In this document: one piece after another, positions 1 to 64,000 of the stretch | Position numbering within the stretch: position 1 is the stretch's first letter | How the letters are laid out: every line of letters begins with the position of its first letter | Assembly: GCA_008632985.1 (NCBI GenBank) | Contig: QPGO01000070.1 | Coordinates: 248,001 to 312,000, forward strand | Direction of reading: 5' to 3' | DNA length: 64,000 nucleotides | Origin: Psammoneis japonica | Lineage: Eukaryota | Translations under genes and position numbers: made by a program | The notes under the pieces: generated by a model | Told to the model about the DNA's origin: nothing | The model's database searches: none | The model's input: the letters and a program-made list of their open reading frames with translations, nothing else

Positions 1-1060
1 CCATGCAGCAGCAAGTGCATCCTTCTTGCAGTTGTTGTCCAACCAACAATGATCCACCATGAGATCATGAAGGTGTGGAACAAGATCAATGGGAAGGGCA
101 ACTCTCTGGCCTGCGCAAAAGGGGCATCGACCTCAGCTCCCTTTTTTGAGTCCAGTGCCAGCTTGTTGTGTGGCCTTGCAGCTGGTCATTTTTACACCAG
201 AGTCTTGCTCCTTTTCAACCAGATGCCAGTTGAATGGTTTTTCAAGTGCCAGAAACATGTCAAGACAATGGCTGCACATGAAACTGCTTTGTCCGTGTTT
301 TTGTTTGAACCAGCCAGATGTCAACCAAAAATGTGACCAAAAATGGTGTGTGTGCAGCAGGCGGAGAGCCATGAAGAGATCCCAAATGAAGAGCTGGGCA
401 GAGAAGAGACCAACTCACCACAACCACTGCAGCTCCAATGTTTTCAACTGGAGAGCCTCCAGTGTGGGCCAGCTTTTTTCATGGACTCGACAGCACACAC
501 GCGCACACAATCAACCAGTGTCTCGACCCGATGCTCTTTTGCTGCAACTCCTTTGCATGCCAACATCTGCTGCAGTGCCAAGAATTGTCATTGTCCCACC
601 TCTTGTCTGGCAAACTGATCTGCCAGTGCTTTTGACAAAAAGGCCATCTCTTTGTGGGGGTGTGCTGCTGCCTCCTTTTGCACACCACCAGTCGGTCCCA
701 GGTGGTCATGAGGATTTGCTTGACACTGACATGTCATGCCTCAACTCAGAATTTCAGCCAAATTGCAGCCAAAAGCTGGCAAGAGTTTTGGAACAGGGAG
801 GCCGATGGGTCAGTGCTGCTGTGTGACAGGCTTCTTGAGAAAGGGGGAGAAAAAGGGCTGGAGAGGAGGTGAGAGCTTGTGTGGTCTCCACTCTTGTCCC
901 CCTTTGTGTGGGCAGAGCCTTGGCCTGTGCTTCTCACAGCTTTGGCATGGTGGGTGCTTGTAGTCATCAGATGCAGCGCTGGCCATGTAAGAGAACACAG
1001 ACCAACTTGTGTTTGCTGTTTGCTGCAGTTCCAATGCCACATTGGGGGCACACAGTAGAT
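1..1060. other. TpA- and CpG-depleted decayed block (unidentified repeat/pseudogene remnant)
   Basis: Almost no TA or CG and rich in TG/CA; overlapping Cys/His-rich ORFs in many frames; TA returns abruptly near 1085 (catatataatgtat). Confidence 0.6.
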
Positions 1061-1249
1061 AGACGCGGTGGTGTGAGCATGTTCAACATATATAATGTAT
1101 GGCATTGAATAAACGTATTTTCGCGATCTTTGCGATCAAGATTCAAGATACCCACACCTAATACCGCGTACCATCCAAAGTTGCAAGTATCACCTTCATT
1201 GTTGACAACAACAAGCAGCTTTTCACAACGACGTGAAAGCCATCGCATC

Positions 1250-2991
1250 ATGACGTTCAACGTCCTTTTGATTGTTGCGACTGTTGTTTGTAGGCAGCAT
1301 GCTGTCGCGTACGCTCCCGTGTCGCCCTTGTTTCAACGCGTGCGGCAAACGGCATTGCCGTCCATGAAGGGCTCTGCTCGAAACGATTTTTGTGTATTGA
1401 AAATGTCATCGACCGCATCAGATGAGGAAAGCGATGGAAACAACTACTTTCGTCGCAAGGAACGATTTGCTTTGCCTTCCGACAATGTAAAATACAACAA
1501 CCGTCCCAGCAACTTGGCAGAACGCGTCGCGATTCGAGCATTTCATTATGCAAGTCGCAAGTGTGTGCAGTGGGGTGCCCTGTCGACTTGGAATCCGTTC
1601 GTCAAGCTTCTGAGTTTTATATTGTACCAGGCGGATATTCTTTGGGCTGGAGTAGACAAGGAGTACTATGTCAAACGTCGTGCCATGTATGGACCAAACT
1701 TTATTTCTGCTATATGTGAGTAGCCCTTTTGTTCTGCAGCTGCATCTTGGAAAGCCTTCTGCAAGGCTGATGCATCCGTCACAAACAAGACTCGCTCAAC
1801 TTTTCCATTGCCCCTTTTTTGTTCTTTTCGTTTCGTTCAGCGGTCGTTGTCAGCAAGTTTGATCCAGAGGCAGTTGCGGAGGATTCGCTGGATGCACAAT
1901 TGATTGGCTTGCCACAAAAACGTGGCTTGTTCTTAGGGTCAACCATTATGACTCGAGACCATTTGCCTCTGGACGCGAGTATTACGAATCCCGACAAAAA
2001 GAGAGTCGTGTCGCCTTTGCATGTTTCCGATCCCGGTGTGGAAGAAGACTCAGCAGCAGATGCGTTGGACCATGATGACCTTCGCAATACTCTCATGGAG
2101 AATGTCTTTAGTGATACGAAAATGGCTGGTATTGAAGCACGTGCCAAGGACAGCGTCACGCAGAAGTTGCTGACAGACTTTGGAAACGAGGCCAAGGGCC
2201 TGGCGGATTCTGAGGCGCTGTCACCCATTGTAGAACGGTTTCTTATCCGCTACTATCACTACGTCCTCTTTGCTCTTCCAGCAGACGACCTGCCCGTGGA
2301 TCTCTTGTATGATACCTTCTTCAAAGGTCTAAACTACATTCTGTATCTCTTTGGACCGAAATGGCTCTTTAGTGGACTGCTGAGACCCATTGTCAAACCC
2401 AAACAGCTGCAAGAAAAACTCGATCAAGTCCGTGAATACTACCTGTCATCACCAGTCCTCAACGACTACATTTCGAGTGCTACTGGGGACAAGGCTCTCA
2501 GCAAGGATGGTTTCGTAGAGTTGCTCAAAATGATTGTCGGCGTTGCGGCTCTCCAAGGAACCAAGGCATTGTCGATTGCCTGCATGACACAAATGCCAAA
2601 AGGGTGCGTAAAAGCCGCTGTAACGTCAGACGATCCGTCCTTGTTGCGCAAGTCTATTCTAGAAGTGGCTCGTCTCGACACACCCGTAACTGGAGCTCAT
2701 TGTATTACTCAGGACGAGTTTGAGACAACTATTGGAAACAAACCACTCAAATTCCCGTCGGGTACCGTTGTTTTCACCGCCATGACACTTGCCAATACAG
2801 ACGAGGAACGGTTTGAGTGCCCCTATACCTTTGATCCTGAGCGAAAGGATTTGTCAGATCGTCTTACGAGTTTTAATTCTGTTGGGGAGCGTACAGGCGC
2901 CTCGCCTCGGATCTGCCCGGGTCGCAACGTCGCCGTGGACTGCGTTGCTCAAATGCTTACAGCCAAGATCGATGCCGAGAATGAGAACTAA
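1250..2991 (+). CDS. Divergent cytochrome P450, probably plastid-targeted; 2 exons (intron 1716-1840)
   Basis: ExxR (EVAR), PERF-like FDPER and heme motif FNSVGERTGASPRICPG; signal peptide followed by AVA-YAP; the GTGAG...TTCAG intron joins ORFs 1130..1723 and 1819..2991 in frame. Confidence 0.85.
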
Positions 2992-3478
2992 CGAGACCTT
3001 GCGACTTTCTCCAATCCCATAATGACGGATAGTGATCAGATTCTCTGGTTTTTTCAACTCCCTCTCGTCCAGCCTCCGATACACGAGGCCACTATTATTT
3101 GAAACCACGGCATTGCGAAGTTTTGTGACGACTTTGAGCAGAGCGAAGGCATTTCCTAATATAAACCTGCCCAAACATAAAATAAGAATCAATGTAAACA
3201 AACTACCCGATGACATGTGGGGCAGAGATTCTTTCCACTAGAGAGTCGATCTGAGAAGGACTGCCTGCGACTTTTCCAGAAGATATTGAAACCCTCTAGA
3301 GGCTACTCAATCTAGTTCGATAAGGTTTTTAATTTGCAGTACTCTCCCTAACAAAGACTAGAATCGCTTTCACAGCCAACATCATACAATCAACTCTATA
3401 CAGGAGATGGCTTAACAATCAATTGCTCCTCCCCAGAACATTGATCCCAATCACAACAAGCATCTGACCGACCAACTT

Positions 3479-4752
3479 TTAGGTCGCCTTGGTGATGGTC
3501 CAACGCAAGTAGTACTCGGCAAGCTCAAAGGGCCAGAGCAACCAGTTAAAGGGCGACGGCAAGGAGAATCCCAGAGAAAACTGAAAGTAAAAGCCGGCTG
3601 CCGCAAACAGATACGATAGACCTTCATCGACAACACTGTCGGAATCATCCATTGGAATCCATCCACCCAGAGTCCAACCACGAGCGACGCAAAACTTGTA
3701 CACGGCGCGAGCCATCATGAGTCCACCCGTCAGAGCCGATGTAAAGGCCGAAATGACACTCTGTACATACCAGGCAATCGACATGGCAAAGGCCTTTGAG
3801 ATCCTGAGAATGACATTGAGAAGACACAAGGAGATGGTGAGATTTGCCAGCTGTAACATACTCCTATCACTCTCTAGCAACTAGCCAGCATTCATTTTTC
3901 CTTACCATCCAAGTACAACAGGAACCCATTTCTGATATTCCTTGGGAGTCGCGAGATTGACCGTGGGTGCAATGAAACGGTTCATGGGCTTTTTCAAAAA
4001 GTCCGAAATAGCCAAGGCCATGGCAATGGTACGAGCAAACTGAATGGCCAGAACCGCCGCGACTGCCAGCCAAACCTTGTAGAGAGACCCAATGGCCTTG
4101 TCAACCTATACACAAAGACGAGGATTTATTCATCAAGTGTGAGTCGTCAGGGGAGGAATCCATCAGTTTGTATACCATGAATACAGAAATTTATATCGGT
4201 TCTCTCTTACATACCTTCTCAGGATCCATTTTCTTCATGATGAGTTTAAACTTTCGCATCAACAAATCTTTTCCTTCCATTTGTTCCACATCCGCCTTTC
4301 CATCGTTATCATCATCTCTCTTGTCATCCTTTTTGGATTCCTCAATGATAATCATGGCTTCCTCTCCCAAAGCGCCCATGGCTTGCGACACGGTCTTCAT
4401 CCCTCCGTGACCGGCGGCTTGCACGGCTGCAAACAAAACAGGATAGAGTCCACCAAAAAAGCAAAAGACAGTTCCAATCAAGAATTGTGCCGTGTTCTAT
4501 TAAACGACAAAAAGAGGTGAATTGTAAGAAGTTGATTTCAAAGAGAAAAAATATTGCTCTCCATGATACAGAGATACACAATTAATTCGGGACTGATACC
4601 TTTGGGAGCTTGACGAAAAAGGCATGTGCTGCCATGCAGAACTGAATCATGAGGGGTAAAGCGAATGTCACAGCTGCAATGAGAGGCTTGGCAATGCCCT
4701 GAAGGGCCTTGGCCGCACCCGTAAGTGCATCCTGAGCGTTGTTGTCCGCCAT
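3479..4752 (-). CDS. Multi-exon hypothetical membrane protein
   Basis: Coding-like pieces (MADNNAQDAL..., FCFFGGLYPVLFAAVQAA..., SIAWYVQSVISAFTSALTGG...) separated by GT-AG introns; several hydrophobic helices. Confidence 0.7.
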
Positions 4753-4879
4753 GGTGGTGCTGTTCTTTTCTGCAACGGGGCGGCGGCGTGAAGCGTGAAC
4801 CCAAATTGCAAAAGATCCGAAATCCGGGTCCCGCCGATCTCGGCGCACTCGCTCACCGTTGGCATTCCTTTTTACTCCA

Positions 4880-4978
4880 ACTCTACTACCTTTACGGTAG
4901 ATAGCTAAGAGTAGCTAGCTACTACTTCTACTCTCTAGAGAGCTAGCTACTAGCTAGCTAGAGCTCTAGTAGTAGAAC
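4880..4978. repeat. CTAG/TAG-rich low-complexity intergenic element
   Basis: gtagatagctaagagtagctagctactacttctactctctagagagctagctactagctagctagagctctagtagtag. Confidence 0.75.
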
Positions 4979-5082
4979 CTGTTTTGCGTCAAGCGACACA
5001 CACTACCGCCACGTACAGACTGTTCTTGCTATAGTCTACACTATGTGTTAGCATATTATTTCAATACCCCGTTTCTTCAAGT

Positions 5083-6876
5083 TTATGCCTTTTCTACAAA
5101 ATTGTCAAGCTCCGCCTTCTTGGCAGCCGCGGCACGTTCCTCAGGTGTACCAATGTACACCTCATCCAATTGGTATCCCATAACTTTCTTCTGGACCAAA
5201 GCAAGCAACCATGCTGCAGAGCAGACACCTGAAGTCTCCACGATCAGACACAGTCGGATAATCGCGTAGATGAGTGGGTCTTCCAAAAAGGCAACGGGAA
5301 ACGACGAGGCAATGATGCGCCATGCCAGAGATCCAACCACGGTGGTAATGACGGCTCCGGGCAATCCCGTGTTGAATAAAAGCTCCACGCCGTCACTCAC
5401 TCCAAAGATGGTTTCCTCACCGGCCGCGACATCGACATTGCAGTTCGTGATGCGCGCAACAATAAACATGCAAAACGTCACGAGCATTTGTCGGCCAATT
5501 AGAAATGCCTGCAAGTTGTTGCCACTAAAGGTAAGGTCACAGCTCTTGGCGGCTTTTGGGTGCTTGGCCATTTCGTCATCGGGCAAGTTGACAACGGCAA
5601 AGAGAGCAATCTGCATACCCTCCAGGAGACCGACAAAGATCAAAAGAAAGACCAACAAAAGACAAGAGACCGAGTCGGGAACTCCCGGCCACATGGTCGT
5701 CTTGCCCTTGTAGAGGGCCCACAGTGTCAAGGCGCCAAAGTAGCCCAAGGTGACGCAGGAAAAGACGACGCGAGTCCAAAAGAAAATGGCTTGTACGAAA
5801 TTGCGCGGCGGTTCGGACGACTCAATGGGAGTCTTCGCAATCTTGCTAAAGACAATCTGTACCAAATACACCGAATGCAAGAGACCCGTAGCATCAAAAA
5901 AGAGTGACACGTACGTTGTAAACAAACCAAAGTACGTATTGATAAAATCGAGCATACAATTTGCCGCGTTGATTTGTGCCACCTGACCGAGCATGACGGC
6001 ATTGACCGTGACAGAAATGCCCGATCCGAGCAAAATGTTGGTCAAATGGTCATTCATGCCAAAGACGGAAACGCCTGGCACGGGAAAGGCCATGAGGTTG
6101 GTGACAAAGACTACCAAGACAATCAAAAACTGCCGTCCGACAATAAAACGTTCCATATTATCACCCTGATGAGCCAGACACGTGCTTTTGTACGCATGAG
6201 GATGCGTTTGACAAAAGAGCATCTTGTCAATGGGCTGCAGACCCACGAGACAGCTCTGACTACCCTCCATTTCCGCCAACCAGAGAATAAGGACCCAAAA
6301 GAGTACCATAAACGCGGCGCGGCCAGACATGCTCATGTCTGCGGTACAGACCGTTTGTTGCGTGGCAATCGCGGCGGTACAAACATACATGGAAACGAGC
6401 AAAAAGGCCATGGAAAAGGCGCATTTCAAAGTGTCCACCGCAGAACCAATCAACGGATGAAACGTTTCCTTCTTTTCGTTCGCAATAAACTCTTCCACGT
6501 CGTGCTGGTGTTCTTCCTCGCCAGGATAGTGCGCAAGATGTCCGTGTTCATCAGCGACGGGAAGGATCGTAGTCTCCTTCATGGCTTTTACACAGCTGTA
6601 GACAATCTCGTCGTCTTTGTGTGCCATGTCGCGATTGAACTCAATGTAATGACCATTGGAAGGGGTAGTATACGACGAACCATCGAACGCAGCCGCCTTC
6701 CGAGAGGTATTACCACTTTCGGTGGCTGATTCGGTAGAATTAATGCTGCCGTATTTGACTCTGCATATGACAAAAAGAGAGAACGTGAGAGTCAGAAAAC
6801 AAAAAATCAACGAATCGACGTTGACTATAACGGCATCACTCCTACAATGCTGAACTTACAAACGAGACGCAACCAT
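5083..6876 (-). CDS. SIT: Silicon transporter; short exon 1 (6876-6860), intron 6859-6761
   Basis: Paired EGxQ/GRQ motifs (EGSQ...GRQFL; EGMQ...GRQML), CMLD motif and about 10 TM segments; ATGGTTGCGTCTCGTTT|gtaagt splices in frame to cag|AGTCAAATAC. Confidence 0.93.
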
Positions 6877-7573
6877 GTTGAAATTTTGAAATCAAAATTA
6901 ATGTGCCGAAAGCGAGTTGTTGTTCTCCATCGGCAGTCAGTCTCCTCGCTCGGATTTTGATTTCGATTTCGGTTGGAGTTTTTTGATGAGATCAGAAATA
7001 CCCGTAACGGTCTCACATTTTTGCTTTTATACATCTACTAAAATGTTATCCTATCACGCTAACGGTTAAAGTTCAACTCTGACGTGATGCGCGTCATCAT
7101 AGATGATAATTTGTAGAAGTGTACCGTACGTACTTGGTATGATAAATAAGGAATCGGAATGATTGATTATTGTGCGCATTTTTCTACCAGACTCTACGTG
7201 AATCTACATATGTCATATATTTTATAAATATGTAGGATTCTACCATGAATCCGGTAGTATGACAAACTAAGAATTGGATTTGATGATTTGTCCTTCGCAT
7301 TGGTACCAGACCCAACGTGATTCTACACATACACCGCAATGACATCACTTTCGATCTCGCATCCATGATGATCGGCGGCTGTCTTTTTGATTTTTCGCAT
7401 TGTTTCGGCACAAGGTTTTCGAGACAACGGTACTGTCGATAGCCCCTGGTGGACATCATCATAAAGTCGGCGACTACAAGTCAAAGTACCTGTATTATTC
7501 ATACCAGGACAAGCATCGCGTTTTGCTGCCCATCAAGCAAACCTTCCGATACGATCAAAAGAGAGACATACAC

Positions 7574-9247
7574 ATGGCGAAAAACATGAAAAAAAACGGT
7601 CCCTCTTTACTCTCCCCCAAGGTTGTGTTTCTCTTGGTGAGTTTCGCACTGGGTCAACTGGGAGATGGTCTCAATATTTTCAAGGAGTTTATCTCGTTGG
7701 CATGGGCTGGAACGAGGGAGTGTCGGAGTTGCACTCAGTCTCATGGGCCTCACGGCTCTGGTCGTTCAACCGTGGGCGGGTGATTGGGTTGACAAGACGA
7801 CGGTCGATCGTCGTATCTTTCTGGCGGTTGCCAGTCTCATGACGGCGCTTTCCGCATCCTCCATTTTGCTTGTTGGCGAGGGCAATACCGGTCACGCCTT
7901 GATTTATGTGACCAAGGTGGTGGAGGGAGTCACGGCTTCCTTTCTTGGGCCCTGTCTAGCTGCGCTCACGTTGGCAACGTTTGGGCCGTATCACTTTGAT
8001 GCCGTCATGGCTTCGAATATCCTATGGGGACACATCGGATCGGTTGTGGCTGCCATTTTGGCGGGATGGGTAGCCTTTGTCATGTATCCGCAAATCAAGC
8101 TATGCTTTCTCGTCATTGGAGCATCGGCACTCTTTGCTTGTTTCTTTGTCCAGTATTTGCCTCAGGGTGACCCACTCATGGGACGTGGATTTGCGGGGAA
8201 GGTTGCCATGGACGAGGACGGTCACATGGAGCAGTTGGAACCCGAGGAATCATCATCAACGACTCAAGCACTCACGGTGATAGTGAAGACGCCGATGCTC
8301 CCCCGAGGCCGCGTCCTACTGGGAAGTCTTTGCCGACGTCAAAGTGTAATTCTTTGCGTCACCGGCTTTTTCTTTCAGTGAGTTATTGCGTTTCTTCTAG
8401 TGTCATGCATTATTTCATTATAGCTTTGGATCCTAATCGTATGCGATTGGCATTCCACTCACCCCGTTTTTGTTGTCGTTGTATTTTGCTTATTTACAGC
8501 TTTGCGAATGCAAATGTACTGCTTGTCCTTGGTGAAATGATGGGCCACGACAAGGAGGATGGAGGACAATCACGAAATGCAATTCCTCTCGTTGCCGGAG
8601 CCATTGTAACGGCTCAAATCACAATGTCCTTGGCCACCTATGCTGGAGACAAATTGACTCTGGGTGGAGTGGGCGGAAGCCACTCTTTTTGTCAGCCCTC
8701 GCTTCTCTCCCCGTACGATGTGCACTCATTATATGCTTCAAAGATGCTGGTAGTACAGCTCTATTGTCAACTCAGATCTTGGATGGGCTTGGTGGAGGCT
8801 TGTTTGGCCTCGTACACCCCTATTTGGTGGCGGATATTACCTTTGGGACGGGTCGCTTCAACGTTCTGAGTAAGTTCAACTCTAGTGGGTCAAACTGTAT
8901 TACATGCGTCCTCCTTGCTCATGTACAAGATTATTGCGTACATTCCTTTTTTTTATATACACAGTGGGATTGACTGCATCGTGCTTTGGTCTTGGAGCGA
9001 CGCTTTCCAACTTTTTGGGCCAAATGGTGGTGGAACAGTTTGGACATGTGGCCAGTTTGGTGGCCTCGCTTCTACTTTCCCTCATTCCACTGTTGCTCTT
9101 TCTGTTATGCCGGAGACTCTGGGGATGCGGACGCAACACCACCATCAGCTACCCAAGGCATCATTGTCGAAGGAAGAGGAGTCAAATTACCAGCCCATGG
9201 AAGTTGGTGCTGTCGGTACCAATGGTTCGTACGGCTCGTTCGACTAA
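7574..9247 (+). CDS. Major facilitator superfamily transporter (introns; apparent frameshifts)
   Basis: MFS motif-A-like GDWVDKTTVDRR, many TM helices and ADITFGTGRFNV; introns near 8379-8499 and 8869-8964; 1-bp frame changes near 7680-7720. Confidence 0.75.
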
Positions 9248-9408
9248 TGATTGATTCCAATAACCTGGGCTCCCGGGCCCATGGACGTGTTTTCGCACAC
9301 AATCGGTACACACGGATAGTTGCGGTGTAGTACGGGTTCTCTAGCTAGCTAAAGTATAGTAAGCTATGAAAATATTGCGCATAGCACAATTACAATTAGA
9401 TTTTCGTG

Positions 9409-11628
9409 TCAGGAATCCAAGGCCTCAATAGCTTTGACATTCAGGTACTGTTCAAAGCTTTTCCTACGGAATATTCTCTCTTTTCTCGGTCTACCGTTAG
9501 CATTCTGTGAAAGAGTTATTGCTTTGCGTCGGAAAAAAATGCGGGCAGCATGCACCACGAAATGCTCTTTCCTCGGTCTACCGTTAGCATTGCTTTGCAT
9601 CGGCCATTGCATGCGACCAGCATGCATCATGGAGCTCGAATTCTCCATGGGGCTGGGCACATGCAAACTTAATTTCCAGGCAACCCGAAAGATAGTGAAC
9701 AGCAAAAGCTTGGGAACAACTGTGGTGTTTTGCATCACCTGTCGTTTGTGCCAGTGGATTGTTCATCTGAGATCATGATGCCAGGTCAATCCTGGGACAG
9801 TGGCATGCTTTTCAGCAATGTGATGGCCCAGCCAACACACACAGCTTGGCAGCCCAAATGAGACCACAGTGAGTGGCAGCAGCACTGTCATCTGTGACAG
9901 GGCCAAATGCCAAATGACTTTGCCCTGGTCACTCACAGTGTGTTGATTTTGCCCATCTCTGTGCATGGCCACTGAAATTTTTTTTGAGGTTGTCGACAAA
10001 AAGGTGAAGGCCATGAATTCATTCTGGACTTGACACCTGTGCCCCTTGTCCTTTCTTTTCATCCAAACAAAACCATTTTCAATGCCACATGGGGGCTCCC
10101 ATTTTGCAGATGCTGCACAACAAAGATTCTTGCACACATCATTTTCATTTTGTCAGCAGGGAGCACCGGCTTTGTTTTTTGCTTGCTCGGCACATGAGAG
10201 AGACACCACATGCCGCCACCTGTCAGCACTTGACTCATGCAGAGCACTGCACAGATTTCACTGGCCACTGCCAGAAACCAAGTGAGCTCTTCCAACTGGA
10301 AACTGTGTTGGAAGAGATGCATTGTTGGTTGTTCTTTCTGGCCAGTGAGCAATTTCCATGCTGGCTCAGAAGTGCTGCTGCTGTGTGGCCATGACATTCT
10401 TCGTCCAGCCACATGAGCTCCTCCAGTGCTGGCATCTCATGGAAAAGTTGTCTGTGGCAACCTTGGATGAAAAACAAGAAATGTTTGGCACCACAAACTC
10501 AATGAATCTCCACTTCATCTGTGGACCTGCTTCAAGCACTGTGGCAGGAGGAGGTCTTGTTTTTTTGCATTGGCTGGGGATTGGGAAAGCAGCTGAGATT
10601 CCCAAAGATGCAGCACTGCACAGCTGTGGCTTGGCAACTTTTCACAAAGTCAACACCACCCTTGCTGCTGAGATCATCAATTGCAAGCTGACAGCACCAG
10701 TCCAATGGCACAGCATCCCATTTTGGTGCCCTCTCACAGTTGAGCAAAATCACAAAATGCTGGCAATGCAGTTGAGCCACATGAAAGTGTCGTTTGGAAG
10801 GATCGCCTTTTTCAGCTGCTTTTTTCCACCCACTCTCTTCAAAAGTGAATGCAGTTGTTGCTGCATCAATCTTTTTCTTGATTGTTTTTTTTGCATCCTC
10901 TCCATTGTCTGCATTGAAAAGGTGCTGCACAGTCTTGTTGCCCCAGAGCAAGTCGCCACCACAACAACAGCAGTGGGTGCCAACTCATTGGTGCAAGTGT
11001 GTCGCCACCATCAGCACCACCAGCACCATCATCGTTGTGAAAGAATTTTTCTTCTGTTGCCAATGACACTTGTTTTTTTTTTCCTTTTTCTTGCACTCTC
11101 ATTTTCCTGCAATGTCTGCACATGCTTGTTTGCACCACACCCTGCGGCTCTCTTGCACTCCCAAGTTTCCACTTTCTGGCTGCAGCGCTTCTCAACAGCC
11201 AACATCACACACCTGAGATTGTTGGCTCTTATGGGCATGTGGTGCCTTGGCACTTCTTGCTCAATGCAAGAACAGCACCCCACAATGGAAAGCTCTCCCC
11301 TGCTCCCAAACTGCCTTCTGAGAAAAAACCTCTCTGCAGTGTTCTCGGCCACGTCCTCGTCATTGTCTGGGAATGGTGAGCCACATCTGCTCAGTGCACT
11401 GCTCAGCTTCTCAGCATCAAATTTCAAATCTTTGTCAAATTTGCATGCCTGTTTTGGCATGTGCACAAAACAGCTTGCTCTGACCCATCTGTGCTGAATC
11501 TTGGGCATTTTGCGTGCATCCCTGAAGTGTGAGGTGTGGCAGCACCAGTGTGGCAGTTGTCGACCGAGATGCTCAGACCACATTGCCTTGCAACATGATT
11601 TTGACATGTGCTTGCTGTTGATCTGCAT
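9409..11628 (-). mobile_element. Decayed transposase-like gene in a TpA-depleted block (possibly DDE type)
   Basis: Fragmented minus-strand reading frames with only weak recalled resemblance to DDE transposases; TA/CG depletion ~9540-11895. Confidence 0.35.
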
Positions 11629-12172
11629 GAGGTGACCAGAGAGGACTCAGCTGCAAAACCTCAAAAATGCCTGTGTTTTTCGAAAGTTCCACTGCTGTCT
11701 CCTGCTTTTCCCCATGATTCAAGATTTTTGCAATGGTGTCAAAGATGACATGTCAGGAAAATCTGGTGTGACACACACAACTTCTGTGGCATTTTGGTTG
11801 GAGACAGGAAAGCTGCAACTTCCGCATTTCTGTCGATTCTCATTTCCATCCTGTGCAGCGTTGCAGTGACAGTGCAATCAAACAAAAGCACATGATTTTA
11901 TCGGTGCGGACAGACACTGAAACCCGCTGCGGATACCACCTGTTTCTTGCACTACTAGCTCTGCGTGCACTGTACGGCATGTAAAATTCATACCGAAGAC
12001 AGCGAAGATGGAACCACCCAATCAAATCGTCAAATACTTGCGGCTACAGTACTCTGCTCACAAAACGAAATTTTCGAGTCACATCAAAACCTCGATCAAA
12101 AGATGCAACAAAGATAATTTCTCTTTAGCCAGAGAGAGAATCATACATGTAGATGAAAAAGGACAAACGAAG

Positions 12173-13630
12173 ATGACCATCTTTCTGGCCCTGCCGTACG
12201 TGCGGGCTTCGTCCAGCCACATTCGACGGAAGCTGAGCACCAATGCATCCTTCAAAACGAAGGTTGATTCTCTCGCAAGAAAGGCAACTGCAGGCTACTT
12301 TCTAAGATCCGAGCCTCTGTCGACATCATCCTCAAAAGTAATGACGTTACTTCACCCTCCTGGTGCTTGTTCGGCGTTCACTCGCAGTGGGTCTCAGTAT
12401 CCCCCTCTAGGACTCTTACAACTCAAAGCCTTGATCGGAGACCCCGCCAAAGTGGATGTTCTAGAAGCCGACGGGAACGAATGGACCAATGAGGAGACAG
12501 TCAATCAACTTTGTCAAGATGCCCCCCAAGCCATTGGGATGACTGTCACGTGTGGCACCAAGCGCTTGACGCATGCATGGAGTACCATCGCCAAACACCT
12601 AGTTGTCGACTACGATCCCATTGTCATTGTAGGAGGGCCTGCCGCCGCTTTTGAAACACCTTCTATTTTCGAGGAATGTCCTTATGTGGATGTAGTCGTC
12701 AAGGGTGAAGGAGAGTTCGCGTTTCCTGTCATTGTGGATGCTCTTGAAACACTCAAGGGGGCATCGAATAGAGAGATCTTGTCCATACTGTCCGAGATTC
12801 CCAGTGTCAATGTTCGCAACTTCCCCCAAGTGAATGATTCCAAAATCGGAACCCTTCCCAAAGAAGCATTTGATACCTTACCATTTCCCGATCTATCGGC
12901 TTCTCCGGTAAGCAGGTACAAGGCCCCCGATGCCAAGCGTTCGCCCATGGTAACCATGATGACTCAACGGGGATGCATGTTTTCGTGCCAGTTCTGCAAC
13001 AGTCCTCAAATCCACGGTCGTCTAGTACGGGGCTGGTCCAATGAGCAAATCATTCGGGAGTTAAAGCATTTGAAACTTACCCATGGAATCCGTGAGGTCT
13101 CTTTTGTGGATGACGTCTTTACCAACCGTCGTGGTGGCCCTCGCAAACTTTGTGAACTCATGATTCAAGAAGAATTGAACCTCACCTGGAACTGTAATGC
13201 TCGTGCTGACCAAATCACTGAGAAAATGTCAATTGCCATGAAGGCTGCTGGGTGTCATCAAGTCTTCATGGGCTTTGAATCTGGTTGTGACGACATGCTC
13301 ATAAGTATTGACAAGGGCGAGACAGTAGCCGACCTGGAAAGGGGTGCCAAACTGTTGCAAGACGTGGGAATAAATCTGTCGGTGGGCTTCATTGTAGGTC
13401 TCCCTGGTGAATCACACGAGTCGGTGGAGAAAACGATTGAACTCTGCAACCGAGTCAAGCCGTATCGTGCACAGTTTACCCGCTACACCCCCATTCCTGG
13501 TTCCAAACTTGCCGATTTGTATGGGCTTGATGCTGGCAAGAGTGGCTTCCACGATCGATCTGGAAGGGATCAAATCGAGGATTGGCTGAAGCTGTGCTAT
13601 GATCAGTGTCGGTACAGACCATCGTTGTAG
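12173..13630 (+). CDS. Cobalamin-binding radical SAM protein (class B-like), intronless
   Basis: N-terminal B12-binding-domain signature (YPPLGLLQLKA, IVGGPAA, VVKGEGE); CxxxCxxC (QRGCMFSCQFC); FVDDVF, GFESG, GFIVGLPGES. Confidence 0.9.
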   Translation: MTIFLALPYVRASSSHIRRKLSTNASFKTKVDSLARKATAGYFLRSEPLSTSSSKVMTLLHPPGACSAFTRSGSQYPPLGLLQLKALIGDPAKVDVLEADGNEWTNEETVNQLCQDAPQAIGMTVTCGTKRLTHAWSTIAKHLVVDYDPIVIVGGPAAAFETPSIFEECPYVDVVVKGEGEFAFPVIVDALETLKGASNREILSILSEIPSVNVRNFPQVNDSKIGTLPKEAFDTLPFPDLSASPVSRYKAPDAKRSPMVTMMTQRGCMFSCQFCNSPQIHGRLVRGWSNEQIIRELKHLKLTHGIREVSFVDDVFTNRRGGPRKLCELMIQEELNLTWNCNARADQITEKMSIAMKAAGCHQVFMGFESGCDDMLISIDKGETVADLERGAKLLQDVGINLSVGFIVGLPGESHESVEKTIELCNRVKPYRAQFTRYTPIPGSKLADLYGLDAGKSGFHDRSGRDQIEDWLKLCYDQCRYRPSL

Positions 13631-14029
13631 TTGTGTTGCGCTGGACGCTGGAGTAACTGTAGCAGCATAGGCAGAATCGTCCTGCTAGTGAAACATCTCC
13701 GTGTGGCATCTGATAACATCAGATTCCAACAAGAACTCCTACATAAGCATTACTCAGACTCCAACTTTGGGAAGCAAACTAGCTTTCTTTGATGGGTCTT
13801 TTCATACACTCTTTCACAGCTCAGACATATCACGATCGTGCCCATTCTCTTTTTGTTGTTGTTTGTTTCTACTTCTGCATTCGATTCTTTTATATCTGCC
13901 GCCTGCCGCCGGTGTGCGGCGTGTTAGTTGCTCGTACCGGTGCTTGTATTAAGACGTCCTTTGTCGGTCACAGTCGTACCGCATTTTACCGGTAAAGAAG
14001 CTGATTTCCAAAATTGTTGTGACACGCGG

Positions 14030-14290
14030 CAATTCAGGGCTTGCACCTTTGGGAGCTTGGCGAAAAAAGCCTGAGCCGAGATGCAGAGCCGAGGTGCTGC
14101 AGAGCCGAGTCATCATGAGGTGCAAAGCAAACGTCACCACTGCAATGAGGGGATCGGCAGTGCCCCAAAGAGCTTTGGATGCACCGGCAAGTGCCTCCCG
14201 AGCGCTTGTTTTGTTGTCCGCCATGGTGGTGTTGTTCTTTCTGCGCAAAAATGGCAAAGATCCGAAATCCGGGTCCCATCGATCATGGCG
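14030..14290 (-). pseudogene. Diverged duplicate of exon 1 and 5' flank of the gene at 3479-4752
   Basis: MADNKTSAREALAGASKALWGTADPLIAVVTFAL vs MADNNAQDALTGAAKALQGIAKPLIAAVTFAL; shared upstream aaagatccgaaatccgggtccc. Confidence 0.85.
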
Positions 14291-14548
14291 AGCTCACGTT
14301 GAACGCGCGATGGTTCGCGCGAACGGGTTCGTGCCAAAGTTTCATAATGTCTATAGTCACGAATATATCAAATGTTACTTCGGTTCCCGCACATTTTTTA
14401 TTTTTTGTGTGTTCCTAATACAGTACGACAACAGCTCATCATGCATAGCTGACAAATGGCAAAAGCTGCGGCAGAAGAAACTTTCATTTACAATTTCATC
14501 CTAATCTTGTAGTGAACTCCCTAAATCTCTGCATTTATTGTTAAAACC

Positions 14549-16133
14549 ATGACATTGGAAGAGGCAAAAAAAGTGGATCCCAAACAAGAAGAAACTGCGG
14601 AGCAACGACAAAAGCCAAGCCTAATCTTGCTGGTAATTTCGTTGGTGGCTTGCGAGGCTTTGTAGAAGGTGACGACGAGACAGAGGAGGAGCAGCAACAA
14701 AGAGAGGATCAAAATGTCGATCGTCCTCATCATTTCGCCGGTGGATGGCAAGGATTGGATCTCGTGAAACAACATGAAGAAGAATCGGGAGAGAATGAAG
14801 AATTAGCAGAAGCAATCACAGAAGAAGAATCAAAGCCACAAGGACGCATCGCAAGAGTTATTGCACGTTTTCCACGCACTTACATGTTCTTTTCAAAATC
14901 GTCATACCGTGTTTTATACTTATTATCCTTACTTTGATATTCGGGGCCGGCCTGGCCAGACTGGAATGGGACGGCGAAAAGAAAAATAACGATGAAGCCA
15001 TGGCTCGGTTTGCAAATTTGGCCTTTACCTTTGATCAACTGTCTCAGAATGCCTTGTCTGCACCGGAACGGTGTTTAAAATCCTTTGAATTTGGGGACAC
15101 ATTCAATCGAACCGCCCTCGAGCTGCACATGAAGGAATGTGGGAGGCAAACTGAGGTGGCCCAGACCCGTGCGCTTATCTTTGCGTATTTGCATTCTCAA
15201 GAGTACGACGAACTGTCGTTTAATTGGATGACTTGTTCAAACGCGACATCCTCGTTTATTCTTTCCACAGATCAGGCAGACCACATTATAGATGGCTGGA
15301 CAAAATCATACGAAGCGTTGAGAGCAAAGTACAACGAAACCCATTCAGAAAGAGACGCACATTTCAAGGCGAGCAGTGAAGCCACCGGAACACTCGATTG
15401 CGAACCGAATGCTTCCGCGGGAGCACTGTTTTGGTTTACAGTTATGACGACAATTGGTTACGGAAATGCGGCACCGGTCACCACGGGTGGTCGCTTGATG
15501 GTTTACACCCTTGGCTTTTGTTCCATCTTGTTGTTTACGGCCCTGATTGGTCAGGCCGGACACATTTGCGTGACAATCATGGACGATTTCTTTCTTCGCT
15601 GCCGCGCCAAGCGACTTACCGAGGGGATGCTGGGGACACTGTTTTGGCTTGCCTGTGTGCTATTGTGGATGTTGGCAGTTGCTGGGCTCTTTATCAGCTG
15701 GGCTGCGAATCGTGCCAACCAGAACTTTCCCTTGAACCATGCCTACTGGTTTACATTTATCTCGACAACGACGGTAGGGCTGGGAGACATCTTTATTCCT
15801 CCTGATATCTTTAAGGGATCGGATATGTTTTACATTCCCTTCATGTTCTTGCTGGCATTTGTGCTACTCGCAACGTTTTTGCTAAAGTTCTCGGTAATGG
15901 TGACTGGATGGTTTCCAAACAAGGGACCGACGCTGGCAGCTACCCTACAGAAAAGTCGACAAGAGAATGTTATGGCAAGACGAGATGATGCAGATGATGC
16001 AGATGATTTGAGTCAAAAGGAACAGGAAGAAAGAGAGTCAGACCGGAGAATAGCAATAGATGAGTCTCTCGGTGAGGAGGACGAATCCAAAACGAATGAT
16101 TCTTCAAGGCTTCCTGAAGTAACAGTTAGTTAG
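14549..16133 (+). CDS. Two-pore-domain (K2P/TWIK-like) potassium channel; 5' part frameshifted
   Basis: Two pore loops TTIGYG and TTVGLGD with flanking TM helices; upstream frames 14549 and 14650 appear to join by 1-bp shifts. Confidence 0.85.
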
Positions 16134-16705
16134 AGAGACTGGTTGCTTTTTATATGGCAAACTGACCAACACGTGCTCTTTGTGGATGCTTTCAGGTTCC
16201 GGCTTGCCGGTTTGATCCCGCGTCCTGGCGCTATACGGTCGGGGCCGGCAGGTTCAGTATGCTCAGTATCACAGACCGCGAATCCTATTTCTGCGTGATG
16301 TGGTGTGTTGATATGGCTATAATGACAAAGTGATAAAGCAGACAACGATAAGAAATGAAGCAAAACGAATGTCATCGGTAACTCGTCAAAAAATTGTGAG
16401 AAGAAATCTGGCGTGCAACATTTTGGGATGAACACGTCCAATAGAGGTCGATGTGGAAGGAGGAATTTGTGCAGCAATTCACTTCAAGAAATCTCGAATG
16501 GACATCTTATTAGTACATACAATCATGAACTACCTCATCGTCCTCCTTAGTCCTTCTTCCGCAAATGCGTCGCAGAACTTACTGTATTTGCCAAATCTTT
16601 TGTTTCTTGGCGACACGTGTCCTCGCGTGTTTTGTTGTGTTGACAAAGGGTTGCTGTTCTCTCGGTGGCCGTATGGTAGTAGTTCTGGTGTGGCAGCCTC
16701 AAACG

Positions 16706-16803
16706 TCTAGTATTTCTAGGCTTTAACTCTCTCTACTCTCTCTAGCTAGTAGCCAGAGGGCTTTTCCCCTCTGCTACTCTAGAGCTAGACTACGTACAGT
16801 AGT
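16706..16803. repeat. CTAG/TAG-rich intergenic element
   Basis: tctagtatttctagg...ctctactctctctagctagtagcc...ctactctagagctagactacgtacagtag. Confidence 0.7.
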
Positions 16804-17172
16804 GATGTGATTTCTTTTCTGGATCGTCCGGCCGTCGTACGCACTAAGGATCGGCCGTGGTGCGTTGCGCCACAACTTGCGCGCGGATTGTGCGCGGATA
16901 GTAGCGCGTTCGTCAGCAAGCGGAAGTGCGAACCAAAATGGCGGGAACTTGTTATTGCTGTTTGGCTAACAACAAAAGAAACATTGGCAAACTGTACTTT
17001 AAATGGGAGTCTCAGATCCTACATCGAGTCTGCGAGTGATCCGACTGTCTCTATTTATTGTTTCGTGGCAGTCTCGCTTCTTGGGACGCGCAACGTGTTG
17101 TCAGGCGTTTCTTCCAACCACAAGCGTGTTTCGTTGGAAGACAGCATCAAAGAAAATATTATTGGTCAAACA

Positions 17173-19184
17173 ATGGATACTAGTAGTGTGGAGAAAGCAG
17201 AGGCGGCAAACTGGAGGGTCCTTGATTGTGAAGATCCTACCTCGGTTCTTTCTGTCAGCCCTTCATGGTCTTCATCTCAATACAAAGAGTCGCTTGAACT
17301 TTACGAGCGATTCATAAATTGCGACGATTCGTACGTGGCTCCACACATTAAGGAAGCCTTGAATTGTCTTGATCATGCATATCGACTGTACGGGCCTCAA
17401 TCCGTTGTTTGCTCGTATAATGGCGGAAAGGATGCAGTCGTAATTCTCATTTAGTGAGAGCGGCCCATGCTCACTATTACCGAAATCTCGCTGAGAACGA
17501 CGACACAATGGCGAATCATTCCCGCTCTCCCTCAGCCCTGCAGACCCCGAGTGATTTACTTTGAGCACGAGGATGAATTCCCAGAGGTGTTGGATCTTTT
17601 GCATGAAACAGTTAGCGAATATGATTTGGACATGGTCGCGTTCGAGCGGGGCATTGGATTCTCGGCAGGTCTCAGGATTCTGGTGGACAACAACATGCCA
17701 CAAGGTGCTTCCATAAAGTTTCCTGTTTCTTTTGTACTCGGAACGAGAACCACCGATCCAAATGCAGGCAATCAAGGCCAGTTTGCTCCTTCATCGCACT
17801 ACATGCCACCCTTTATGCGAGTGAATCCGGTCTTGGATTGGACCTATGGCATGTGTGGCACTTTCTTCGCCTGTTCAAACTCAAATATTGTTGTCTCTAT
17901 GACGAAGGCTATACAAGCTTAGGGACTACCAAAGACACGGTGCCTTGCCCAGCTCTTGCAGTAGCTGGTTCGGAACGAAATGAGGGAGGCGCCGTCCCGA
18001 AATTCTGGCCAGCATACATGCTTCGAGACTGGGATCAAGAACGAGCGGGGCGCATCTCTAAAGACAAAAAGGCAGCGTCAAAGCCAAGCAAGAAGAAATC
18101 GAATCGCATTGCAAAGTATAATTCCACGGAATCCCGTTTAAGTGCCTACACAACAATATCAGAATTGGGGAATGCAAAAGGCCCTGGAAGTACAATGGAA
18201 CCCGCCGCTTCGACTCAATCGTCTCAGTCCGTATCAGAAGCGACACAGTGCGACGATAAGAGCTTTCTTGGACAGAGTCTTCCTGCACCTTCGAACGCTT
18301 CCTTTTCTTCCGATGAAGGACAACGCTCGGTTGGCTTATTGGTTATTGGGGATGAGATTTTGAAAGGCCAGACAATGGACTTGAACACGCAGGTTGCGGC
18401 TGTCGCGTTGCGCAAAAACAATGTGTTTCTTTCTAGAGTTGTCGTCGTCTCGGATGATCAAGATGAAATTGTTGCAGAGATTGAGCGAATGCAAGGCATG
18501 GTTGACATCATCATCACCTCAGGTGGAGTGGGCCCTACGCACGACGATGTAACCATGAAGAGCGTAGCAGAAGCATTGGATCGTGATATGGTGTTGAACC
18601 AGCAAATGGTCGATCTTCTGTGTGAAAAAATGAATCCCGACGACGACGAGAAATCATCGGAACTGACGGAAGCGCAAGTCAAAATGGCTACCCTCCCTGC
18701 GAATTCCAAGCTCCGATACTTGACAGAAAACAAAAATGACTGGCCGGTACTGCAGTGTCGAAATATTTTCGTATTGCCTGGGGTGCCCGAATTCTTTGCA
18801 AAGAAGATCAGATCGTTGGCTGTGTACCTGTCGTCTCAGTTGGAGCGGAGTATCACTTACAAAGTTGTTCTCTCTGTTGACGAAGCATCCATTGTGGAGG
18901 CTTTGAACGCAGCGGTTGAAAAGCACCCAGATGTCAGTTTTGGTAGTTATCCTTTTGTCAGTCATCCAGAGTTTAAAACAGTGGTGACGCTGGAAGGAAG
19001 GATGATTGCTGGAAGCCCGAGACGGAATAGTACGCTTGACTTGAACATGTATTCTCCGTCGCAGGTTCTTTCTAAGGATCAAATGGACCGCAACGTCCGC
19101 GACGCGCTGGATAGTCTGATTGATGAACTGCCTGAGGGGAGTATCTTACGTGTAGACAACAACGATGGCTTTGTCTTTTCGTGA
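17173..19184 (+). CDS. FAD synthase (PAPS-reductase-like domain + C-terminal molybdopterin-binding domain); apparent frameshifts
   Basis: SYNGGKDA, LGTRTTDP, MRVNPVLDW and YTSLG, then IGDEILKG, SGGVGPTHDDVT and LPGVP; frame changes near 17454 and 17845. Confidence 0.88.
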
Positions 19185-19689
19185 GTAAACTTTAATAAGG
19201 GTCGACGTGTTTCGCATTACGGAAAGCCAACATTGTGGGACTAAGAAAGCATTTGAATAACATTGGACAAACACCGCCCTCCGGGGATGATGCTACGACC
19301 ACAAACAGTTGCAAAGGACGCTTGCTTGTTGTCAATATTCTAGATAGGCATTGAGAGAATGGCACACCAAGAATCCACCTCAGAGAGCTCTACTTAGGAA
19401 GCCTATAGACAAAGGGCTCACAGGCAACGCCAAGAAGAAGGCATGCACTGAACACTCTTTTATGTCAGGAGTCGGCTTTATTCCCGACGTGTTTCACAAC
19501 ATTCCTTTCAAGCCCGACTGGATTTTGATTTCCCAATTTACAGAGCGTGAAAGGATCTTTCCTTGCATCTTTTCGTCCATCCCACAATTAGCTTGCGGGC
19601 AGTGAGCGGCTCGCATCAGTGGACACTCTAGGGAGTACATTGACCAACAGGGAAGAAAACTGAGATGCACATTTTTATGTAAAGTACAT

Positions 19690-21870
19690 GACAAAAGCAC
19701 AGATGCAGTTTCCGTGGAGAAAATATCTTCTTTTCTTCCACTCCTCAGCTGGAGCAATTCTGCAGTTGCTCAAGTTTGGAGAAAGCTGCGAGGCAAACCC
19801 AGAAAAGGAGCTTCAATTTCCTGGGTGTGGACAAGTGCGGGCTTTGATTCGACCAAAAAAAATTGGTGAGCTTTTTGCACTGCTTGTTGCTGGCATTGAA
19901 TCCAGCAACCCAAGAATCCTCAAAAAAGGAGAAAACAAATGGATGAAAATGGTCAAGATCATTTTCCCATGAGCCGTTTCTGGTTCCTTCTGGAGGAGCA
20001 GGTGGCAGAGGTTGTCCCTCAGGAGACCCTGAGCACAGACATGATCAGAGAATGCATGATCCCAAGCACAAAAAAGCTGCACTTGTGGGCAGTGACTGTC
20101 ATCGACCCAGTGACTGATGGCTCAAAATCACCCAAGTGTCCGTGAAGCTGTGGACATTGCAAGGGAAATGCCATTGGGCAAACTTGGTCACACAGATGTC
20201 AATGGATGAGAAAGGTTGCCTTTGGCTGAAGAACCAAATTCATGGACCAAATTCAGTCAAACAACTCAAGAAGACCATGGCCTGTAAAACAAATCACCCA
20301 CAAGCAATGCCAGCCACAAGTGAGCCCTGTGACAGAATGTGCATGTCAGATGACTGGGGACATGGCTCAGTCATTCTTTTTTTAGCCCAAGATGCAGAGT
20401 TGGACAAATGCAGCCCATGGAGCTGTGGCTGTGTTTGCCTTGGTGGCTGTGGCTCACACTGCCACACACACAAGCCTGGCGCAGCTGGCACTTGGCAGAT
20501 GTGCAACATTTTCAAACACTCTGCAGAGCACCTCAGGCCAAGTGAAGACGTGTGCAAAGCAGAAAGCGAAAGCTCATCTGCGCAAATGGCAAACAAGAAA
20601 ATGCCCAGAGACAAAGTTGCTGATGTGCCACACAGGAGGGCAGCACTGCCACATTTTGTCAAAAAAGAACAAAAGTCAAGTGCAGCACTGACCGTCATTG
20701 CTGCAGCAGGTGCCCTGCCAGATGCACACAAGTCAATGATGATGGTGTGCTGCTCACACAAAAAGAGGTGTGCTGACAGACACACACAATCCAAAGCAGA
20801 TTGCACCCTGTCTCATGGCAACCCATGCTGGCACTTGCAGCCCTCATCATCATGGGAGAGCATGCAGCATGTGATGCGGATTGCCAGCAGACATCAGCTG
20901 TGTCCAGCAAAGTCAAGCTTCTAAATTGAAGCCAGAGACATGGAAGCATGTGCACTGCAAGTGCCCATGTGAGCTGGCACTTGGCCCAGTGAGTGGCAGC
21001 ACTGGCATGGTTGGCAATGTCAACTGTGAGGATCCATGCCAAGAAGCTGCAACACAACTGTGATGTTGCCCTCAGATGTGTGAAGACCATGCCTGTGACA
21101 CATGTGCTGAGCAGCTTCTTGCTGAGCTCCATGCTGAGCTTGGAGCAGTGCTCTGCGTGTTTGTGGATGAACGCCCTTGCACAGCTCTGCACAAAACAAA
21201 CACAGCAGCACTCATGTGTGACCCAGTGCAGGCATGGCACCTGGCACCTGCAAGCTGTGTGCACCTGCAAGTGCAGCCATGCATTTTCCAGCAAAAATTA
21301 AGGCACATGTCAAGCCACAGCAACATCAGCAAAACAGGCAGACTGACAGACCATGTCTTTTTCACAGCTTGTTTGGCAGATCTACCACAGTCTAAACCTT
21401 GAAGTCTGCCAGCATCAACAATCACAGAAACACATGACAACCACACCATGATGCCCACCACCACCAGCCACAACAACAAGAGGACACAAGAAAGGTCCGC
21501 CATGGGATTTCTGTCACAAAGAATGGGTCAATGCAGGCACTGAGGTGACTCTGATGCAATGTTTTGGTGGTTGACACTGCAGAGAAGAGCTGAAAAAGGC
21601 CCTTTTGCCATGTGGCCATTGCGGCAAAGATGGCTTTTGTCATTGTCCTCTGTGGTCGCTTTTGTGCAAGAGTTGGTTGACCCCAACCACAACAATTTTC
21701 ATGTGCAGCAGAGGCAGAAATCTTGACACTTCATCATTTTCACCAGAAAATGCGTGGTTGCAATCAAACAGGCGCGTGCAGCTCGCACCCCACTGCGAGC
21801 ACCTCAGCCACTCTGTGCCACTGCTGGAGCTCTCTGCTGGAGAGTTGGTGCAGGTGGTTGCCACTGGTGC
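19690..21870. other. TpA/CpG-depleted decayed block, unidentified
   Basis: TA and CG nearly absent; many spurious Cys/His-rich ORFs. Confidence 0.6.
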
Positions 21871-21980
21871 TAGAGTGGCTACTAGCCACTGCTGCTAGAG
21901 CAGCTAGAGCTAGAGTAGAGAGCAGCTGCTAAGTGCTCTCTCTAGTTAAGCAGCTGATCTCTCTCTCTCTCTCTCCAGCA
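21810..21980. repeat. CTAG/TAG-rich element, partly converted to CTGG/CCAG at a block edge
   Basis: ctgctggagctctctgctggagag grading into gctagagcagctagagctagagtagagag...ctctctagtt. Confidence 0.65.
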
Positions 21981-22169
21981 GAGTGAGCATGAAATGGTGG
22001 CATAGAGAGGCCGGCCGTAAACTTGCGAAACCGTCGGTCCTGCGTCGGGACAGAATCTTTGGAGTATCTTCGGAATATTTTGAGGCCGAAAGAGCAAAGA
22101 GAAGATAGAAGGAATCATCATCAATCGGCAATGGGAGCACGGAGTTATTAAGGACTAAGGACACCCACC

Positions 22170-23135
22170 ATGTCATCCCAGCTGTCTGCAGGAGCTCAGC
22201 GCACGGCTCAAGAGGCCGCCAATGCAGCTGTCGCGCACTTAAAAGGCAAGACCTATCTTGTCACAGGAGGTTACAGCGGAATTGGTGTCGAAACGTGCCG
22301 ATCGTTGCTCCGCCAGGGCGAAGCTGCAAAGGTGATTGTTGTGGGCCGCAACCGCAAGCTTCAAGATGAATTTGTCGACATGCTCAAACAAGAAGAGGGC
22401 ATTGACGCCAGTAAGATTGATGGTTCACACACCATGGATCTTTCGGATCTCGCGTCCGTCCAAGAATTCGCCAAGTATGTCAAGAGTGAATACTCCAACA
22501 TTGTGGCCATTTTGAATGCGGGCGTCATGAATACACCCCCTGGTGTGACCAAGCAAGGATACGAGCAACAGTTTGGCATAAATTGTCTTGGTCACTTTTT
22601 ACTAGCCAAGTCTTTGGTGGATATTACAGAGCGTCAGGTGTGGCTCACCTCGTCGGCCCACCGTCGCGACGGAAGTCCGCGCTTCAATGTGGAAGCCATC
22701 AAGACGTTTTGTTTGCCAGACTCGTCCGCCACGTACAATGGCTGGTCCGCCTATCAGCAATCCAAACTTGGTAACATTTTGCTCGCCAAGGAATTCGCCA
22801 AGCGGTACACCAAACTGCAGGCAGCTTCGTGCCACCCGGGCGTCGTGCGAACCAAGTTGGGCCGCCATTTGACCGTTTGGGATATTTTGAACTTTATCTG
22901 GAGCGCCATTTCTCGCGAGCTCTCCGGTGGTGACAATGGTGAACTCACCGCCAAGAGCATTGAGCAGGGTGCGGCAACCACGGTGACGGTGGCGGGCATT
23001 GACGACAAGGAGTGGGTACAAGGAGCTTACTACAGTAATTGCGAAATCATGGACGAGTCGGAATCGGCAAAGAACATGGATGACGCGGCTCAGTTGTTTG
23101 ACTTGTGCGATGAATTGTCCAAGGATTATCAGTAG
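22170..23135 (+). CDS. Short-chain dehydrogenase/reductase (retinol dehydrogenase/WWOX-like)
   Basis: TGGYSGIG, LNAGVM, NCLGHF, YQQSK and HPGVVRT. Confidence 0.92.
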   Translation: MSSQLSAGAQRTAQEAANAAVAHLKGKTYLVTGGYSGIGVETCRSLLRQGEAAKVIVVGRNRKLQDEFVDMLKQEEGIDASKIDGSHTMDLSDLASVQEFAKYVKSEYSNIVAILNAGVMNTPPGVTKQGYEQQFGINCLGHFLLAKSLVDITERQVWLTSSAHRRDGSPRFNVEAIKTFCLPDSSATYNGWSAYQQSKLGNILLAKEFAKRYTKLQAASCHPGVVRTKLGRHLTVWDILNFIWSAISRELSGGDNGELTAKSIEQGAATTVTVAGIDDKEWVQGAYYSNCEIMDESESAKNMDDAAQLFDLCDELSKDYQ

Positions 23136-25189
23136 GATATAATGACGGTGCCTGTGAAAGGATTTGGCGATTGACTTTTTAAATATAAATGGTAGTAGTG
23201 CCGTAATCAGGTCTGTGTCGTTGCGACTTGAAATATGGTCGACTGTGCTGTATGTTTTGGGAGGCAGACGCTACGCGACCAGCGTGCCAAACTACAGGTT
23301 TCCTCCTTCTCCGAGATAGTCCGAAGGAAGGAAAATGGAAACAACAAAGAAAACTGCAAGAGTGAATCATTTGCTCATTTATGTGCCTGTTACAAGCAAG
23401 TGGCATTCCTTGGTGTCCTCTCATTCCCCAGACAAGTCATGCTGTTTAAATGGGAAAAGGACAGGCATGGCATGAGGCGTGTCTTTTGGCAAACCCCGAA
23501 GCATGCAGGTGTTGAAGAAGAATCACTAACTCCTGATTGTCGTTTTTCTACCCCAGCATGTTTCAAGATGAACTCCCGGCAATTGATCAAAAACTCCAAG
23601 TTCTCCATGGCATTGGCGACATCCATGAGAGGAAGGCAACATTCCAGAGGCATGAGAGCTGTGGAGGGAAAGAAAAAGGTTGCAAGGTGGGATTTGGTCC
23701 AAATGGTGGCCCAATGACAAAAGTGATGCAACAGCATCCAGAGAAGGACAACAACGCAGGCGTGCAAGCAATCCTGGTGTGTCACCTTGCTGGGGCACCA
23801 GGCGGCAATTGTGAATGAAATCATGAACCAGAGGGAAACATCATGGGCCCTCTTGGCAAAATGCACCAACTCAGGAATGTTCTCACAGCTGCAGTCAACT
23901 GCAGTCCATCAATCTGCTTTTGCTCAGTTGCCTGCTTGGCACAAGGAGGCACACACCCAGTGGCTTGACACACACCCAAGCAATGAACAACAGCTCAAAT
24001 CTGACCTTGCCCAAGCACTGGCAGCTTGCAAAAAAAAGAACCAAAAAGTCAAGCACAAACACTCTGAGCAGATGACTCTTTTCCTCTGCTTCACCTGCAT
24101 GCAAACAGAACAAACAGGTGTCAGGCACCAGTTTCCCAGCATTGACAACTGTGCGGGATTTTTGCAAGACTTTAAAAAAGAGATGAGGTTGGATCAAAAA
24201 ATGTGACAGACACACACAAAAAGGTGACACAACACAAGGAGCAACAATGGCAGCCATGTGAAAATGAAAACAACATTGCACCAATTTCATGCATGTGCAC
24301 ATGACAGCACAAACATGACAAATTTAACTGACACAACATTTGGCTCCCTGGTGTCTGTCTGAGTGCTCTGATCAATTGCTTGAGGAGACAACACCATTGT
24401 CATCAATGCCCCATGATGTTGCAGCGTGCAATTCATGCAGAAAATTGCAAAAGAGCCAGTGACAATGATGCCCTGAACTTGACCACAAACCACATCCAGG
24501 GTCAATGTGGGTGCACATCTGTGCTTGTCACTCACCTTCCACAACATTTGGTGTGTTTTGTCACACAAAAATTAATCAACAGCATTGCTGGTGGCACGCA
24601 TTGAGTGCTGCACAAAAAGCACGGGGACACCGGAAATTGACTTTCTGCCCCATTTGTCTTTCCATCACTTGCTTGGTGTCTCACAAAATGCAGAGGGTTC
24701 TTGCAAGAAAGTTCCCACACTTTGTGATCTGTCCATGCTTCATCTGACACCTGTTTGTTCCTCAGTCATGCATTTTTTCTGTGCACAGCTGCGCCAGACT
24801 AACTTCACAAATGTGCCATCATGAAAAAAGGCAAGCTCACAAACGGCAACTTGCTGTGTGCTTGCAAAATTGACAATGTTGGCATCAAGCCTTTCAAAAT
24901 GATGAAAATCATGCACATCACTCAGCACGCAGCAAGGTTGCCACAGAGGGCACCTGTGCCTGTGGACACATTGTCTGCAGACACAAGGTTGAAAAACACA
25001 ATTTTGCACAGGAAATGCATGAGCGTGACAATGCACAGTGCTGCATGACAAAAAAGTCAATGTTGTGCAAAGCTCAGCAGACAGATGCCAGGGAGCCACC
25101 CCACTGTGTTTTCCAGAATGAACGGCATTTCTGCCATTGTCGCGTTGTTTGTGTGATGAGCGCAGAACTCGCCGGGACATTTTTTCCAT

Positions 25190-25560
25190 GACAAGCAGTG
25201 ATCGCCTCCATTTTGTGGGGGAAAAATGCCAAACAATTGAGTGGATGGGCATGTTTCAATGATCATGTCTCTCCCTCAAACACTGTCATGCAAACAAACC
25301 CTCAGTGTCTTGCCCCCCTTTTTGTGTGCGAGCAATCATTCACCAACAAATTCAACGGCTTTTTTCTCAATCAAATCACATTTTTGGAGAAAAGGAACAG
25401 CAGAAGCAAATTCCTTGCATGTGAAAAAGGGGGGCAAGACACTGAGGGTTTGTTCGGATGACAGCGTTTGAGGGAGAAATGTGGTCATTGAAACATGTGC
25501 ATCCACTTGGTCATTCAACGGTTTTTTTCCACAAAATGAAGGTGATCACTGCTTGTTGTT
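25190..25560. repeat. Inverted repeat, ~150-bp arms with ~75-bp spacer (MITE/foldback-like)
   Basis: tctccctcaaacactgtcatgcaaacaaaccctcagtgtcttgcccccc mirrored by ggggggcaagacactgagggtttgttcggatgacagcgtttgagggaga; acaagcagtgatc mirrored by gatcactgcttgt. Confidence 0.8.
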
Positions 25561-26699
25561 GCATCACAAATGACAACATGCCAGTCATTTTGATGCTTTT
25601 TACAAACATGTGTCCAAAAAACAAGGGGGTTTGCACCCACAATTTACCCATTTTGGATCATTTTAAAGAAAAATGACAAAATTGTTGTTTTTAAGAGGTT
25701 CCATCCCAGCCAGCCAGCTGGCTGGCTAGAGCAGAGAGGCTGTGGTGCACACGGTGCCTCTTCCCTGCTGCCACCACCTCTTGGACCACCATCACCTCTG
25801 CCCATTTTGGCCTCACTCACCATGCCGCAACTCCTGCCCAATGGGGGGCCTCAAAGCCTTGGTCTTGTCATCACCAAATCCCTTGCCAACCAACTTCTCC
25901 ACCACTCCACCAAACTTCACACTCACCTCACCACTCTCACCAATGAAAATGATGACTCTGCAACACTGTCTCCATCGCGAGTCTGCACCACACTTGGCAC
26001 CACAGTTGTTGTTCATGGCACTGCTGGCACACAATTCTTCACATTGGATCCCATCACACTTGTTGCCTCAGGGCCCCCACAAGTCCAGCTTGTCAATCTT
26101 TGCCTTCCTTGTTGTGCTTGAGGCTGCAGAACAAATTGCGTGAGTTTGGGATCCACAGATTTGAGATCTGCAACGGATCTCACGGGCGGCAGCACCACAT
26201 TTGCACCCCTTCAGCACTCGATTCACCTCCAGTTGTTTCTCACACTTGGCATCATCACCACATCTGAAGAATTTAAAAGTGTGCCATGAACCAGTTGCCA
26301 ATGTAAATTTGTCTTGCAAATGCCACCATGCGTGGCAATTTCCATCATGTTTTTGGAGAAATGCTTCAGAGAAATGGTGTGGGGTGAATCCGATTTGTGC
26401 AAAGTTTTGGACAATTTCCAAAATGCCAAAGCATTGAAAGGCATTGTCTCAACAAAGTGAAGAGTGGAGACTCTGTGGGGATTTAAAATCAGAAATTGAA
26501 ATGCATGGTTGAGAGAGGAGGCACTGCAGTTGCCATCTGCCAGACAAGATTGGCCACAGCAGCATCCAAATCAAATGCTTCTGCTCTGCCCACTGACTTG
26601 CACAGTTTGACTGCACACACTCACACCACAGCCTCTCTTTTCTCTGCAAACTCTGGCTCTAAAGAGAAGATGAGTCATCAGCCATTGACTCAAGCTGGT

Positions 26700-27640
26700 C
26701 CAAGGGTTCCAGGAGCTTCTGGCGGTGCTCCAGCATTTGCTTGTTGATCTCCACACTGTCTCATTCTGAGTCAGGGTGCTCCAAAAGATCTTTGATCTAC
26801 AAACTTCCATGGTGTGGGTGATTTGCTCCACCATTCTCCAAGACCCACTGCATCCTTTCCTCAACATCATCAAAATTGGGGCCCAACATTGGAGTGTGAT
26901 GAGGTTTGAGCAACTCTTCCACAACTCATGAAGAAAAGGTTGGTGGCGACATCATGACAACCAATTTGCTCCAAATGCCCAACGCAGACCAGCGCAACAT
27001 CATTGCCTTCCAGCACAATGATTGCTTTGCAGCCCAGCAACTCACAAAGCTCCATCTTTTTGTCCAACAAGTTGATGCCAACCATGTTTGGATCCAGGGG
27101 CTTGCCAAGCAAATCTGTGAGGCGTGCATCAACTGGACTTGAATTGTGATGCACGAGAACAAAACAGCAGCACTCAATGGCACTGCAATGTTCTTCACAA
27201 CTCATGGAGCCTTTTGCAAGGAGCTTGTTGTGGCTGGCATCCATGGCATGCCCTGCAAGTTTTCTTTGAAAGACAGCTTTTGCTTGCTTCTTGCTCCAGG
27301 GCTCATCCACAATGACTGCATCAACAATGGAGCCCACGAGTCAATGACTGTCCAACTTCCAAGGAATGGCTTTGTGGGCAGCTCCAGGATGATGAATGGT
27401 GTTAGATTGTGTGTGGTTGTTTGCTCCATGACATGTGGCTGCTGTCATGCATTTGAGCTCTACTTTGGAAATGATGGGTCAGCACTTTTTCATGTGGGGA
27501 ATGGCAAGTGTTGAACATTGTGCGGCTCTGCTCCAACCAAGTGCAGTGACACTTGGTCACCCCACTGCATCAAGAGAGGTTTTTCATGCAACAAATCCAA
27601 GAGCCAAGAGTGGCAAGGTGGTCTGGATGACATTGGCTTG
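26700..27640 (-). pseudogene. Decayed glycosyltransferase family 90 (CAP10/KDELC-like)
   Basis: KAVFQRKLAG, LLGCKAIIVLEGNDVA, VVMMSPPTFSS*VVEELLKP and FDDVEERMQWVL resemble GT90 consensus (YKAIIxLEGNDVA...SVVMMPPPTxxSWxMEELLxP). Confidence 0.75.
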
Positions 27641-29469
27641 GCAGCCTGCACATGTGGAACCTTCATGTCATTTGACAAGATTGTTGGGTCCACCATCATG
27701 ATGGTGTCTTGTTGTGACTCCGAGTCAATTTCAACAACATGAGCACACTTGTGGTTCATGGCAAGCTCTCTCACTGATGTGCGCAGCCACTGGTCATCCT
27801 TGTTGCCCAACATTTGATGTTGCATTGTTGCAGCAGAGTCACAAGCAAGGTGGGACACACCAATTGGACATGTGTCATTCTTTGACCCTTTTCTTGACAG
27901 ACGGAAAATGTTTTGGTCACTTGAGGGCTTCCCTTCTGCAGACAAAGGGACCTTGATGGATGTGTGCAAGAGGTCTGCCACCTCACCAGCCAATGGTTGT
28001 TTAGTTTGGTCTTCTTGAAAGCACCGGTCAATCACAAAAACCATGGTTTGATCCACAAACCCTTGCTGTTGTGCAGTTGTGATGGAATTTTGGGATGCTT
28101 GCACTCCTTTGTCAAGGAATGCCCCTCTTGGCAACCCAGCCCATCAAAGGGTGAGGTGTGACCACCAGAATCAAATGAAAGATGTTGCTCATGTTCCAAC
28201 CATCCATCTTTTCTGCTCCAACATTTTTGAGACAGCACTGTTGAAGGTGCACCTCCAGAGAGAACCACTGTGAAAAAAGAACAGATGTGAAGAACAAGGA
28301 CAGTCAGGATTGCAATGGCAGGTGAGAGACAACATGTTGCTCTTTGCAAAGCAAAGTCACTCAAATTGTCAACCACATCTCATCAAATTGACACATTTTT
28401 GTTTGTTGTTTTTGATCACTTGACAAGCTTTGCAAGACTGAAATCTGTCAGCTGGTGCTTGCCATCATTGACCTTGATCCATTGTTCACCATGAACATCC
28501 AAGTGGACAATGATGGGCTGACCTGTCTTGTTGTCTGGATGATGCAAACAAGCCACAAACACAGCCATTTGATGTGCATCTCATGCAACATTTTCTCCCA
28601 ACTGACCACCATTGCCAAAGGTGCACATGGCAGACGTGCCACAATGCCCACAAATGTCAACAATGTGTGGTGACGATGACAATTTTTTGTGCACCAAGGC
28701 ATCACGCTGCTGCAGTTCAATTGTCGTGGGTCCAAAATCTTCATTGTGACCTGCTCAAAACTTGAACAATTTGAGAGCTGTTGCTGTGCTGCCATTTGCA
28801 TCTTTCTTGGGTGGCACCAGTTGCCCCCTTTCCAACAATGTTGAGGTCATTGGCATTTGGCAAATCAACTTCATGAAGAGAATTTTGAGTCATGTTGTTG
28901 GTTTTCTTGCCACTTCCTGTGGACAAAACAATCCTCTTCCTTGTTTCCACAAAGTGATTTCGGAATGTTGCACTGAACTTGTTTCCTTGACTCTTCTGAA
29001 TCAATTGTTTGAGGTTTGACAGCAGCACACTGCATTGGCATGCCTTCCACATGCATGGTTCATGGTCATTGCAACCAAGGAATTGTCTTCAAATCCAAGT
29101 TCCAATGAGGCAGAAAATGATGTGCATTTTGTTCCCATGATGGATCAGGCAAAAAGAAGGATGCAAAGAACTGGTTCAAGACAGATGACAAAGCCAGCAC
29201 AGCAATTTTGGTGAGTCTTGAGTGGACTGAACGCAGTGTCATGATGTTGTTGTTGCTCTCTTCTTGCATTGTGGGTTCACAAAGTGCCACACTTCATTCA
29301 ATGAGGTGCATTCTGGCATTTTTCTTTCTTGTTTCTTGTGTCATTTCTGTGATTCTTTCTTGTCAGTGCAGATGCACAGAAGTGCTGCAGATGCGCATCA
29401 TTCAACATTTGGCTTGCTTGCTCAAAAATTCATCAAAGTTGTTTTTGTCCACAGTCGATTGTGAGCGCA

Positions 29470-29515
29470 ACACACACACACACACACAATCTAAAAGGGG
29501 GGGGGGGGGGGGGGG
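29470..29515. repeat. (CA)n microsatellite followed by a ~20-nt poly-G run
   Basis: cacacacacacacacacaatctaaaagggggggggggggggggggg. Confidence 0.85.
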
Positions 29516-29879
29516 TGCTTCAAAAAATTTGAAAGTTGATGGCAAAAACAACGTTCTTGGGACTCAACATGCCACCAAAATTGTTAAGTTTGCTTCATTG
29601 TGCAGATGCCATGCAGTCACTCACTTGCAACTTGCAAGTTGCTTGTCTCTTCACAGGTTGAAACAAGTGGGGCCCTGCTTTGCTCCATCCATCATGGTGA
29701 GAGTCGCCATGATGGCACTCATTTGTTGATGTCTTGCCATTTCTTTCTTGCTTGTGTTTCAGTTTTTGTTTGGTTTCAGCTGAAGCATGGCTTTCACAAT
29801 CCCGAGTCAAGCGCTTCTGCACCAAGCAGCTTTTGCTTCAAGCAAAATCATGTGACCCACAACATGAGCCACATGTGGG

Positions 29880-30125
29880 GTGCAAGCAAGTCTTGGTGAC
29901 CAGCAGGCAGTGTTGGCTTTGTTGGAAGCCATGTTTCTGAATTTCCACTGGAAAGTGGGTGCTGCTGCAGCTGTTGTGGACAAAATGAGCTCACACCACA
30001 GTGTGAGCATCAAAAAGGTGAATCTAGAATTGCTCAGAAGAAAAGCAAAAGACAAGAAACAATTGAGTGTCAGCAAGGGTGATGTGGCAGATGAGACATT
30101 TGTGGAGAACATGTTTGAAAAGAGC
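29880..30125 (+). pseudogene. Truncated first copy of the UDP-glucuronate 4-epimerase pseudogene (tandem duplication ~29521-30125 / ~30389-31015)
   Basis: VVDKMSSHHSVSIKKVNLELLRRKAK...KGDVADETFVENMFEK; upstream aaaaatttgaaagttga... repeated at 30389. Confidence 0.7.
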
Positions 30126-30801
30126 TTTGCTGAGAAAAGGGGTTTTTTCATGCACAGTTGCAGACATGCAAAAATGCGCACAATTTTGCACTCAAATTTT
30201 GATGAAATTTGTGCACAGAATTTGAATTGCATCTGGCACAAAGTCAATCATTTCATTGGTGTGTGGCTTGTCTAGATTGTCTGAAGCAATTGTCACTTTG
30301 GCCCTGGTTGATGGCATTGTGTTGCATCTCGATGTGAGTCTTTGGACAGTGTGTCTTGGTTCAGTGGCAGCATGGGGATGGACTGGTTCAAAAATTTGAA
30401 AGTTGACAGCAAATGCATTGTGTTCTCAGGACTCAACATGCTGCCAAAATCATCAATGTGCTTCATCGTGCAGATGCCACAGATGCAGTGCTGTCACTTG
30501 CATGTGTCACCTGGAGCCCTGCTCACACCAGTCTCTTTTCACTTTTCAATTGAAGTTTGCTGTTCACTCCATCACCAGTGAGAGTTGCCATGTGGTGGCA
30601 TTCATCAACAGTGCAACATGGTTGTTTGTCTTTGTCTTGTCAATTTCTCTGTTGCTTGTGCTGCAGCTTGTGCTCCAGCTTTTTGGGTTTCACGTGATGT
30701 GCAATTTTTGCACTTCACATCAAGCACTCATGCACCAAGCAGCAAGCAGCCTTTGCTTCCCAAGAATCATGTTCCCACAACATGGGCCATCACACATGGG
30801 G

Positions 30802-31650
30802 CACAATCAAGTCTTGGCAATGGGAGGTGCAGGCTTTGTCAGAAGTCATGTGTCTGAGCTTCTGTTGGAAAGAGGCAATGCCACAATTGCTGTGAATGGG
30901 GTGAATTTGCACCACAATGTGAGAGCATCAAAGAAGCAAATCTAGAAATTCTTAGAAGCACTCACAAAGGCAACATGGCAGATGAGATGTTTGTGAAGGG
31001 TGTATTTGAAAAGGAGTGACCAGAATGGATCTGTTGCATGGCAGAAAGAGCCAGGATTCAACCCAGTGTGGATGAACCTTTCACCCACATTTGCTCCAAC
31101 ATGGAGGGCACAATGCAGCCACTTGGGTTGTCTCATCAACGCAAGGTCAAGAGTTCTGTTTTTGCGCTGTTGTCCTCCCCTGTTGTTTGTGGCATGTCAA
31201 GATCCAGAGTTTTTGACAAAGCAATGCTGGCAGAAGATCATCCCATTGGCCCACACGCAACAACCCAGAAGGCAACCAAGTTGCTTTCATGCACCTTTCA
31301 TCATTTGCATGTGGACCCTGCAGTTGTCCTGGCATGGTGCCTTTTAAGTTTGTCAATGCGCTGGTCAAGGGCTGCCAACAGAGAAACACAGGCAAGGCAA
31401 TTTGATGCACAATTGCGCGCACATTTCCAACATTGTGCAGGGTGCTGTGCACGCCATTCTTGATTGGCCACAACCCACCTTTGAGGTGTTGGTTTTGGGC
31501 AAAGGTGGGCTAAATTCATTGCAAGACTTCACACAAATGGCAGAAAACACAGTGCGCAAGCAAGCCAATGTTGTCATCAAGGAAGAACATGCTCCAATGT
31601 TGCCAAGGCAAATTGTCTTTTTGGATGCAATCCAACAGCATCACCACCAG
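30802..31650 (+). pseudogene. Decayed NAD-dependent epimerase (UDP-glucuronate 4-epimerase-like)
   Basis: VLAMGGAGFVRSHVSELLLERG, MAERARIQPSVDEPF, PHATTQKATKLLSCTFHHLH (from PYAATKKAxELLAYTYHHLY), HISNIVQG and LGKG. Confidence 0.8.
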
Positions 31651-32284
31651 AACATGGAATTTGCCAAACCATGGAGTGTTGGGCAGCACAACCCATCAAA
31701 ACAGTTGAAGAGGTGGTGCCAACATCTTGGTTTGAGTGCAAATCATAAAAAAGTGCACTCCAACAGAAAACAAAGTCAAACAAAATACAAAAAGTGACAG
31801 CTGCTGCACGTCAAAACATTTTGAAACACAACAATTAAATGAAAGAGCTCCCCAATCATTTTTTTCCTGCAGCTTTCTGGTCAAACATTGCAGACCACAG
31901 ACATTTTCTGTGATTGGCAATTTCACGATGATTTGTGATTAAAAATGTTGAAACTGGACCTGCATTTCATCTGTGTCTCTGTCTGCAGCACTGTCAGTGA
32001 CGAAGGTTTGGGCTGCCAGCACTCTCTGCCAGAGCTGGCTTCAGAGCTGCTCCTTCAAGTTTGAAGAGTGCTGGGTGTGATGAAGCATCATCATGTGCCA
32101 TGACAGTGAGATGAGCTGGCAAGCTGGTCAAACACCCATGACTTGATCTTTTGCAAATTCATTGCAACACTTGCATGACTCAAGATTTCACCATGGAACC
32201 TTTTGTTGTTGCCATTGTTGTGATCTCATTCTTGATTTGCTGATTGATTTGCAATCCCTTCTAAAGTGCTTCATTTTGTCCACC

Positions 32285-32970
32285 ATGGGAGCCAAGTCTT
32301 CAAAGAGTGAGATGCCATTGGCACACAAATCCATTCAGGAAGGCACTTCTTGGGTGCAGGCAATCCAAGATGTTGAATGTTTGGACTGGAAACAGGGATT
32401 GTCAGATGACAAAATTCAAGCCCAAGCATTGCAACAGAATGATTTGCCAGTTCAGATGGCTGAACAAATCCATTTGGGAAATGCTCACAGCATGAGATCC
32501 ATTGCAACATTGAGAGCTCTGGAAATCATGGCAGCTTTGAACATGGCTGGGCTGCTTGCTTTGAAAAGAGCTGCAGTCAAGGCACATGAAGAGAGTGGCA
32601 CCTTGTGCCATTGCATCACTTCTGAACATGAGCCATTCTTTCATCCACTGCCAGAGAATTGCCAGAAAGAAGCTTTTGATTTTGTGAAGTCATCCACAAG
32701 AAAAAGCAAAGGAAAGTGCATCATTCATGACATGGTGGGAATGAGTTGGTCTGGTCTGGTTGCCACAGCCCACTGCATGATCATGACACAGACACTCGTC
32801 CAGTGCTGGAAACTGCAAAGCATGTTTGAAAGCAGCAAGAAACTGTGGCATCATGCAGCAAAGGCTTTCAGCAACAACAATTGGCAGCCATGGCTCAAGA
32901 GTGAACAATCTTCTTGGAGCAAAGCCCGGCATGGAAGCACCCACAGTCAAGGGTTGCCCGCCACTGCATG
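32285..32970 (+). pseudogene. Decayed dual-specificity phosphatase
   Basis: MGAKSSK start, IHLGNAHS, LNMAG, EAFDFV and GKCIIHDMVGMSWSG (degenerate VHCxAGxNRS). Confidence 0.75.
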
Positions 32971-35730
32971 ACTTTGATGCAATGTGTTCAATGCTTCTCT
33001 TGAGGACAGAGTTCATCCTCTTGAGAAGCTGTTGTCTTCATGCTGATGAGAGGATCTGGCAAGGAGTTTGCTGTGACACAATTCAAGCTGTCAAACACTC
33101 ATCTTTTGAGTGCCTTTGCATGCTGCTGGAGGCTGTCTGGCTTCTTCCAGTTTTAAATTTTTGCCTGATTTTGTGTCAGATGAATTTTCCTGTTGTGCAC
33201 CTGCTCACATGACACATGAATGTGAAAGTTTTGCATGAGCAGTCAGCACCAGGGAAGGTTTGATGCCAGAGCCCTTCTGTTCAAGACAAAGGCACCTCTT
33301 TGTTGGCTGTTGGCATCAACTCCACATGCTGGCTTCCACTGGCAGTGGTGCCTGGGGTTGCCAAAACAAGCTTGACAGAAGACTGGGGGCACAGGGCTGA
33401 GCATTGCACCAACCAAAAAAGTGAGAAGCACTCCAGTGGTGCACCCGCATGCACTCCGCATTGCCACACCTGCTTTCCTCTTTCAGCCAACTGATGCCAT
33501 CTGTCAGTTCTTGTCAGCACATGTTTTCCAACACACTCCTCAGCGCAAACATTTGTTGAAAGTGGTTGTTGTCATTTTTTCAACATTGGTCCTCCCAAGC
33601 TTTAGAGCAACTTTCTTGGGACTCTCCTTCCTGCATTCTCAACTCACAGCACTTCATTTTGCCCCATGCTTCCACAAGCAGTGGGTCAGCTTCTTGGTCA
33701 TCTTTCACAAAGAGCTCTCACCTTGCTTTCTTTTGAACTGAAGTGTGATGCTAAAATTTCCAAGCCTTGTCCACCTTTTCAGGGTGCTTCTCATCTCCAA
33801 GGCATGGCTTGTTTGAAGCCCATTCAACACACAACCAAATTCACACAAGTGTTGCTCAAAAATGTGACAGCTGAAAACTTGTTTTTGCAGTCTCATCACC
33901 AGGCTCAGAGGCAAGCTTGGCATTCTTTTCTGCAAGCAAGCCTTGCTGGCACAACCCAGCTGCAACTGTGGCACATTTCCAAAATCCCCAAGCGCACAAG
34001 CCACTTGTGGCAACAAGCCAGCTGGTCATCACCTTGCTCATCCCCAACAATGATGGCTGCTTTCTTTGTGCCTTAGAAACTCAAAGCATCCCACACTTCT
34101 TTTTGCACATGTCAAGTGCAACTTCCTTGACTGCTGCCAGCCATGAGCTCAGCAATGACAGATTTCTTTTCCAAGTCCTTGTGGCTCTCCAAGCTTTCCA
34201 CCCATTTAGCACAGCTTTGCCACACTGGTCAGCAACAGCAACAAATGCATTTGCTTTGCAGTCAAAGTTCTTTGCCTCATTGTTCATGCACTGATTGCAC
34301 CTCTTGCTGCTGGCGCCTCTTCAGACTGCCTTTTGTCACTGGTCACCAGCTTTGGAGAATGCCCAGCCTCAGCAAATGCTGTGCCCTGCAGGTGTGCAAC
34401 TGGTGTCCTCATTTGTGCTCTCTTGCACATTGTCCAATTTGTTTTGCAACATCTTTGCACTTGCTGAAACAAGCAGCATCACATGAGACACAATGGTGCA
34501 CTTTCACCCTTCACCTCTTTTGCTGCTCTGCCAACTTTGCTCTTTTGCTCCATCTTGACATTCAATCACTTTTTCAAGAGCAGCAGTGCCACATCTTCAA
34601 ACAGAGTGCAAAACAAACCTTTTCCAATCACTTCTTCAACCAGAGAGCAACAAACCTGCTTTTGTCAAAGTTTGGTGCCAGCTTAAATGTCCTGCAACTG
34701 GTGCCAACAGGGGGGCAATGTTGCAGGGCCCTGTGCTCCAAATTGAGAGATGGGCACTGAGCAAATTGTTGCAGAGTTTGCTGTTTTTGGCAACCTTTGA
34801 AAATTGCTCCTGAGTGGCTCACACTGCCACGGAACATTCAGCCAAGTGAGTTGTGCATTCTTCACTTTGCACGCACACATGAGAACTTTTTGTCCCTGAA
34901 TGAGGAGCTTTGCTCCAAGCTCATCTTGGTTCTTGCACAATGCACAGTAGCATTGAACCTGGACAAGCCTTCATTTACCAGGCATGATGACTCTGGCGGG
35001 GGAGGGGCAGTTGAGCACATTGTCCTCATGATGTGGGTCACTTGCAGCAGTTGGCCTGCACCAGTCATGTCAACACCTGCTCAGTGAATCAAGTGTGACT
35101 TGCATGGGCTTGTGCAGTGTGCACCTTTGGGTTGCACATCTCCTGCCACAAGAGCCTCACACAATGCAACACACTGCTGGCATCTGCCAGTTGCAAGCTC
35201 TTTGCACCATCCTTCTTGGAGGTTGGCAGCTCAGGTCTCACATTGCATCCTGTGAGGTGCCTTGTGGATTCCTTGGAGCAGTTTGTTGCTGCTCACAAGG
35301 CACACTCTAGAACAGCTGTTCACCAGCACTGGCTCCTTGAGCCACTGCTTGATGGCCTTGTTGGGATGAGCCTGCTGCAGAGGGGATGGCAGCGATTCCA
35401 GGGTGAGCGATTAGCCTTCAGACTCCTCCGGGATGATGGACATTGCCATTGCTTTGGACTCACAGACATTCGTCCTCGCCCAAAGCTCTTGTTGAAAGGT
35501 TAAAAAAACAAAAAATGGTGGCCACGTGTGCCACTGCTGGAACGGAAGAGATTTCATCTGAAAGGCCTTCCGCTCGAAACATGTAAATAAGCGGAAAGGT
35601 CACCTAAATGCAGTGCATCAGACAATGTTTTCTTAGACTCCCAATCTTTACGAAACACGGTGACGCGCTTCTTAAGTTAGGTTACTTCTTCCGAAACACG
35701 AACGGCGTTTGCGAAAACCACATTGTTTGT

Positions 35731-37308
35731 TTATTGTGCTGCAGCGTCAGTGCGCAAAGCTTTGACTGCAATAAGGAAGTTCTCGTTCTTGCCTTTTACT
35801 CCCGAAACGACAACAGCAAATTTACCCGGTCCCTTGACTGCTTTCGCAACCTTGAAACATTTTGGTGTACCTGCGCTTGAACCAATTGTTTGTTCTTCTG
35901 TCACTACGTCGCCGGCCTCCGAAAGCACCTTTAGTGATGCCCCAGACTTACTCCTGGAATACGTCAAAATCGCAGCCTGCTCTGTCGCCGAAAGCGAAAA
36001 ATCAATTTTGGATTTCTTTCCAGTACTCAACTTCACCAGCTCGACAATTTGTCGGTCATACTGATCCCCATCGGCTCTCTGTTTCTTCAATGCCTGCTCA
36101 AACGTTGGCCCCTGTCCTCCCACTTCCTTTAGTTGCTCTTTCGGCTCAATCAACTCTGCCATTCGCGCGCTTGGAGTACTGGAATGTATTTCCACCTTTT
36201 CACCAGTTCGCGGATCAAGAAATTTCTTAATCATTCTCCAAGAAAAGGAAAAGAAGCTAGGAGCGTTGATTATAATGGTGTGATTCATCAACTCGGGGAA
36301 GCTCCCGTTGGCTTCTTTCAGCCCCTTGAAGATTGCGAGCGTTCGGGAGTTGATCAAGCTCGCCGGTAGCCCTTTCAAATCTACTACCACTACCATTTCG
36401 CATCGACCATTTTCAGCAGCAGCCACCTGCTTTGCAAAAGCATGTTTCATGGCATACCACATGAACTTATTCACTTGCTCTTCAGGATTAATAGCACAGT
36501 CCATTCCATCAATAGAGAGTCTTCCCGCTACTAGATATGCCACTGGGCAACCGTTCTTAGCGATTCCACTGTAGAAGAATGGCAATTGCGTCAAAAATAC
36601 AGAAAGCGAGCATCCCAAAGCTGCTTCGATATCGCTGTAAAAGTCATGTTTCTGAGCCTTCGTGAATGGTTCAACTTGTTCGCTCAAGAGCTCGAAAACC
36701 TCTGGAGGATCGAATTTACGAGCACGCAGCAGCCTGCATAGTGCATATGGCTCCTCCTCGACGCCGTCAAAAATATGAACCAATCCATAGTATGCCTTGT
36801 CTTTGGACTTGAGCTGACTTCTAAATTCCAAACACTTCTCGAGTTCAACGTTTGTAAGCTCTCCAGGATAACCCGCCAGCTCAACGTGAGCATCCGTGGT
36901 CTGCAATGCTTGTTTCACAATCACTGTCTGTCTCATGTGTTTCTTTTCCCCTTTCTGATCCGACAACAACGTATCTGGAACTTTCATGACGATACTATTT
37001 CGCGGGTGGGGGTTGGCTATCGTAGCTGGCGCATAGCTCATGCCTGCCGATTGCTGCCTCGTTGAGTAAAACACGGTTTGAGCCAAGAGCATTTTCTCTC
37101 GTTCGGGCATGGCATTGAATTCGTTCTCAGACATGGTTTCGTACGCATCAAAATAATACTGAGACTGTCTATTGTCAGGAAGTGGAGAGAGGGTCGAGTG
37201 ACCTTCCTCTGCTTTTGCCGACGTGCTCTCTTTGACTGGCGATGGGACTTCCGATTCTCTCACGACAGCCTCCTCGTCGGCTGCTTTGGATGCACACAAA
37301 TTCCCCAT
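35731..37308 (-). CDS. CRAL-TRIO/Sec14 lipid-binding protein with putative N-myristoylation
   Basis: MGNLCASK start, LCRLLRARKFD, VVDLKGL and FPELMNHTIIINAPSFFSFSWRMIKKFLDPRT. Confidence 0.9.
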   Translation of the reverse strand: MGNLCASKAADEEAVVRESEVPSPVKESTSAKAEEGHSTLSPLPDNRQSQYYFDAYETMSENEFNAMPEREKMLLAQTVFYSTRQQSAGMSYAPATIANPHPRNSIVMKVPDTLLSDQKGEKKHMRQTVIVKQALQTTDAHVELAGYPGELTNVELEKCLEFRSQLKSKDKAYYGLVHIFDGVEEEPYALCRLLRARKFDPPEVFELLSEQVEPFTKAQKHDFYSDIEAALGCSLSVFLTQLPFFYSGIAKNGCPVAYLVAGRLSIDGMDCAINPEEQVNKFMWYAMKHAFAKQVAAAENGRCEMVVVVDLKGLPASLINSRTLAIFKGLKEANGSFPELMNHTIIINAPSFFSFSWRMIKKFLDPRTGEKVEIHSSTPSARMAELIEPKEQLKEVGGQGPTFEQALKKQRADGDQYDRQIVELVKLSTGKKSKIDFSLSATEQAAILTYSRSKSGASLKVLSEAGDVVTEEQTIGSSAGTPKCFKVAKAVKGPGKFAVVVSGVKGKNENFLIAVKALRTDAAAQ

Positions 37309-37604
37309 CCTTGTTGTTTCTGTTGAAAAAAAAAGGATGTTAACCGATGCGACAGTTACACTAATGCGTAGGTTACGCAATCGATCCTGCCTCCTGCCTC
37401 TGCCGGCAGCTCGAAGCTTCAAAATAGGGCCCTAATCCGCCGTCATCGCGTTTTGGAACGCTGACCAAGCGCTGACGCTGAGGTTTCCCGCCATTTTTGA
37501 TTTTCCATGACGTCACTATCGTCTGTCAGTCCCACCATGAAAGCTTTCCACTTTCCACTTTCCGCTTTCCGCTGATTTTCAAGTCCAAATTTCACGCGAA
37601 CACC

Positions 37605-38599
37605 ATGATGTGTGGGCGTTGCGACGAAGGGGAAGCAAAGAGAGGAAAGAAAAGGATCGACAATTTGGAACAGCAGCAGCGGAAGGACTATGAGAAACTT
37701 ACGTCTTACTTGGATTCCTTTCTAACAACAAGCAACGACTCGTCAATGCGGTCACATTTTGAGGAACGCGTAGACTGCTGCGATTCTTCCCGATCACTCT
37801 ACTGTCCAGAATGTTTAAAGATTGTTCTTCCAAAATCAACATGGCCCATTTCAGTTTCACGAGGAAAGCTTTCTCTACCTTTTCATCTTGATTTGATTTT
37901 AGACGATCGACGAACGTCTTCGTCTGGGCTGCATGCTGTGGCGCTGTTGAATGCAAGCCAGAGTTGTTCACAGGGCGACAATGATGCAAATCTCCATCCT
38001 CCAGTGAGACTATTCGATATCAAAAAAGTAGAACCCTTACCATCCTATGATGGTAGAAGCAATGTCTCTTATTATATCCATCACCTGGGGTTTCAGTCCC
38101 CTTGGAAACGATTCTTGAGACCTCTGAAAAGAAGATAACATTGGTGGCACTGGATTGCAAGTGGACAAGAACTAGCATTAGGCTTCACCCCAACCTGCAA
38201 AAGTTGCCACGAGTACACTTGTCGAGTCCGCCAACACCTACCGATAGTCATTTTTGGAGGTGGCATAATGCTGGAAACGGAATGCTGTCCACTCTTGAGG
38301 CGATATACTACGCCGCACTTCAAACTCGCCGACGTTGGAGCAGCAAGAGCACTGAAACCAACAACACGACACAAAACACAAGTGTGAGCAATAAAGATGA
38401 TGATGACCTGATTGACCTCATGTGGCTGTTTGCGTTACAGCGTGCCAATATTCATCGGCGTGCCATAGAGGAGGGACGCTCCATGCCGTTTAAAGACAGC
38501 GGTAAAGAAGAACAAAGGGCTTTGAGGCGACAACATAAAGAGCGCCGAATGAATACGCAAGAAGATGCACCGGTTGAAATGAAGCGACAAAAACATTAA
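37605..38599 (+). CDS. DTW-domain protein (tRNA acp3U transferase, DTWD1-like); one frameshift near 38080
   Basis: SRSLYCPEC, LVALDCKW (DxTW-like) and FWRWHNAGNGMLSTLEAIYY. Confidence 0.8.
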
Positions 38600-38807
38600 A
38601 GATCATGCATGCTAGTAGCTGACCAGATCCAACTCGTACAAGCGAACGCGACTGGAACCGGTATCGATTGCAAATCTGCCCTTGTCTTATTACATCATTA
38701 TTCTCATTTTATCCCTAGGCATTTCGGATTGCTCATTCAACAGATTGTACCCAATATCGTATCGAGTTATCTATTGTCGCATTGAAAGATATGCTCTTCA
38801 ACCGACT

Positions 38808-39447
38808 TTACAGCGGGTTCATGTTGTCCTTGTCCTTATTCGGGCTCTGCTGAAACATGATCTCGTTAATGAGGCTCTGGTAGCTGTTGTCAAAGTAAAA
38901 AGAAAAACAAGTTAGAAGGAAAGTCAGGCACAAAATTATCCCAATACATATACATCACGCACGCATACTCGACGGGTGTTGGCCAGAAGCCTTTGGCTTT
39001 CTTGGCGCGAACTTGCTTGACCAAATCGTCCTTTTTGATACCCGCTGGCATGCCACCAATCTCAGCTACAAGAGCCTTCAGAGCAGTAAGATCCTCGACA
39101 AGCGCGTTCTCATCGTTTGATTCATTGCTTAGCTTGTCTAGTAGTTCCTGCATCCTTTGTTTGAGAATGATTTGTGCCCTGCGGAACTCGGCACGCTGGC
39201 GTTCCGATTCCTTGAATTCCTCGGTCGGTTCCGTCAGATAGGAGGGACGTTTTGCAGCAGAGGCTGGTTGAGAAGCAGCCGTCATTAGTGCCCCACCAAG
39301 AGCCCATGATGACACCTGAGAAATCATCTCCCGCCGATTACTGCTCATGCCGAGAGACGTGTCATGACGACAAAAATTCTTGTTGGGTACCGTAAACGCA
39401 GACGAGACGCCAAGAGTTAGAGCAACAAATGCGATGGAAAGCTTCAT
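38808..39447 (-). CDS. Plastid, probably thylakoid-lumen, protein; 2 exons
   Basis: Signal peptide ending SSA-F, then RR motif, hydrophobic stretch and ASA; exon 2 YQSLINEIMFQQSPNKDKDNMNPL*. Confidence 0.8.
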
Positions 39448-39580
39448 CTTCTTGCTGTGTATGTATGTGAAGTAGATATCGCTTCGAATAGCAACACAGT
39501 CACCCCGCATGCATCGAGATGTGGAGTCCATTGCTGACACCTTGAACACGCACGCGAAATAAAGATGCGACACGAAAGAT

Positions 39581-39636
39581 TTGCGCCACTGACTCAATTG
39601 ACTAAACATTTATTCGTGACTCCCTCTCGTGACTGG
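39581..39636 (+). repeat. ~56-bp direct repeat, copy 1 (copy 2 at 42424-42479)
   Basis: ttgcgccactgactcaatYgactaaacatttRttcgtgactc...tgactgg present at both sites. Confidence 0.85.
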
Positions 39637-39649
39637 GTTCACTCTCCTT

Positions 39650-39872
39650 TCTACTCCCTCTGCTCTCCTTACTTCATACTGTATTGCTACTCTACTCTCT
39701 AGCTGTCTCTAGAGTAGCTAGTAGAGAAACGTAGGAGTAGTTCCTAACTTCTATGAGCTCCTCTTCATGAACCTTGAACCTGCGCGCTGCATGCAGAGCT
39801 TGTGCCTCAATTTGCCGGGCTCTTTGTAGTAGCTAGCAGTAGAACCGGTGGCTCTAAGTAGCAGCAAGTAGC
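39650..39872. repeat. CTAG/TAG-rich intergenic element(s)
   Basis: gctactctactctctagctgtctctagagtagctagtagag; gtagtagctagcagtag. Confidence 0.7.
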
Positions 39873-39905
39873 AACCGAATCTGGTGATGCCAATTGATCC
39901 CACGT

Positions 39906-41107
39906 TTACTTCGTCATCATTGTTGTTTTGAGGTGCTGTACCTTGAGCTTGTACCTGACGTCAATCCCTATGCCTTCTTTTATCCATCCCACAAAAGCTA
40001 TTCCTCGCAAATGATCTTCAACATGTTTCAAAAAGACGACTACGAAGACGATGAACAACAACCTATCTAGACACAAGGGTATAGCGCGGGTAATCATCCA
40101 ACATGCATTCTTACGATCTACTCTCTGGTCGACGACAACCAGCATTTCGCTTTCCTAACCTTGGGTGCCACGACGACGACTCCGTAGGAACGTGAAGGAG
40201 TTTCTCGGTTTCTCATCCTCAATCGCTATCTTATTGCCCATCGAAAATGGCCAACGAAGCGTACCCGATGGTGTTTCCTCGTTCATTGTTTCAGCGGTTG
40301 CACCACCGATACGACGAATCCACGGGAACTTGAGCGAGTTTGACGGTTCCTCGTCTTCTGCACCACGGGTGTGGTGGTTCCTCGCGGCTATCGAGCATTG
40401 TTTTTGAAACGGCCAACGAAAGGTGCCTGATGGCGGTGGTGGTTCATCCTCTATGATTTTGACCGCCATGAAGCGGCGCCGAATCTCCATGGCAAGAACC
40501 AAAGTGAGAGAAAGTGACAAGAGAATTTGGATCCACTTGGTTCCGTAAGCGTATCCCCCCTTCCTCCTTGCTTCTCATCGTTTGAAAGTTCTTGTTGACC
40601 GTGGGATTCTTCTTCTTCTGCAGCCTGATCGCGTTGTTCTTCCGCTGCAAGGTGCATGCCAATGTCATGATAGGTCTTGGGTGGAATCGAAGCACCACAA
40701 AATGAGACTTGACTTACGGAATCATCATTGCAGTTGCGGATTTCCCTCACAATCGTTGGTACTGTACTGGGTACAGACAAGATCGTAGCCTGTTTGTCCT
40801 GTCTCGATCCAGAAGTAGAGAGAGTCGTCGGGCGTGCCATGCCATGGGCAACATCAGCTTGTTTGCCATCAAAAAGAAGCGATGGGTCCTTTCCCCGTTG
40901 TTGCGGAGGATGGGGAGTCGAGAACGTATCGAATCCATCCGTGCTCTTGGTGTTTTCTTGTTTACCATCGTTAATCGACTTGCTTTGAAGCAGTGACCAC
41001 GACGTGTTTCCTTGGTCTCGAGAAAGGGTGACGGAATCTAAAATGGTAATTCCATCATGCGAATAGTCCTCGTCCTCTTGAAGGATGGATGCTGTGGATG
41101 CCATCAT
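39906..41107 (-). CDS. Orphan protein, probably one frameshifted gene, with internal peptide repeats
   Basis: Consecutive overlapping ORFs; repeats PSGTFRWPF / PSNSLKFPW / PSGTLRWPF / PRNSFTF. Confidence 0.45.
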
Positions 41108-41469
41108 TGTAGTTCTTCTGCGAAAGACCTCTCGCCATAGAAAAAGTGTGCCTATCATACGTTGAGCGGTGATGATGCAGAATTGAGAATTGATGCAGGA
41201 CTGAAAGCTGATAAGTAACACATACCGGTAGAACACTTACTGAATTCTACGTGTAGTCGTGCATCAGGTGCGGTGAGTCGAACATTGGGTCGAGGATGCA
41301 GAATGATGGACTAAAGATGAAAGCACGTATCGGTAGAAGGGGATACGCATTCATTGCTTCGTCTGTGATGTTTATCGCCGCACACAAACAAACAAACAAA
41401 CAAACGCACTCTCATTCTATTGAAACCTCACATTGGGACTGTTCACAGGGATGCAACAAAATACCGAGT

Positions 41470-42318
41470 ATGTCAGGAGTTGCACCAGTAGCCACCATTC
41501 TAGTCGGTCGGATGTTTCAAGAACGTCTCACGAAGAGCTTCGTTCACCCGGTGGCAAACCACTTTAGCTGGGTCGATCGACTTTCGGGTGCCTATGAATG
41601 GAACAATTACCCTTTTATGGACGGCTCATACAACATTCATTACGTAATCACCAGGAACAGCACTGCTTCTTGTCGAGATGCGCAAAGCTGTTCCATGCAC
41701 TTTGGGATTCTTCTAGAACCATGCAATGTAGATTCGGGGAAAGTCTATTTCATTCATGCATTTGAGCTATGGAGAGGACGAACCTATGTCAAGTTGCTTG
41801 ACCATACTGAAAATCGCATAGGTGACAAAACCTTTCGACCCCGTCGTCGTGGAATTTATGGCATTCTCGTGGAACCATTTCCCAAACGCGACCTTGAAAC
41901 CACCAAAATCGAGTTCACCATGGGGCAGCTAATACACGTGACCCGTTCCAAGCTAGTCGACTGTGTACAAGAGTTGCTGCTACTTCATAGCAAAAAAATG
42001 GGAGGAAACTGTCTTGCGGTGGCCGATCATGTTTGGTACTACTTCCGTCCCAAGAGCTATTGGTACCATCTTTTTGCACGGGAACAATGTACTACCCCGC
42101 TCAAGAAGGTTTCGGAACTAAGAGCGGTAGTACAACAGCAGAGGCAATGTGTCGAGTTTGGCATTAACCAGCGAGGACGCTTATTTTCTTTCCTTTGTGC
42201 GAAAGCTCCGTTTCTGGTGCTGTTCCTTTTGTGTTGTGCTTTTGGGAGCTGCTTCAGAAAAACGGCGGCGTGTGTACTTTTTCAAGGTCATCAAAGCTGC
42301 GGCAATCCGAACTACTAG
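41470..42318 (+). CDS. Hypothetical protein with C-terminal hydrophobic segment; possible permuted papain-like His/His/NC arrangement
   Basis: Long ORF with MHFGILL...FIHAF...GGNCLAVADH. Confidence 0.5.
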   Translation: MSGVAPVATILVGRMFQERLTKSFVHPVANHFSWVDRLSGAYEWNNYPFMDGSYNIHYVITRNSTASCRDAQSCSMHFGILLEPCNVDSGKVYFIHAFELWRGRTYVKLLDHTENRIGDKTFRPRRRGIYGILVEPFPKRDLETTKIEFTMGQLIHVTRSKLVDCVQELLLLHSKKMGGNCLAVADHVWYYFRPKSYWYHLFAREQCTTPLKKVSELRAVVQQQRQCVEFGINQRGRLFSFLCAKAPFLVLFLLCCAFGSCFRKTAACVLFQGHQSCGNPNY

Positions 42319-42423
42319 AGTATAGCTATAACCAATAAAGTCGACAACAGCCAACACATTGTAAACTTTTAGGAAAGCTTGTTCACTCGCCAACAATACA
42401 ATTACTGACCATGAACTTCCAAC

Positions 42424-42479
42424 TTGCGCCACTGACTCAATCGACTAAACATTTGTTCGTGACTCACTCCCATGACTGG
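42424..42479 (+). repeat. ~56-bp direct repeat, copy 2
   Basis: Matches 39581-39636. Confidence 0.85.
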
Positions 42480-42652
42480 ATGATGGATTCACGCTTGTTG
42501 CATTGATTACCGGTACACACCATAGTTCGACCGGAAACGCGAACCGGCTGACACCGCATCACTGCTTCCGCAGGAAAGGGCATCAACGAAAGCAAAAAGC
42601 AATAACAGCTATCTAACTCTCTAAGAGCTAGTTAATCTATCATTATCATGCC

Positions 42653-43914
42653 ATGTCTCTGAGAAGATCCTCCCTTTAAGTCTACCGATCCTATGTGTTG
42701 GTCGAAGAGATGGTTCCGACGAACTTGGTTCGTTTCACAGAAAAACAAGAAGCAGTGTCACCCACGACCCAAGGCGACGACTGAAACGGAATGTTTTGCT
42801 TCGTAATGTCGCAGTTGATGACTCTCAAGGTGTTCACAGCAGAAAGCTTGCAGGGTCATGTTCGCAAGTCTCCTATGGGGAACTGGACCTACAACAAAAG
42901 GATTTGAATGAATTGCCCATGAATGAGCTCATGCTTCACCTTGCGAAGCCCCCTTTTGTCAATTCACCAAACCCAGACGGCCCAACTATTGCTGACATTA
43001 GTCTCTATGTCTACGAGATTGCAGATCTAGATCCGGGGGAGAATACGTTTTTCATGGAGGGATTCCTCGACCTTGTTTGGTGTGATCCTCGTCTGATTTT
43101 CAATGAGACTTCCGAGAATGTAACGACCAAGTACTTTCTGGAAAAGGACGCTGAAAAGGAGCTCGAGTTCATTTGGTTTCCGGACTTGTTCTTTGTAAAC
43201 GAAATTCTTCCTCGGCGGATTGAAAATGAGGAAGTCGTGGTTACTTCCGACGGAACGGTTGAGTATCGAGAAAAGTTTGGGGTCAAGTTGATGACAAACT
43301 ACGAAATGAAGCGATTCCCATTTGACTCTCAAGTACTGTTGGCAGAAATTGAATCCTTCGCTTGGTCGAGTGCTATTCTTGAGTTATCGGTAGAGCAAGA
43401 AATGGTGGGCTTCTCCGACGAGTTTGAAGTGCCCGAGTTTGACCTGACTGGATTACAAGAAATGGTGGTGGAGAGAATGGAGTTGCGTGACCGCCATCCC
43501 TTTTCCGAACTGGTGGTGGAGATCTATGTCAAGCGAGATCCGGCATATTACGTGACAAAGGTCATAATTCCGTTGACACTGATTGTCTGCATCTCATTTG
43601 CAGTCTTTTGGATGGACCCGTCCAACTTGGCAGATCGAATGAGCATCTCCTTCACGGGTGTCTTGACCTCAGTGGCATATCAGTTTATTGTCTCGGAAAG
43701 CCTTCCACGACACATTTACAACACCTTCTTGGACAATTTCGTTTTATTTTCCTTTGCCCTAATGGTATTTACAATTGTTGAAAATGTCGCCGTGAATGCA
43801 CTCTATACGAGAAACAAAGTGCACGAAAGCAACAAGGTTGACTTTTATTGTCGCATCATATTTCCAACCGTTTTTGCAGTGGGCGTGGGCATCATTGCGG
43901 CTGTGCATCTCTAG
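42653..43914 (+). CDS. Cys-less pentameric ligand-gated ion channel (GLIC/ELIC-like); start uncertain
   Basis: WCDPRL, IWFPDLFFVN, MKRFPFDSQ (Pro-loop without the disulfide), 4 TM helices and a very short M3-M4 loop. Confidence 0.88.
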
Positions 43915-44012
43915 AGGCAATCGCAGACTAACTAGCTCTGCCAGTTGCAGGTAGATAGCCGTCACGATTGGTTGCTTCCATTCCCTGGTAGCCGACGACG
44001 ATCAAGACGTGC

Positions 44013-44270
44013 GGAGTACTCGGATATTGGATTCATCTCAACCCTTCGCGTGATCCTTCCGAACAATCCTACTCTTGACACCAATACCAGTAACGACAAT
44101 ATGCGGTAACGAAAGGGAGAAATCTAATTTGTTACTTGTAGCCAACGGCGATAAGGCATGAGGAGTACTCGGCTATTGCATTCATCTCAACCTTCGCGTG
44201 CCCCTTCCGAAAATCCTTCTCTTGAAATCAATACCAGTAACGACAATGCGGCAACGAAAGGGAGAAATCT
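44013..44270 (+). repeat. Tandem duplication of ~110 bp (44013-44126 and 44162-44270)
   Basis: ggagtactcgg...caataccagtaacgacaat...aacgaaagggagaaatct occurs twice. Confidence 0.85.
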
Positions 44271-44397
44271 TTTAAGTTGAATTCATAGACTATCGTTTTT
44301 TAAAGCAAGCTACAGAGTATAGATCTAAGTTGCACAAGGTGTTCTCGCGTGAACACATCATAAACACAAACATGCTTTTGCGTTCGCATCATTTCTT

Positions 44398-47300
44398 TTA
44401 ACTTTCACACGCTTCCTCTGTTTGCTCTTGTGGTGGTGGTTGAAACGACGGGTTCTTGACCCACAATCCATCGACAAGCATCCATTTAAAGGCCGTCACC
44501 GGTTTGCCTCGTCTCTTCCACGAATTGCTGGGATAATTGTGAATACTCGCTCGGACTTGAGATTCATACGCTTCAATCAAATGAGACGCATTCTTAAAGC
44601 TGCGTCCATCCAAAGCACCACGATGGGGTGCGCGTCGACTAGCGGATGTTTCTTCTTCCTTGTGTTCCTTTTCTGTAATAAAGGCTTGTCCCAATTGACG
44701 CATTTCATAACGATAGGCATCACGAATGGGAAGGTAGGCGACTCGTGAAAGGTACATGCGAAAAATGGAATTAATCTTGGTAGCCGCCGTGGACTGCTCT
44801 GTGCTGCGTATCCGTTCCAACGCTTCAAAAGCCTTGTGACGTAAAAACACCTTGGTCTTGCCCAACTGTATACCCAACTTGGCCAAGTCACTGGCGCTGG
44901 GAGCAAAGCCACGACGAAAGGACGATGGGACCACGAAAGGTGGGTGTTGGAGCTGGTGGCGGTGGAGCTGCTGCGCTTGCTGCCGTCGACGTATCGGGGC
45001 TCTTGGCCCATGGAGGATAATTCTTGAGCTTGGACGGAGCCGTTTTGGGTGCGGGTGGCAAGCCAGCACTACCGCCATGTGACGATGATCCATTGGACGA
45101 CCGCGCCTTCCACGACGGCGGTGGAGTTGCCGTTTGGTACGAATACGATTTTGCCTTGACGGGAGCTTGGGATGGAGTCGCACTAGCATTGCCGCCGTCA
45201 CTTGCTCCTTCTGGAACATTTTCTTTTCCCTCCTCCTTTTCTAGCTGCAAGAGTTTCTTGTAAATAACCTTTAGCAACTCCTTGCACTGTTGCTTGGCAT
45301 TCGGCGCCGGTGGCGCTTCGGGTGACGACGATGCTGCGGCTGCCGGTGAGCTACCAAACGACGCGCTGCGAGGAGTTCCGGGGTGTACCCCATCGCTTTC
45401 CGGTATACGTGCTCTTGGCTGGACTGGGACTTGCTACGGCTCCTCCTCCCTTGTTGGCCCAACTCGGCAAATTGCTATTGCCATTATTCAAATTGTTGTT
45501 GTTGTTTAGTTTCATTTCTTTCAATGCCAATCCACGGTATCGACGATAAAAGTCCGCGTGTGGATAATGTTGTGTAAAACCCGCTCGACTGACACGAACC
45601 GCTTCCAAAATACCACCACAACGCAACTGTTCGGCAATCACCACGGCATCAAAGCGATCCGGTACCAAGTGATCGTTGGGTTTGAGACAACGGATATAAT
45701 GCGGTGACGTCAAATCGATTTTGGTTCGTAAATTCTTGAGCTGTCGACGAAACTGACCACCCACTGTCATGGTTTTGGCCAAGGCGGATGAATCGGTGCG
45801 CTTGAGCTTGTACGGCATAGTACTAGCGGAATGATGATGACTGCTATTGTTGTTGTTGTCCATGCTATTCTTGTCATTGCCCTCGACAAGAATTTCCGCC
45901 AAATGCTGAACAAAGGGATTGCCACTCGCTTTGAGTAATTCGGTCGATTCCTTGGGCAACTCATCACGGTTCTTTTCAATAAACCCATCGGCCGTGTATT
46001 CGACGGGACCGGCATAATGATCAATCTCAACCGTTGCACCGCTTGTTGTTTACGACTCGCTTGGAACCGCGGTTGTCCACGACACTTGTTGTAAATGTCG
46101 GACGCAAACGATCGGTCCGTCGTTCCCGGGGCACGGCATTGATCGTCCAAAATGTTCAAAATCCCCATGCCGCGCTTGTCAATCAAATCCAAAACGTCCT
46201 GATTTTCGGGAAAGGCAATAAAGGACCATTCAATGCCCTCGCGTTCGTATTCGGCCTGTTCATTCTTCAAAACAAAGGCATTGAATTGTTGCTGCAGCGC
46301 TTCGTTGCAATAATTAATGCACAATTGTTCAAAGGAATTCGTTGTAAAGGACTCGAAACCAAAAATATCCAAGACCCCAATCGTCGCCGCAGGCCTGGAC
46401 CACGTGTCATCCTCAATCACATCACCGTCGTCATTGACATGAGGTTTGTACGCAATGGAATCATTAATGCGTCTCACCAAATACGTAAAGAGCGATCCAT
46501 ACGTGGCTTTAATCAATGCCTCCAATCCCTTGTACGCTTTGGGTTGTGACACGTGACGTCGCACCGATTCCATCCCACCCGCTTGAATATGAAAATAACA
46601 AAGGGCTTCATTCAAATCGTGTGGTGTCACACCCAACAAGTGACAGACGGGTTGCAAATGAACATTGTCAAAATCCAATTCACACTCTTCTTCTTCTATA
46701 GCATCAAAGGTCAAATTGGAACTGTGCAAGAGTGCCGCAACAATACGGAAAATTTCCGTCTGTTCAATGGCATCGAATTTCATCATTTCCATGGCCACCC
46801 GCAATGCCTTGTAGGTTTCTCCATCCTTGACACCATCTCGACGATCCAACGTTCCCGAATGTGTCATTTGAAAATCATCCGGTGTGGCCGTTTTGGCAAT
46901 AAACAAATTCCGTAATTCCTTTTCCGACATGCCCTCGAGTATTTCAAAAAACACGTGATAATTCCGTTCTCCACTCGATTGTGTCACGAGACGGACCTTT
47001 TCTAGCAGATAGGTTTCAATGGTGGCACCCACCAATTTACCCGAACGGGTAAATTGAATCTCGATGAATTTACCAAATCGACTCGAATTGTCATTGCGAA
47101 CCGTACGGGCATTACCAAAGGATTCCAAAATGGGATTCGATTGCAACACTTGGGCTTCAATGGAATTTTTGTTGTTATTCGACGAAAGGGATGTCGTCGA
47201 GAGACCCAAATCCATACTGTCCATGCGAGAAACAGGAGAGAAGTATTGTTATTGTTGTTGGTTGCCCAAGATGGCTGGTTTGTTGGAGACTTGGGACTCG

Positions 47301-48174
47301 TAGCTGCTGCTTGTTGCAATTCACGAGACTTTTCAAAAGCACGTTTGGGTGTCGTCTTGATGGATCGTTGCGATAGTGCTGCCAAATACTTCATGACAAA
47401 TTTCGTCGTGACCGTCTTGCCCGCACCACTTTCACCCGACACCAAAATGGATTGATTGCAACAACACTCTTCGGTAGAAGAAGAATCAATCGTTTCATCC
47501 ATGCGTCTCATCATGCTTCGAAAGGAAGCATCGGCAATGGCATAAACGTGGGGTGGTAACGTATTATTGGTACGCTTCTTCTTTTGCAAACTACTACTAC
47601 TCGCATCCCAATATCGTTTCATGGTGGCTTCTCCATAAAGACCACGAACATGTTTGAATGGATTCAACGCCAACAGCACGGGCCCCGTTGCCGTATAGAT
47701 TGTATCGTGAGTGTACCAATGTTCCAAACAATGCACGACGGCGGGTTCATGCAAATGAGTCAATTGAATCAAATCACGGGGATATTGCAGTGAACCCGTC
47801 TCTGGATGACGGGGAAGTTCGTTATCCAACAAGACTTGACCCGTTTGCAACACACTTGCCGGCAATACCAACGTATCGTCACCAACATCATCATCAAGTT
47901 TCACCACGACACCACCGTCTTGATGACAACTATCCAACATACTTCCCAACATCCAACCCCATTGTTGATTACGACCATGTTGTTGTTGTTGAGAAGTGGA
48001 ACTGCTGCTCTTGGCAGAAATGCTACCCGCATCACTCTCGGCATCTAAACTCTTGCTATTCACTAATGCAACAGCACCACGTCCGAAACGAGGTATTTTA
48101 GGGTTACGAATTGCATCAATTACACTTGCCTTGATCCAAACGCGTGTAGTTGCTTCGGATGATGATAATGACAT
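44398..48174 (-). CDS. Myosin heavy chain with short tail; several apparent frameshifts
   Basis: GESGAGKT, NPILESFGNARTVRNDNSSRFGKF, LDIFGFE, PHYIRCLKPN, QLGKTKVFLR and one IQ-like motif. Confidence 0.93.
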
Positions 48175-48600
48175 TGTTGTAATTGTAATTGTAGCGGCAG
48201 TTTGTTTTTGTTGTACGTACTGTAGAGCATGGCGGTGGTGGTGTTGCAGGCAGAAAATCTTTTGCTTCGTCTCCGCCCGGCTAACTTGCGCGCGTTGAAT
48301 GTTTAAATTCCAATGATTGGTCCTCATATCCATAATAAATTATTAGTCGTGTCTTGCGATCAACGTACTGTACGGTAAGTGGATTTGCATAGATGCAATG
48401 TCAGTCCCGAACCTACCGTTGGTCATTTTATTCAATGATACAGATAATAAACTTGATACTAATATAGTCATGTGGGATAGAAAATTGAAAAACTGAATAT
48501 CCATGAATATGTTGATAAATAGACTTCCAATGAGAAGCTGACTTGTTCGACCCAATTCGATCTCCCCGTTGAGTTTAAACATGCTGTGCAGCACGGCAGG

Positions 48601-48793
48601 AATGAAATTCTCATGTGCATCCGCATCTCTGTCGAATGCGCACCGGTGCAACCTGCCGTTGCCCAACTTTTCCAACATTTCCCTGGAATGCCCGCCGCCT
48701 CCGAATGTTGCATCTGCACACTGTGGACACCACAGGGCTTCATGGCCAGGTGGCCCACGTGGGGACGGACCTGGCCGGCACGTGAGGGAGCAT
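48601..48793 (-). pseudogene. rsmH: N-terminal fragment of RsmH/MraW 16S rRNA m4C methyltransferase
   Basis: MLPHVP...HLAMKPCGVH...ADATFGGGGHSREMLEKLGNGRLH..AFDRDADA across frameshifts. Confidence 0.75.
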
Positions 48794-48851
48794 CTCTGCA
48801 CCAACTCTCTCCAGCTGGAGGGCCCTCTGCTGGTGTCCAGTCCACCAAGGA

Positions 48852-49129
48852 CCTCAATTGAGGCAAAAACCTCAATTGAGGATGGTGCAAATTGTGTGGA
48901 ATTTGACAGACCGAACGGCGATGCCGGCCAGAATTTTTTTAAGGACTGAAAAACATTTTTGCGAGGGCAGGCATTTACATCGCTGAAATCAACACACTCT
49001 GAGACACAAACTCCACATGTGTTGTGTCTTGCGACTGCAGAGTTTTTGTGCTCGAATCACTGGGAGTTAAGCGACCATTTGGCATCTCTGGCAGGACACC
49101 CACGTAGAACATGCGATCCTCAATTGAGG
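48852..49129. repeat. Three copies of the palindrome CCTCAATTGAGG
   Basis: At ~48852, ~48870 and ~49118. Confidence 0.8.
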
Positions 49130-50577
49130 AAAAATTCCCCGGCAGACTAGACACCAGCCAGCCAAGTGGCAGGAAGGGGACACGGAAAGTCGGGGGAACC
49201 CAAAAAGATGGTGGAATTCTGTCAAATGTGTGTGCTTTTTCTCACTCAAATTTCAACTGTGTGACAAAAACCTTCTGAACACACGTGCTTTTAACGCAGA
49301 TTTAAAAGCTGCGTCTGAGTGCGAAAAAGCAGCATCACCAAGATTTTGTGGGCATGTTGCAGCATTTTGCTGTCATGAACCCGATGACAACACTGCACTG
49401 CTCCCACAGAATGCCTGGATGGCTTCAGCCAAGCTGTTTGAATGGCTTGAAATCGTCTGTTCCATCGCAGACAATCATTGTCGATCGTCGCTTGGTGCAG
49501 ATTTTTGATTTTTGTCATGGCAGAAGATGGGGCTTGGCACAAAAAATTGAGCATGACATCACAAGCACAAGTTCTGCACCATGCTGCACGACAATTTTCC
49601 ACCGTCTTTGCGGGATTGTGTGAAAATGGTGCTTTCGCTGCAAGCACAACTCCATTGCGAACCTGAGCTGGAGAAAAGCACAAACACAGTCTGTTGCCAC
49701 CGGATGCACAGATGAGCTTTTTGACGTGTTCCAGCCGCACGTGAACCAAATCGTGCACAAAAATGACATTTGCGCGATTTTTGCGCAGTCCCCAACTTGC
49801 AATCGAACTTTCACCACCAAAAGCACAGATTTGTGCAAATGCAAATGTTTTGCAACACTGGCAAGACTCGTGTGAGTGTTGCAACATCATTGTTGTTGTG
49901 CTGTCTGTGTTTTTCATTGAGTTAAAAGATTCGCAACACAACGGATGATTTTCGGTGAAAATGTTGCCGTCACTTGGATGTCACCTAAATGTGTCTTTCT
50001 ATGATGCCACTTGGCAGGTTTTCCACCTGCAAAAAAATCTCAGCATAAATCTGCTGATGTGCAATCAGTGTTGAGTCTGCTGAGGAAGTTTGTGACACAT
50101 GTCCCATGAGGATTTGAACACCCCTCAAAAAACTGTTTAAATGTTCACACTCTAGGAGCCTACAAAAGTCAATCCGTCCAAGCATTTTTGTTAAAATGCT
50201 GCATGCACTAAAACACACGTGAATTGCACTCAAAATCCGATTGTCATTTTGTGCATCACCTGGGACTGGAACACGTCTTTTGTTGATTGTCGGTGCACGA
50301 ATTGCAACTGACCTCAAAACATTCAAGCTCAAAAATTCCACCGTCTTTCCGCGCCTCCTTCCTGCGGTGCTGTGATGACTCTTGTCACGATTTTGCACAC
50401 CAGCTGGACAATTCTCCATGCCTTCCAGATGGGCATGCACACCATGATGCCAGCACCGCACGCGCACCGCACCACGATGCAAAACAACAGTCTGTTTGTC
50501 CACCCAGGCGTGGTTCCTTTTCTTCTTTTTTTGACAATGTTGGATGATGTGTGTTTTGACACAAGCCAGCTTCAGCC

Positions 50578-50928
50578 ACAAGTGCCGCCAAAAAACTCAA
50601 AAACTGACATCCTCGTCGGGCAAGCAAAGTGGATTTTGGCCATTTTACGAGAAAAATGAAGCAGAGTTTTTGCTTGTTTCTGCTGGCTTTCTATGGGTGA
50701 TCTCAGCAATTTCTGCACGTCGCTCCGAAGAATGAAGAAAAGCACAAACAACCTGTTCTGCATGGGGTCTCACTCGCGCGACAGCGCGCACGACCACCAA
50801 GATTTTCTTGCACTGGGAGCTCGTTTTCTTACAAAAAAGCAGCTTTCAGGCAAGTGGAAAGTAGATTTTGAGCTGTTTGCCAAGAAAACGTCATGATGTC
50901 AGTCTTTGATTTTTTCGGTGGCACTTGT
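50578..50928. mobile_element. MITE-like element with ~35-bp imperfect terminal inverted repeats
   Basis: acaagtgccgccaaaaaactcaaaaactgacatc vs gatgtcagtctttgattttttcggtggcacttgt. Confidence 0.5.
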
Positions 50929-53879
50929 CAGCCAGCTAAAAGAGCCACGATGAATGCCCCGCAGCTTCCTTCCACTCGAGAGGAGATCATTGTGCACTTG
51001 GTGTTTGGCGATGGAGGCACCCATGATGGCTGGGAGATGTGCTCTGTTGCGCTCTTTCCTTTTGTGTTTGGAATTCCAACAGGACAGGTCTGCCTGACCA
51101 CAAGCGAAGCGGTGAGGCAGCGCGCAGCCACGGCTGACCTGTTGCGGCTTCAAGTGGAAAGCCGCGATGAGCTCTTGTCGACGAACCGACCGCCAGATGA
51201 CGCAGAACATTTCCCCGCTGGCTGTGATTCTTGCTTGCGGGAAATCTGTTGCAGTCATGGGAGCAGCTTTAAAGACATGGCCACAGCACCTCCATGCTCG
51301 ATTTGGGTGATCACGGGGCATGGATTCCCAGTGATCCGGGCCTGCGTCATGCAAACAAGGACAAGTGACGGAGCAAGCCATCAAATCCCTTTCACCGACT
51401 TGCCTGGACCTGCTCCTTCCATTCTTTCCATCATTGACATTTGTGGTTCGCAATGGGATGCCGCTGCCACATTTGGCTGTTTTGCCGCAAATCCAAACAG
51501 GAAATTGAAGAAACGCCGCGAGAGAGTCGCCGCAAGCGATGCCCCTTTTGCCTGCGAAAACGCTGATGCTGCATGGGCTTTTCGGGTTGGGGCCGCGGGT
51601 GATCGTCTGAATCCTCCCAGTGATGAAGACGCTCTTTCGAAAGCTTTCGGGGATGTTGTCGTCTGTTCTGTTCTTGCCGCCGCAAAGGACTTTGCCGACA
51701 ACGACCTCACAGGAACAGACATGGGCTCCCTTTTTGTCCAAAAAATTTCCTGATTGAGTGCTCATCACCGTGACAGGAATGTCCCTGAGAAACATGTGTC
51801 CAACCCAAAAGCCAACCTGCACCGTCCACAGGCGCTGATGCAACATGGACTGTTGGAATTGAATCAGGATGCTTTCAATTGCAGTCTGTTTGCTCGCCAG
51901 AACGAATGGTTCTTGACCCGAGCTCGGATGTGACCTTCTGCTGTGGCGGAAGCCAAGTCCAATCTTGATTGACTGTGTTGTGGTCTGTTTGCAGGCATGG
52001 CACTGCAGCCACCGAAATGCCGTGGATCGTTTGGAGTCGCGTGCAGAGAAACTTTGGTCAAGGCTGTCAGGTTCACTCGGTCCAGGAATCTGCACAACCA
52101 ATGTTCGCCTTGATTGGGACGAGGAAAGAAATTCTCTTGTGCGCTCCGATGATGGGATGCCAATTGAAGCCTGGGCCTTGCCTTGTGGAGATTTGGTGAG
52201 GATTTCTCATCATGTGACAAACATGACAGTCAATGGCAGTTGGGATGACGAGGAGGGGTCTTCGGACGTGGAGCAACCGCCGGCACAAGAAAGCACAGGA
52301 ACAGCAGATGGCGCAGAAGAGAGAGAAACGGCCACAGAAGCAAATGGAGTAGACACAGACAAGGAAAGGTCGCGTCCCACAGTTTCTGCTTAATCGACAT
52401 CCCACAGTTCGACTGTGGAACAACCCATCTGCTGCTCGAGCTCAACCCCAAACCTGCAGTGGTTGTTCTTGTGGGTGTTTGGAGGTGGCAGGCAAAGAGG
52501 TCTCTCGCTGTGATGGTTGAAGAATGAGCCGGATCTTGTGATGGTTCTTTTGCCCATTAGAGTTCGAAACGTGCTGTCGGACGAAAGAGCGCTCCAACTT
52601 CAACAGCTTCCATGGACACACCTGAAGTTGTGTTTGCTTCACCGGCTGAACGCAAGCAGGCCCCATGCGATCAAAGCAATCTTCAAAGGCAAGTTTGTAA
52701 TGTTGTCATTTGTTGACAAACAATTGATTGTTGGTGATTTTTATTTTAAGTTGTCAACACCAAACATTTTAGTTCATTTCACTGTCAACAGGTGGGACAC
52801 TCTCCATCTGGTCACCAGGGCAAAATCTTGTGGTTTGAAGGCTTCTTAGAGGTGGTGCTTTTCCCATCCCACCAACGCACTTCCGTGTTGATGAAAACTG
52901 GCTTCAAGTGGCATCAAGGAGTGCACGGCAAATGTCCCATGAACGTAAGATGAGATTTGTAGAAAAGAACATTTCCAAATGCACCCAAACTGCTGCCAGG
53001 ACAACGGGAGAACTTGCCAGAAAGCAAAGGAAAAATTCCGGTCAATCACGCTCTGGCAGGACTCCCAAAAACTCAGCATGCTGGAGTTTTTTAGGCCAGC
53101 TTCCCCATCTTGCATCGGAAATTTGGTCCCGGAATGCCAACAACGGATCGCGAAAGACGCGGGGGCAGAAGCAGAATCCCACCTGCGGAACATCAACAGG
53201 CAAAACACAGCAACACCGCCACCCGCCACACTTCATGCAAAACACAGTGACACCACCACACTTCACAAAAAGACAAAACAACTGTGTCATTCTGCCTTTC
53301 ATGAGCTCACAGGTGTTCCTTCGAGAAAGGAGACAAGCAAACAATCTTCATTCATTGAGTTCAAGACCGACCCAAAGACAGATCTTTTGGTTGGCATCAT
53401 CCTGTCACAAGAAGATTTGAGGGGTTTTGGATCCGTTCTCTTTGGGTGATGGTGTTGCAGCTCCCTTGCAATCCAGCACATTCACTCCATTTTCACTGAC
53501 CAGCAACCCCATGCCAGCCATGCTTCGCCAATCTGCCCAAAAAGCCATTGCAGTGCTGCGCCACTCCTGGAACAGCAGTCAGCAGTCTTTGTTTTCTTCC
53601 CTGAGGACCACCCCCGGTGTTGGCTTGTGGCTGCTGCTTCTGCCACACTTGCGGTGGCAGCGACGCATGGCCAAGAAGAAGAGAAAGCGCTGGAAGAACA
53701 AGCAGCTGTGGCAATGTCTCCTCGACGGTTCAATGAGGAACCAAAGAACAGCATTCAAATGGCTGCTGCATTGCAGAGTCATCACCCATTCCGTTCCTTG
53801 GCAAGTTTTGCCATTCCAACCAACATCGCGGCACGTGTGAGTTTCTCATGCCCACTGGACCAATGCCACAACTCTTGAC

Positions 53880-54542
53880 GAAACAACAAATGGCTGATTT
53901 CTTGGCAGCAGATGTCCCCTGACTTTGTGATGAGATGGCCTCCTTTCACAACCAGCCACCCCTTTTCTCTCCAGGGCCTTGTCAGAGCAGCAAAGTTTGG
54001 GTGCATCCCCGCGACAAGACAACAGCTCAAGAGTCGGGCATCATCTCTGCAACTGTTGCAAGGACTTTGGTTGCTCAAAAAGCCAGCATCAACCAAATGA
54101 TTCTTGAGTTGCTTCCGCAATGCCATGACGTCTGACAAGGCATGGTTGTCCAGAGCGCGCAAGATGCAAAACTCGCGTTGGTCATGAAAATTCTTCTTGC
54201 GAGACCAAGCTTCGTGCAGCTGCAATCATGTTGCCTTCCACGGCCCCACCTCTCCAATCCTTCCCTCCACAATCACTTTCAATGAGTTGCTTGCGAAGGT
54301 CCAAGGCTTTCTTCCACTGCTCATCTTCCGCCATCCACCCCCAACGACTGAGGAAGAACCATCTGTTGGTTGAAAGAGCCGCCGTGACCGTCAACACCGG
54401 GTCAACACAGTCTCCAGAATGCACCCGACCAGAAGAACCTTGCCAATTTTTGCATCCATTGGCAGTCTTGACAAGTGGTGACCCAGTGGCGTCAGACGAT
54501 GCAAAGTCCTTTTGTTCTGTCCATTGTCACGAGTGCGCCGAG
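53880..54542 (-). pseudogene. Decayed C-terminal fragment of a DEAH-box RNA helicase (HA2/OB region), split by the LTR element; continues at ~59993-60030
   Basis: AACQHLVE|LGALV...LTPLGHHLSRLPMDAKIGKVLLVGCIL...CVDPVLTVTAALS; CLVAGMHPN. Confidence 0.8.
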
Positions 54543-54716
54543 TGCAAGCTCAAGCTGAGGTTGATGTCAAAACAAAGAAGTGAGTAGACCGAAGAGAGGG
54601 AGAGCCCAAGCATCAGCGAGTGCTGGGGAGCGCTGGCGAGCCCTCTCAAACGGCTGCGTTAACCCAACATCCAAAATCAATGCTGTGTGTCAGAAGCATG
54701 CGAGTGAGTTACTGCA
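54543..54716 (-). repeat. 3' LTR
   Basis: Matches 59820-59987 with 14 substitutions and a 6-bp duplication (caagct) by manual alignment. Confidence 0.93.
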
Positions 54717-54838
54717 CTCTTCCCTTCCATGATCCGAAAGAACCAGAGGATCATGCAAAGGGCCAAAACTAGAAACCAAAACCCAAAGAAATCATGACAG
54801 TGGGAGGAAACCCAGGTGTTGGGAAGAAAACCCCCTGA

Positions 54839-57800
54839 TCAACCACGAAAAGGAATCAGGTGCCGAATGTTGAGGCGCTCAACCACATGAGGAGCTCGAC
54901 GAAGCGAAAGCATGCCATTCACATGCACTTGAACAATGGGACAAGGGCCATGAGCATGAGGCTCGAGTCTGGACGGGTCAACCGACTTGATTGGAACTTG
55001 ATCACCCACTTGACAATCGTGGGATCTTCTCTTGGCATTGGCTCTTTGCAAATTGTCGTTGATCAGCATCTGGCGATGGCCTTGGATCATCAACAAGTCA
55101 GCTGGTGCAGGGACATCTAGGATCATGTCACGTCCGAACACCACAGCACCAGGTGAAGTCTGCAAAGAACGGGAAACAGCACAGCGAGTTGCACACATTG
55201 CAGTTGCCAAAGCATCGTCCACAAGGCTAGCTGCATTTTGAAGATTTTGAGGTGGATTAGAAGCAATGAGCGTGTGCAACACATTGCCGATGGTTTGGTG
55301 CATTCATTCACAAATGGCGTTGGCTTGAGGGTTGTACGACGTAGTCGGCACATCGTCAATTCCGGCTTGTTGCAACAGCATCTGAAAATCGCACCCGGTG
55401 AACTCGCCGCCGTCATCGTAGATGCATCGATTCGGTCTGGGATGGCGTGCAAGCCAGCAGTTTTCAAATTGGTTGGCAACATGTCGGGCAGTTTTATTTT
55501 CAATTCTCACAAGTTCAACAAGATTGGAGACAGGATCAATGCAGGTCAATGCCCGAAACTCAATCTCTCCATTCGGCACTTTGATTTTCCACGGGCCAAT
55601 GAGGTCAACCGCCGCTTCCGACCAGGGAGTTAATGGGGCTTCTCGCTCGGGCAACTCTCCACAGCCAGGACCCAAAGTTTTGTTGCGTTGGCAATCAGCA
55701 CAAGAGCGTTCATCACACATGCGACGCAACCCAGGATGACAACAATGAGCCTGGATCGTTTCACGCACACGCTGGCTTCCGGCATGGCCAAGGACGAGAT
55801 GACACCACCGCAAGATGTCGGGCACAAGCGCAGTCGGCAAACAGATTTTCCACTGTCCTGGAGGATCATTCGGTCACGTGCGACAACACACAAGCGGTCG
55901 ATCATTCACATGTTCCACGAGGAAACGATCAGGGTGAGCAACGTGCATCTGGTTCAACTGTTGGTCCTCGAACTGGTGCTCTTGAATGCGTTGTGACATC
56001 ATCGGATTCTGCATCTCTTGCATCGTAGGGCAATTCAAGAAAGAATCGAACAGTTCCGGCTCATCCACAAAGAAAGAGAAGAAGTGTGAGTGGCACTCAT
56101 TTTCAATGTTGCGACAACACTTGAATCGGCATGCACCGAGCTCCAAGTCCTCATCGCGGAAATCCTCAACTTCGGATGGTTCCTCACTCGGCACCAACTT
56201 CGAATCGAGCGGAGCAAAATCAACAACAGTTCCTTTACCCGGAGCCAAGCTCTTCCCTTCAGAGGGAGGATCCGCATGAGGCAAACAAGAAAAACAATCA
56301 GCCAAGACATTCAATCAGCCTTCAATGCAATGAAACTGAGGAGAAAAGTCTTCCAGAAAGAGTTGCCAATGAAGCACGCACTGTGAATTCAAGGTGCAAA
56401 AGGCAAGGTTCTTGTGGTCAGTGAATGCATGCAAGTCGCCGCCAAGGAGCATCGATCGGCATTCTCGGAAGCACATGACAATGGCCAACAGTTCTTTTTC
56501 GATCGTTGAGCAGTTTTGTTGCGCCGCATTTAGCTTTCGAGACCAGCATGCAACAGGTTTTCCATCCTGCACAATCACTGCGCCCATCTGGTGATCACTG
56601 GCATCGGTGTAGACATGGAAGGGTTTGTTGTGATTCGGATGTGCCATTGATGTTTCGGCCGCTGGGACTGCTTTCATCTCATCGAACGCCGCCTGACATT
56701 CCGTTGTCCACGTCCATGAGCCTTCACCTGTAAGATCTGTCAAGGGTTTTGACAGGTGAGAACGCCAAGGCCACACATTGCGACAATGCGTTGCAGCGCC
56801 AAGGAACGAATGAAGCTGCTTGATGTTTTCCGGAGGTTGCATTCGCAGGACAGCCTCCACCTTTTTCTTCCACGGACAAATTCCAGTCGGGGTTGGCCAA
56901 TGCCCAAGGAAATCCGTTTCCTGCACACACCATTCGCATTTCAAGGGATTTACTTTGAACCCAGCTTCTTCCAAGCATTGTAAGAGTTCATCAAGACGGT
57001 CAAGGTGAATGTCAAAGTCATCATCAAATTGAGCGAGATCATCAATGTGCGCATCAACGTCCAAGTCGTGCACAGTTTTCTCAATCAAACATTGCGCAAT
57101 GTCTGGAGCCGGCTTCAGACCCATTGCCAAATGGCAGTGTCGGCACTTTCCAAAGGGTGTCACGATTGTTGTCAATCCTTGGAATCGTCACTCAATTCGA
57201 ACGTGTGGCACATCATTGAGAGGTCCAATTTGGTCAAAAACTTGCACCCGGCTCTCTTCTGCAGCACATCTTGAATGATCAGCAAAGGACAAACCTTGCG
57301 CTTGAGGGCTTTGTTGAGTTCCCGAAAATCGCTGAGCCACCGCACTCGACCATCCTTCTTCGGCCGAATAAAAGCACCAGCAGCCCATTCCGTTGTTCCG
57401 GCTTCTTCAAGAATGCCAAGAGCCACCAAATGATCCAGTTCTCGTTTGAAAGTCTCGAGATCATTGTGCGGCACTGCACGCACTCGAGAATGGTGAGGAA
57501 CAGCGTCAGGATCAATGTCAAGGTGAACTTTTTCGCCAGCATGCTTGCCAAGAGTGCCATCAAAAAGAGCAGTGTGTTTTTCCAATGCGAGGCGTAATTT
57601 TTCTTGATGTTCGGCAGTGAGATGCTTTTGAGCCGACGCTGCTTCAGAAGGGGACGTCTCCTCATGCTTTGCATCGAGGATGTGGCTGTCCCATGCATCA
57701 TCATCGTTGGCCAGCTCATCAGTCAATTCGTCAAGCCACTGCTGGATGCCAATCCGATGGTTTCTTGGTTTCATTGCAATGCTTGAATCAAGCCACTTGA

Positions 57801-58212
57801 CAATTCCGTGTTTGAAATCTAACATGATGCCTGCTCTCGCCAAGAAGTCCTGTCCAAGGATCATGTCGTGCTGGCAAGGTGAGTCAAACACATGCGCATG
57901 CATGCCATCAACACGTTTGGTCTTGTCAAATTCAGGGAGCACCACATCCCGCAGTCGAACGTAATGAGTGGATTTGAATTCTCCCGCCAACGTCCAAAAC
58001 TTCGCAACAATTGGTCCTGTGTCCTCCAATGCTGGTGCCACTCCAACTGGCAACACCCAAGCATGAATCATTGAATGGGTTCCACCAGAGTGAGTGACAC
58101 CCGCATCACGCACTTGCTTTCCTTGTCTTGAATGAATCACGCCGCGAATGAGGTTGCAGGGACCACGTTTAAAGGTTTGGTTGGTTTTGTTTTTGGGGTT
58201 GGTGCAGCGCAC
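54839..58212 (-). pseudogene. pol: gypsy pol (protease, RT, RNase H, integrase), with stops and frameshifts
   Basis: DMILGQDFL, PKKDGRVR..DFRELN, HIDD (from YIDD), YTDASD...EKELLAI...TDHKNL, VDLIGP and NPQANAICE. Confidence 0.92.
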
Positions 58213-58379
58213 TCAAGTCCCACATCGTCTTCGTCATTCACAATGTAATTTTCAAAATCGTCATCATCAAACAAATCAGCAGCATGTGCATGACAATCAT
58301 CAACGCAATCAGTGCAATCATCAAACACACAGGAATCAGGAGCGACACACTCGGACGACAGCTCTTCAAGCTCATTGGG

Positions 58380-59619
58380 TCAGTGTCGACCGCGTCCCGA
58401 GAAGCGACCACCAGGTCGAAAACTTCCCGCTCCACCTCGATGCTCACGAGGCCCTCCTGTGGAATCAAGATGATGGCTTTCAGCAGGCCAATCATTGGGA
58501 GGAGCCATTCTGGCCAGATTGCCGTAACCGCCGCCATCTGCATTGGTTCGGGTGTCGTTTTGACATTGCATGTAGGAGCCACCATCTTCATGATGCTCGC
58601 CGCTGTTGCCACCAGAGTTGCAGTTTCCTCGACCGCCACAATTTCCTCGGCCACCACCACGACCTTGATGGCCACGGCCTTGCCAGCCACGACCTTGATT
58701 TCTGCCACAACCACGACCTCCACCACGACCGCCACCTCGACCACCACGGCCACCACATCCGCAACCGCCACGATCAGTTCTTGGACGGCAGTTGTTGGAG
58801 TCGGGATTCATGGCGCAATCTTTCCACTTGTGATTGTGAGTGTGCAACGGACATTGGGATTCTGGGTCAATGCGATTGCCTTTCTTCTTGTTCGAGCCGC
58901 CTTCATGCTGTCCATCTTTGTGCTTTTTTGACGTCTTCTTGTTCCCACCCGCAAACGATTTCTCCGTGCTCATGTGCTTGACCATTTCCGCCAGTGCATC
59001 ATCTCCAATCATGCGTCCTGCCTGCTCTTGTGCACATCTCACGCCACGACAGAGGGAAGCCATCGAAAATCATCTTCTTTTTCTGGTTCTGAGCAATGAC
59101 TGGATTATTTCCCGGCAACTTGTTTGTGCATTGCACCAAAGTTTCCATTCGATCCGCGTGTGCCTGTGCTTCAACGTCATGCGGCTTTTTAAGAGCAAGC
59201 AAGCATTCAATCATCGTGTCACGAGCTTCAGTTTCACAATGCGACAAACAAAGATGAGCCAACTCTTGGTCGAAACGAGCTGCCGTCTTCTGCTCATCCG
59301 GAATTGCCATGGTGAGATTGGACCATTTGTCTTCAGCTGCACCCGCCAATGCTTCTTCAAAATTGTCAAACAATTCTTCTCCTGCAGTGAATTCGAGTTT
59401 TGCAGCCAGTTTACCAAAACGATCTTCTACAAACAACAACGCTTCAATTCCATCACTTCCGTCAAAACAAGGGCACTTTTTCGTGCGCGTGCTGCCATCA
59501 TCGTGCGATTGAGTCAATTTTGCGAGCTCCAAATCCGAATGAGCAAATTTCGCAGCATGCAAAATGCACGGTTCCTTGAGGCTCTCGTGATTGCTCATCA
59601 GGCCAAGTTGGTCCACCAA
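58380..59619 (-). pseudogene. gag: gypsy gag-like ORF with Cys/His knuckle and Gly/Arg-rich tail
   Basis: Position between the 5' LTR and pol; CPLHTHNHKWKDC; RGG-rich segment. Confidence 0.75.
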
Positions 59620-59819
59620 GAAACTGTTTCAAGTGCTCTACCTTCGATTCGAGTTGTGCCACCCAAATCGCCAAATCCTGTTTGCGTTGTTTTCGTGTCT
59701 CCTTTTCTCGTTTTTGTTCCAAAGCCCAATTCGCTGCCTTCGCTCTCAAAGTTCTTTTCTGTTGTTTCGCAAGCCTGTCAGTTGCATCGTTGTTTCTCAT
59801 TCAGCTCTTTACAATCGAC

Positions 59820-59987
59820 TGCAAGCTGAGGTTGATGTCAAAACAAAGAAGTGAGTAGACCGAAGAGAGGGAGAGCCTAAGCGTCAGCGAGTGCTGGCGA
59901 GCGCTGGCGAGCCCTCTCAAACGGCTACGTTAATCTAACATCCAAAATTAATGCTACACATTAGAAGCGTGCGAGTGAGTTACTGCA
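59820..59987 (-). repeat. 5' LTR
   Basis: See 3' LTR; followed on the + strand by TSD CCGAG. Confidence 0.93.
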
Positions 59988-60324
59988 CCGAGACCTCGAC
60001 CAGGTGCTGACACGCCGCAACTACTTGGGTAACATGTTAAATTACCGTACATAGGGCCTAGTTATGAAAAACTCTATACCGGTATCATGCATTTCACCCC
60101 AAAATGAGTGGCCCACGAGCGACAATCCCGCTTTTACACCAACGTGGAATTCTACGAACAGTCGTATGGTACAGTACCACGAAACGACGTGGTGCGCGCA
60201 ACATGATGACGGGTGTGCGACTGGATGCACGACAGCATTGCAAAAAGAGTTTATTGTTGTTGGCAGAGAGACAACAACATAAAAGTAGAAACTCTTTTTT
60301 TTTTTACAACAAGAGAAACATTAA

Positions 60325-63300
60325 ATGAGCGAGGGAGTTTCCAATCAAAACAACAAGAGCTCCGAATCAAAAAAGGAAACGTCCAAACATCATCATGCAT
60401 CGTCTCGTAGTAGCGGTCGAGGTGGCAGAGGAGGACGTGGACGTGGTAGAGGCCGTGGTAGTTCAAGAGGTGGAAGAGGTGGACGGGGAGGCAGAGGCTC
60501 GTCGTCGTTGGAGAATACTACAACCGAGCGTTCCTCGACGAAAAAGCTTCAAGAAAGCAATCCGAATGCCGTGGATAGTACAAACGGAGATAAACAACAG
60601 CAGCAGAATTCGAAAAAGAATAAAAAGAAGGAAAATACCACACAACATACTACTACCGGCGGTGGCAGAGGTAGGGGACGTGGACGATCCTTGAGACACA
60701 ACAAACAACGTGGAGGTCGTGGGGGACGTGGTGGACGACACCACCATGCCAGAGATGCAGCAAGCAAGAGTCCCGTGCCTGATGCTGCAGTAGTAGAAGC
60801 AAAAGAGGAGAATGTTATTGAGGAGGTTTCAGACGTTGTTGCAACAACCGAGGCGCCAGTCGTGCCTCCTCTACCTACAGAACCGACTCGTGAAGAAGCA
60901 CAACAAGAGCCACCGCCCGTCACGATGAGACTGTCTTTGCCTCCACCACCCACAAGCATGCCGAAAAAAATGCCCGGAGGTGTTCCCATGATTTTGTCTC
61001 GTTCAACGCCACCCATGAATGATCAAGAACAACACATTGCCGAAACGATGGCTGTCGCTGCACTCGACGATGAAGAAGAAGAAGAGAAAAAGGAGGTGGA
61101 AAAAACTACAACGAGTAAAACCAAAAAGAAGAAAAAGCCAAAAAAGAAAAAGGAAACAGTTGTTGTTCCAGTAGCAGAACCACAAGAACCAGCACCAGAG
61201 CAGGCTGTTAGCACAACGACGGACGCACTTTCGGCCTTACCGGCAGTCGAGGTTTCCATTTCCGAAACGACATTGGTTCAAGTCCGCCGCACGGACTCGT
61301 CCGCGTCCTTGACACAAGCCGCCATGGACAACACTTCTTCCACTTCCAAGAGTCGTCATTCCAAAAAGACTCGCACCAAAAAGAAAAAGAAAAAAGGTCT
61401 TTCGGGTGATGACGCGGCCAATCAAAAGGCGGCACGTCAATTCAATCGTTCGGTACGACTCTGTGTCGAACAAAGCAATCCCGATGCGATGCGGGATATT
61501 TTGCGCAATCCCCAAAATCACAATTTTGCCCTGGACAAGCACGTGTTGGAGACCGTCATGAAGGCATATGTCATGGCGGCCATGTTTGAAGACGCCCTGT
61601 ATTGTTTGCGCAATTGTGCTCTGCCAGCCACGTTGGATTGTCTTCAAACGGAACGGATTCTATTGTGTTTGCCACAAAATTTACGCAACAGCAGTGCCTA
61701 TACGGCGGCCGATATGATTAATGCGCTTTGCATTGCCACGGATTTTTCGCAACCCACCCTCCGGACGTACTTTTTACGTATCGTCCGTGGGATTGCCTTG
61801 GAATTTCTCGAAGAGGCCATGTCGGCACGGGATCGTATTTGTTCGGCTCCCTGTGAACGACTCGTCCGATCGGCACTCTGTGTCGTGGATGCAAAATTGA
61901 AACGGGGCAAAAAGGCTACCGAGTTGGTGGTCCAACCCGGCCATCAGCTCGGGGTCTTTGTGCCGGACACGCTCGAGAATCGTGGCATTCAAGCCGGTGA
62001 TGCGGTTTCCATTCTGCCGTATGCCGGTCCGTATCCCATGAGTGCCGAGAGTTTGGACCGCAACATGATTGAAGCGACCGTCACCAATGCTCAACCATTG
62101 GTATTGCGATTGCAAGACAAGACCAATGCCAATCTCTACGCCATGCTGACAGAAAATGTCGAGGGCAATGTGTACCGGATTGACAAGCTGGCGAATCGCA
62201 TGGGATTCAATCGTCAATTGGCCGCGGCCGTGGCGATTGCTGCAAGTAGTCCCAACCAAGACGACGACGACAACGAAATGGTTTTGTCGAGACGTGATTT
62301 GAGACGGCCGTCACCCGAACTCATCAAGGCGATTTCTGCCATGGACGAAAACATTAATCGCCGCGTTTTGAATTCCAAATCGTTCGATTTGAGACCGGGT
62401 GAAGAAATGACATCGACGGCGGCACTTTGTGCTCAAGCGGTACCGTGGAATGCACACGACGATGATGCCAATAACGATTGTGTCGATCAAGACGGGATTC
62501 GTGCCGCATCCGCCTTGGCATTGGAAAAGTACGGTGCGCTCGAGGGTCTGAATGCGTCGCAACGCATGGCGGTGGAGAGTGCTGCCACCAATCGACTCAC
62601 GCTGTGTCAGGGACCACCCGGAACGGGAAAAACGGCCGTGGCGATTCGTATTGTGCAGCATTGGGCGCGGTTGGCACAATCCGAAGCGACCAATGGTCAG
62701 AATGCCAATCCCATTTTGGCCACGTCCGATTCCAACATTGCTGTCGATAACTTGGTGGAAGGATGTGCCAATGTAGGATTGCGTGTGGTTCGTTTGGGAC
62801 GGCCCGAAGCGATCAGACCCGAGTTGTTGCGTTATTGTATTGACCGTCCGCCAACCAACAATGGCAACAATAGCAATAATAACAACCAGGGGTATGGGAG
62901 TATGTCTGCGGCTGCCTTTAAGGAAAAGATGAAGACGCTCAAGAATGCTCAAGTCATTTGTTGTACGTGTATTGGAAGTGGTGGCGATATTCTGGACAAT
63001 ATGAACTTTGAACGTGTCCTTGTGGATGAGGCCACCCAGGCGACGGAACCCGCCGTGCTGGTGCCCTTGACAAGAGGATGTCGTCAGCTCGTCTTGGTGG
63101 GTGACCACTGTCAGCTCCCGCCAACCGTTTTGAGTACACGTGCCGAAGAGGAGGGATTGGGTGTCCCGCTCTTTTCCCGCATGGTAGCATGCGGAGTACC
63201 GCCTTGCATGCTGGATACCCAGTATAGGATGCACCCTGCCATTGCCATGTTTCCTTCCGATTTGTTCTATGGCGGCAAGCTACGCAATGGTGTCAGCCCC

Positions 63301-64000
63301 CCGGAGCGCCGTCCTCTGGCTGGATTCCCCTGGCCGCGAGAGGAATTCCCCGTTGCCTTTGTTCCAGTCAATCATGGCGTGGAAATGGACGATGGCGTGA
63401 GCAAGCTCAACGAAGCAGAAGCTGCAGCTGCTTGTGATGCGGTGGCGGCCTTGCTGGAGGGAGGACAATGCACTGTTTCGGACATTGCCGTTGTCACACC
63501 CTACGCCGCCCAAGCACGTCTTATTCGGCGCATGACGAGGCAATTGACTCAAAACCGTGGACCGCCCTATGTGGAAGTGTCCTCTACAGATGGTTTTCAA
63601 GGACGAGAAAAGGAGGCTGTGGTGTTTTCGGCCGTGAGAAGCAACGATTATGGTACCGTTGGCTTTGTATCGGACTGGCGCCGTGTCAATGTATCCTTTA
63701 CTCGTGCCAGGCGTGCTCTGATTGTCATTGGTAATGACCAAACATTGAGACGCGGCGACCCTGATACGTGGATGCCTTGGTTGGCGTGGGCCGATGCACA
63801 GGGTGTCAATACCAACAAGCCTGGCGTACCAAGAGGTCGATACGAACCGGAGCAGCTCCGTCGAGTCCGCGGGGGCACAACAGCCGCCGAAATGCTCAAG
63901 GATGTGTTGGCTCGACAGCAAGCACAACTCAGCCAGGCGGAGAAGCAGTTGCAGAAGGCTGAAAGGAACGCCGAAGGTCACATTATCGGAAACAGTGAGG
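60325..64000 (+). CDS. SF1 Upf1/DNA2-NAM7-family helicase with RGG-rich N-terminus; runs off the window (absent from the ORF track)
   Basis: Same frame from ATG 60325 through QGPPGTGKT, VDEATQATEP, LVGDHCQLPP, LDTQYRMHP, DGFQGREKE and NVSFTRAR. Confidence 0.92.
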   Translation, partial: MSEGVSNQNNKSSESKKETSKHHHASSRSSGRGGRGGRGRGRGRGSSRGGRGGRGGRGSSSLENTTTERSSTKKLQESNPNAVDSTNGDKQQQQNSKKNKKKENTTQHTTTGGGRGRGRGRSLRHNKQRGGRGGRGGRHHHARDAASKSPVPDAAVVEAKEENVIEEVSDVVATTEAPVVPPLPTEPTREEAQQEPPPVTMRLSLPPPPTSMPKKMPGGVPMILSRSTPPMNDQEQHIAETMAVAALDDEEEEEKKEVEKTTTSKTKKKKKPKKKKETVVVPVAEPQEPAPEQAVSTTTDALSALPAVEVSISETTLVQVRRTDSSASLTQAAMDNTSSTSKSRHSKKTRTKKKKKKGLSGDDAANQKAARQFNRSVRLCVEQSNPDAMRDILRNPQNHNFALDKHVLETVMKAYVMAAMFEDALYCLRNCALPATLDCLQTERILLCLPQNLRNSSAYTAADMINALCIATDFSQPTLRTYFLRIVRGIALEFLEEAMSARDRICSAPCERLVRSALCVVDAKLKRGKKATELVVQPGHQLGVFVPDTLENRGIQAGDAVSILPYAGPYPMSAESLDRNMIEATVTNAQPLVLRLQDKTNANLYAMLTENVEGNVYRIDKLANRMGFNRQLAAAVAIAASSPNQDDDDNEMVLSRRDLRRPSPELIKAISAMDENINRRVLNSKSFDLRPGEEMTSTAALCAQAVPWNAHDDDANNDCVDQDGIRAASALALEKYGALEGLNASQRMAVESAATNRLTLCQGPPGTGKTAVAIRIVQHWARLAQSEATNGQNANPILATSDSNIAVDNLVEGCANVGLRVVRLGRPEAIRPELLRYCIDRPPTNNGNNSNNNNQGYGSMSAAAFKEKMKTLKNAQVICCTCIGSGGDILDNMNFERVLVDEATQATEPAVLVPLTRGCRQLVLVGDHCQLPPTVLSTRAEEEGLGVPLFSRMVACGVPPCMLDTQYRMHPAIAMFPSDLFYGGKLRNGVSPPERRPLAGFPWPREEFPVAFVPVNHGVEMDDGVSKLNEAEAAAACDAVAALLEGGQCTVSDIAVVTPYAAQARLIRRMTRQLTQNRGPPYVEVSSTDGFQGREKEAVVFSAVRSNDYGTVGFVSDWRRVNVSFTRARRALIVIGNDQTLRRGDPDTWMPWLAWADAQGVNTNKPGVPRGRYEPEQLRRVRGGTTAAEMLKDVLARQQAQLSQAEKQLQKAERNAEGHIIGNSE

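Follow-up and report, generated by a model that had tools for sequence, protein, structure and literature searches.

In the 64,000-nt window of the diatom Psammoneis japonica analysed here, a block of ~12 kb, occupying the interval that separates two intact convergent genes, has been stripped of nearly all its TA and CG dinucleotides. Two mutation processes, confined to this island, acted in place after the copies within it had arisen. As read from the sequence, one changed 5′-TA-3′ to CA or TG (A:T to G:C, on either strand) and the other changed CG to TG or CA. We consider it probable that the block represents an island of dead, silent DNA, with a repeat and spare gene copies, which was rewritten by targeted TpA hypermutation together with CpG decay.

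Table 1. Features of the hypermutated block and its surroundings (window positions)
Feature	Coordinates	Strand	Remarks
Short-chain dehydrogenase gene	22152..23135	+	Intact flanking gene; adh_short E=6.6e-17; TA and CG content ordinary
Hypermutated block	23450..35500		Almost devoid of TA and CG; CA and TG close to twice expectation
Repeat-family member	24072..25973		Probable transposable element relic, from contig depth and likeness
Inverted repeat	25114..25633		Inside repeat-family member; arms ~25114-25323 and 25424-25633
Stretch initially called GT90	26574..28143	-	Family unconfirmed; paralogue elsewhere in genome
Epimerase copy A	29523..30200	+	Tandem duplicate; 5′ region and ~first 100 catalytic-domain residues only
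Epimerase copy B	30390..31720	+	Near-complete diatom-type UDP-glucuronate 4-epimerase relic, over three reading frames
Phosphatase-like open frame	32147..32968	+	274 codons; weak resemblance to dual-specificity phosphatase
CRAL-TRIO protein gene	35734..37308	-	Intact flanking gene; CRAL_TRIO E=4.3e-21; TA and CG content ordinary
Younger block	48500..59600		Ty3/gypsy-type RT-RNase H; same TpA loss, little CpG loss
LTR-like repeat, inner copy	54551..54717		Inside younger block; partner 59822-59988

Loss of TA and CG between two intact genes

We observed 43 TA in the block where 456 were expected (Poisson P 6e-137) and 96 CG for 691 expected (P 3e-178), while CA reached 1,464 (875 expected) and TG 1,332 (906 expected); the observed/expected ratios were 0.05, 0.15, 1.92 and 1.81, respectively. 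The losses, 413 TA and 595 CG or 1,008 together, are balanced by a gain of 1,015 CA and TG, and both strands were affected about equally over the 12 kb. The CG ratio is 1.00 in ordinary DNA, confirming the CpG loss reported by the initial annotation. Its delimitation of a 12-kb block was likewise borne out by TA counts per 500-bp step, which were 0-5 at 23,501-35,500 and 10-43 in ordinary DNA. The edges could be resolved to ~100 bp. On the left, the final dense TA is at 23,447 and dense CG extends as far as 23,322; on the right, TA recurs at 35,501, with dense TA from 35,584 and dense CG from 35,393. Both edges thus lie shortly beyond the 3′ ends of the flanking genes, which point toward the block. 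The two genes are each covered by a sample contig (X2, spans 22111-23217 and 35641-37441), and no extra paralogous contig was found over either among the same-sample contigs. The best named relatives of the CRAL-TRIO protein are from diatoms (37-39% identity). A silicon transporter match likewise identifies the organism as a diatom.

Surviving TA dinucleotides showed a marked context bias. Those in YTAR context amounted to 71 of 133 in the blocks versus 205 of 1,314 in ordinary DNA (odds ratio 6.2, P=5.5e-21), and those in RTAY context to 7 of 133 versus 395 of 1,314.

The younger block, with an RT_RNaseH_2 match (E=1.8e-28 at 56318-57187, minus strand), gave TA and CG ratios of 0.10 and 0.72. 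Since TA is already gone from this retroelement block and most of the CG remains, the TpA process is the faster of the two. With ratios of 0.05 and 0.15 and more degraded coding relics, the 12-kb block is plausibly older than the gypsy element, as initially suggested. The older block, having lost more CG than TA, is slightly lower in GC content, and the younger one, having lost TA only, is higher; both shifts are as predicted from the two processes.

Gene relics and a repeat mutated in place

The epimerase relic appears to be of host type, since it is nearest to diatom UDP-glucuronate 4-epimerases: the ORF at 31020-31460 matched a diatom-family protein with E=9.6e-36 and PDB 5u4q with E=1.1e-7. 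Hence the signature extends to copies of ordinary host-type genes, as the initial annotation had proposed. Copy B retains a Rossmann start (GGAGF, at ~30823), but the catalytic YAATK now reads HATTQK and YTYHHLY reads CTFHHLH; the reading frame shifts near 30940 and again near 31310, and a single in-frame stop is present. Diatom epimerases match copy A at 29906-30200, where NDYYDV became SSHHSV. The two relics (29523-30040 and 30390-30958) are 65% identical, with direct repeats spaced 868-891 nt apart; the tandem pair is therefore real, but copy A is 5′-partial only.

None of 13 conserved Tyr was kept in the epimerase relic (nine became His with CAY codons, two Cys with TGY codons, one Phe and one Ala), in agreement with the Tyr to His/Cys changes first noticed, while 86 of 190 conserved residues were kept overall. 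Compared with 80 intact diatom-like loci, none of 12 conserved TA was unchanged (eight became CA, two TG) and only one of six conserved CG, whereas other dinucleotides with at least nine sites were 33-80% unchanged. Divergence from intact homologues is thus concentrated at TpA and CpG. An apparently intact epimerase paralogue, retaining TA and the consensus residues, is present in same-sample contigs at 78-85% DNA-level likeness to the relic. A survey of 10 long diatom-like contigs revealed no conserved synteny of the GT90, epimerase and phosphatase stretches and no conserved epimerase neighbour that corresponded to the block.

The two other gene-like stretches were less clear. The phosphatase-like frame carries the IHLGN motif, and dual-specificity phosphatases make up 19 of the 21 PDB matches obtained with an E limit of 10, the strongest at E=0.097. 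Its Pfam DSPc match (E=0.003, 17.8 bits), however, lies below the cut-off of 33.5 bits and the HC(X)5R loop is not intact, so that the assignment is weak. Paralogue contigs, one 1,332 bp long (X1) and the other 732 bp long (X2), cover 32161-32506 and 32665-32964 at ~82-87% identity. The GT90 assignment could not be confirmed: three minus-strand ORFs gave no Pfam match to it at E up to 10, and PDB and the protein atlas gave none either; the CKAI letters alone are present, in ORF 26873-27340(-). A 3,476-bp contig of ordinary depth covers 26672-26880 and 26993-27774 of this stretch at ~86% identity. Over the repeat-family member, summed contig depth, which is not a copy number, was 439-733 versus ~58-66 in flanking DNA; numerous contigs there are 80-95% alike, and loose ends are frequent.

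Comparison of related copies indicated that the changes were made in place, on DNA. Among adjacent double mismatches between epimerase copies A and B, CA/TG was the commonest class (25 of 116; the next class had 7). The same pattern was seen in the inverted repeat, whose 133-nt arms are 82% complementary and extend to ~210 nt: their 24 differences include four CA/TG double mismatches and three CG/CA. Differences within the LTR-like pair are likewise mostly of TA versus CA or TG. Its outer copy lies beyond the depleted zone and retains TA, and the 14 differences in 167 nt comprise six at which an outer TA corresponds to an inner CA or TG, two further adjacent TG/CA double mismatches (four positions) and two CG versus CA. 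Finally, the surviving TA at 31003-31004 is TG in the sample's own contig.

Probable chemistry and target of the TpA process

The initial annotation took the process to be undescribed, but a chlorarachniophyte case has been on record since April 2026. In mutation-accumulation lines of Bigelowiella natans, A:T to G:C changes occurred only at TpA, ~1,000-fold over background and limited to integrated viral DNA, and an ADAT2-like candidate enzyme was proposed (Mettrop et al., bioRxiv 10.64898/2026.01.13.699255). According to the main text of that paper, TpA is likewise converted to CpA and TpG in discrete regions adjoining normally evolving DNA, with long-term TpA depletion, CpA and TpG excess, and host-like domains in some affected coding sequences. 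From this shared signature, the TpA process of the diatom may be the same targeted hypermutation. The two cases differ in that B. natans belongs to another supergroup branch, that its active NCLDV region has a rho of 0.45 while TA is nearly completely erased here (0.05), and that its target is viral, whereas what can be identified here is the relic of a host-type paralogue along with a repeat. Also, its mutations were measured in real time and ours are known from their footprint. A term search of that paper's main text turned up neither CpG nor flank context, such as the sparing of YTAR here, two points on which its supplements may bear.

The direction of change points to enzymatic adenine deamination in DNA as the most likely chemistry, and a TadA/ADAT2-like deaminase recruited to silenced chromatin would be a candidate enzyme. 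The natural target of these tRNA adenosine deaminases is A34 after U33, matching the T before the mutated A; in the bacterial TadA substrate a pyrimidine follows A34, and the sparing of TA before a purine fits this. However, a rule making 5′-TAY-3′ the best target predicts Cys (TGY) and the relic has nine His versus two Cys (binomial P=0.065). The trigger would be the silenced state of the domain, with its repeat and non-functional spare copies, rather than RIP-style pairing of duplicates.

The CpG loss would stem from 5-methylcytosine deamination in methylated DNA, a decay to be expected of silenced diatom repeats. Diatom transposable elements are reported to be methylated through DNMT5a (PMC9998398). 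The block resembles such decay in its CpG depletion, its TpG/CpA excess, its silent DNA and the greater depletion of the older block, but CpG decay accounts for only ~595 of the ~1,008 lost steps and cannot explain TpA loss. Alternatively, the enzyme responsible for TpA loss could have removed CpG as well.

Other explanations and known hypermutation systems

The initial annotation had likened the block to RIP of ascomycete fungi, and a trigger of this kind, in which duplicated DNA is sensed by homology and then mutated, is unlikely though it deserves consideration. Both are regional, dinucleotide-tied transition hypermutations that kill repeats and spare gene copies, with sharp edges and broken frames. 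Other copies of all three gene-like stretches and of the repeat exist in the sample, so a duplication trigger fits these data too: contigs 78-87% alike cover 26672-27774, parts of both epimerase relics and 32161-32964, many lie over 24.07-25.97 kb, the flanking genes have none, and the block itself holds a tandem duplication. Diatom DNMT4 enzymes may also be kin to the fungal RIP factor RID (PMC9998398). The chemistry is nevertheless opposite: RIP changes C to T mostly at CpA and creates TpA and AT-rich DNA, while the diatom block has lost TpA at a nearly constant GC content. Moreover, RIP mutates every copy of a duplication, and here mutation was not reciprocal, the epimerase paralogue having kept its TA. 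The target in B. natans is a single-copy viral insert (10.64898/2026.01.13.699255). No extra contig at 80% likeness was found over ~4.6 kb of the block or most of a block at 19.6-21.9 kb, weak evidence since hypermutation itself can drop copies under 80%.

A decayed giant-virus or large-mobile-element insertion, carrying host-like sugar-metabolism and phosphatase genes and targeted as foreign, would agree with the viral targets in B. natans (10.64898/2026.01.13.699255), the sharp edges and the non-matching epimerase neighbours; giant-virus-bin contig L081 does carry, next to a dUTPase, an epimerase sharing 60% identity with the diatom protein. We regard this origin as distinctly improbable. 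Over roughly the same stretch the relic scored 108 bits against the diatom host protein and 76.6 against the viral-bin homologue, it still has the host-type N-terminal membrane-anchor region, and its close paralogue is in the same sample. In addition, 100 ORFs yielded neither a viral hallmark nor a transposase domain, in a search of low sensitivity given how degraded the DNA is.

Acting on thymine instead, a TET/JBP-like enzyme could oxidise the T of TpA to 5-hydroxymethyl- or 5-formyl-uracil; 5-formyluracil mispairs with G. In common with CpG, TpA is a palindrome, the kind of target to be expected of a modifying enzyme that reads duplex DNA, and A-to-G on one strand is indistinguishable by sequence from T-to-C on the other. 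This is a long shot: excision repair should yield mixed substitutions, whereas 10 of 12 conserved TA became CA or TG, and we know of no such thymine-oxidising enzyme or modified base in diatoms. Still less tenable is A-to-I hyper-editing of retroelement or retrocopy transcripts followed by reverse transcription into the genome, which the data already disfavour, even though ADAR-type enzymes favour a 5′ U (10.64898/2026.01.13.699255) and one block contains a retroelement. The strands are equally affected, the tandem copies, inverted-repeat arms and LTR-like pair were mutated independently after arising, a single continuous domain spans the repeat and several unrelated gene relics, and the B. 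natans mutations occur in place, in DNA (10.64898/2026.01.13.699255). Similarly, APOBEC3 (C-to-U on cDNA) and ADAR (A-to-I on double-stranded RNA) share deamination of selfish nucleic acids and a neighbour-base preference, but act on replication intermediates or RNA before integration, in contrast to chromosomal changes on both strands that include host gene copies.

Targeted TpA hypermutation with CpG decay in a silent island remains our preferred reading. The TpA-erasing process is known in kind but very new, having so far been measured in one unrelated alga only; the present case extends its signature to a diatom, where it affects host-type gene copies and is accompanied by CpG decay.

Composition and edges of the depleted blocks

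The large block, the fourth of five TA-depleted blocks in the window, held 43 TA and 96 CG dinucleotides where 456 and 691 were expected (Poisson P=6e-137 and P=3e-178, respectively), expectations being scaled from dinucleotide densities over 34,750 ordinary bases of the same window. CA and TG were in excess (1,464 observed for 875 expected and 1,332 for 906, respectively), and the two sides balanced: 413 TA and 595 CG lost, 1,008 together, against 1,015 CA plus TG gained. The initial annotation had claimed that CpG was lost as well, which these counts bear out; a CpG depletion with matching TpG/CpA excess is also what 5-methylcytosine deamination predicts. TA observed/expected was 0.05 across the block. 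Between 24,001 and 34,000, 2-kb windows gave 0.02–0.07 for TA, 0.07–0.24 for CG and 1.74–2.07 for CA and TG, compared to 0.42–0.71 (TA) and 0.83–1.19 (CG) for those composed entirely of ordinary DNA. Steps of 500 bp contained 0–5 TA each from 23,501 to 35,500 and 10–43 elsewhere. GC content was 0.45–0.49 inside the block and 0.46–0.49 alongside.

The edges were sharp to about 100 bp. At the left, TA was dense up to 23,447 and CG up to 23,322; at the right, TA reappeared at 35,501 and was dense from 35,584, while CG was dense again from 35,393. The limits first proposed (23,400–35,580) were thus right to within 100 bases. TA observed/expected was 0.41–0.6 in the flanking genes, one of which had diatoms as its named relatives, at 37–39% identity. 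The silicon transporter, the naming of the epimerase family from many diatoms and the presence of long single-exon genes likewise fit a diatom. The myosin motor is divided among three open frames and presumably has introns.

Together the five blocks cover 28,550 of the 64,000 bases (44.6%), and where each one ends, intact genes of ordinary composition lie no more than a few hundred bases away. Both TA and CG were lost from the first four. The younger block, which contains a Ty3/gypsy-type RT-RNase H, showed TA at 0.10, with 68 TA left, CG at 0.72 and slightly raised GC. The two losses are therefore separable, that of TpA being the faster. The proposal that the large block is older than the gypsy element is accordingly reasonable, CG being largely lost from the one and at 0.72 in the other.

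Loss of TA removed most TAA and TAG stops: in six frames of the large block we counted 73 TAA plus TAG against 652 TGA, compared to 1,124 against 1,272 in ordinary DNA. Long open frames therefore persist in dead DNA. The 274-codon phosphatase-like frame is an example that could be mistaken for a gene.

Features of the window and their positions
Feature	Position	Remarks
Depleted block	1–1,000	
Full-length silicon transporter	5086–6855 (-)	Pfam Silic_transp, E=5.4e-151
Depleted block	9.6–11.7 kb	
Depleted block (small block)	19.6–21.9 kb	
Short-chain dehydrogenase	22152–23135 (+)	intact, flanking
Depleted block (large block)	23.45–35.5 kb	
Repeat-family stretch	24.07–25.97 kb	includes the inverted repeat
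CA-dinucleotide run, then ~19-G run	~29470–29520	just upstream of copy A; sample contigs break there
Epimerase copy A	~29,906–30,200	5'-partial, upstream; tblastn
Epimerase copy B	~30,793–31,680	near-complete relic; three frames, in-frame stop; tblastn
Phosphatase-like frame	32147–32968	274 codons
CRAL-TRIO protein	35734–37308 (-)	intact, flanking
Myosin motor	45354–48339 (-)	three open frames
Depleted block (younger block)	48.5–59.6 kb	
LTR-like 167-nt repeat, inner copy	54551–54717	younger block, inside depleted zone
LTR-like 167-nt repeat, outer copy	59822–59988	just outside depleted zone

Gene relics of the large block and their paralogues

Stop-to-stop ORFs of 70 codons or more that overlap 23.2–35.8 kb, 100 in all, were searched against Pfam. 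Only two matched at E≤0.01: the intact flanking CRAL-TRIO gene and the DSPc-like frame. No viral domain was detected among the 100 by this search, the sensitivity of which is low in DNA so degraded.

The ORF at 31020–31460 matched the epimerase structure PDB 5u4q (E=1.1e-7), the catalytic YAATK reading HATTQK. Exhaustive HMMER comparison matched it to 146 cluster representatives (E≤0.001). The protein-atlas homologue P0035 came first, at 9.6e-36, and P0037 scored 1.7e-17. A word-based protein search with the same ORF scored none of 166 candidates. The best matches form a highly conserved family of proteins named from many diatoms and annotated by one source as UDP-glucuronate 4-epimerase. Pieces found by tblastn span residues 87–303 of P0037, and with homology along the domain the identification is solid. 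Judged from its sequence the relic is a pseudogene: YxxxK is not intact and the frame is not single. Three of its relatives (P0035, P0036 and P0041; 761–893 residues) carry two tandem epimerase domains and a C-terminal hydrophobic tail, so that a two-domain form occurs within the family. The two tandem epimerase copies first reported stand in part: one is a whole relic, while the other duplicates, in tandem, just its first 0.9 kb, with 65% DNA identity between 29,523–30,040 and 30,390–30,958 at a spacing of about 870–890 nt.

The other two gene assignments fared less well. The phosphatase-like frame reached E=0.003 and 17.8 bits for DSPc, below the Pfam cut-off of 33.5 bits. Dual-specificity phosphatases made up 19 of its 21 PDB matches at E≤10 (best E=0.097), and where these structures align their HC(X)5R catalytic loop the frame has H-D-x-x-G-x-S-W-S. 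Resemblance to a dual-specificity phosphatase is thus coherent but weak, the score being below the DSPc threshold and the loop not intact. A GT90 gene was unconfirmed: no match was obtained in Pfam up to E=10, in three PDB searches or in one protein-atlas search. The large block gave no tblastx hit to the rest of the window.

Among sequencing runs the stretch occurs in a single sample, its probable source, and in none listed as RNA. To look for paralogues, contigs of this sample were placed on 19,000–38,000 at 80% likeness. Ordinary-depth contigs from elsewhere matched 26,672–27,774 (about 86% alike), and others 32,161–32,964 (about 82–87%). A single contig matched both epimerase copies, at 30,002–30,122 (copy A, 85%) and 31,184–31,311 (copy B, 78%). 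At two sites that read Val and Arg in the relic it carries the consensus residues, Ile and Gly, and it continues into the conserved G-D-V-P-Y-T-C motif with TAC as Tyr codon; this paralogue looks intact. The initial annotation had left itself open to refutation by a complete absence of intact paralogues, and the epimerase contig, with its TA and consensus residues, answers that point. The repeat-family stretch attracted many contigs, with a summed depth of 439–733 compared to about 60, and is therefore a repeat-family member. At 80% likeness no extra contig fell on either of the two intact flanking genes, nor on some parts of the large block.

A second contig set of the probable source sample looks like a transcript assembly: entire contigs begin and end at gene ends (19000–19263, 22111–23217 and 35641–37441). 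Contigs of the epimerase paralogue, of the phosphatase-like paralogue and of the 24.1–25.3 kb repeat family are also included. Over most of the large block this set contained no contig at least 95% alike, missing cover being no evidence of silence.

Substitutions at TA and CG steps

We aligned 116 epimerases of the diatom family and examined the 190 positions conserved in at least 90% of them. The relics retain 86 of the 190. None of 13 conserved Tyr was kept (9 His with CAY codons, 2 Cys with TGY, 1 Phe and 1 Ala), whereas 10 of 11 conserved Leu and 7 of 9 conserved Phe survived. The Tyr to His/Cys changes noticed at the outset are thereby confirmed. On DNA, we used 80 intact diatom-like loci from metagenomes and those dinucleotides that 80% or more of the loci share. 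All 12 conserved TA steps had changed, 8 to CA and 2 to TG, and one of 6 conserved CG steps was unchanged; for the remaining dinucleotides with at least 9 sites, 33–80% were unchanged. Changes from AT to GT and from GA to AA were common and fit TA and CG steps across codon borders. With intact homologues of other diatoms as reference, the substitution spectrum thus gave the bias that had been anticipated, changes being concentrated at TA and CG.

Repeats allowed the same changes to be followed between copies. Adjacent double mismatches between copies A and B were most commonly CA/TG (25 of 116; 7 for the next class), the pattern expected when one ancestral TA or CG is resolved independently in each copy. 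The arms of the inverted repeat differ at 24 positions, including four CA/TG doubles and three CG/CA. In the LTR-like pair, 14 differences occur over 167 positions: six are TA in the outer copy and CA or TG in the inner one, four make up two TG/CA doubles and two more are CG against CA. As the inner copy is altered and the outer keeps its TA, the depleted zone ends within the element and not at its end. Finally, one of the 43 surviving TA, at 31,003–31,004, is TG in the sample's own contig. We conclude that the changes probably arose in place, in chromosomal DNA. Editing of RNA before integration fails to explain the independently resolved tandem copies, the inverted-repeat arms, the LTR-like pair and the TA/TG difference. 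A native compositional signature is rejected, as is an assembly artefact, since conserved residues changed as predicted, frames are broken and repeats differ at TA-derived sites. An artefact is further opposed by an independent assembly of the run, which agrees with the window: only three differences from sample contigs were found in the 12 kb of the large block (one in 4 kb and two in 8 kb). Over 19695–24200, 15 differences separate the sample contig from the window, 11 of them inside the small block, where allelic variation may be clustered.

A viral source was suggested by a contig binned as giant virus (L081). Its epimerase shares 60% identity with the diatom protein and has a dUTPase and a radical-SAM protein for neighbours, which points either to viral capture of the gene or to contamination of the bin. 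However, the relic scored 76.6 bits with this protein and 108 with the diatom protein, and a much closer paralogue is present in the same sample. The epimerase relic thus appears to be host-type. The proposed synteny of GT90, epimerase and phosphatase was not seen: by Pfam, neither GT90 nor DSPc lies beside the epimerase in 10 long diatom-like contigs (61 of 122 ORFs of at least 130 residues; antisense ORFs within larger ones, L025, and the duplicates contributed by L027 and L072, copies of L026 and L071, were left out). When 259 neighbouring ORFs from 14 diatom-like contigs were compared with the block by tblastn, 78 of 79 hits fell in the epimerase relics and the remaining one elsewhere, at chance level. 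Epimerase neighbours leave no relics in the block, which therefore does not reproduce a conserved cluster of genes. A DUF6824 protein adjoins the epimerase gene in 3 of the 10 long contigs (L018, L047 and L063) and may be a conserved neighbour; tblastn found no relic of it in the large block.

Surviving TA were biased in their flanks. YTAR accounted for 71 of 133 in the blocks compared to 205 of 1,314 in ordinary DNA (odds ratio 6.2, P=5.5e-21), and RTAY for 7 of 133 compared to 395 of 1,314. On the product side, RCA and TGY were enriched above YCA and TGR. The YTAR bias is solid and suggests that the mutator has a flank preference; tentatively, the rule could be a preference for 5'-TAY-3' on either strand. 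A strict version is opposed by the Tyr codons, themselves TAY, which gave 9 His and 2 Cys (binomial P=0.065). An explanation by transcription strand was dropped, the asymmetry between CA and TG being small, with a sign that switches along the large block.

Relation to known hypermutation systems

Mutation-accumulation lines of the chlorarachniophyte Bigelowiella natans yielded 302 new nuclear point mutations, of which 231 hit two integrated viral regions, at a rate about 1,000-fold over background; nearly all of the 231 were A:T to G:C, every GC-biased one lay at TpA, and the genome also has 124 TpA-depleted clusters (bioRxiv 10.64898/2026.01.13.699255). An ADAT2-like deaminase is the proposed enzyme (Mettrop et al., bioRxiv 10.64898/2026.01.13.699255). 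Two traits are shared with our window, namely A:T to G:C change at TpA giving CpA or TpG (no conserved TA unchanged) and discrete regions beside normal DNA (edges of ~100 bp). The targets may differ: integrated viral DNA in B. natans, a host-type epimerase relic and a repeat-family member here. As far as comparison of sequences goes, the process matches that of B. natans and would hence be already known in kind. Term searches of that study's main text turned up neither CpG nor diatoms nor flanking context (bioRxiv 10.64898/2026.01.13.699255), and a full-text literature search returned no report of TpA-directed hypermutation in diatoms. Additions to the published record are thus TpA hypermutation in a diatom, on host-type paralogues, saturated and accompanied by CpG loss, as well as the sparing of YTAR and the separation of TpA from CpG loss.

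The initial annotation had the process act as RIP does. This holds for the result, since spare copies and repeats are killed, but the chemistry is opposite: RIP changes C to T and raises TpA and AT, whereas here TpA is erased and GC is as in neighbouring DNA. RIP also mutates all copies, while the epimerase paralogue retains TA and consensus residues. A trigger by duplication is possible: the gene-like parts and the repeat have other copies, and other parts of the block are without an extra contig at 80% likeness. In fungi, RIP relies on a RID-type methyltransferase and a premeiotic stage. Diatom transposable elements are methylated via DNMT5a, and diatom DNMT4 may be kin to the fungal RIP factor RID (PMC9998398).

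The large block is a decayed island in which a repeat sits with spare copies of host-type genes. Hypermutation of TpA to CpA/TpG, together with CpG decay, would have rewritten it in situ. A wider reading, which we consider possible rather than probable, is that diatoms possess a heritable defence of the genome that targets chromatin domains, which edits adenine at 5'-TA-3' in DNA alongside CpG methylation and permanently destroys transposable elements and surplus copies of the host's own genes. On that same reading it would be homologous to the B. natans system, and so an ancient counterpart of RIP, of opposite chemistry, shared by stramenopiles and rhizarians. If true, this defence rewrote 45% of the window DNA.

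TpA-directed hypermutation was first reported in 2026, for viral inserts of a single chlorarachniophyte (bioRxiv 10.64898/2026.01.13.699255). There is a first hint of a flank preference, one that any candidate deaminase must reproduce, and the younger and older blocks offer a natural time series separating TpA from CpG loss. For annotation there is a risk that gene callers accept the long open frames of dead DNA. The saturated footprint in a diatom suggests a process widespread among diatoms, a major group of marine primary producers, where it would influence how pseudogenes decay, how gene families turn over and what becomes of transposable elements.

Follow-up and report, generated by a model that had tools for sequence, protein, structure and literature searches.

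The window analysed here, a 64,000-bp stretch of DNA, carries a complete Ty3/gypsy LTR retrotransposon on the reverse strand (54543..59987), with LTRs, a target-site duplication, a polypurine tract and pol pieces that together span positions 20-1131 of the 1133-position profile. A silicon transporter gene at 5086-6855 on the reverse strand (Pfam PF03842, E = 5e-151) and the diatom names among the element's relatives both back the diatom host proposed in a preliminary description of this DNA. The element and its flanks comprise the following features.

54538..54542, unstranded: target-site duplication CCGAG, left copy
54543..54716, reverse strand: 3' LTR, 174 bp with a 6-bp duplication, the more mutated LTR
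54717..54730, reverse strand: polypurine tract GGAAGGGAAGAG (element orientation), directly adjoining the 3' LTR
54839..55303, reverse strand: pol piece 5, integrase C-terminus, extending to the natural pol end with a TGA stop
55304..55873, reverse strand: pol piece 4, integrase zinc finger and core, with an in-frame TGA at its end
55874..56314, reverse strand: pol piece 3, linker, with an in-frame TGA at its end
56315..57187, reverse strand: pol piece 2, C-terminal reverse transcriptase (RT) and RNase H, holding HIDD (for YIDD), DASDH and PVACW
57172..58212, reverse strand: pol piece 1, protease and N-terminal RT (profile positions 20-357), with a frameshift near 57175 at its end
58380..59628, reverse strand: gag region of two overlapping open frames with an RGG-rich stretch inside
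59820..59987, reverse strand: 5' LTR (element orientation), TG...CA, 168 bp, the less mutated LTR
59988..59992, unstranded: target-site duplication CCGAG, right copy

Neither open frame of the gag region had a Pfam match. All four pol stops are TGA; the one terminating pol piece 2 is CGA in other copies (place 56317), and at the frameshift near 57175 an extra G is present in part of the other copies. TAA (16 + 17 on the two strands) and TAG (13 + 10) are rare, compared with 103 + 166 for TGA. In agreement with the preliminary description, TpA is nearly absent from the element (observed/expected ratio, o/e, 0.12; 42 TA vs. ~340 expected from base composition) while CpG is still common (o/e 0.83), and CA and TG stand at 1.58 and 1.32. 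The comparison DNA, that is the rest of the window without depletion, has o/e values of 0.57 for TA and 1.00 for CG, and G+C is unchanged (0.50 vs. 0.48). Among 80 related gypsy loci from metagenomes, TA o/e ranged from 0.42 to 1.0 and none fell below 0.42. Surviving TpA lies in YTAR contexts: with the non-depleted rest of the window as reference, survivor density was 0.69 for TTAA, 0.45 for TTAG, 0.32 for CTAA and 0.24 for CTAG, and 0.03 for ATAT, 0.02 for GTAC and 0.013 for GTAT, a trend unchanged with the 80 relatives as baseline. These densities, based on small counts of survivors that include back-mutations, suggest an apparent preference of TAY >> TAG > TAA.

With the five pol pieces placed on a profile built from 52 full-length relatives, we scored columns in which Tyr is conserved at >=70%. 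Tyr was kept in only 1 of the 23 such columns and was replaced by His (CAY) in 10, Cys (TGY) in 10 and Arg (CGT) in 2, whereas 397 of the 457 remaining conserved columns (87%) were kept (Fisher's exact test, P = 2e-17). Asn (19/19), Lys (23/27), Phe (23/26) and Ile (16/19) columns were largely retained; A and T outside TpA were therefore spared, and no general AT>GC drive is at work. The equal His and Cys outcomes imply that both strands were hit, as had been claimed. A single TA>TG/CA step accounts for 35 of the 82 changed conserved columns and a single CpG>TG/CA step for 17 (Arg>His/Cys/Gln/Trp in 13), with neither applying to 30. Arg was kept in 22 of 35 columns, compared with the near-complete loss of Tyr, which bears out the proposal of a process faster than CpG decay. 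Eight of the nine Tyr losses listed in the preliminary description fall on conserved Tyr columns; the ninth (EYRSM>ECRSM) is ambiguous, the relatives' consensus there being Phe. Most conserved Tyr are missing from six of 240 public relatives as well, with His-or-Cys choices that differ from those of the element.

Retrotransposition leaves the two LTRs of a copy identical at integration. Here 14 positions distinguish them; 13 of these are transitions, and they are mainly TA/TG/CA sites: TA vs. TG or CA at six, CG vs. CA at two, and TG vs. CA at two that may stem from CG and not TA. Identity is 91.6% at the nucleotide level and 99.4% in a purine/pyrimidine alphabet. With TA taken as ancestral from the pol result and no outgroup, the 5' LTR keeps 9 of 11 detectable TA and 10 of 10 CpG, and the 3' LTR 3 of 11 and 7 of 10; the same context reads TGTGTGT in one LTR and TACACAT in the other. 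The process thus acted on integrated DNA and on both strands, upholding the claim of a TpA-specific A:T>G:C process on genomic double-stranded DNA. Only 340 bp separate the 5' LTR from the start of the helicase gene next to it, and TA loss is weaker at this element edge, which faces an active gene.

TpA depletion extends beyond the element. Five TA-poor blocks occupy 29,250 of the 64,000 bp (46% of the window), and the four older ones have lost CpG as well.

1..1050, unstranded: block 1, TA o/e 0.05, CG 0.18, continuing beyond the window edge
9551..11950, unstranded: block 2, TA o/e 0.04, CG 0.25
19651..21900, unstranded: block 3, TA o/e 0.10, CG 0.17
23401..35550, unstranded: block 4, TA o/e 0.05, CG 0.15, TG 1.81, CA 1.92
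48501..59900, unstranded: block 5, TA o/e 0.10, CG 0.73
53785..54225, reverse strand: C-terminal remnant of a DHX36-like DEAH helicase in block 5 (E = 2.7e-4; single-copy depth, 64)

Block 4 has no recognisable domains and contains an internal duplication whose copies differ by 119 transitions and 43 transversions, with 24 TG-versus-CA sites. Block 5 takes in the element together with a repeat of very high copy number and some single-copy-depth DNA, and its right border lies ~90-140 bp inside the 5' LTR. In 1-kb windows, TA o/e correlated with CG o/e (Spearman 0.67) and inversely with TG+CA (-0.81). The single-copy-depth stretch 51770-54560 is as TA-poor as the element, and the helicase remnant carries His or Cys at the Tyr positions of a solved relative. 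The RIP-like, repeat-directed trigger of the preliminary description is not supported here: because single-copy-depth DNA is equally TA-poor and two LTRs of equal copy number were unequally hit, a chromatin-domain target fits better than homology sensing.

Our favoured reading, to which we assign a probability of roughly 0.6 as a whole, is post-integration, TpA-specific hypermutation of the element and the silent DNA to its left, with a proposed deaminase chemistry. The retrotransposon would have inserted with duplication of CCGAG, after which this copy and the silent DNA to its left would have undergone TpA-specific A:T>G:C hypermutation in chromosomal double-stranded DNA. As TpA is self-complementary, top-strand hits would give TpG and bottom-strand hits CpA in equal numbers. 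About 90% of TpA would have been removed in this way and nearly every TAY Tyr codon turned into Cys or His, including that of the catalytic YxDD of reverse transcriptase, by a process that would inherently make no stop codons. In the same domains CpG would have been lost more slowly, by ordinary 5mC decay, and this overlap suggests that the target is methylated, silenced chromatin and not repetition per se. We consider it very probable that a real, DNA-level, TpA-specific process acted after integration. The agent is a more tentative matter: we infer an adenine deaminase as the likeliest candidate, at slightly under even odds, that would convert A to hypoxanthine in 5'-TpA-3' with a preference for a 3' pyrimidine (TAY), the hypoxanthine then being read as G at the next replication.

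An unlikely alternative places most of the internal TpA loss before insertion, with a hypermutated non-autonomous copy amplified through trans-mobilisation, segmental duplication or gene conversion and a minority of the changes local. A pol that has lost 22 of 23 conserved Tyr could not be autonomous, yet the family reaches ~35-55x single-copy depth. Transitions make up 440 of the 529 places variable among copies, and the 36 variable places read (from 40 of 530 listed) include 7 of TA type and 17 of CpG type; some of the TA loss in the internal region could therefore be inherited from a mutated template. Likewise, the best-supported private differences of the window copy are mostly CpG-type, and at place 56750/56751 CA is found in ~97% of the other copies' depth, compared with TG here. 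However, at least six unambiguous TA-type LTR changes occurred at the locus within 168 bp, and the LTR edge of other copies shows TA, TG or C-TG variants. The family contigs, mostly 90-99% alike, also fit the ~8% expected with independent loss better than the ~3% expected with shared loss, both figures being inferred estimates. Such inheritance would in any case alter the timing only, and the process itself would still exist.

Somewhat less likely again is an attack on thymine, in which a TET/JBP-type oxidase or similar would act in silent chromatin to form 5-hydroxymethyl- or 5-formyl-uracil at TpA, mispairing with G and giving T>C on either strand. The sequence outcome would be the same, T>C on one strand being A>G on the other, and the 10:10 ratio of His to Cys suits it. 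TpA and TpC are sites of 5hmU enrichment in dinoflagellates, and A:T>G:C transitions result from 5-formyluracil. The context preference, however, would have to be recast as a 5' purine before T (RTA), and we know of no enzyme specificity behind this. In addition, the authors of a preprint on Bigelowiella natans favour adenine deamination (Mettrop et al. 2026, bioRxiv 10.64898/2026.01.13.699255).

A sequencing or base-calling artefact, in which the genome truly has TA but a modified base at these steps in silenced DNA is called wrongly, is improbable. The only runs with window DNA come from one sample of one study, and the deep public run used here (X1), of unrecorded platform, is possibly the assembly's own data. 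Its contigs (k-mer depth 56-65) nevertheless agree with the window sequence, with 4 differences in 2791 bp over 51770-54560 and window-private alleles near single-copy depth (~54 at place 56750, ~61 at 58763), which speaks against the base-calling artefact raised in the preliminary description. Identical LTR contexts are moreover read differently, the old blocks combine the same TA loss with CpG decay, and the six public relatives, which come from other records (ena, jgi and ncbi sources), share the Tyr>His/Cys pattern; the same spectrum in B. natans was called from Illumina data (bioRxiv 10.64898/2026.01.13.699255).

Slightly more improbable is that double-stranded retrotransposon RNA underwent ADAR-like A>I editing ahead of reverse transcription, so that copies would arrive already mutated. 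ADAR favours a 3' G, unlike the 3' pyrimidine preferred here. The LTR and strand data contradict such editing, as a single copy's two LTRs are not alike at TA sites and changes on the coding and non-coding strands are equal (10 His vs. 10 Cys); DNA at single-copy depth that is not retroelement-derived, including the helicase remnant, is also equally depleted. The point in its favour is the 5' U preference of ADAR, as given in the preprint (bioRxiv 10.64898/2026.01.13.699255). Least probable of all is that no mutation process acted and that native family composition, selection against TpA or GC-biased gene conversion among copies is responsible: TpA is mildly low in host genes too (o/e 0.57), but the 80 relatives and the destruction of catalytic and structural Tyr contradict this, and A/T kept in AAY, AAR, TTY and ATH codons with an unchanged G+C rules out a general AT>GC drive.

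Compared with known systems, 5mC decay of CpG in methylated transposons likewise yields TG/CA and occurs in the same blocks (CG o/e 0.15-0.25 in the old ones), but it is unable to remove TpA and here proceeds more slowly than the TpA process. RIP in ascomycete fungi, which depends on duplication and is premeiotic, is also a post-integration, dinucleotide-specific transition hypermutation that hits both strands and inactivates transposons. Its direction is opposite, however: CpA>TpA makes TpA, stop codons and AT-rich DNA, whereas here TpA is destroyed, stops cannot arise and G+C is unchanged, and the unequal LTR hits and affected single-copy-depth DNA argue against simple homology sensing. Fungal RIP creates TA and 5mC decay removes CG, and the earlier conclusion that neither explains the loss of TA is sound. 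APOBEC3 (C>U on cDNA) and ADAR (A>I on dsRNA) similarly disable retroelements by editing-type hypermutation, ADAR sharing the 5' U/T preference, but they act before integration on a single strand, whereas here the LTRs diverged after integration and the strands were hit equally. The proposed chemistry, A>I read as G, is that of TadA/ADAT2 and of TadA-derived adenine base editors. The TadA/ADAT2 target A34 follows U33, and the bacterial tRNA-Arg context is U-A-C, which would match the TAY preference. The natural substrate is a tRNA loop, whereas DNA is proposed here; activity of such enzymes on DNA is either engineered or, according to work that the B. natans preprint cites, reported for the ADAT2 of amphioxus and of trypanosomes (bioRxiv 10.64898/2026.01.13.699255).

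The label "undescribed" in the preliminary description has to be dropped, since de novo measurement in mutation-accumulation lines of the chlorarachniophyte B. natans gave the same TpA-only signature; integrated viral DNA is hypermutated at TpA there, and an ADAT2-like candidate was proposed (bioRxiv 10.64898/2026.01.13.699255). Shared features are changes that are nearly all A>G/T>C and all on TpA, the presence of both TpG and CpA products, restriction to particular regions of foreign origin, long-term TA depletion with CA+TG gain, and enrichment of reverse-transcriptase and DDE domains in TA-poor CDS. No TpA hypermutation in diatoms was found in the literature, and diatoms are not mentioned in the available part of the preprint. 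The host there is a rhizarian, compared with a silicon-transporter-bearing stramenopile, most likely a diatom, here; mutations were seen de novo there and are deduced from sequence here; and TA o/e is far lower here (0.04-0.12 vs. 0.45 in the B. natans giant-virus region). The preprint's main text gives no trinucleotide context. The process at this locus and the B. natans hypermutation are of one kind, a very unusual type of targeted mutation for which a single earlier report, in that unrelated alga, was found. Beyond that report, the locus contributes near-saturation in a stramenopile host, CpG decay in the same places, a weaker effect on the side that faces an active gene and the apparent context preference, and it may be the trace of a natural defence that edits adenine in DNA.

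The TpA-poor element is a complete Ty3/gypsy LTR retrotransposon. Its LTRs start with TG and end with CA, a perfect 5-bp target-site duplication (CCGAG) flanks both, a polypurine tract immediately precedes the 3' LTR, and the Pfam domains RVT_1, RT_RNaseH and RT_RNaseH_2 lie upstream of Integrase_H2C2 and rve, which is the Ty3/gypsy order.

Location of the retrotransposon and its LTRs
54543-59987, - strand: complete Ty3/gypsy LTR retrotransposon, recognized by LTRs, target duplication, polypurine tract and pol domain order
59820-59987, - strand: 5' LTR, from pairwise LTR comparison
54543-54716, - strand: 3' LTR, from the same comparison

Pol consists of five open pieces, which together cover positions 20-1131 of a 1133-position profile made from 52 full-length relatives, and the only interruptions are one frameshift near 57175 and in-frame TGA codons; a Pfam search of this copy returned no match to a protease domain. 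The outer end of the 3' LTR (54543-54550) carries a 6-bp duplication (CAAGCT) that is absent from the 5' LTR. Named diatom relatives of the element come from Cylindrotheca, Nitzschia, Epithemia, Ditylum and Pseudictyota, and no copy above 67% identity was found in the "longer" and "near" length classes of the protein collection. None of the 105 matches from a tblastn search of the window with the 52 pol relatives lay outside the element. The window also contains a silicon transporter gene (PF03842, E 5e-151), whose best public relative is 84% identical. On these grounds the host is most likely a diatom, though none of the well-annotated model species.

The preliminary description had reported that TpA is nearly absent from the element and that conserved Tyr residues have become His or Cys, and both observations proved real and far beyond chance.

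Observed/expected (o/e) ratios of TpA and CpG
Element: TpA 0.12 (42 TA against about 340 expected), CpG 0.83
Non-depleted remainder of the window: TpA 0.57, CpG 1.00
80 related gypsy loci from metagenomes: TpA 0.42-1.0

None of the 80 metagenome relatives was TA-depleted, and this set serves as a baseline only; the G+C content of the element is unchanged at 0.50. Among the 23 columns with Tyr conserved at 70% or more in the profile of 52 relatives, the element retains Tyr at one and has His (CAY) at 10, Cys (TGY) at 10 and Arg (CGT) at two, compared with 397 of 457 other conserved columns kept (Fisher p = 2e-17). A/T-rich codons lacking TpA were spared (columns kept: Asn, 19/19; Lys, 23/27; Phe, 23/26; Ile, 16/19). 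The original interpretation of a TpA-specific A:T>G:C process was largely right. Eight of the nine Tyr-loss motifs first listed fall on conserved-Tyr columns, while the ninth (EYRSM>ECRSM) falls where the consensus of the relatives is Phe. Given the Tyr of the aligned relatives, TA can be taken with certainty as the ancestral state in pol; the two Tyr>Arg sites (TAT>CGT) would each require two hits, or else an ancestral residue other than Tyr. A single TA>TG/CA step accounts for 35 of the 82 changed conserved columns (including, besides Tyr, GTA>GCA, CTA>CCA, TTA>TCA and first-codon-position A>G after T), a single CpG>TG/CA step for 17 (mostly Arg>His/Cys/Gln/Trp), and neither for the other 30. 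No His>Arg or Gln>Arg change was present among the conserved pol columns, indicating that CpA is not attacked. The hypermutation is restricted to TpA and consists almost only of A>G and T>C transitions, a conversion that destroys Tyr codons and is unable to create stops.

Both LTRs of a retrotransposon derive from a single template and start out identical at integration. The LTRs of the element share 91.6% nucleotide identity and 99.4% identity in a purine/pyrimidine alphabet, and 13 of their 14 differing positions are transitions.

Differences between the two LTRs
TA in one LTR, TG or CA in the other: 6 sites, 6 positions (4 sites CA/TA, 2 sites TG/TA)
TG in one, CA in the other: 2 sites, 4 positions (ancestral TA, or less likely CG)
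CG in one, CA in the other: 2 sites, 2 positions
Other transition: 1 position
Transversion: 1 position

By analogy, TA was probably the ancestral state at these differences. The divergence of the pair at TA sites since integration places the process on chromosomal DNA, as had been proposed. Neither strand is favoured, because His and Cys outcomes are equal (10:10), and the presence of both CA/TA and TG/TA sites in the LTRs likewise agrees with the earlier claim that both strands are hit. The LTR divergence together with the equal His and Cys outcomes therefore rules out, as the main cause, RNA editing that preceded reverse transcription; ADAR-type RNA hypermutation, which predicts one-strand A>G changes and identical LTRs, is contradicted by the strand balance and the differing LTRs.

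A base-calling artefact on this DNA is also unlikely. A deep public sequencing run (X1; k-mer depth 56-65 on unique DNA) yielded a contig of 2791 bp over the TA-poor stretch 51770-54560 with four differences from the window; X1 comes from the only sample that contains this DNA, has no platform on record and may be the assembly's own data. X1 contigs break at the LTR edges (54560, 59963), as expected of a real repeat, and alleles private to the window occur within the element at about single-copy depth.

Depth of alleles at two places in the element (X1)
56750: other letter 1574.6 of a total of 1628.8, window's own allele about 54
58763: other letter 1814.6 of a total of 1875.5, window's own allele about 61

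Identical contexts in the two LTRs moreover had different outcomes. Six of 240 public gypsy pol relatives (P0154, P0186, P0187, P0159, P0130 and P0139) have lost 56-100% of the conserved Tyr, mostly to His or Cys. These fragments, on contigs as long as 116 kb, belong to other records (from ena, jgi and ncbi), which could be of the same species, and their His-or-Cys choices are unlike those of the element: YIDD has become HIDD in the element and P0187, and CIDD in P0159 and P0139. Judging from these six relatives, the footprint of TpA hypermutation is present elsewhere in public data.

Segmentation by TpA density further delimited five TA-poor blocks, which account for 29,250 of the 64,000 bp (46% of the window).

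TA-poor blocks and their o/e ratios
1-1050: TA 0.05, CG 0.18
9551-11950: TA 0.04, CG 0.25
19651-21900: TA 0.10, CG 0.17
23401-35550: TA 0.05, CG 0.15
48501-59900 (containing the element): TA 0.10, CG 0.73

TG and CA rise to 1.7-2.1 times their expected frequency in the four CpG-poor blocks. Across 1-kb windows, TA o/e was correlated with CG o/e (Spearman coefficient, 0.67) and anticorrelated with TG+CA (-0.81). Cytosine methylation leaves a loss of CpG as its footprint. Since TpA is lost in the same domains as CpG, the TpA process appears to be at work in domains that are probably methylated and silent. It also outpaces CpG decay, as first suggested, with 96% of Tyr codons but at most 37% of Arg codons lost in the young element. 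An old internal duplication (29523-30124 and 30390-31015) differs by 119 transitions and 43 transversions and has 24 TG-vs-CA sites. The 3' LTR, deep in its block, has kept TA at 3 of 11 detectable sites and CpG at 7 of 10, whereas the 5' LTR, with an intact helicase gene starting 340 bp away, has kept 9 of 11 and 10 of 10, respectively (Fisher p = 0.03). The block border lies inside the 5' LTR, and TpA density is normal from 60022 onward. Hypermutation is a property of domains and not of the element alone, affecting discrete regions and sparing neighbouring genes. Together, these results show a post-integration, TpA-specific, two-strand A:T>G:C conversion that is confined to domains, shares them with CpG decay and proceeds faster than the latter.

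Several other features were observed in and around these domains.

60325-63999, + strand: UPF1/SEN1-like helicase gene of superfamily 1 (AAA_11/AAA_12), intact and without introns; it starts 340 bp from the element and encodes a long RGG-rich N-terminus
32147-32968, + strand: 274-aa open frame in the old TA- and CpG-free block, with weak likeness to dual-specificity phosphatases (Pfam E 0.003; PDB E 0.1)
25188-25559: palindromic stretch of 372 bp, matching its reverse complement with 89.6% identity when only purines and pyrimidines are distinguished
4573-4802 and 14021-14276: two copies of a dispersed repeat (about 230 bp) within intergenic DNA that is otherwise normal

A transcript-like contig of 3989 letters at depth 40 from a second public run (X2) spans 60295-64000 over the helicase gene; X2 contigs cover gene parts only, with zero depth over 48003-60008, and no inference on expression was drawn from them. 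The phosphatase-like frame has His where its relatives have Tyr and Trp at the position of the active-site Arg, a tentative hint that the 12-kb old block may formerly have held genes. The arms of the palindrome have since diverged by transitions (37 transitions, 11 transversions and 8 TG-vs-CA sites). The copies of the 230-bp repeat share 72% nucleotide and 83% purine/pyrimidine identity, and differ in state mostly at CpG-type and in part at TA-type sites. Among 125 open frames of at least 85 aa in the other TA-poor blocks and margins, a Pfam search (E up to 0.1) gave sub-threshold matches only and none at gathering score; homology is no longer detectable in old targets.

Repetition, which the preliminary description had put forward, and chromatin state were then weighed as possible bases of targeting, and repetition stays no more than a candidate trigger. 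In X1, the element is present at about 35-55 times single-copy depth and the stretch 49337-50670 at more than 100 times. The latter has a summed k-mer depth of about 8,000-15,000, against about 60 for unique DNA; this depth and many variant joints suggest a very abundant dispersed repeat, in which we found no tandem repeats, Rfam family, Pfam match or obvious coding sequence. The stretch 51338-54005 is equally TA-poor at single-copy depth (59-66), and 51770-54560 is likewise TA-depleted at single-copy depth, in both cases with copies diverged beyond 85% uncounted and spread from flanking repeats possible. Variable places among family copies (X1 counts: A>G, 102; G>A, 125; C>T, 103; T>C, 110) combine independent and shared TA loss inseparably. 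The unequal LTRs and the affected DNA of single-copy depth fit chromatin targeting better than homology sensing of the type seen in repeat-induced point mutation (RIP). At 53785-54526 (- strand), abutting the gypsy insertion site, lies a C-terminal remnant (HA2/OB region) of a DHX36-like DEAH helicase (E 2.7e-4), at single-copy depth and without the N-terminal half, with His or Cys where a solved relative has Tyr. It could represent a pseudogene, a captured fragment or a piece of an older foreign insertion.

The TpA sites that survive in the TA-poor blocks lie mainly in YTAR contexts.

Relative density of TpA contexts (TA-poor blocks vs non-depleted remainder of the window)
TTAA: 0.69
TTAG: 0.45
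CTAA: 0.32
CTAG: 0.24
ATAT: 0.03
GTAC: 0.02
ATAC: 0.02
GTAT: 0.013

A like trend was seen when the young element was compared with the 80 relatives (ATAC/GTAT, ATAG/CTAT and ATAT, 0; GTAC, 0.05; ATAA/TTAT, 0.07; TTAA, CTAG and CTAA/TTAG, 0.23-0.32). A roughly additive two-strand model fits most contexts, and tentatively points to a per-strand target preference of TAT ~ TAC >> TAG > TAA, with survivors including back-mutations and counts being small. A34 of bacterial tRNA-Arg, the substrate of TadA, is followed by a 3' pyrimidine after U-A, and ADAR prefers a 3' G. The LTR pair contains two differences of neither TA nor CpG type in about 126 such positions, or about 0.8% per lineage, and about 90% of the internal TpA of the element was lost over the same period. 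The TpA rate would thus be two to three orders of magnitude above background, an order-of-magnitude estimate from only two background differences.

As the agent we propose an adenine deaminase that works on DNA within silent chromatin, and assign this reading a probability of roughly 45%. Oxidation of thymine followed by T>C mispairing would leave the same sequence outcome as adenine deamination, and we consider it an improbable source of the changes. Targeting is probably by chromatin state and not by repetition, and the hypermutation may serve as a defence.

These findings also bear on genome annotation. TAA and TAG are nearly absent from the element and the other TA-poor blocks, which accordingly have long open frames on both strands, including frames of 281-329 aa on the non-coding strand of the element and one of 435 aa at 50902-52206. 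With TAA and TAG removed and no stops created, the mutated DNA is full of long, false, Tyr-free open frames, and gene finders would probably call false genes there. The 435-aa frame (50902-52206, - strand) was considered as a gene and rejected; it had no PDB match and one repetitive match of 25% identity among 1.84 billion representatives, and was treated as non-coding. The process is moreover an AT>GC force opposing the common mutational bias of GC>AT over much of the genome (46% of the window).

The claim that such a process is undescribed does not hold in general, as full-text literature searches turned up one description of the same signature, in the chlorarachniophyte Bigelowiella natans; it appears to stand for diatoms as far as these searches reach. 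According to the available part of a recent preprint on mutation-accumulation lines of B. natans, an integrated giant-virus region and a virophage region received 231 of the 302 single-nucleotide mutations in the nuclear genome, almost all of them A>G or T>C, those all on TpA, and in only some lines (Mettrop et al. 2026, bioRxiv 10.64898/2026.01.13.699255). That genome has TA-poor clusters rich in CA and TG, its TA-poor coding sequences are enriched in RT and DDE domains, and the authors propose DNA adenine deamination by an ADAT2-like enzyme; diatoms and trinucleotide context are unmentioned in the part of the preprint available (bioRxiv 10.64898/2026.01.13.699255). For diatoms, term searches of the main text found no hypermutation, dinucleotides or deamination in Maumus 2009 (PMC2806351) and no TpA, hypermutation or deamination in Hoguin 2023 (PMC9998398), and mutation accumulation in P. 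tricornutum shows, in the available portion of the report, an ordinary GC>AT bias without a TpA effect (PMC6604790).

If the B. natans process also operates in a diatom, it would be a wider feature of marine protists, spanning at least stramenopiles and Rhizaria, and would join fungal RIP as a second form of genome defence by mutation. Two distant hosts permit phylogenetic profiling of deaminase-fold and base-modifying genes by presence or absence of the footprint. Saturation, the link to CpG decay, the edge effect and the apparent context preference are features added here to the B. natans picture, and they make the enzyme search tractable; a natural A:T->G:C enzyme acting on chromosomal DNA in a defined context would be of interest to base editing. 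It is conceivable, if rather doubtful, that diatoms and chlorarachniophytes share a dedicated defence in which a natural adenine deaminase that acts on chromosomal DNA, recruited to methylated silent chromatin, turns 5'-TAY-3' into TGY/CAY on both strands, hundreds of times faster than the background rate, killing transposons and integrated viruses by Tyr-codon erasure with frames left open.

The process is distinct from fungal RIP, as the preliminary description had maintained. RIP converts C:G to T:A, typically CpA to TpA, and enriches TpA and A+T, whereas the element is TpA-depleted at a G+C of 0.50; RIP is also triggered by duplication and limited to the duplicated segment; here, the LTRs are unequal and DNA of single-copy depth is affected, with copies diverged beyond 85% uncounted and spread from flanking repeats possible. 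The B. natans process is alike in that the changes here are almost only A>G and T>C, confined to TpA, yield both TpG and CpA and lie in discrete regions, and the LTR-based rate estimate is compatible with the roughly 1000-fold excess measured there. The process in the element is thus of a very recently described kind, now found in a second, distant lineage, most likely a diatom.

Follow-up and report, generated by a model that had tools for sequence, protein, structure and literature searches.

TpA loss in the body, 3' LTR and single-copy flank of a Ty3/gypsy retrotransposon points to domain-bounded mutation after insertion in a diatom-like stramenopile

The window, i.e. the whole stretch of 64,000 nucleotides that was analysed, carries intron-poor genes encoding: a silicon transporter (5083-6855, minus strand; Pfam E = 5e-151), a Cys-loop ligand-gated channel (42625-43914, plus strand) and a myosin (45767-48339, minus strand). 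These genes assign the window to a diatom-like stramenopile, and the named relatives of the silicon transporter gene, like those of the mobile element described below, belong to diatoms and Parmales. The window is interrupted by five blocks with abrupt edges in which TpA is almost missing (0-8 per 500 bp, versus roughly 10-40 elsewhere) and CA/TG is over-represented: 1-1000, about 9500-11700, 19700-21700, 23500-35500 and 48550-59850. The first four are poor in CpG as well (observed/expected 0.04-0.25 for CpG, 0-0.2 for TpA and 1.7-2.2 for CA/TG); they occupy intergenic spaces, with no more than a few hundred bases between their ends and the genes.

The fifth block holds a degenerate Ty3/gypsy LTR retrotransposon on the minus strand (54543-59987). 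A direct repeat of 167 nt (54551-54717 and 59822-59988; 92% identity, start-to-start spacing 5271) is embedded in two minus-strand LTRs with TG..CA ends: an inner one of 174 bp at 54543-54716, which has one extra CAAGCT, and an outer one of 168 bp at 59820-59987. The 5-bp target-site duplication CCGAG is found directly to the left of the inner LTR (54538-54542) and directly to the right of the outer LTR (59988-59992), and repeat, ends and duplication together confirm the LTR boundaries that had been drawn earlier from the letters of the window alone. The inner LTR is adjoined by a polypurine tract (54717-54728, minus strand; GGAAGGGAAGAG in the minus-strand reading), which identifies the inner LTR as the 3' LTR and the outer LTR as the 5' LTR. 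The pol region (54845-58212, minus strand) has the order protease, reverse transcriptase (RT), RNase H, integrase. Its Pfam matches, all on the minus strand, comprised: rve and Integrase_H2C2 at 55304-55840, RT_RNaseH_2, RT_RNaseH and RVT_1 at 56315-57175, and a weak protease match under the curated cut-off at 57172-58212 (E = 0.009). Save for one frameshift near 57175 and three in-frame stops, pol is collinear with polyproteins of about 1100 aa; the catalytic YxDD motif of the RT reads HIDD. The gag/leader region (58213-59819, minus strand), in which TpA is sparse up to 59810, had no Pfam match. Terminal repeats with TG..CA ends, a short target duplication and this order of pol domains are the marks of Ty3/gypsy elements, and it is the combination of LTRs, CCGAG duplication, polypurine tract and minus-strand pol on which the identification rests. 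Neither another copy of the family nor a second young LTR pair was recovered from the window by blastn or by blastn on the purine/pyrimidine-collapsed window, for which a shuffled control reached up to 93 bits. A degenerate LTR pattern gave 0 matches in metagenome contigs and 0 in viral contigs, both LTRs had no blastn match in 77 related metagenome loci, and a short-fragment protein search did not find a copy of the same family (best match 72% identity).

The two LTRs differ by exactly 14 substitutions, 13 transitions and one transversion, which reproduces the count given in the sequence-only reading, and the individual steps on which that reading had relied could all be located. At six steps (outer 59878, 59926, 59936, 59949, 59955 and 59962) TA of the outer LTR stands opposite CA or TG of the inner one; at two (outer 59882 and 59968) outer CG stands opposite inner CA; and at two neighbouring ones outer CA stands opposite inner TG, which accounts for four substitutions in a run that reads TACACAT in the outer and TGTGTGT in the inner LTR. 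A single transition lies outside the pyrimidine-purine steps (T at outer 59934, C at inner 54663), and the sole transversion falls within a CG (C at outer 59898, G at inner 54627). The transitions are therefore concentrated in pyrimidine-purine steps (12 of 13, with such steps covering 82 of the 168 positions; P = 0.0013), and at all eight single-step differences it is the outer LTR whose step, TA or CG, is self-complementary (sign test, 0.008). Written as purines and pyrimidines only, the LTRs have an identity of 99.4%. The outer LTR contains 9 TA, 10 CA, 12 TG and 10 CG (TpA observed/expected 0.89), the inner LTR 3 TA, 15 CA, 16 TG and 7 CG (0.33). The K2P distance between the LTRs is 0.091, as against 1 difference in 168 positions outside the pyrimidine-purine steps, and the expectation that dating by LTR divergence would be inflated is thereby borne out for this pair.

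The block around the element (48550-59850) contains 0-8 TA per 500 bp, compared with roughly 10-40 outside, and has a TpA/ApT ratio of 0.08-0.16, a CA/TG observed/expected of about 1.3-1.8 and a CpG observed/expected that is only mildly reduced (0.4-1.05). Its right edge lies between 59810 and 59878, that is, at the start of the outer LTR: the interior of the element is equally TA-poor right up to 59810, TA is dense from 59856, and the right flank is normal in TpA from 60022 onward. The compositional edge and the insertion site coincide to within 35 bp. The left edge was found at about 48520-48576, adjoining the start of the myosin gene, and the block thus continues for about 6 kb to the left past the inner LTR, through the flank 48550-54542; no TA was seen at 53501-54584. 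The flank is single copy at 54000-54433, with a depth of 64 versus 865-4079 on the element in the one sequencing run that contains the locus (X1), and its minus-strand ORF at 50902-52206 had one repetitive match only among 1.84 billion representative proteins; it may be unique DNA that was caught in a mutated domain. CpG makes up 0.040 of all steps in the left flank, 0.052 in the element and 0.008-0.014 in the old blocks. Because the level of the flank is near that of the element and not that of the old blocks, flank and element seem to have lost TpA at one time, and the flank not long before; it may, alternatively, have been depleted prior to the insertion.

The other blocks bear the same imprint in a more advanced form of CpG loss. 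The share of pyrimidine-purine steps among all steps is 0.234-0.253 in the blocks and 0.243 outside, from which it follows that the blocks arose from ordinary sequence by conversion of TA and CG to CA/TG, with the purine/pyrimidine skeleton intact. Few TAA and TAG stop triplets are left (2.1 per kb and 1.5 per kb, respectively, versus 7.5 each outside; TGA 22.8 per kb), and this gives rise to the long overlapping ORFs that are observed on both strands in the blocks (e.g. 50872-52206); a Pfam search of 147 ORFs of the TpA-poor blocks yielded 0 matches at the curated cut-off and 5 weak sub-threshold ones. The older block at 23500-35500, which is without TpA and without CpG, contains two diverged repeat pairs. 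The arms of an inverted repeat (25188-25373 and 25374-25559) are 64% identical as bases and 83% identical as purine/pyrimidine when aligned without gaps; a gapped alignment gives 37 transitions and 11 transversions between them, and CA stands against TG at 8 of 35 pyrimidine-purine steps. The copies of a direct repeat (29507-30115 and 30374-31035) differ by 128 transitions and 68 transversions, with CA against TG at 22 of 109 such steps. About 4.5% would be expected from the transition rates (P = 1e-4 for the inverted and 6e-9 for the direct repeat), and around 19% if each TA and CG that existed when the repeat was duplicated had since been resolved in the two copies independently of each other. 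The TA steps that survive in the blocks have a distinct context: their 5' neighbour (both strands) is T in 48%, C in 28%, G in 19% and A in 5% of the cases, versus 21, 22, 31 and 26%, respectively, outside the blocks (118 block sites versus 1284 non-block sites, chi-square P = 3e-26). Enrichment is 6-fold for TTAA and 3.4-fold for CTAA; GTAC and ATAC are reduced to about 0.1-fold, and no ATAT remains. This suggests a process that prefers purine-T-A-pyrimidine.

The direction of change was derived from the pol proteins and from related DNA loci. The conceptual pol translation, with stops as X, was aligned to 40 homologues of at least 1000 aa (the first by id order among the 120 listed), and columns were scored where the consensus reached at least 70% among these 40 polyproteins. 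At the 23 columns with conserved Tyr the element has His 10 times, Cys 10 times, Arg twice and Tyr once, and the conserved Arg columns (38) retain 23 Arg, next to 7 His, 3 Gln, 3 Cys, 1 Trp and 1 stop. The residues that would be lost by the opposite change were nearly all kept: His at 12 of 14 columns (Tyr 1, Cys 1), Cys at 14 of 14, Gln at 14 of 15 and Trp at 14 of 14, the latter two without a single stop. A comparison with 12 related DNA loci over the RT-RNase H region gave the same picture: ten conserved TA steps are CA (5), TG (4) or TA (1) in the element, and none of the 31 conserved CA (14) and TG (17) steps has become TA. Replacement of Tyr by His or Cys and the losses of Arg, with virtually no conserved CA/TG turned into TA, identify the changes as TA to CA/TG and CG to CA/TG. 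The equal numbers of His and Cys (10 : 10) further indicate that T-to-C and A-to-G were equally frequent on the coding strand and that both strands were hit; along pol the order of the two replacements gave no evidence for strand-clustered events (8 runs versus 11 expected, z about -1.4, calculated by hand). The family is not TpA-poor by nature, since TpA observed/expected is 0.45-1.08 in the 77 related metagenome elements (median 0.73) versus 0.09 in the interior of the element, and Tyr makes up 2.6-4.9% of residues in all of the 120 listed homologues versus 0.3-1.1% in the element. The direction from TA to CA/TG, the dinucleotide context and the strand symmetry of the change are established by these comparisons, as are the edges of the domain by the distribution of TpA. 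In two protein fragments from elsewhere a comparable pattern was noticed: P0349 (Logan source), of another gypsy family, is without Tyr and has Cys or His at conserved Tyr positions, and P0305 (JGI source), a fragment of another gypsy family from another assembly, is partly changed and has little Tyr. These two of the 120 fragments examined are, judged by their residues, possible further cases of hypermutation.

Other copies of the family could be read in X1, in which the family is abundant (summed contig depth 865-4079 on the element versus about 60 on the flanks); the element was not covered in the runs X2 and X3. The variable places among the copies were 428 of the transition and 58 of the transversion type. 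Of these 486 places 40 were listed, and among the listed ones 54663 is the only one of the 14 LTR sites that is readable by depth: in the other copies T, the outer-LTR base, accounts for 869 of 954 depth units. One contig of another copy spans 54661-54691 and has the outer-LTR state at both 54663 and 54665 (the latter TA). A third state is present in it at two sites: 54678, where the outer LTR has TA, the inner LTR CA and the contig TG, and 54685, where these are TA, TG and CA, respectively; under any history such three-state sites require at least one event from TA to CA/TG. At 54691 the contig has CA, like the inner LTR, which is either a parallel mutation or a point against the TA-erasing direction. 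Polarisation by other copies thus extends to 4-5 of the 14 LTR sites only. The 38 listed rows that fall within the element comprised: 13 with CpG-to-TpG/CpA changes private to the window copy, two in which other copies have TA and the window copy CA/TG, two with the reverse (55342 and 59428, TA in the window and CA in nearly all other copies), two pairs of rows with TG in the window copy and CA elsewhere, and other kinds of change in the remaining 17. The private CpG losses (13 of the 38 listed rows) imply that a good part of the recent change of the window copy is CpG decay and not TpA loss. In other copies the LTR end is 11 bases longer and has a TA/TG polymorphism, with 542 depth units for TA (TAATTAC and TTAC) and 244 for TG (TAATTGC, CTGC and TTGC). 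At 54663, 58948 and 59342 the window copy has ACC where nearly all other copies have ATC, and these sites may represent a minor second context for T-to-C.

Our reading of the locus has to be weighed against four others, two of which concern whether TA was lost at all. In the ordinary direction of change both LTRs would have been TpA-poor at insertion, and the outer LTR would later have gained TA by C-to-T at CpA/TpG, in a RIP-like manner or by decay of 5-methylcytosine; the sequence-only reading had itself pointed to a consensus of CA/TG at these sites as the opposite case. The inner-LTR state of the other copy at 54691 agrees with such a history, and so do 55342 and 59428 among the 38 listed element rows. 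Such a history would, however, further require two gains of CG from CA in the outer LTR, other copies have T at 54663 and TA at 54665, and the TpA/ApT ratio of the block is the opposite of a RIP signature. Wherever the direction could be tested it ran the other way (Tyr to His/Cys at 20 of 23 columns, conserved CA/TG to TA at 0 of 31 steps, no stops at conserved Gln and Trp, and one Tyr in the 28 conserved His and Cys columns taken together), and we regard a gain of TA as barely credible. It is just as hard to believe that the TA steps were never lost and that a modified base in silenced DNA was systematically misread, with TA called as CA/TG in the assembly. X1 is possibly the source data of the assembly itself, its library type not being on record, and would then repeat such an error; yet its contigs stand at full single-copy depth (28-66) with distinct fixed states per copy, and the depleted flank is reproduced in it with 2 differences in 561 bases. 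Moreover, the saturated CpG loss of the other blocks is part of the signature, which also matches what was measured from Illumina data in the alga Bigelowiella natans.

The other two alternatives accept the loss of TA and differ in when and how the LTRs became unequal. That the LTRs are identical at insertion, as the sequence-only reading had assumed, has a loophole in retrovirus biology: the minus strand of the 3' LTR stays exposed after plus-strand strong-stop synthesis, and editing of the cDNA from that point may mark the 3' LTR alone. ADAR- or APOBEC-like editing of RNA or cDNA before integration, with the 3' LTR edited more than the 5' LTR, would agree with the fact that the 3' LTR is the more changed one and with the richness in transitions of the other family copies (428 versus 58 transversion places). 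It should, however, affect one strand only, whereas His and Cys are balanced in pol and both T-to-C and A-to-G are present in the inner LTR; it would not reach about 6 kb into a single-copy flank that was never part of the RNA, and repeat pairs outside the element, in another block, have the same independent resolution into CA and TG. We therefore judge it very unlikely. The asymmetry could also have arisen with the direction of change as proposed in the sequence-only reading, if ectopic gene conversion had refreshed the outer LTR from an unmutated copy. The depth of the family on the element attests to potential donors, but the target duplication is intact, the passage from TpA-poor to TpA-normal at the outer LTR runs straight into the normal flank and so is a compositional edge, and no conversion tract is demonstrable; this makes gene conversion an improbable source of the difference.

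We consider, with a probability of roughly 0.8, that the element inserted undepleted and was afterwards changed on the chromosome by a domain-bounded conversion of TA to CA/TG, along with a slower decay of CpG. At insertion the element must have had at least the TpA content of the outer LTR, which is normal; it was accordingly not depleted on arrival, and its interior and 3' LTR were changed at the site of insertion. In the proposed sequence of events a Ty3/gypsy retrotransposon of normal TpA content would have inserted and created the CCGAG duplication, after which context-specific transitions would have turned 5'-TA-3' into CA or TG (A:T to G:C), on either strand with equal likelihood. The process would have acted across a sharply bounded domain that comprises the body of the element, the 3' LTR and, on the left, some 6 kb of single-copy DNA, and that would end at the start of the 5' LTR, leaving the latter almost unchanged from its sequence at insertion. 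Ordinary decay of CpG to TpG/CpA would have proceeded more slowly within the same domain, so that the 3' LTR would have lost 6-9 of 9-12 TA and 2-3 of 10 CG; the counts in the inner LTR accordingly have TpA loss running ahead of CpG loss. The claim of the earlier reading that the change took place after insertion and in the chromosome is supported by the intact target duplication, by the strand symmetry and by the extension of TpA loss into the single-copy flank, and the independent CA/TG resolution in the older repeat pairs at 23500-35500 adds further, indirect support for an action on chromosomal DNA. Its claim of position dependence is supported for this one LTR pair: the outer LTR, at the edge of the block, is indeed less affected, though as a step and not a gradient. 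Since the process affected the two LTRs unequally although they are copies of one repeat, a purely homology-triggered targeting as in RIP fits badly, and a positional domain fits better. Such a domain could be either silent chromatin that is bounded by the neighbouring genes or a unit that is transcribed leftward from the 5' LTR. We infer that the chemistry would be, by analogy with what was proposed for Bigelowiella natans, deamination of adenine in DNA to inosine, which is read as G, with a mutagenic modification of thymine as the alternative, and that the process probably serves as genome defence.

The only close precedent that we found is a 2026 preprint on the alga Bigelowiella natans, in which integrated giant-virus and virophage DNA undergoes TpA-specific hypermutation (Mettrop et al., bioRxiv 10.64898/2026.01.13.699255). 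According to that preprint, 230 of 231 mutations in the integrated viral regions of mutation-accumulation lines were A-to-G or T-to-C, all of these on TpA; the mutation rate of two integrated viral regions is about 1000-fold that of the remaining genome; reverse transcriptase and DDE domains are over-represented among coding sequences with little TpA; and adenine deamination in DNA is proposed, with an ADAT2-like deaminase as the agent (bioRxiv 10.64898/2026.01.13.699255). It makes no mention of diatoms or of a wider sequence context (bioRxiv 10.64898/2026.01.13.699255), and the literature searched yielded no account of diatom transposons that have lost TpA. The two cases share A:T-to-G:C transitions at TpA that yield TpG/CpA on either strand, as well as discrete chromosomal regions in which long-term TpA depletion is coupled to a gain of CpA and TpG, in B. 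natans in foreign DNA. In our window the A-to-G and T-to-C changes at TpA are not exclusive, being accompanied by CpG decay and a few other transitions, and the evidence that DNA already in the chromosome was acted on is indirect. The cases differ in several respects: B. natans is a rhizarian, whereas the host here is a silicon-transporter-bearing, diatom-like stramenopile; the targets there are integrated viruses, whereas the recognisable target here is an LTR retrotransposon; TpA observed/expected is 0.45 in the B. natans viral region and 0.02-0.1 here, which is a near-complete depletion; CpG decay goes alongside here; and the rate was measured there, whereas our evidence is comparative.

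With better-known systems the likeness is partial. RIP of ascomycete fungi is also a post-integration, transition-only and dinucleotide-specific decay of mobile DNA in sharply bounded tracts, and it inflates LTR dating too. Its chemistry and polarity are nevertheless opposite, for it converts CpA to TpA and raises TpA, whereas here TpA is erased, and its homology targeting contrasts with the unequal treatment of two LTRs of the same repeat and with the affected single-copy flank. RIP itself was rejected as the process at this locus, with TpA/ApT at 0.08-0.16 in the block and conserved CA/TG turned into TA at 0 of 31 steps. Decay of 5-methylcytosine at CpG has its counterpart here in the change of CG to TG/CA at 15 of the 38 conserved Arg columns and in 13 of the 38 listed element rows, and it is saturated in the other blocks; it cannot cause the loss of TpA, and it is slower here (2-3 of 10 CG versus 6-9 of 9-12 TA in the inner LTR). 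APOBEC3 and ADAR likewise inactivate retroelements by deaminase-type, context-dependent transitions, but these are strand-asymmetric and confined to the element, whereas the changes described here are strand-symmetric, unequal between the LTRs and extend into the flank. Pre-integration editing of this type was rejected as well, in view of the His to Cys balance of 10 : 10 and the depleted flank.

A broader proposal is tentative and may well prove wrong: diatom-like stramenopiles would possess a domain-targeted DNA-editing defence that converts virtually every TpA in silenced DNA, including unique DNA inside the domain, to CpA/TpG, with the preference for purine-T-A-pyrimidine as the fingerprint of the enzyme; it would be the same, possibly ancient, system as in Bigelowiella natans and hence widespread across the SAR supergroup. 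If our reading of the locus is true, it provides a second example, far removed in phylogeny from the first, of genome defence by A:T-to-G:C mutation at TpA. A TpA-erasing process would be the functional analogue and mirror image of fungal RIP, in a group that includes the ecologically dominant diatoms. To the precedent of B. natans the LTR pair would add: that retrotransposons are targets after their integration, that the edge of a domain is able to cut through an element, and that TpA loss outpaces CpG decay. In genomes with such a process ages based on LTR divergence would be inflated, spurious long ORFs on both strands would mislead gene callers, and mutated elements would be missed by homology searches.
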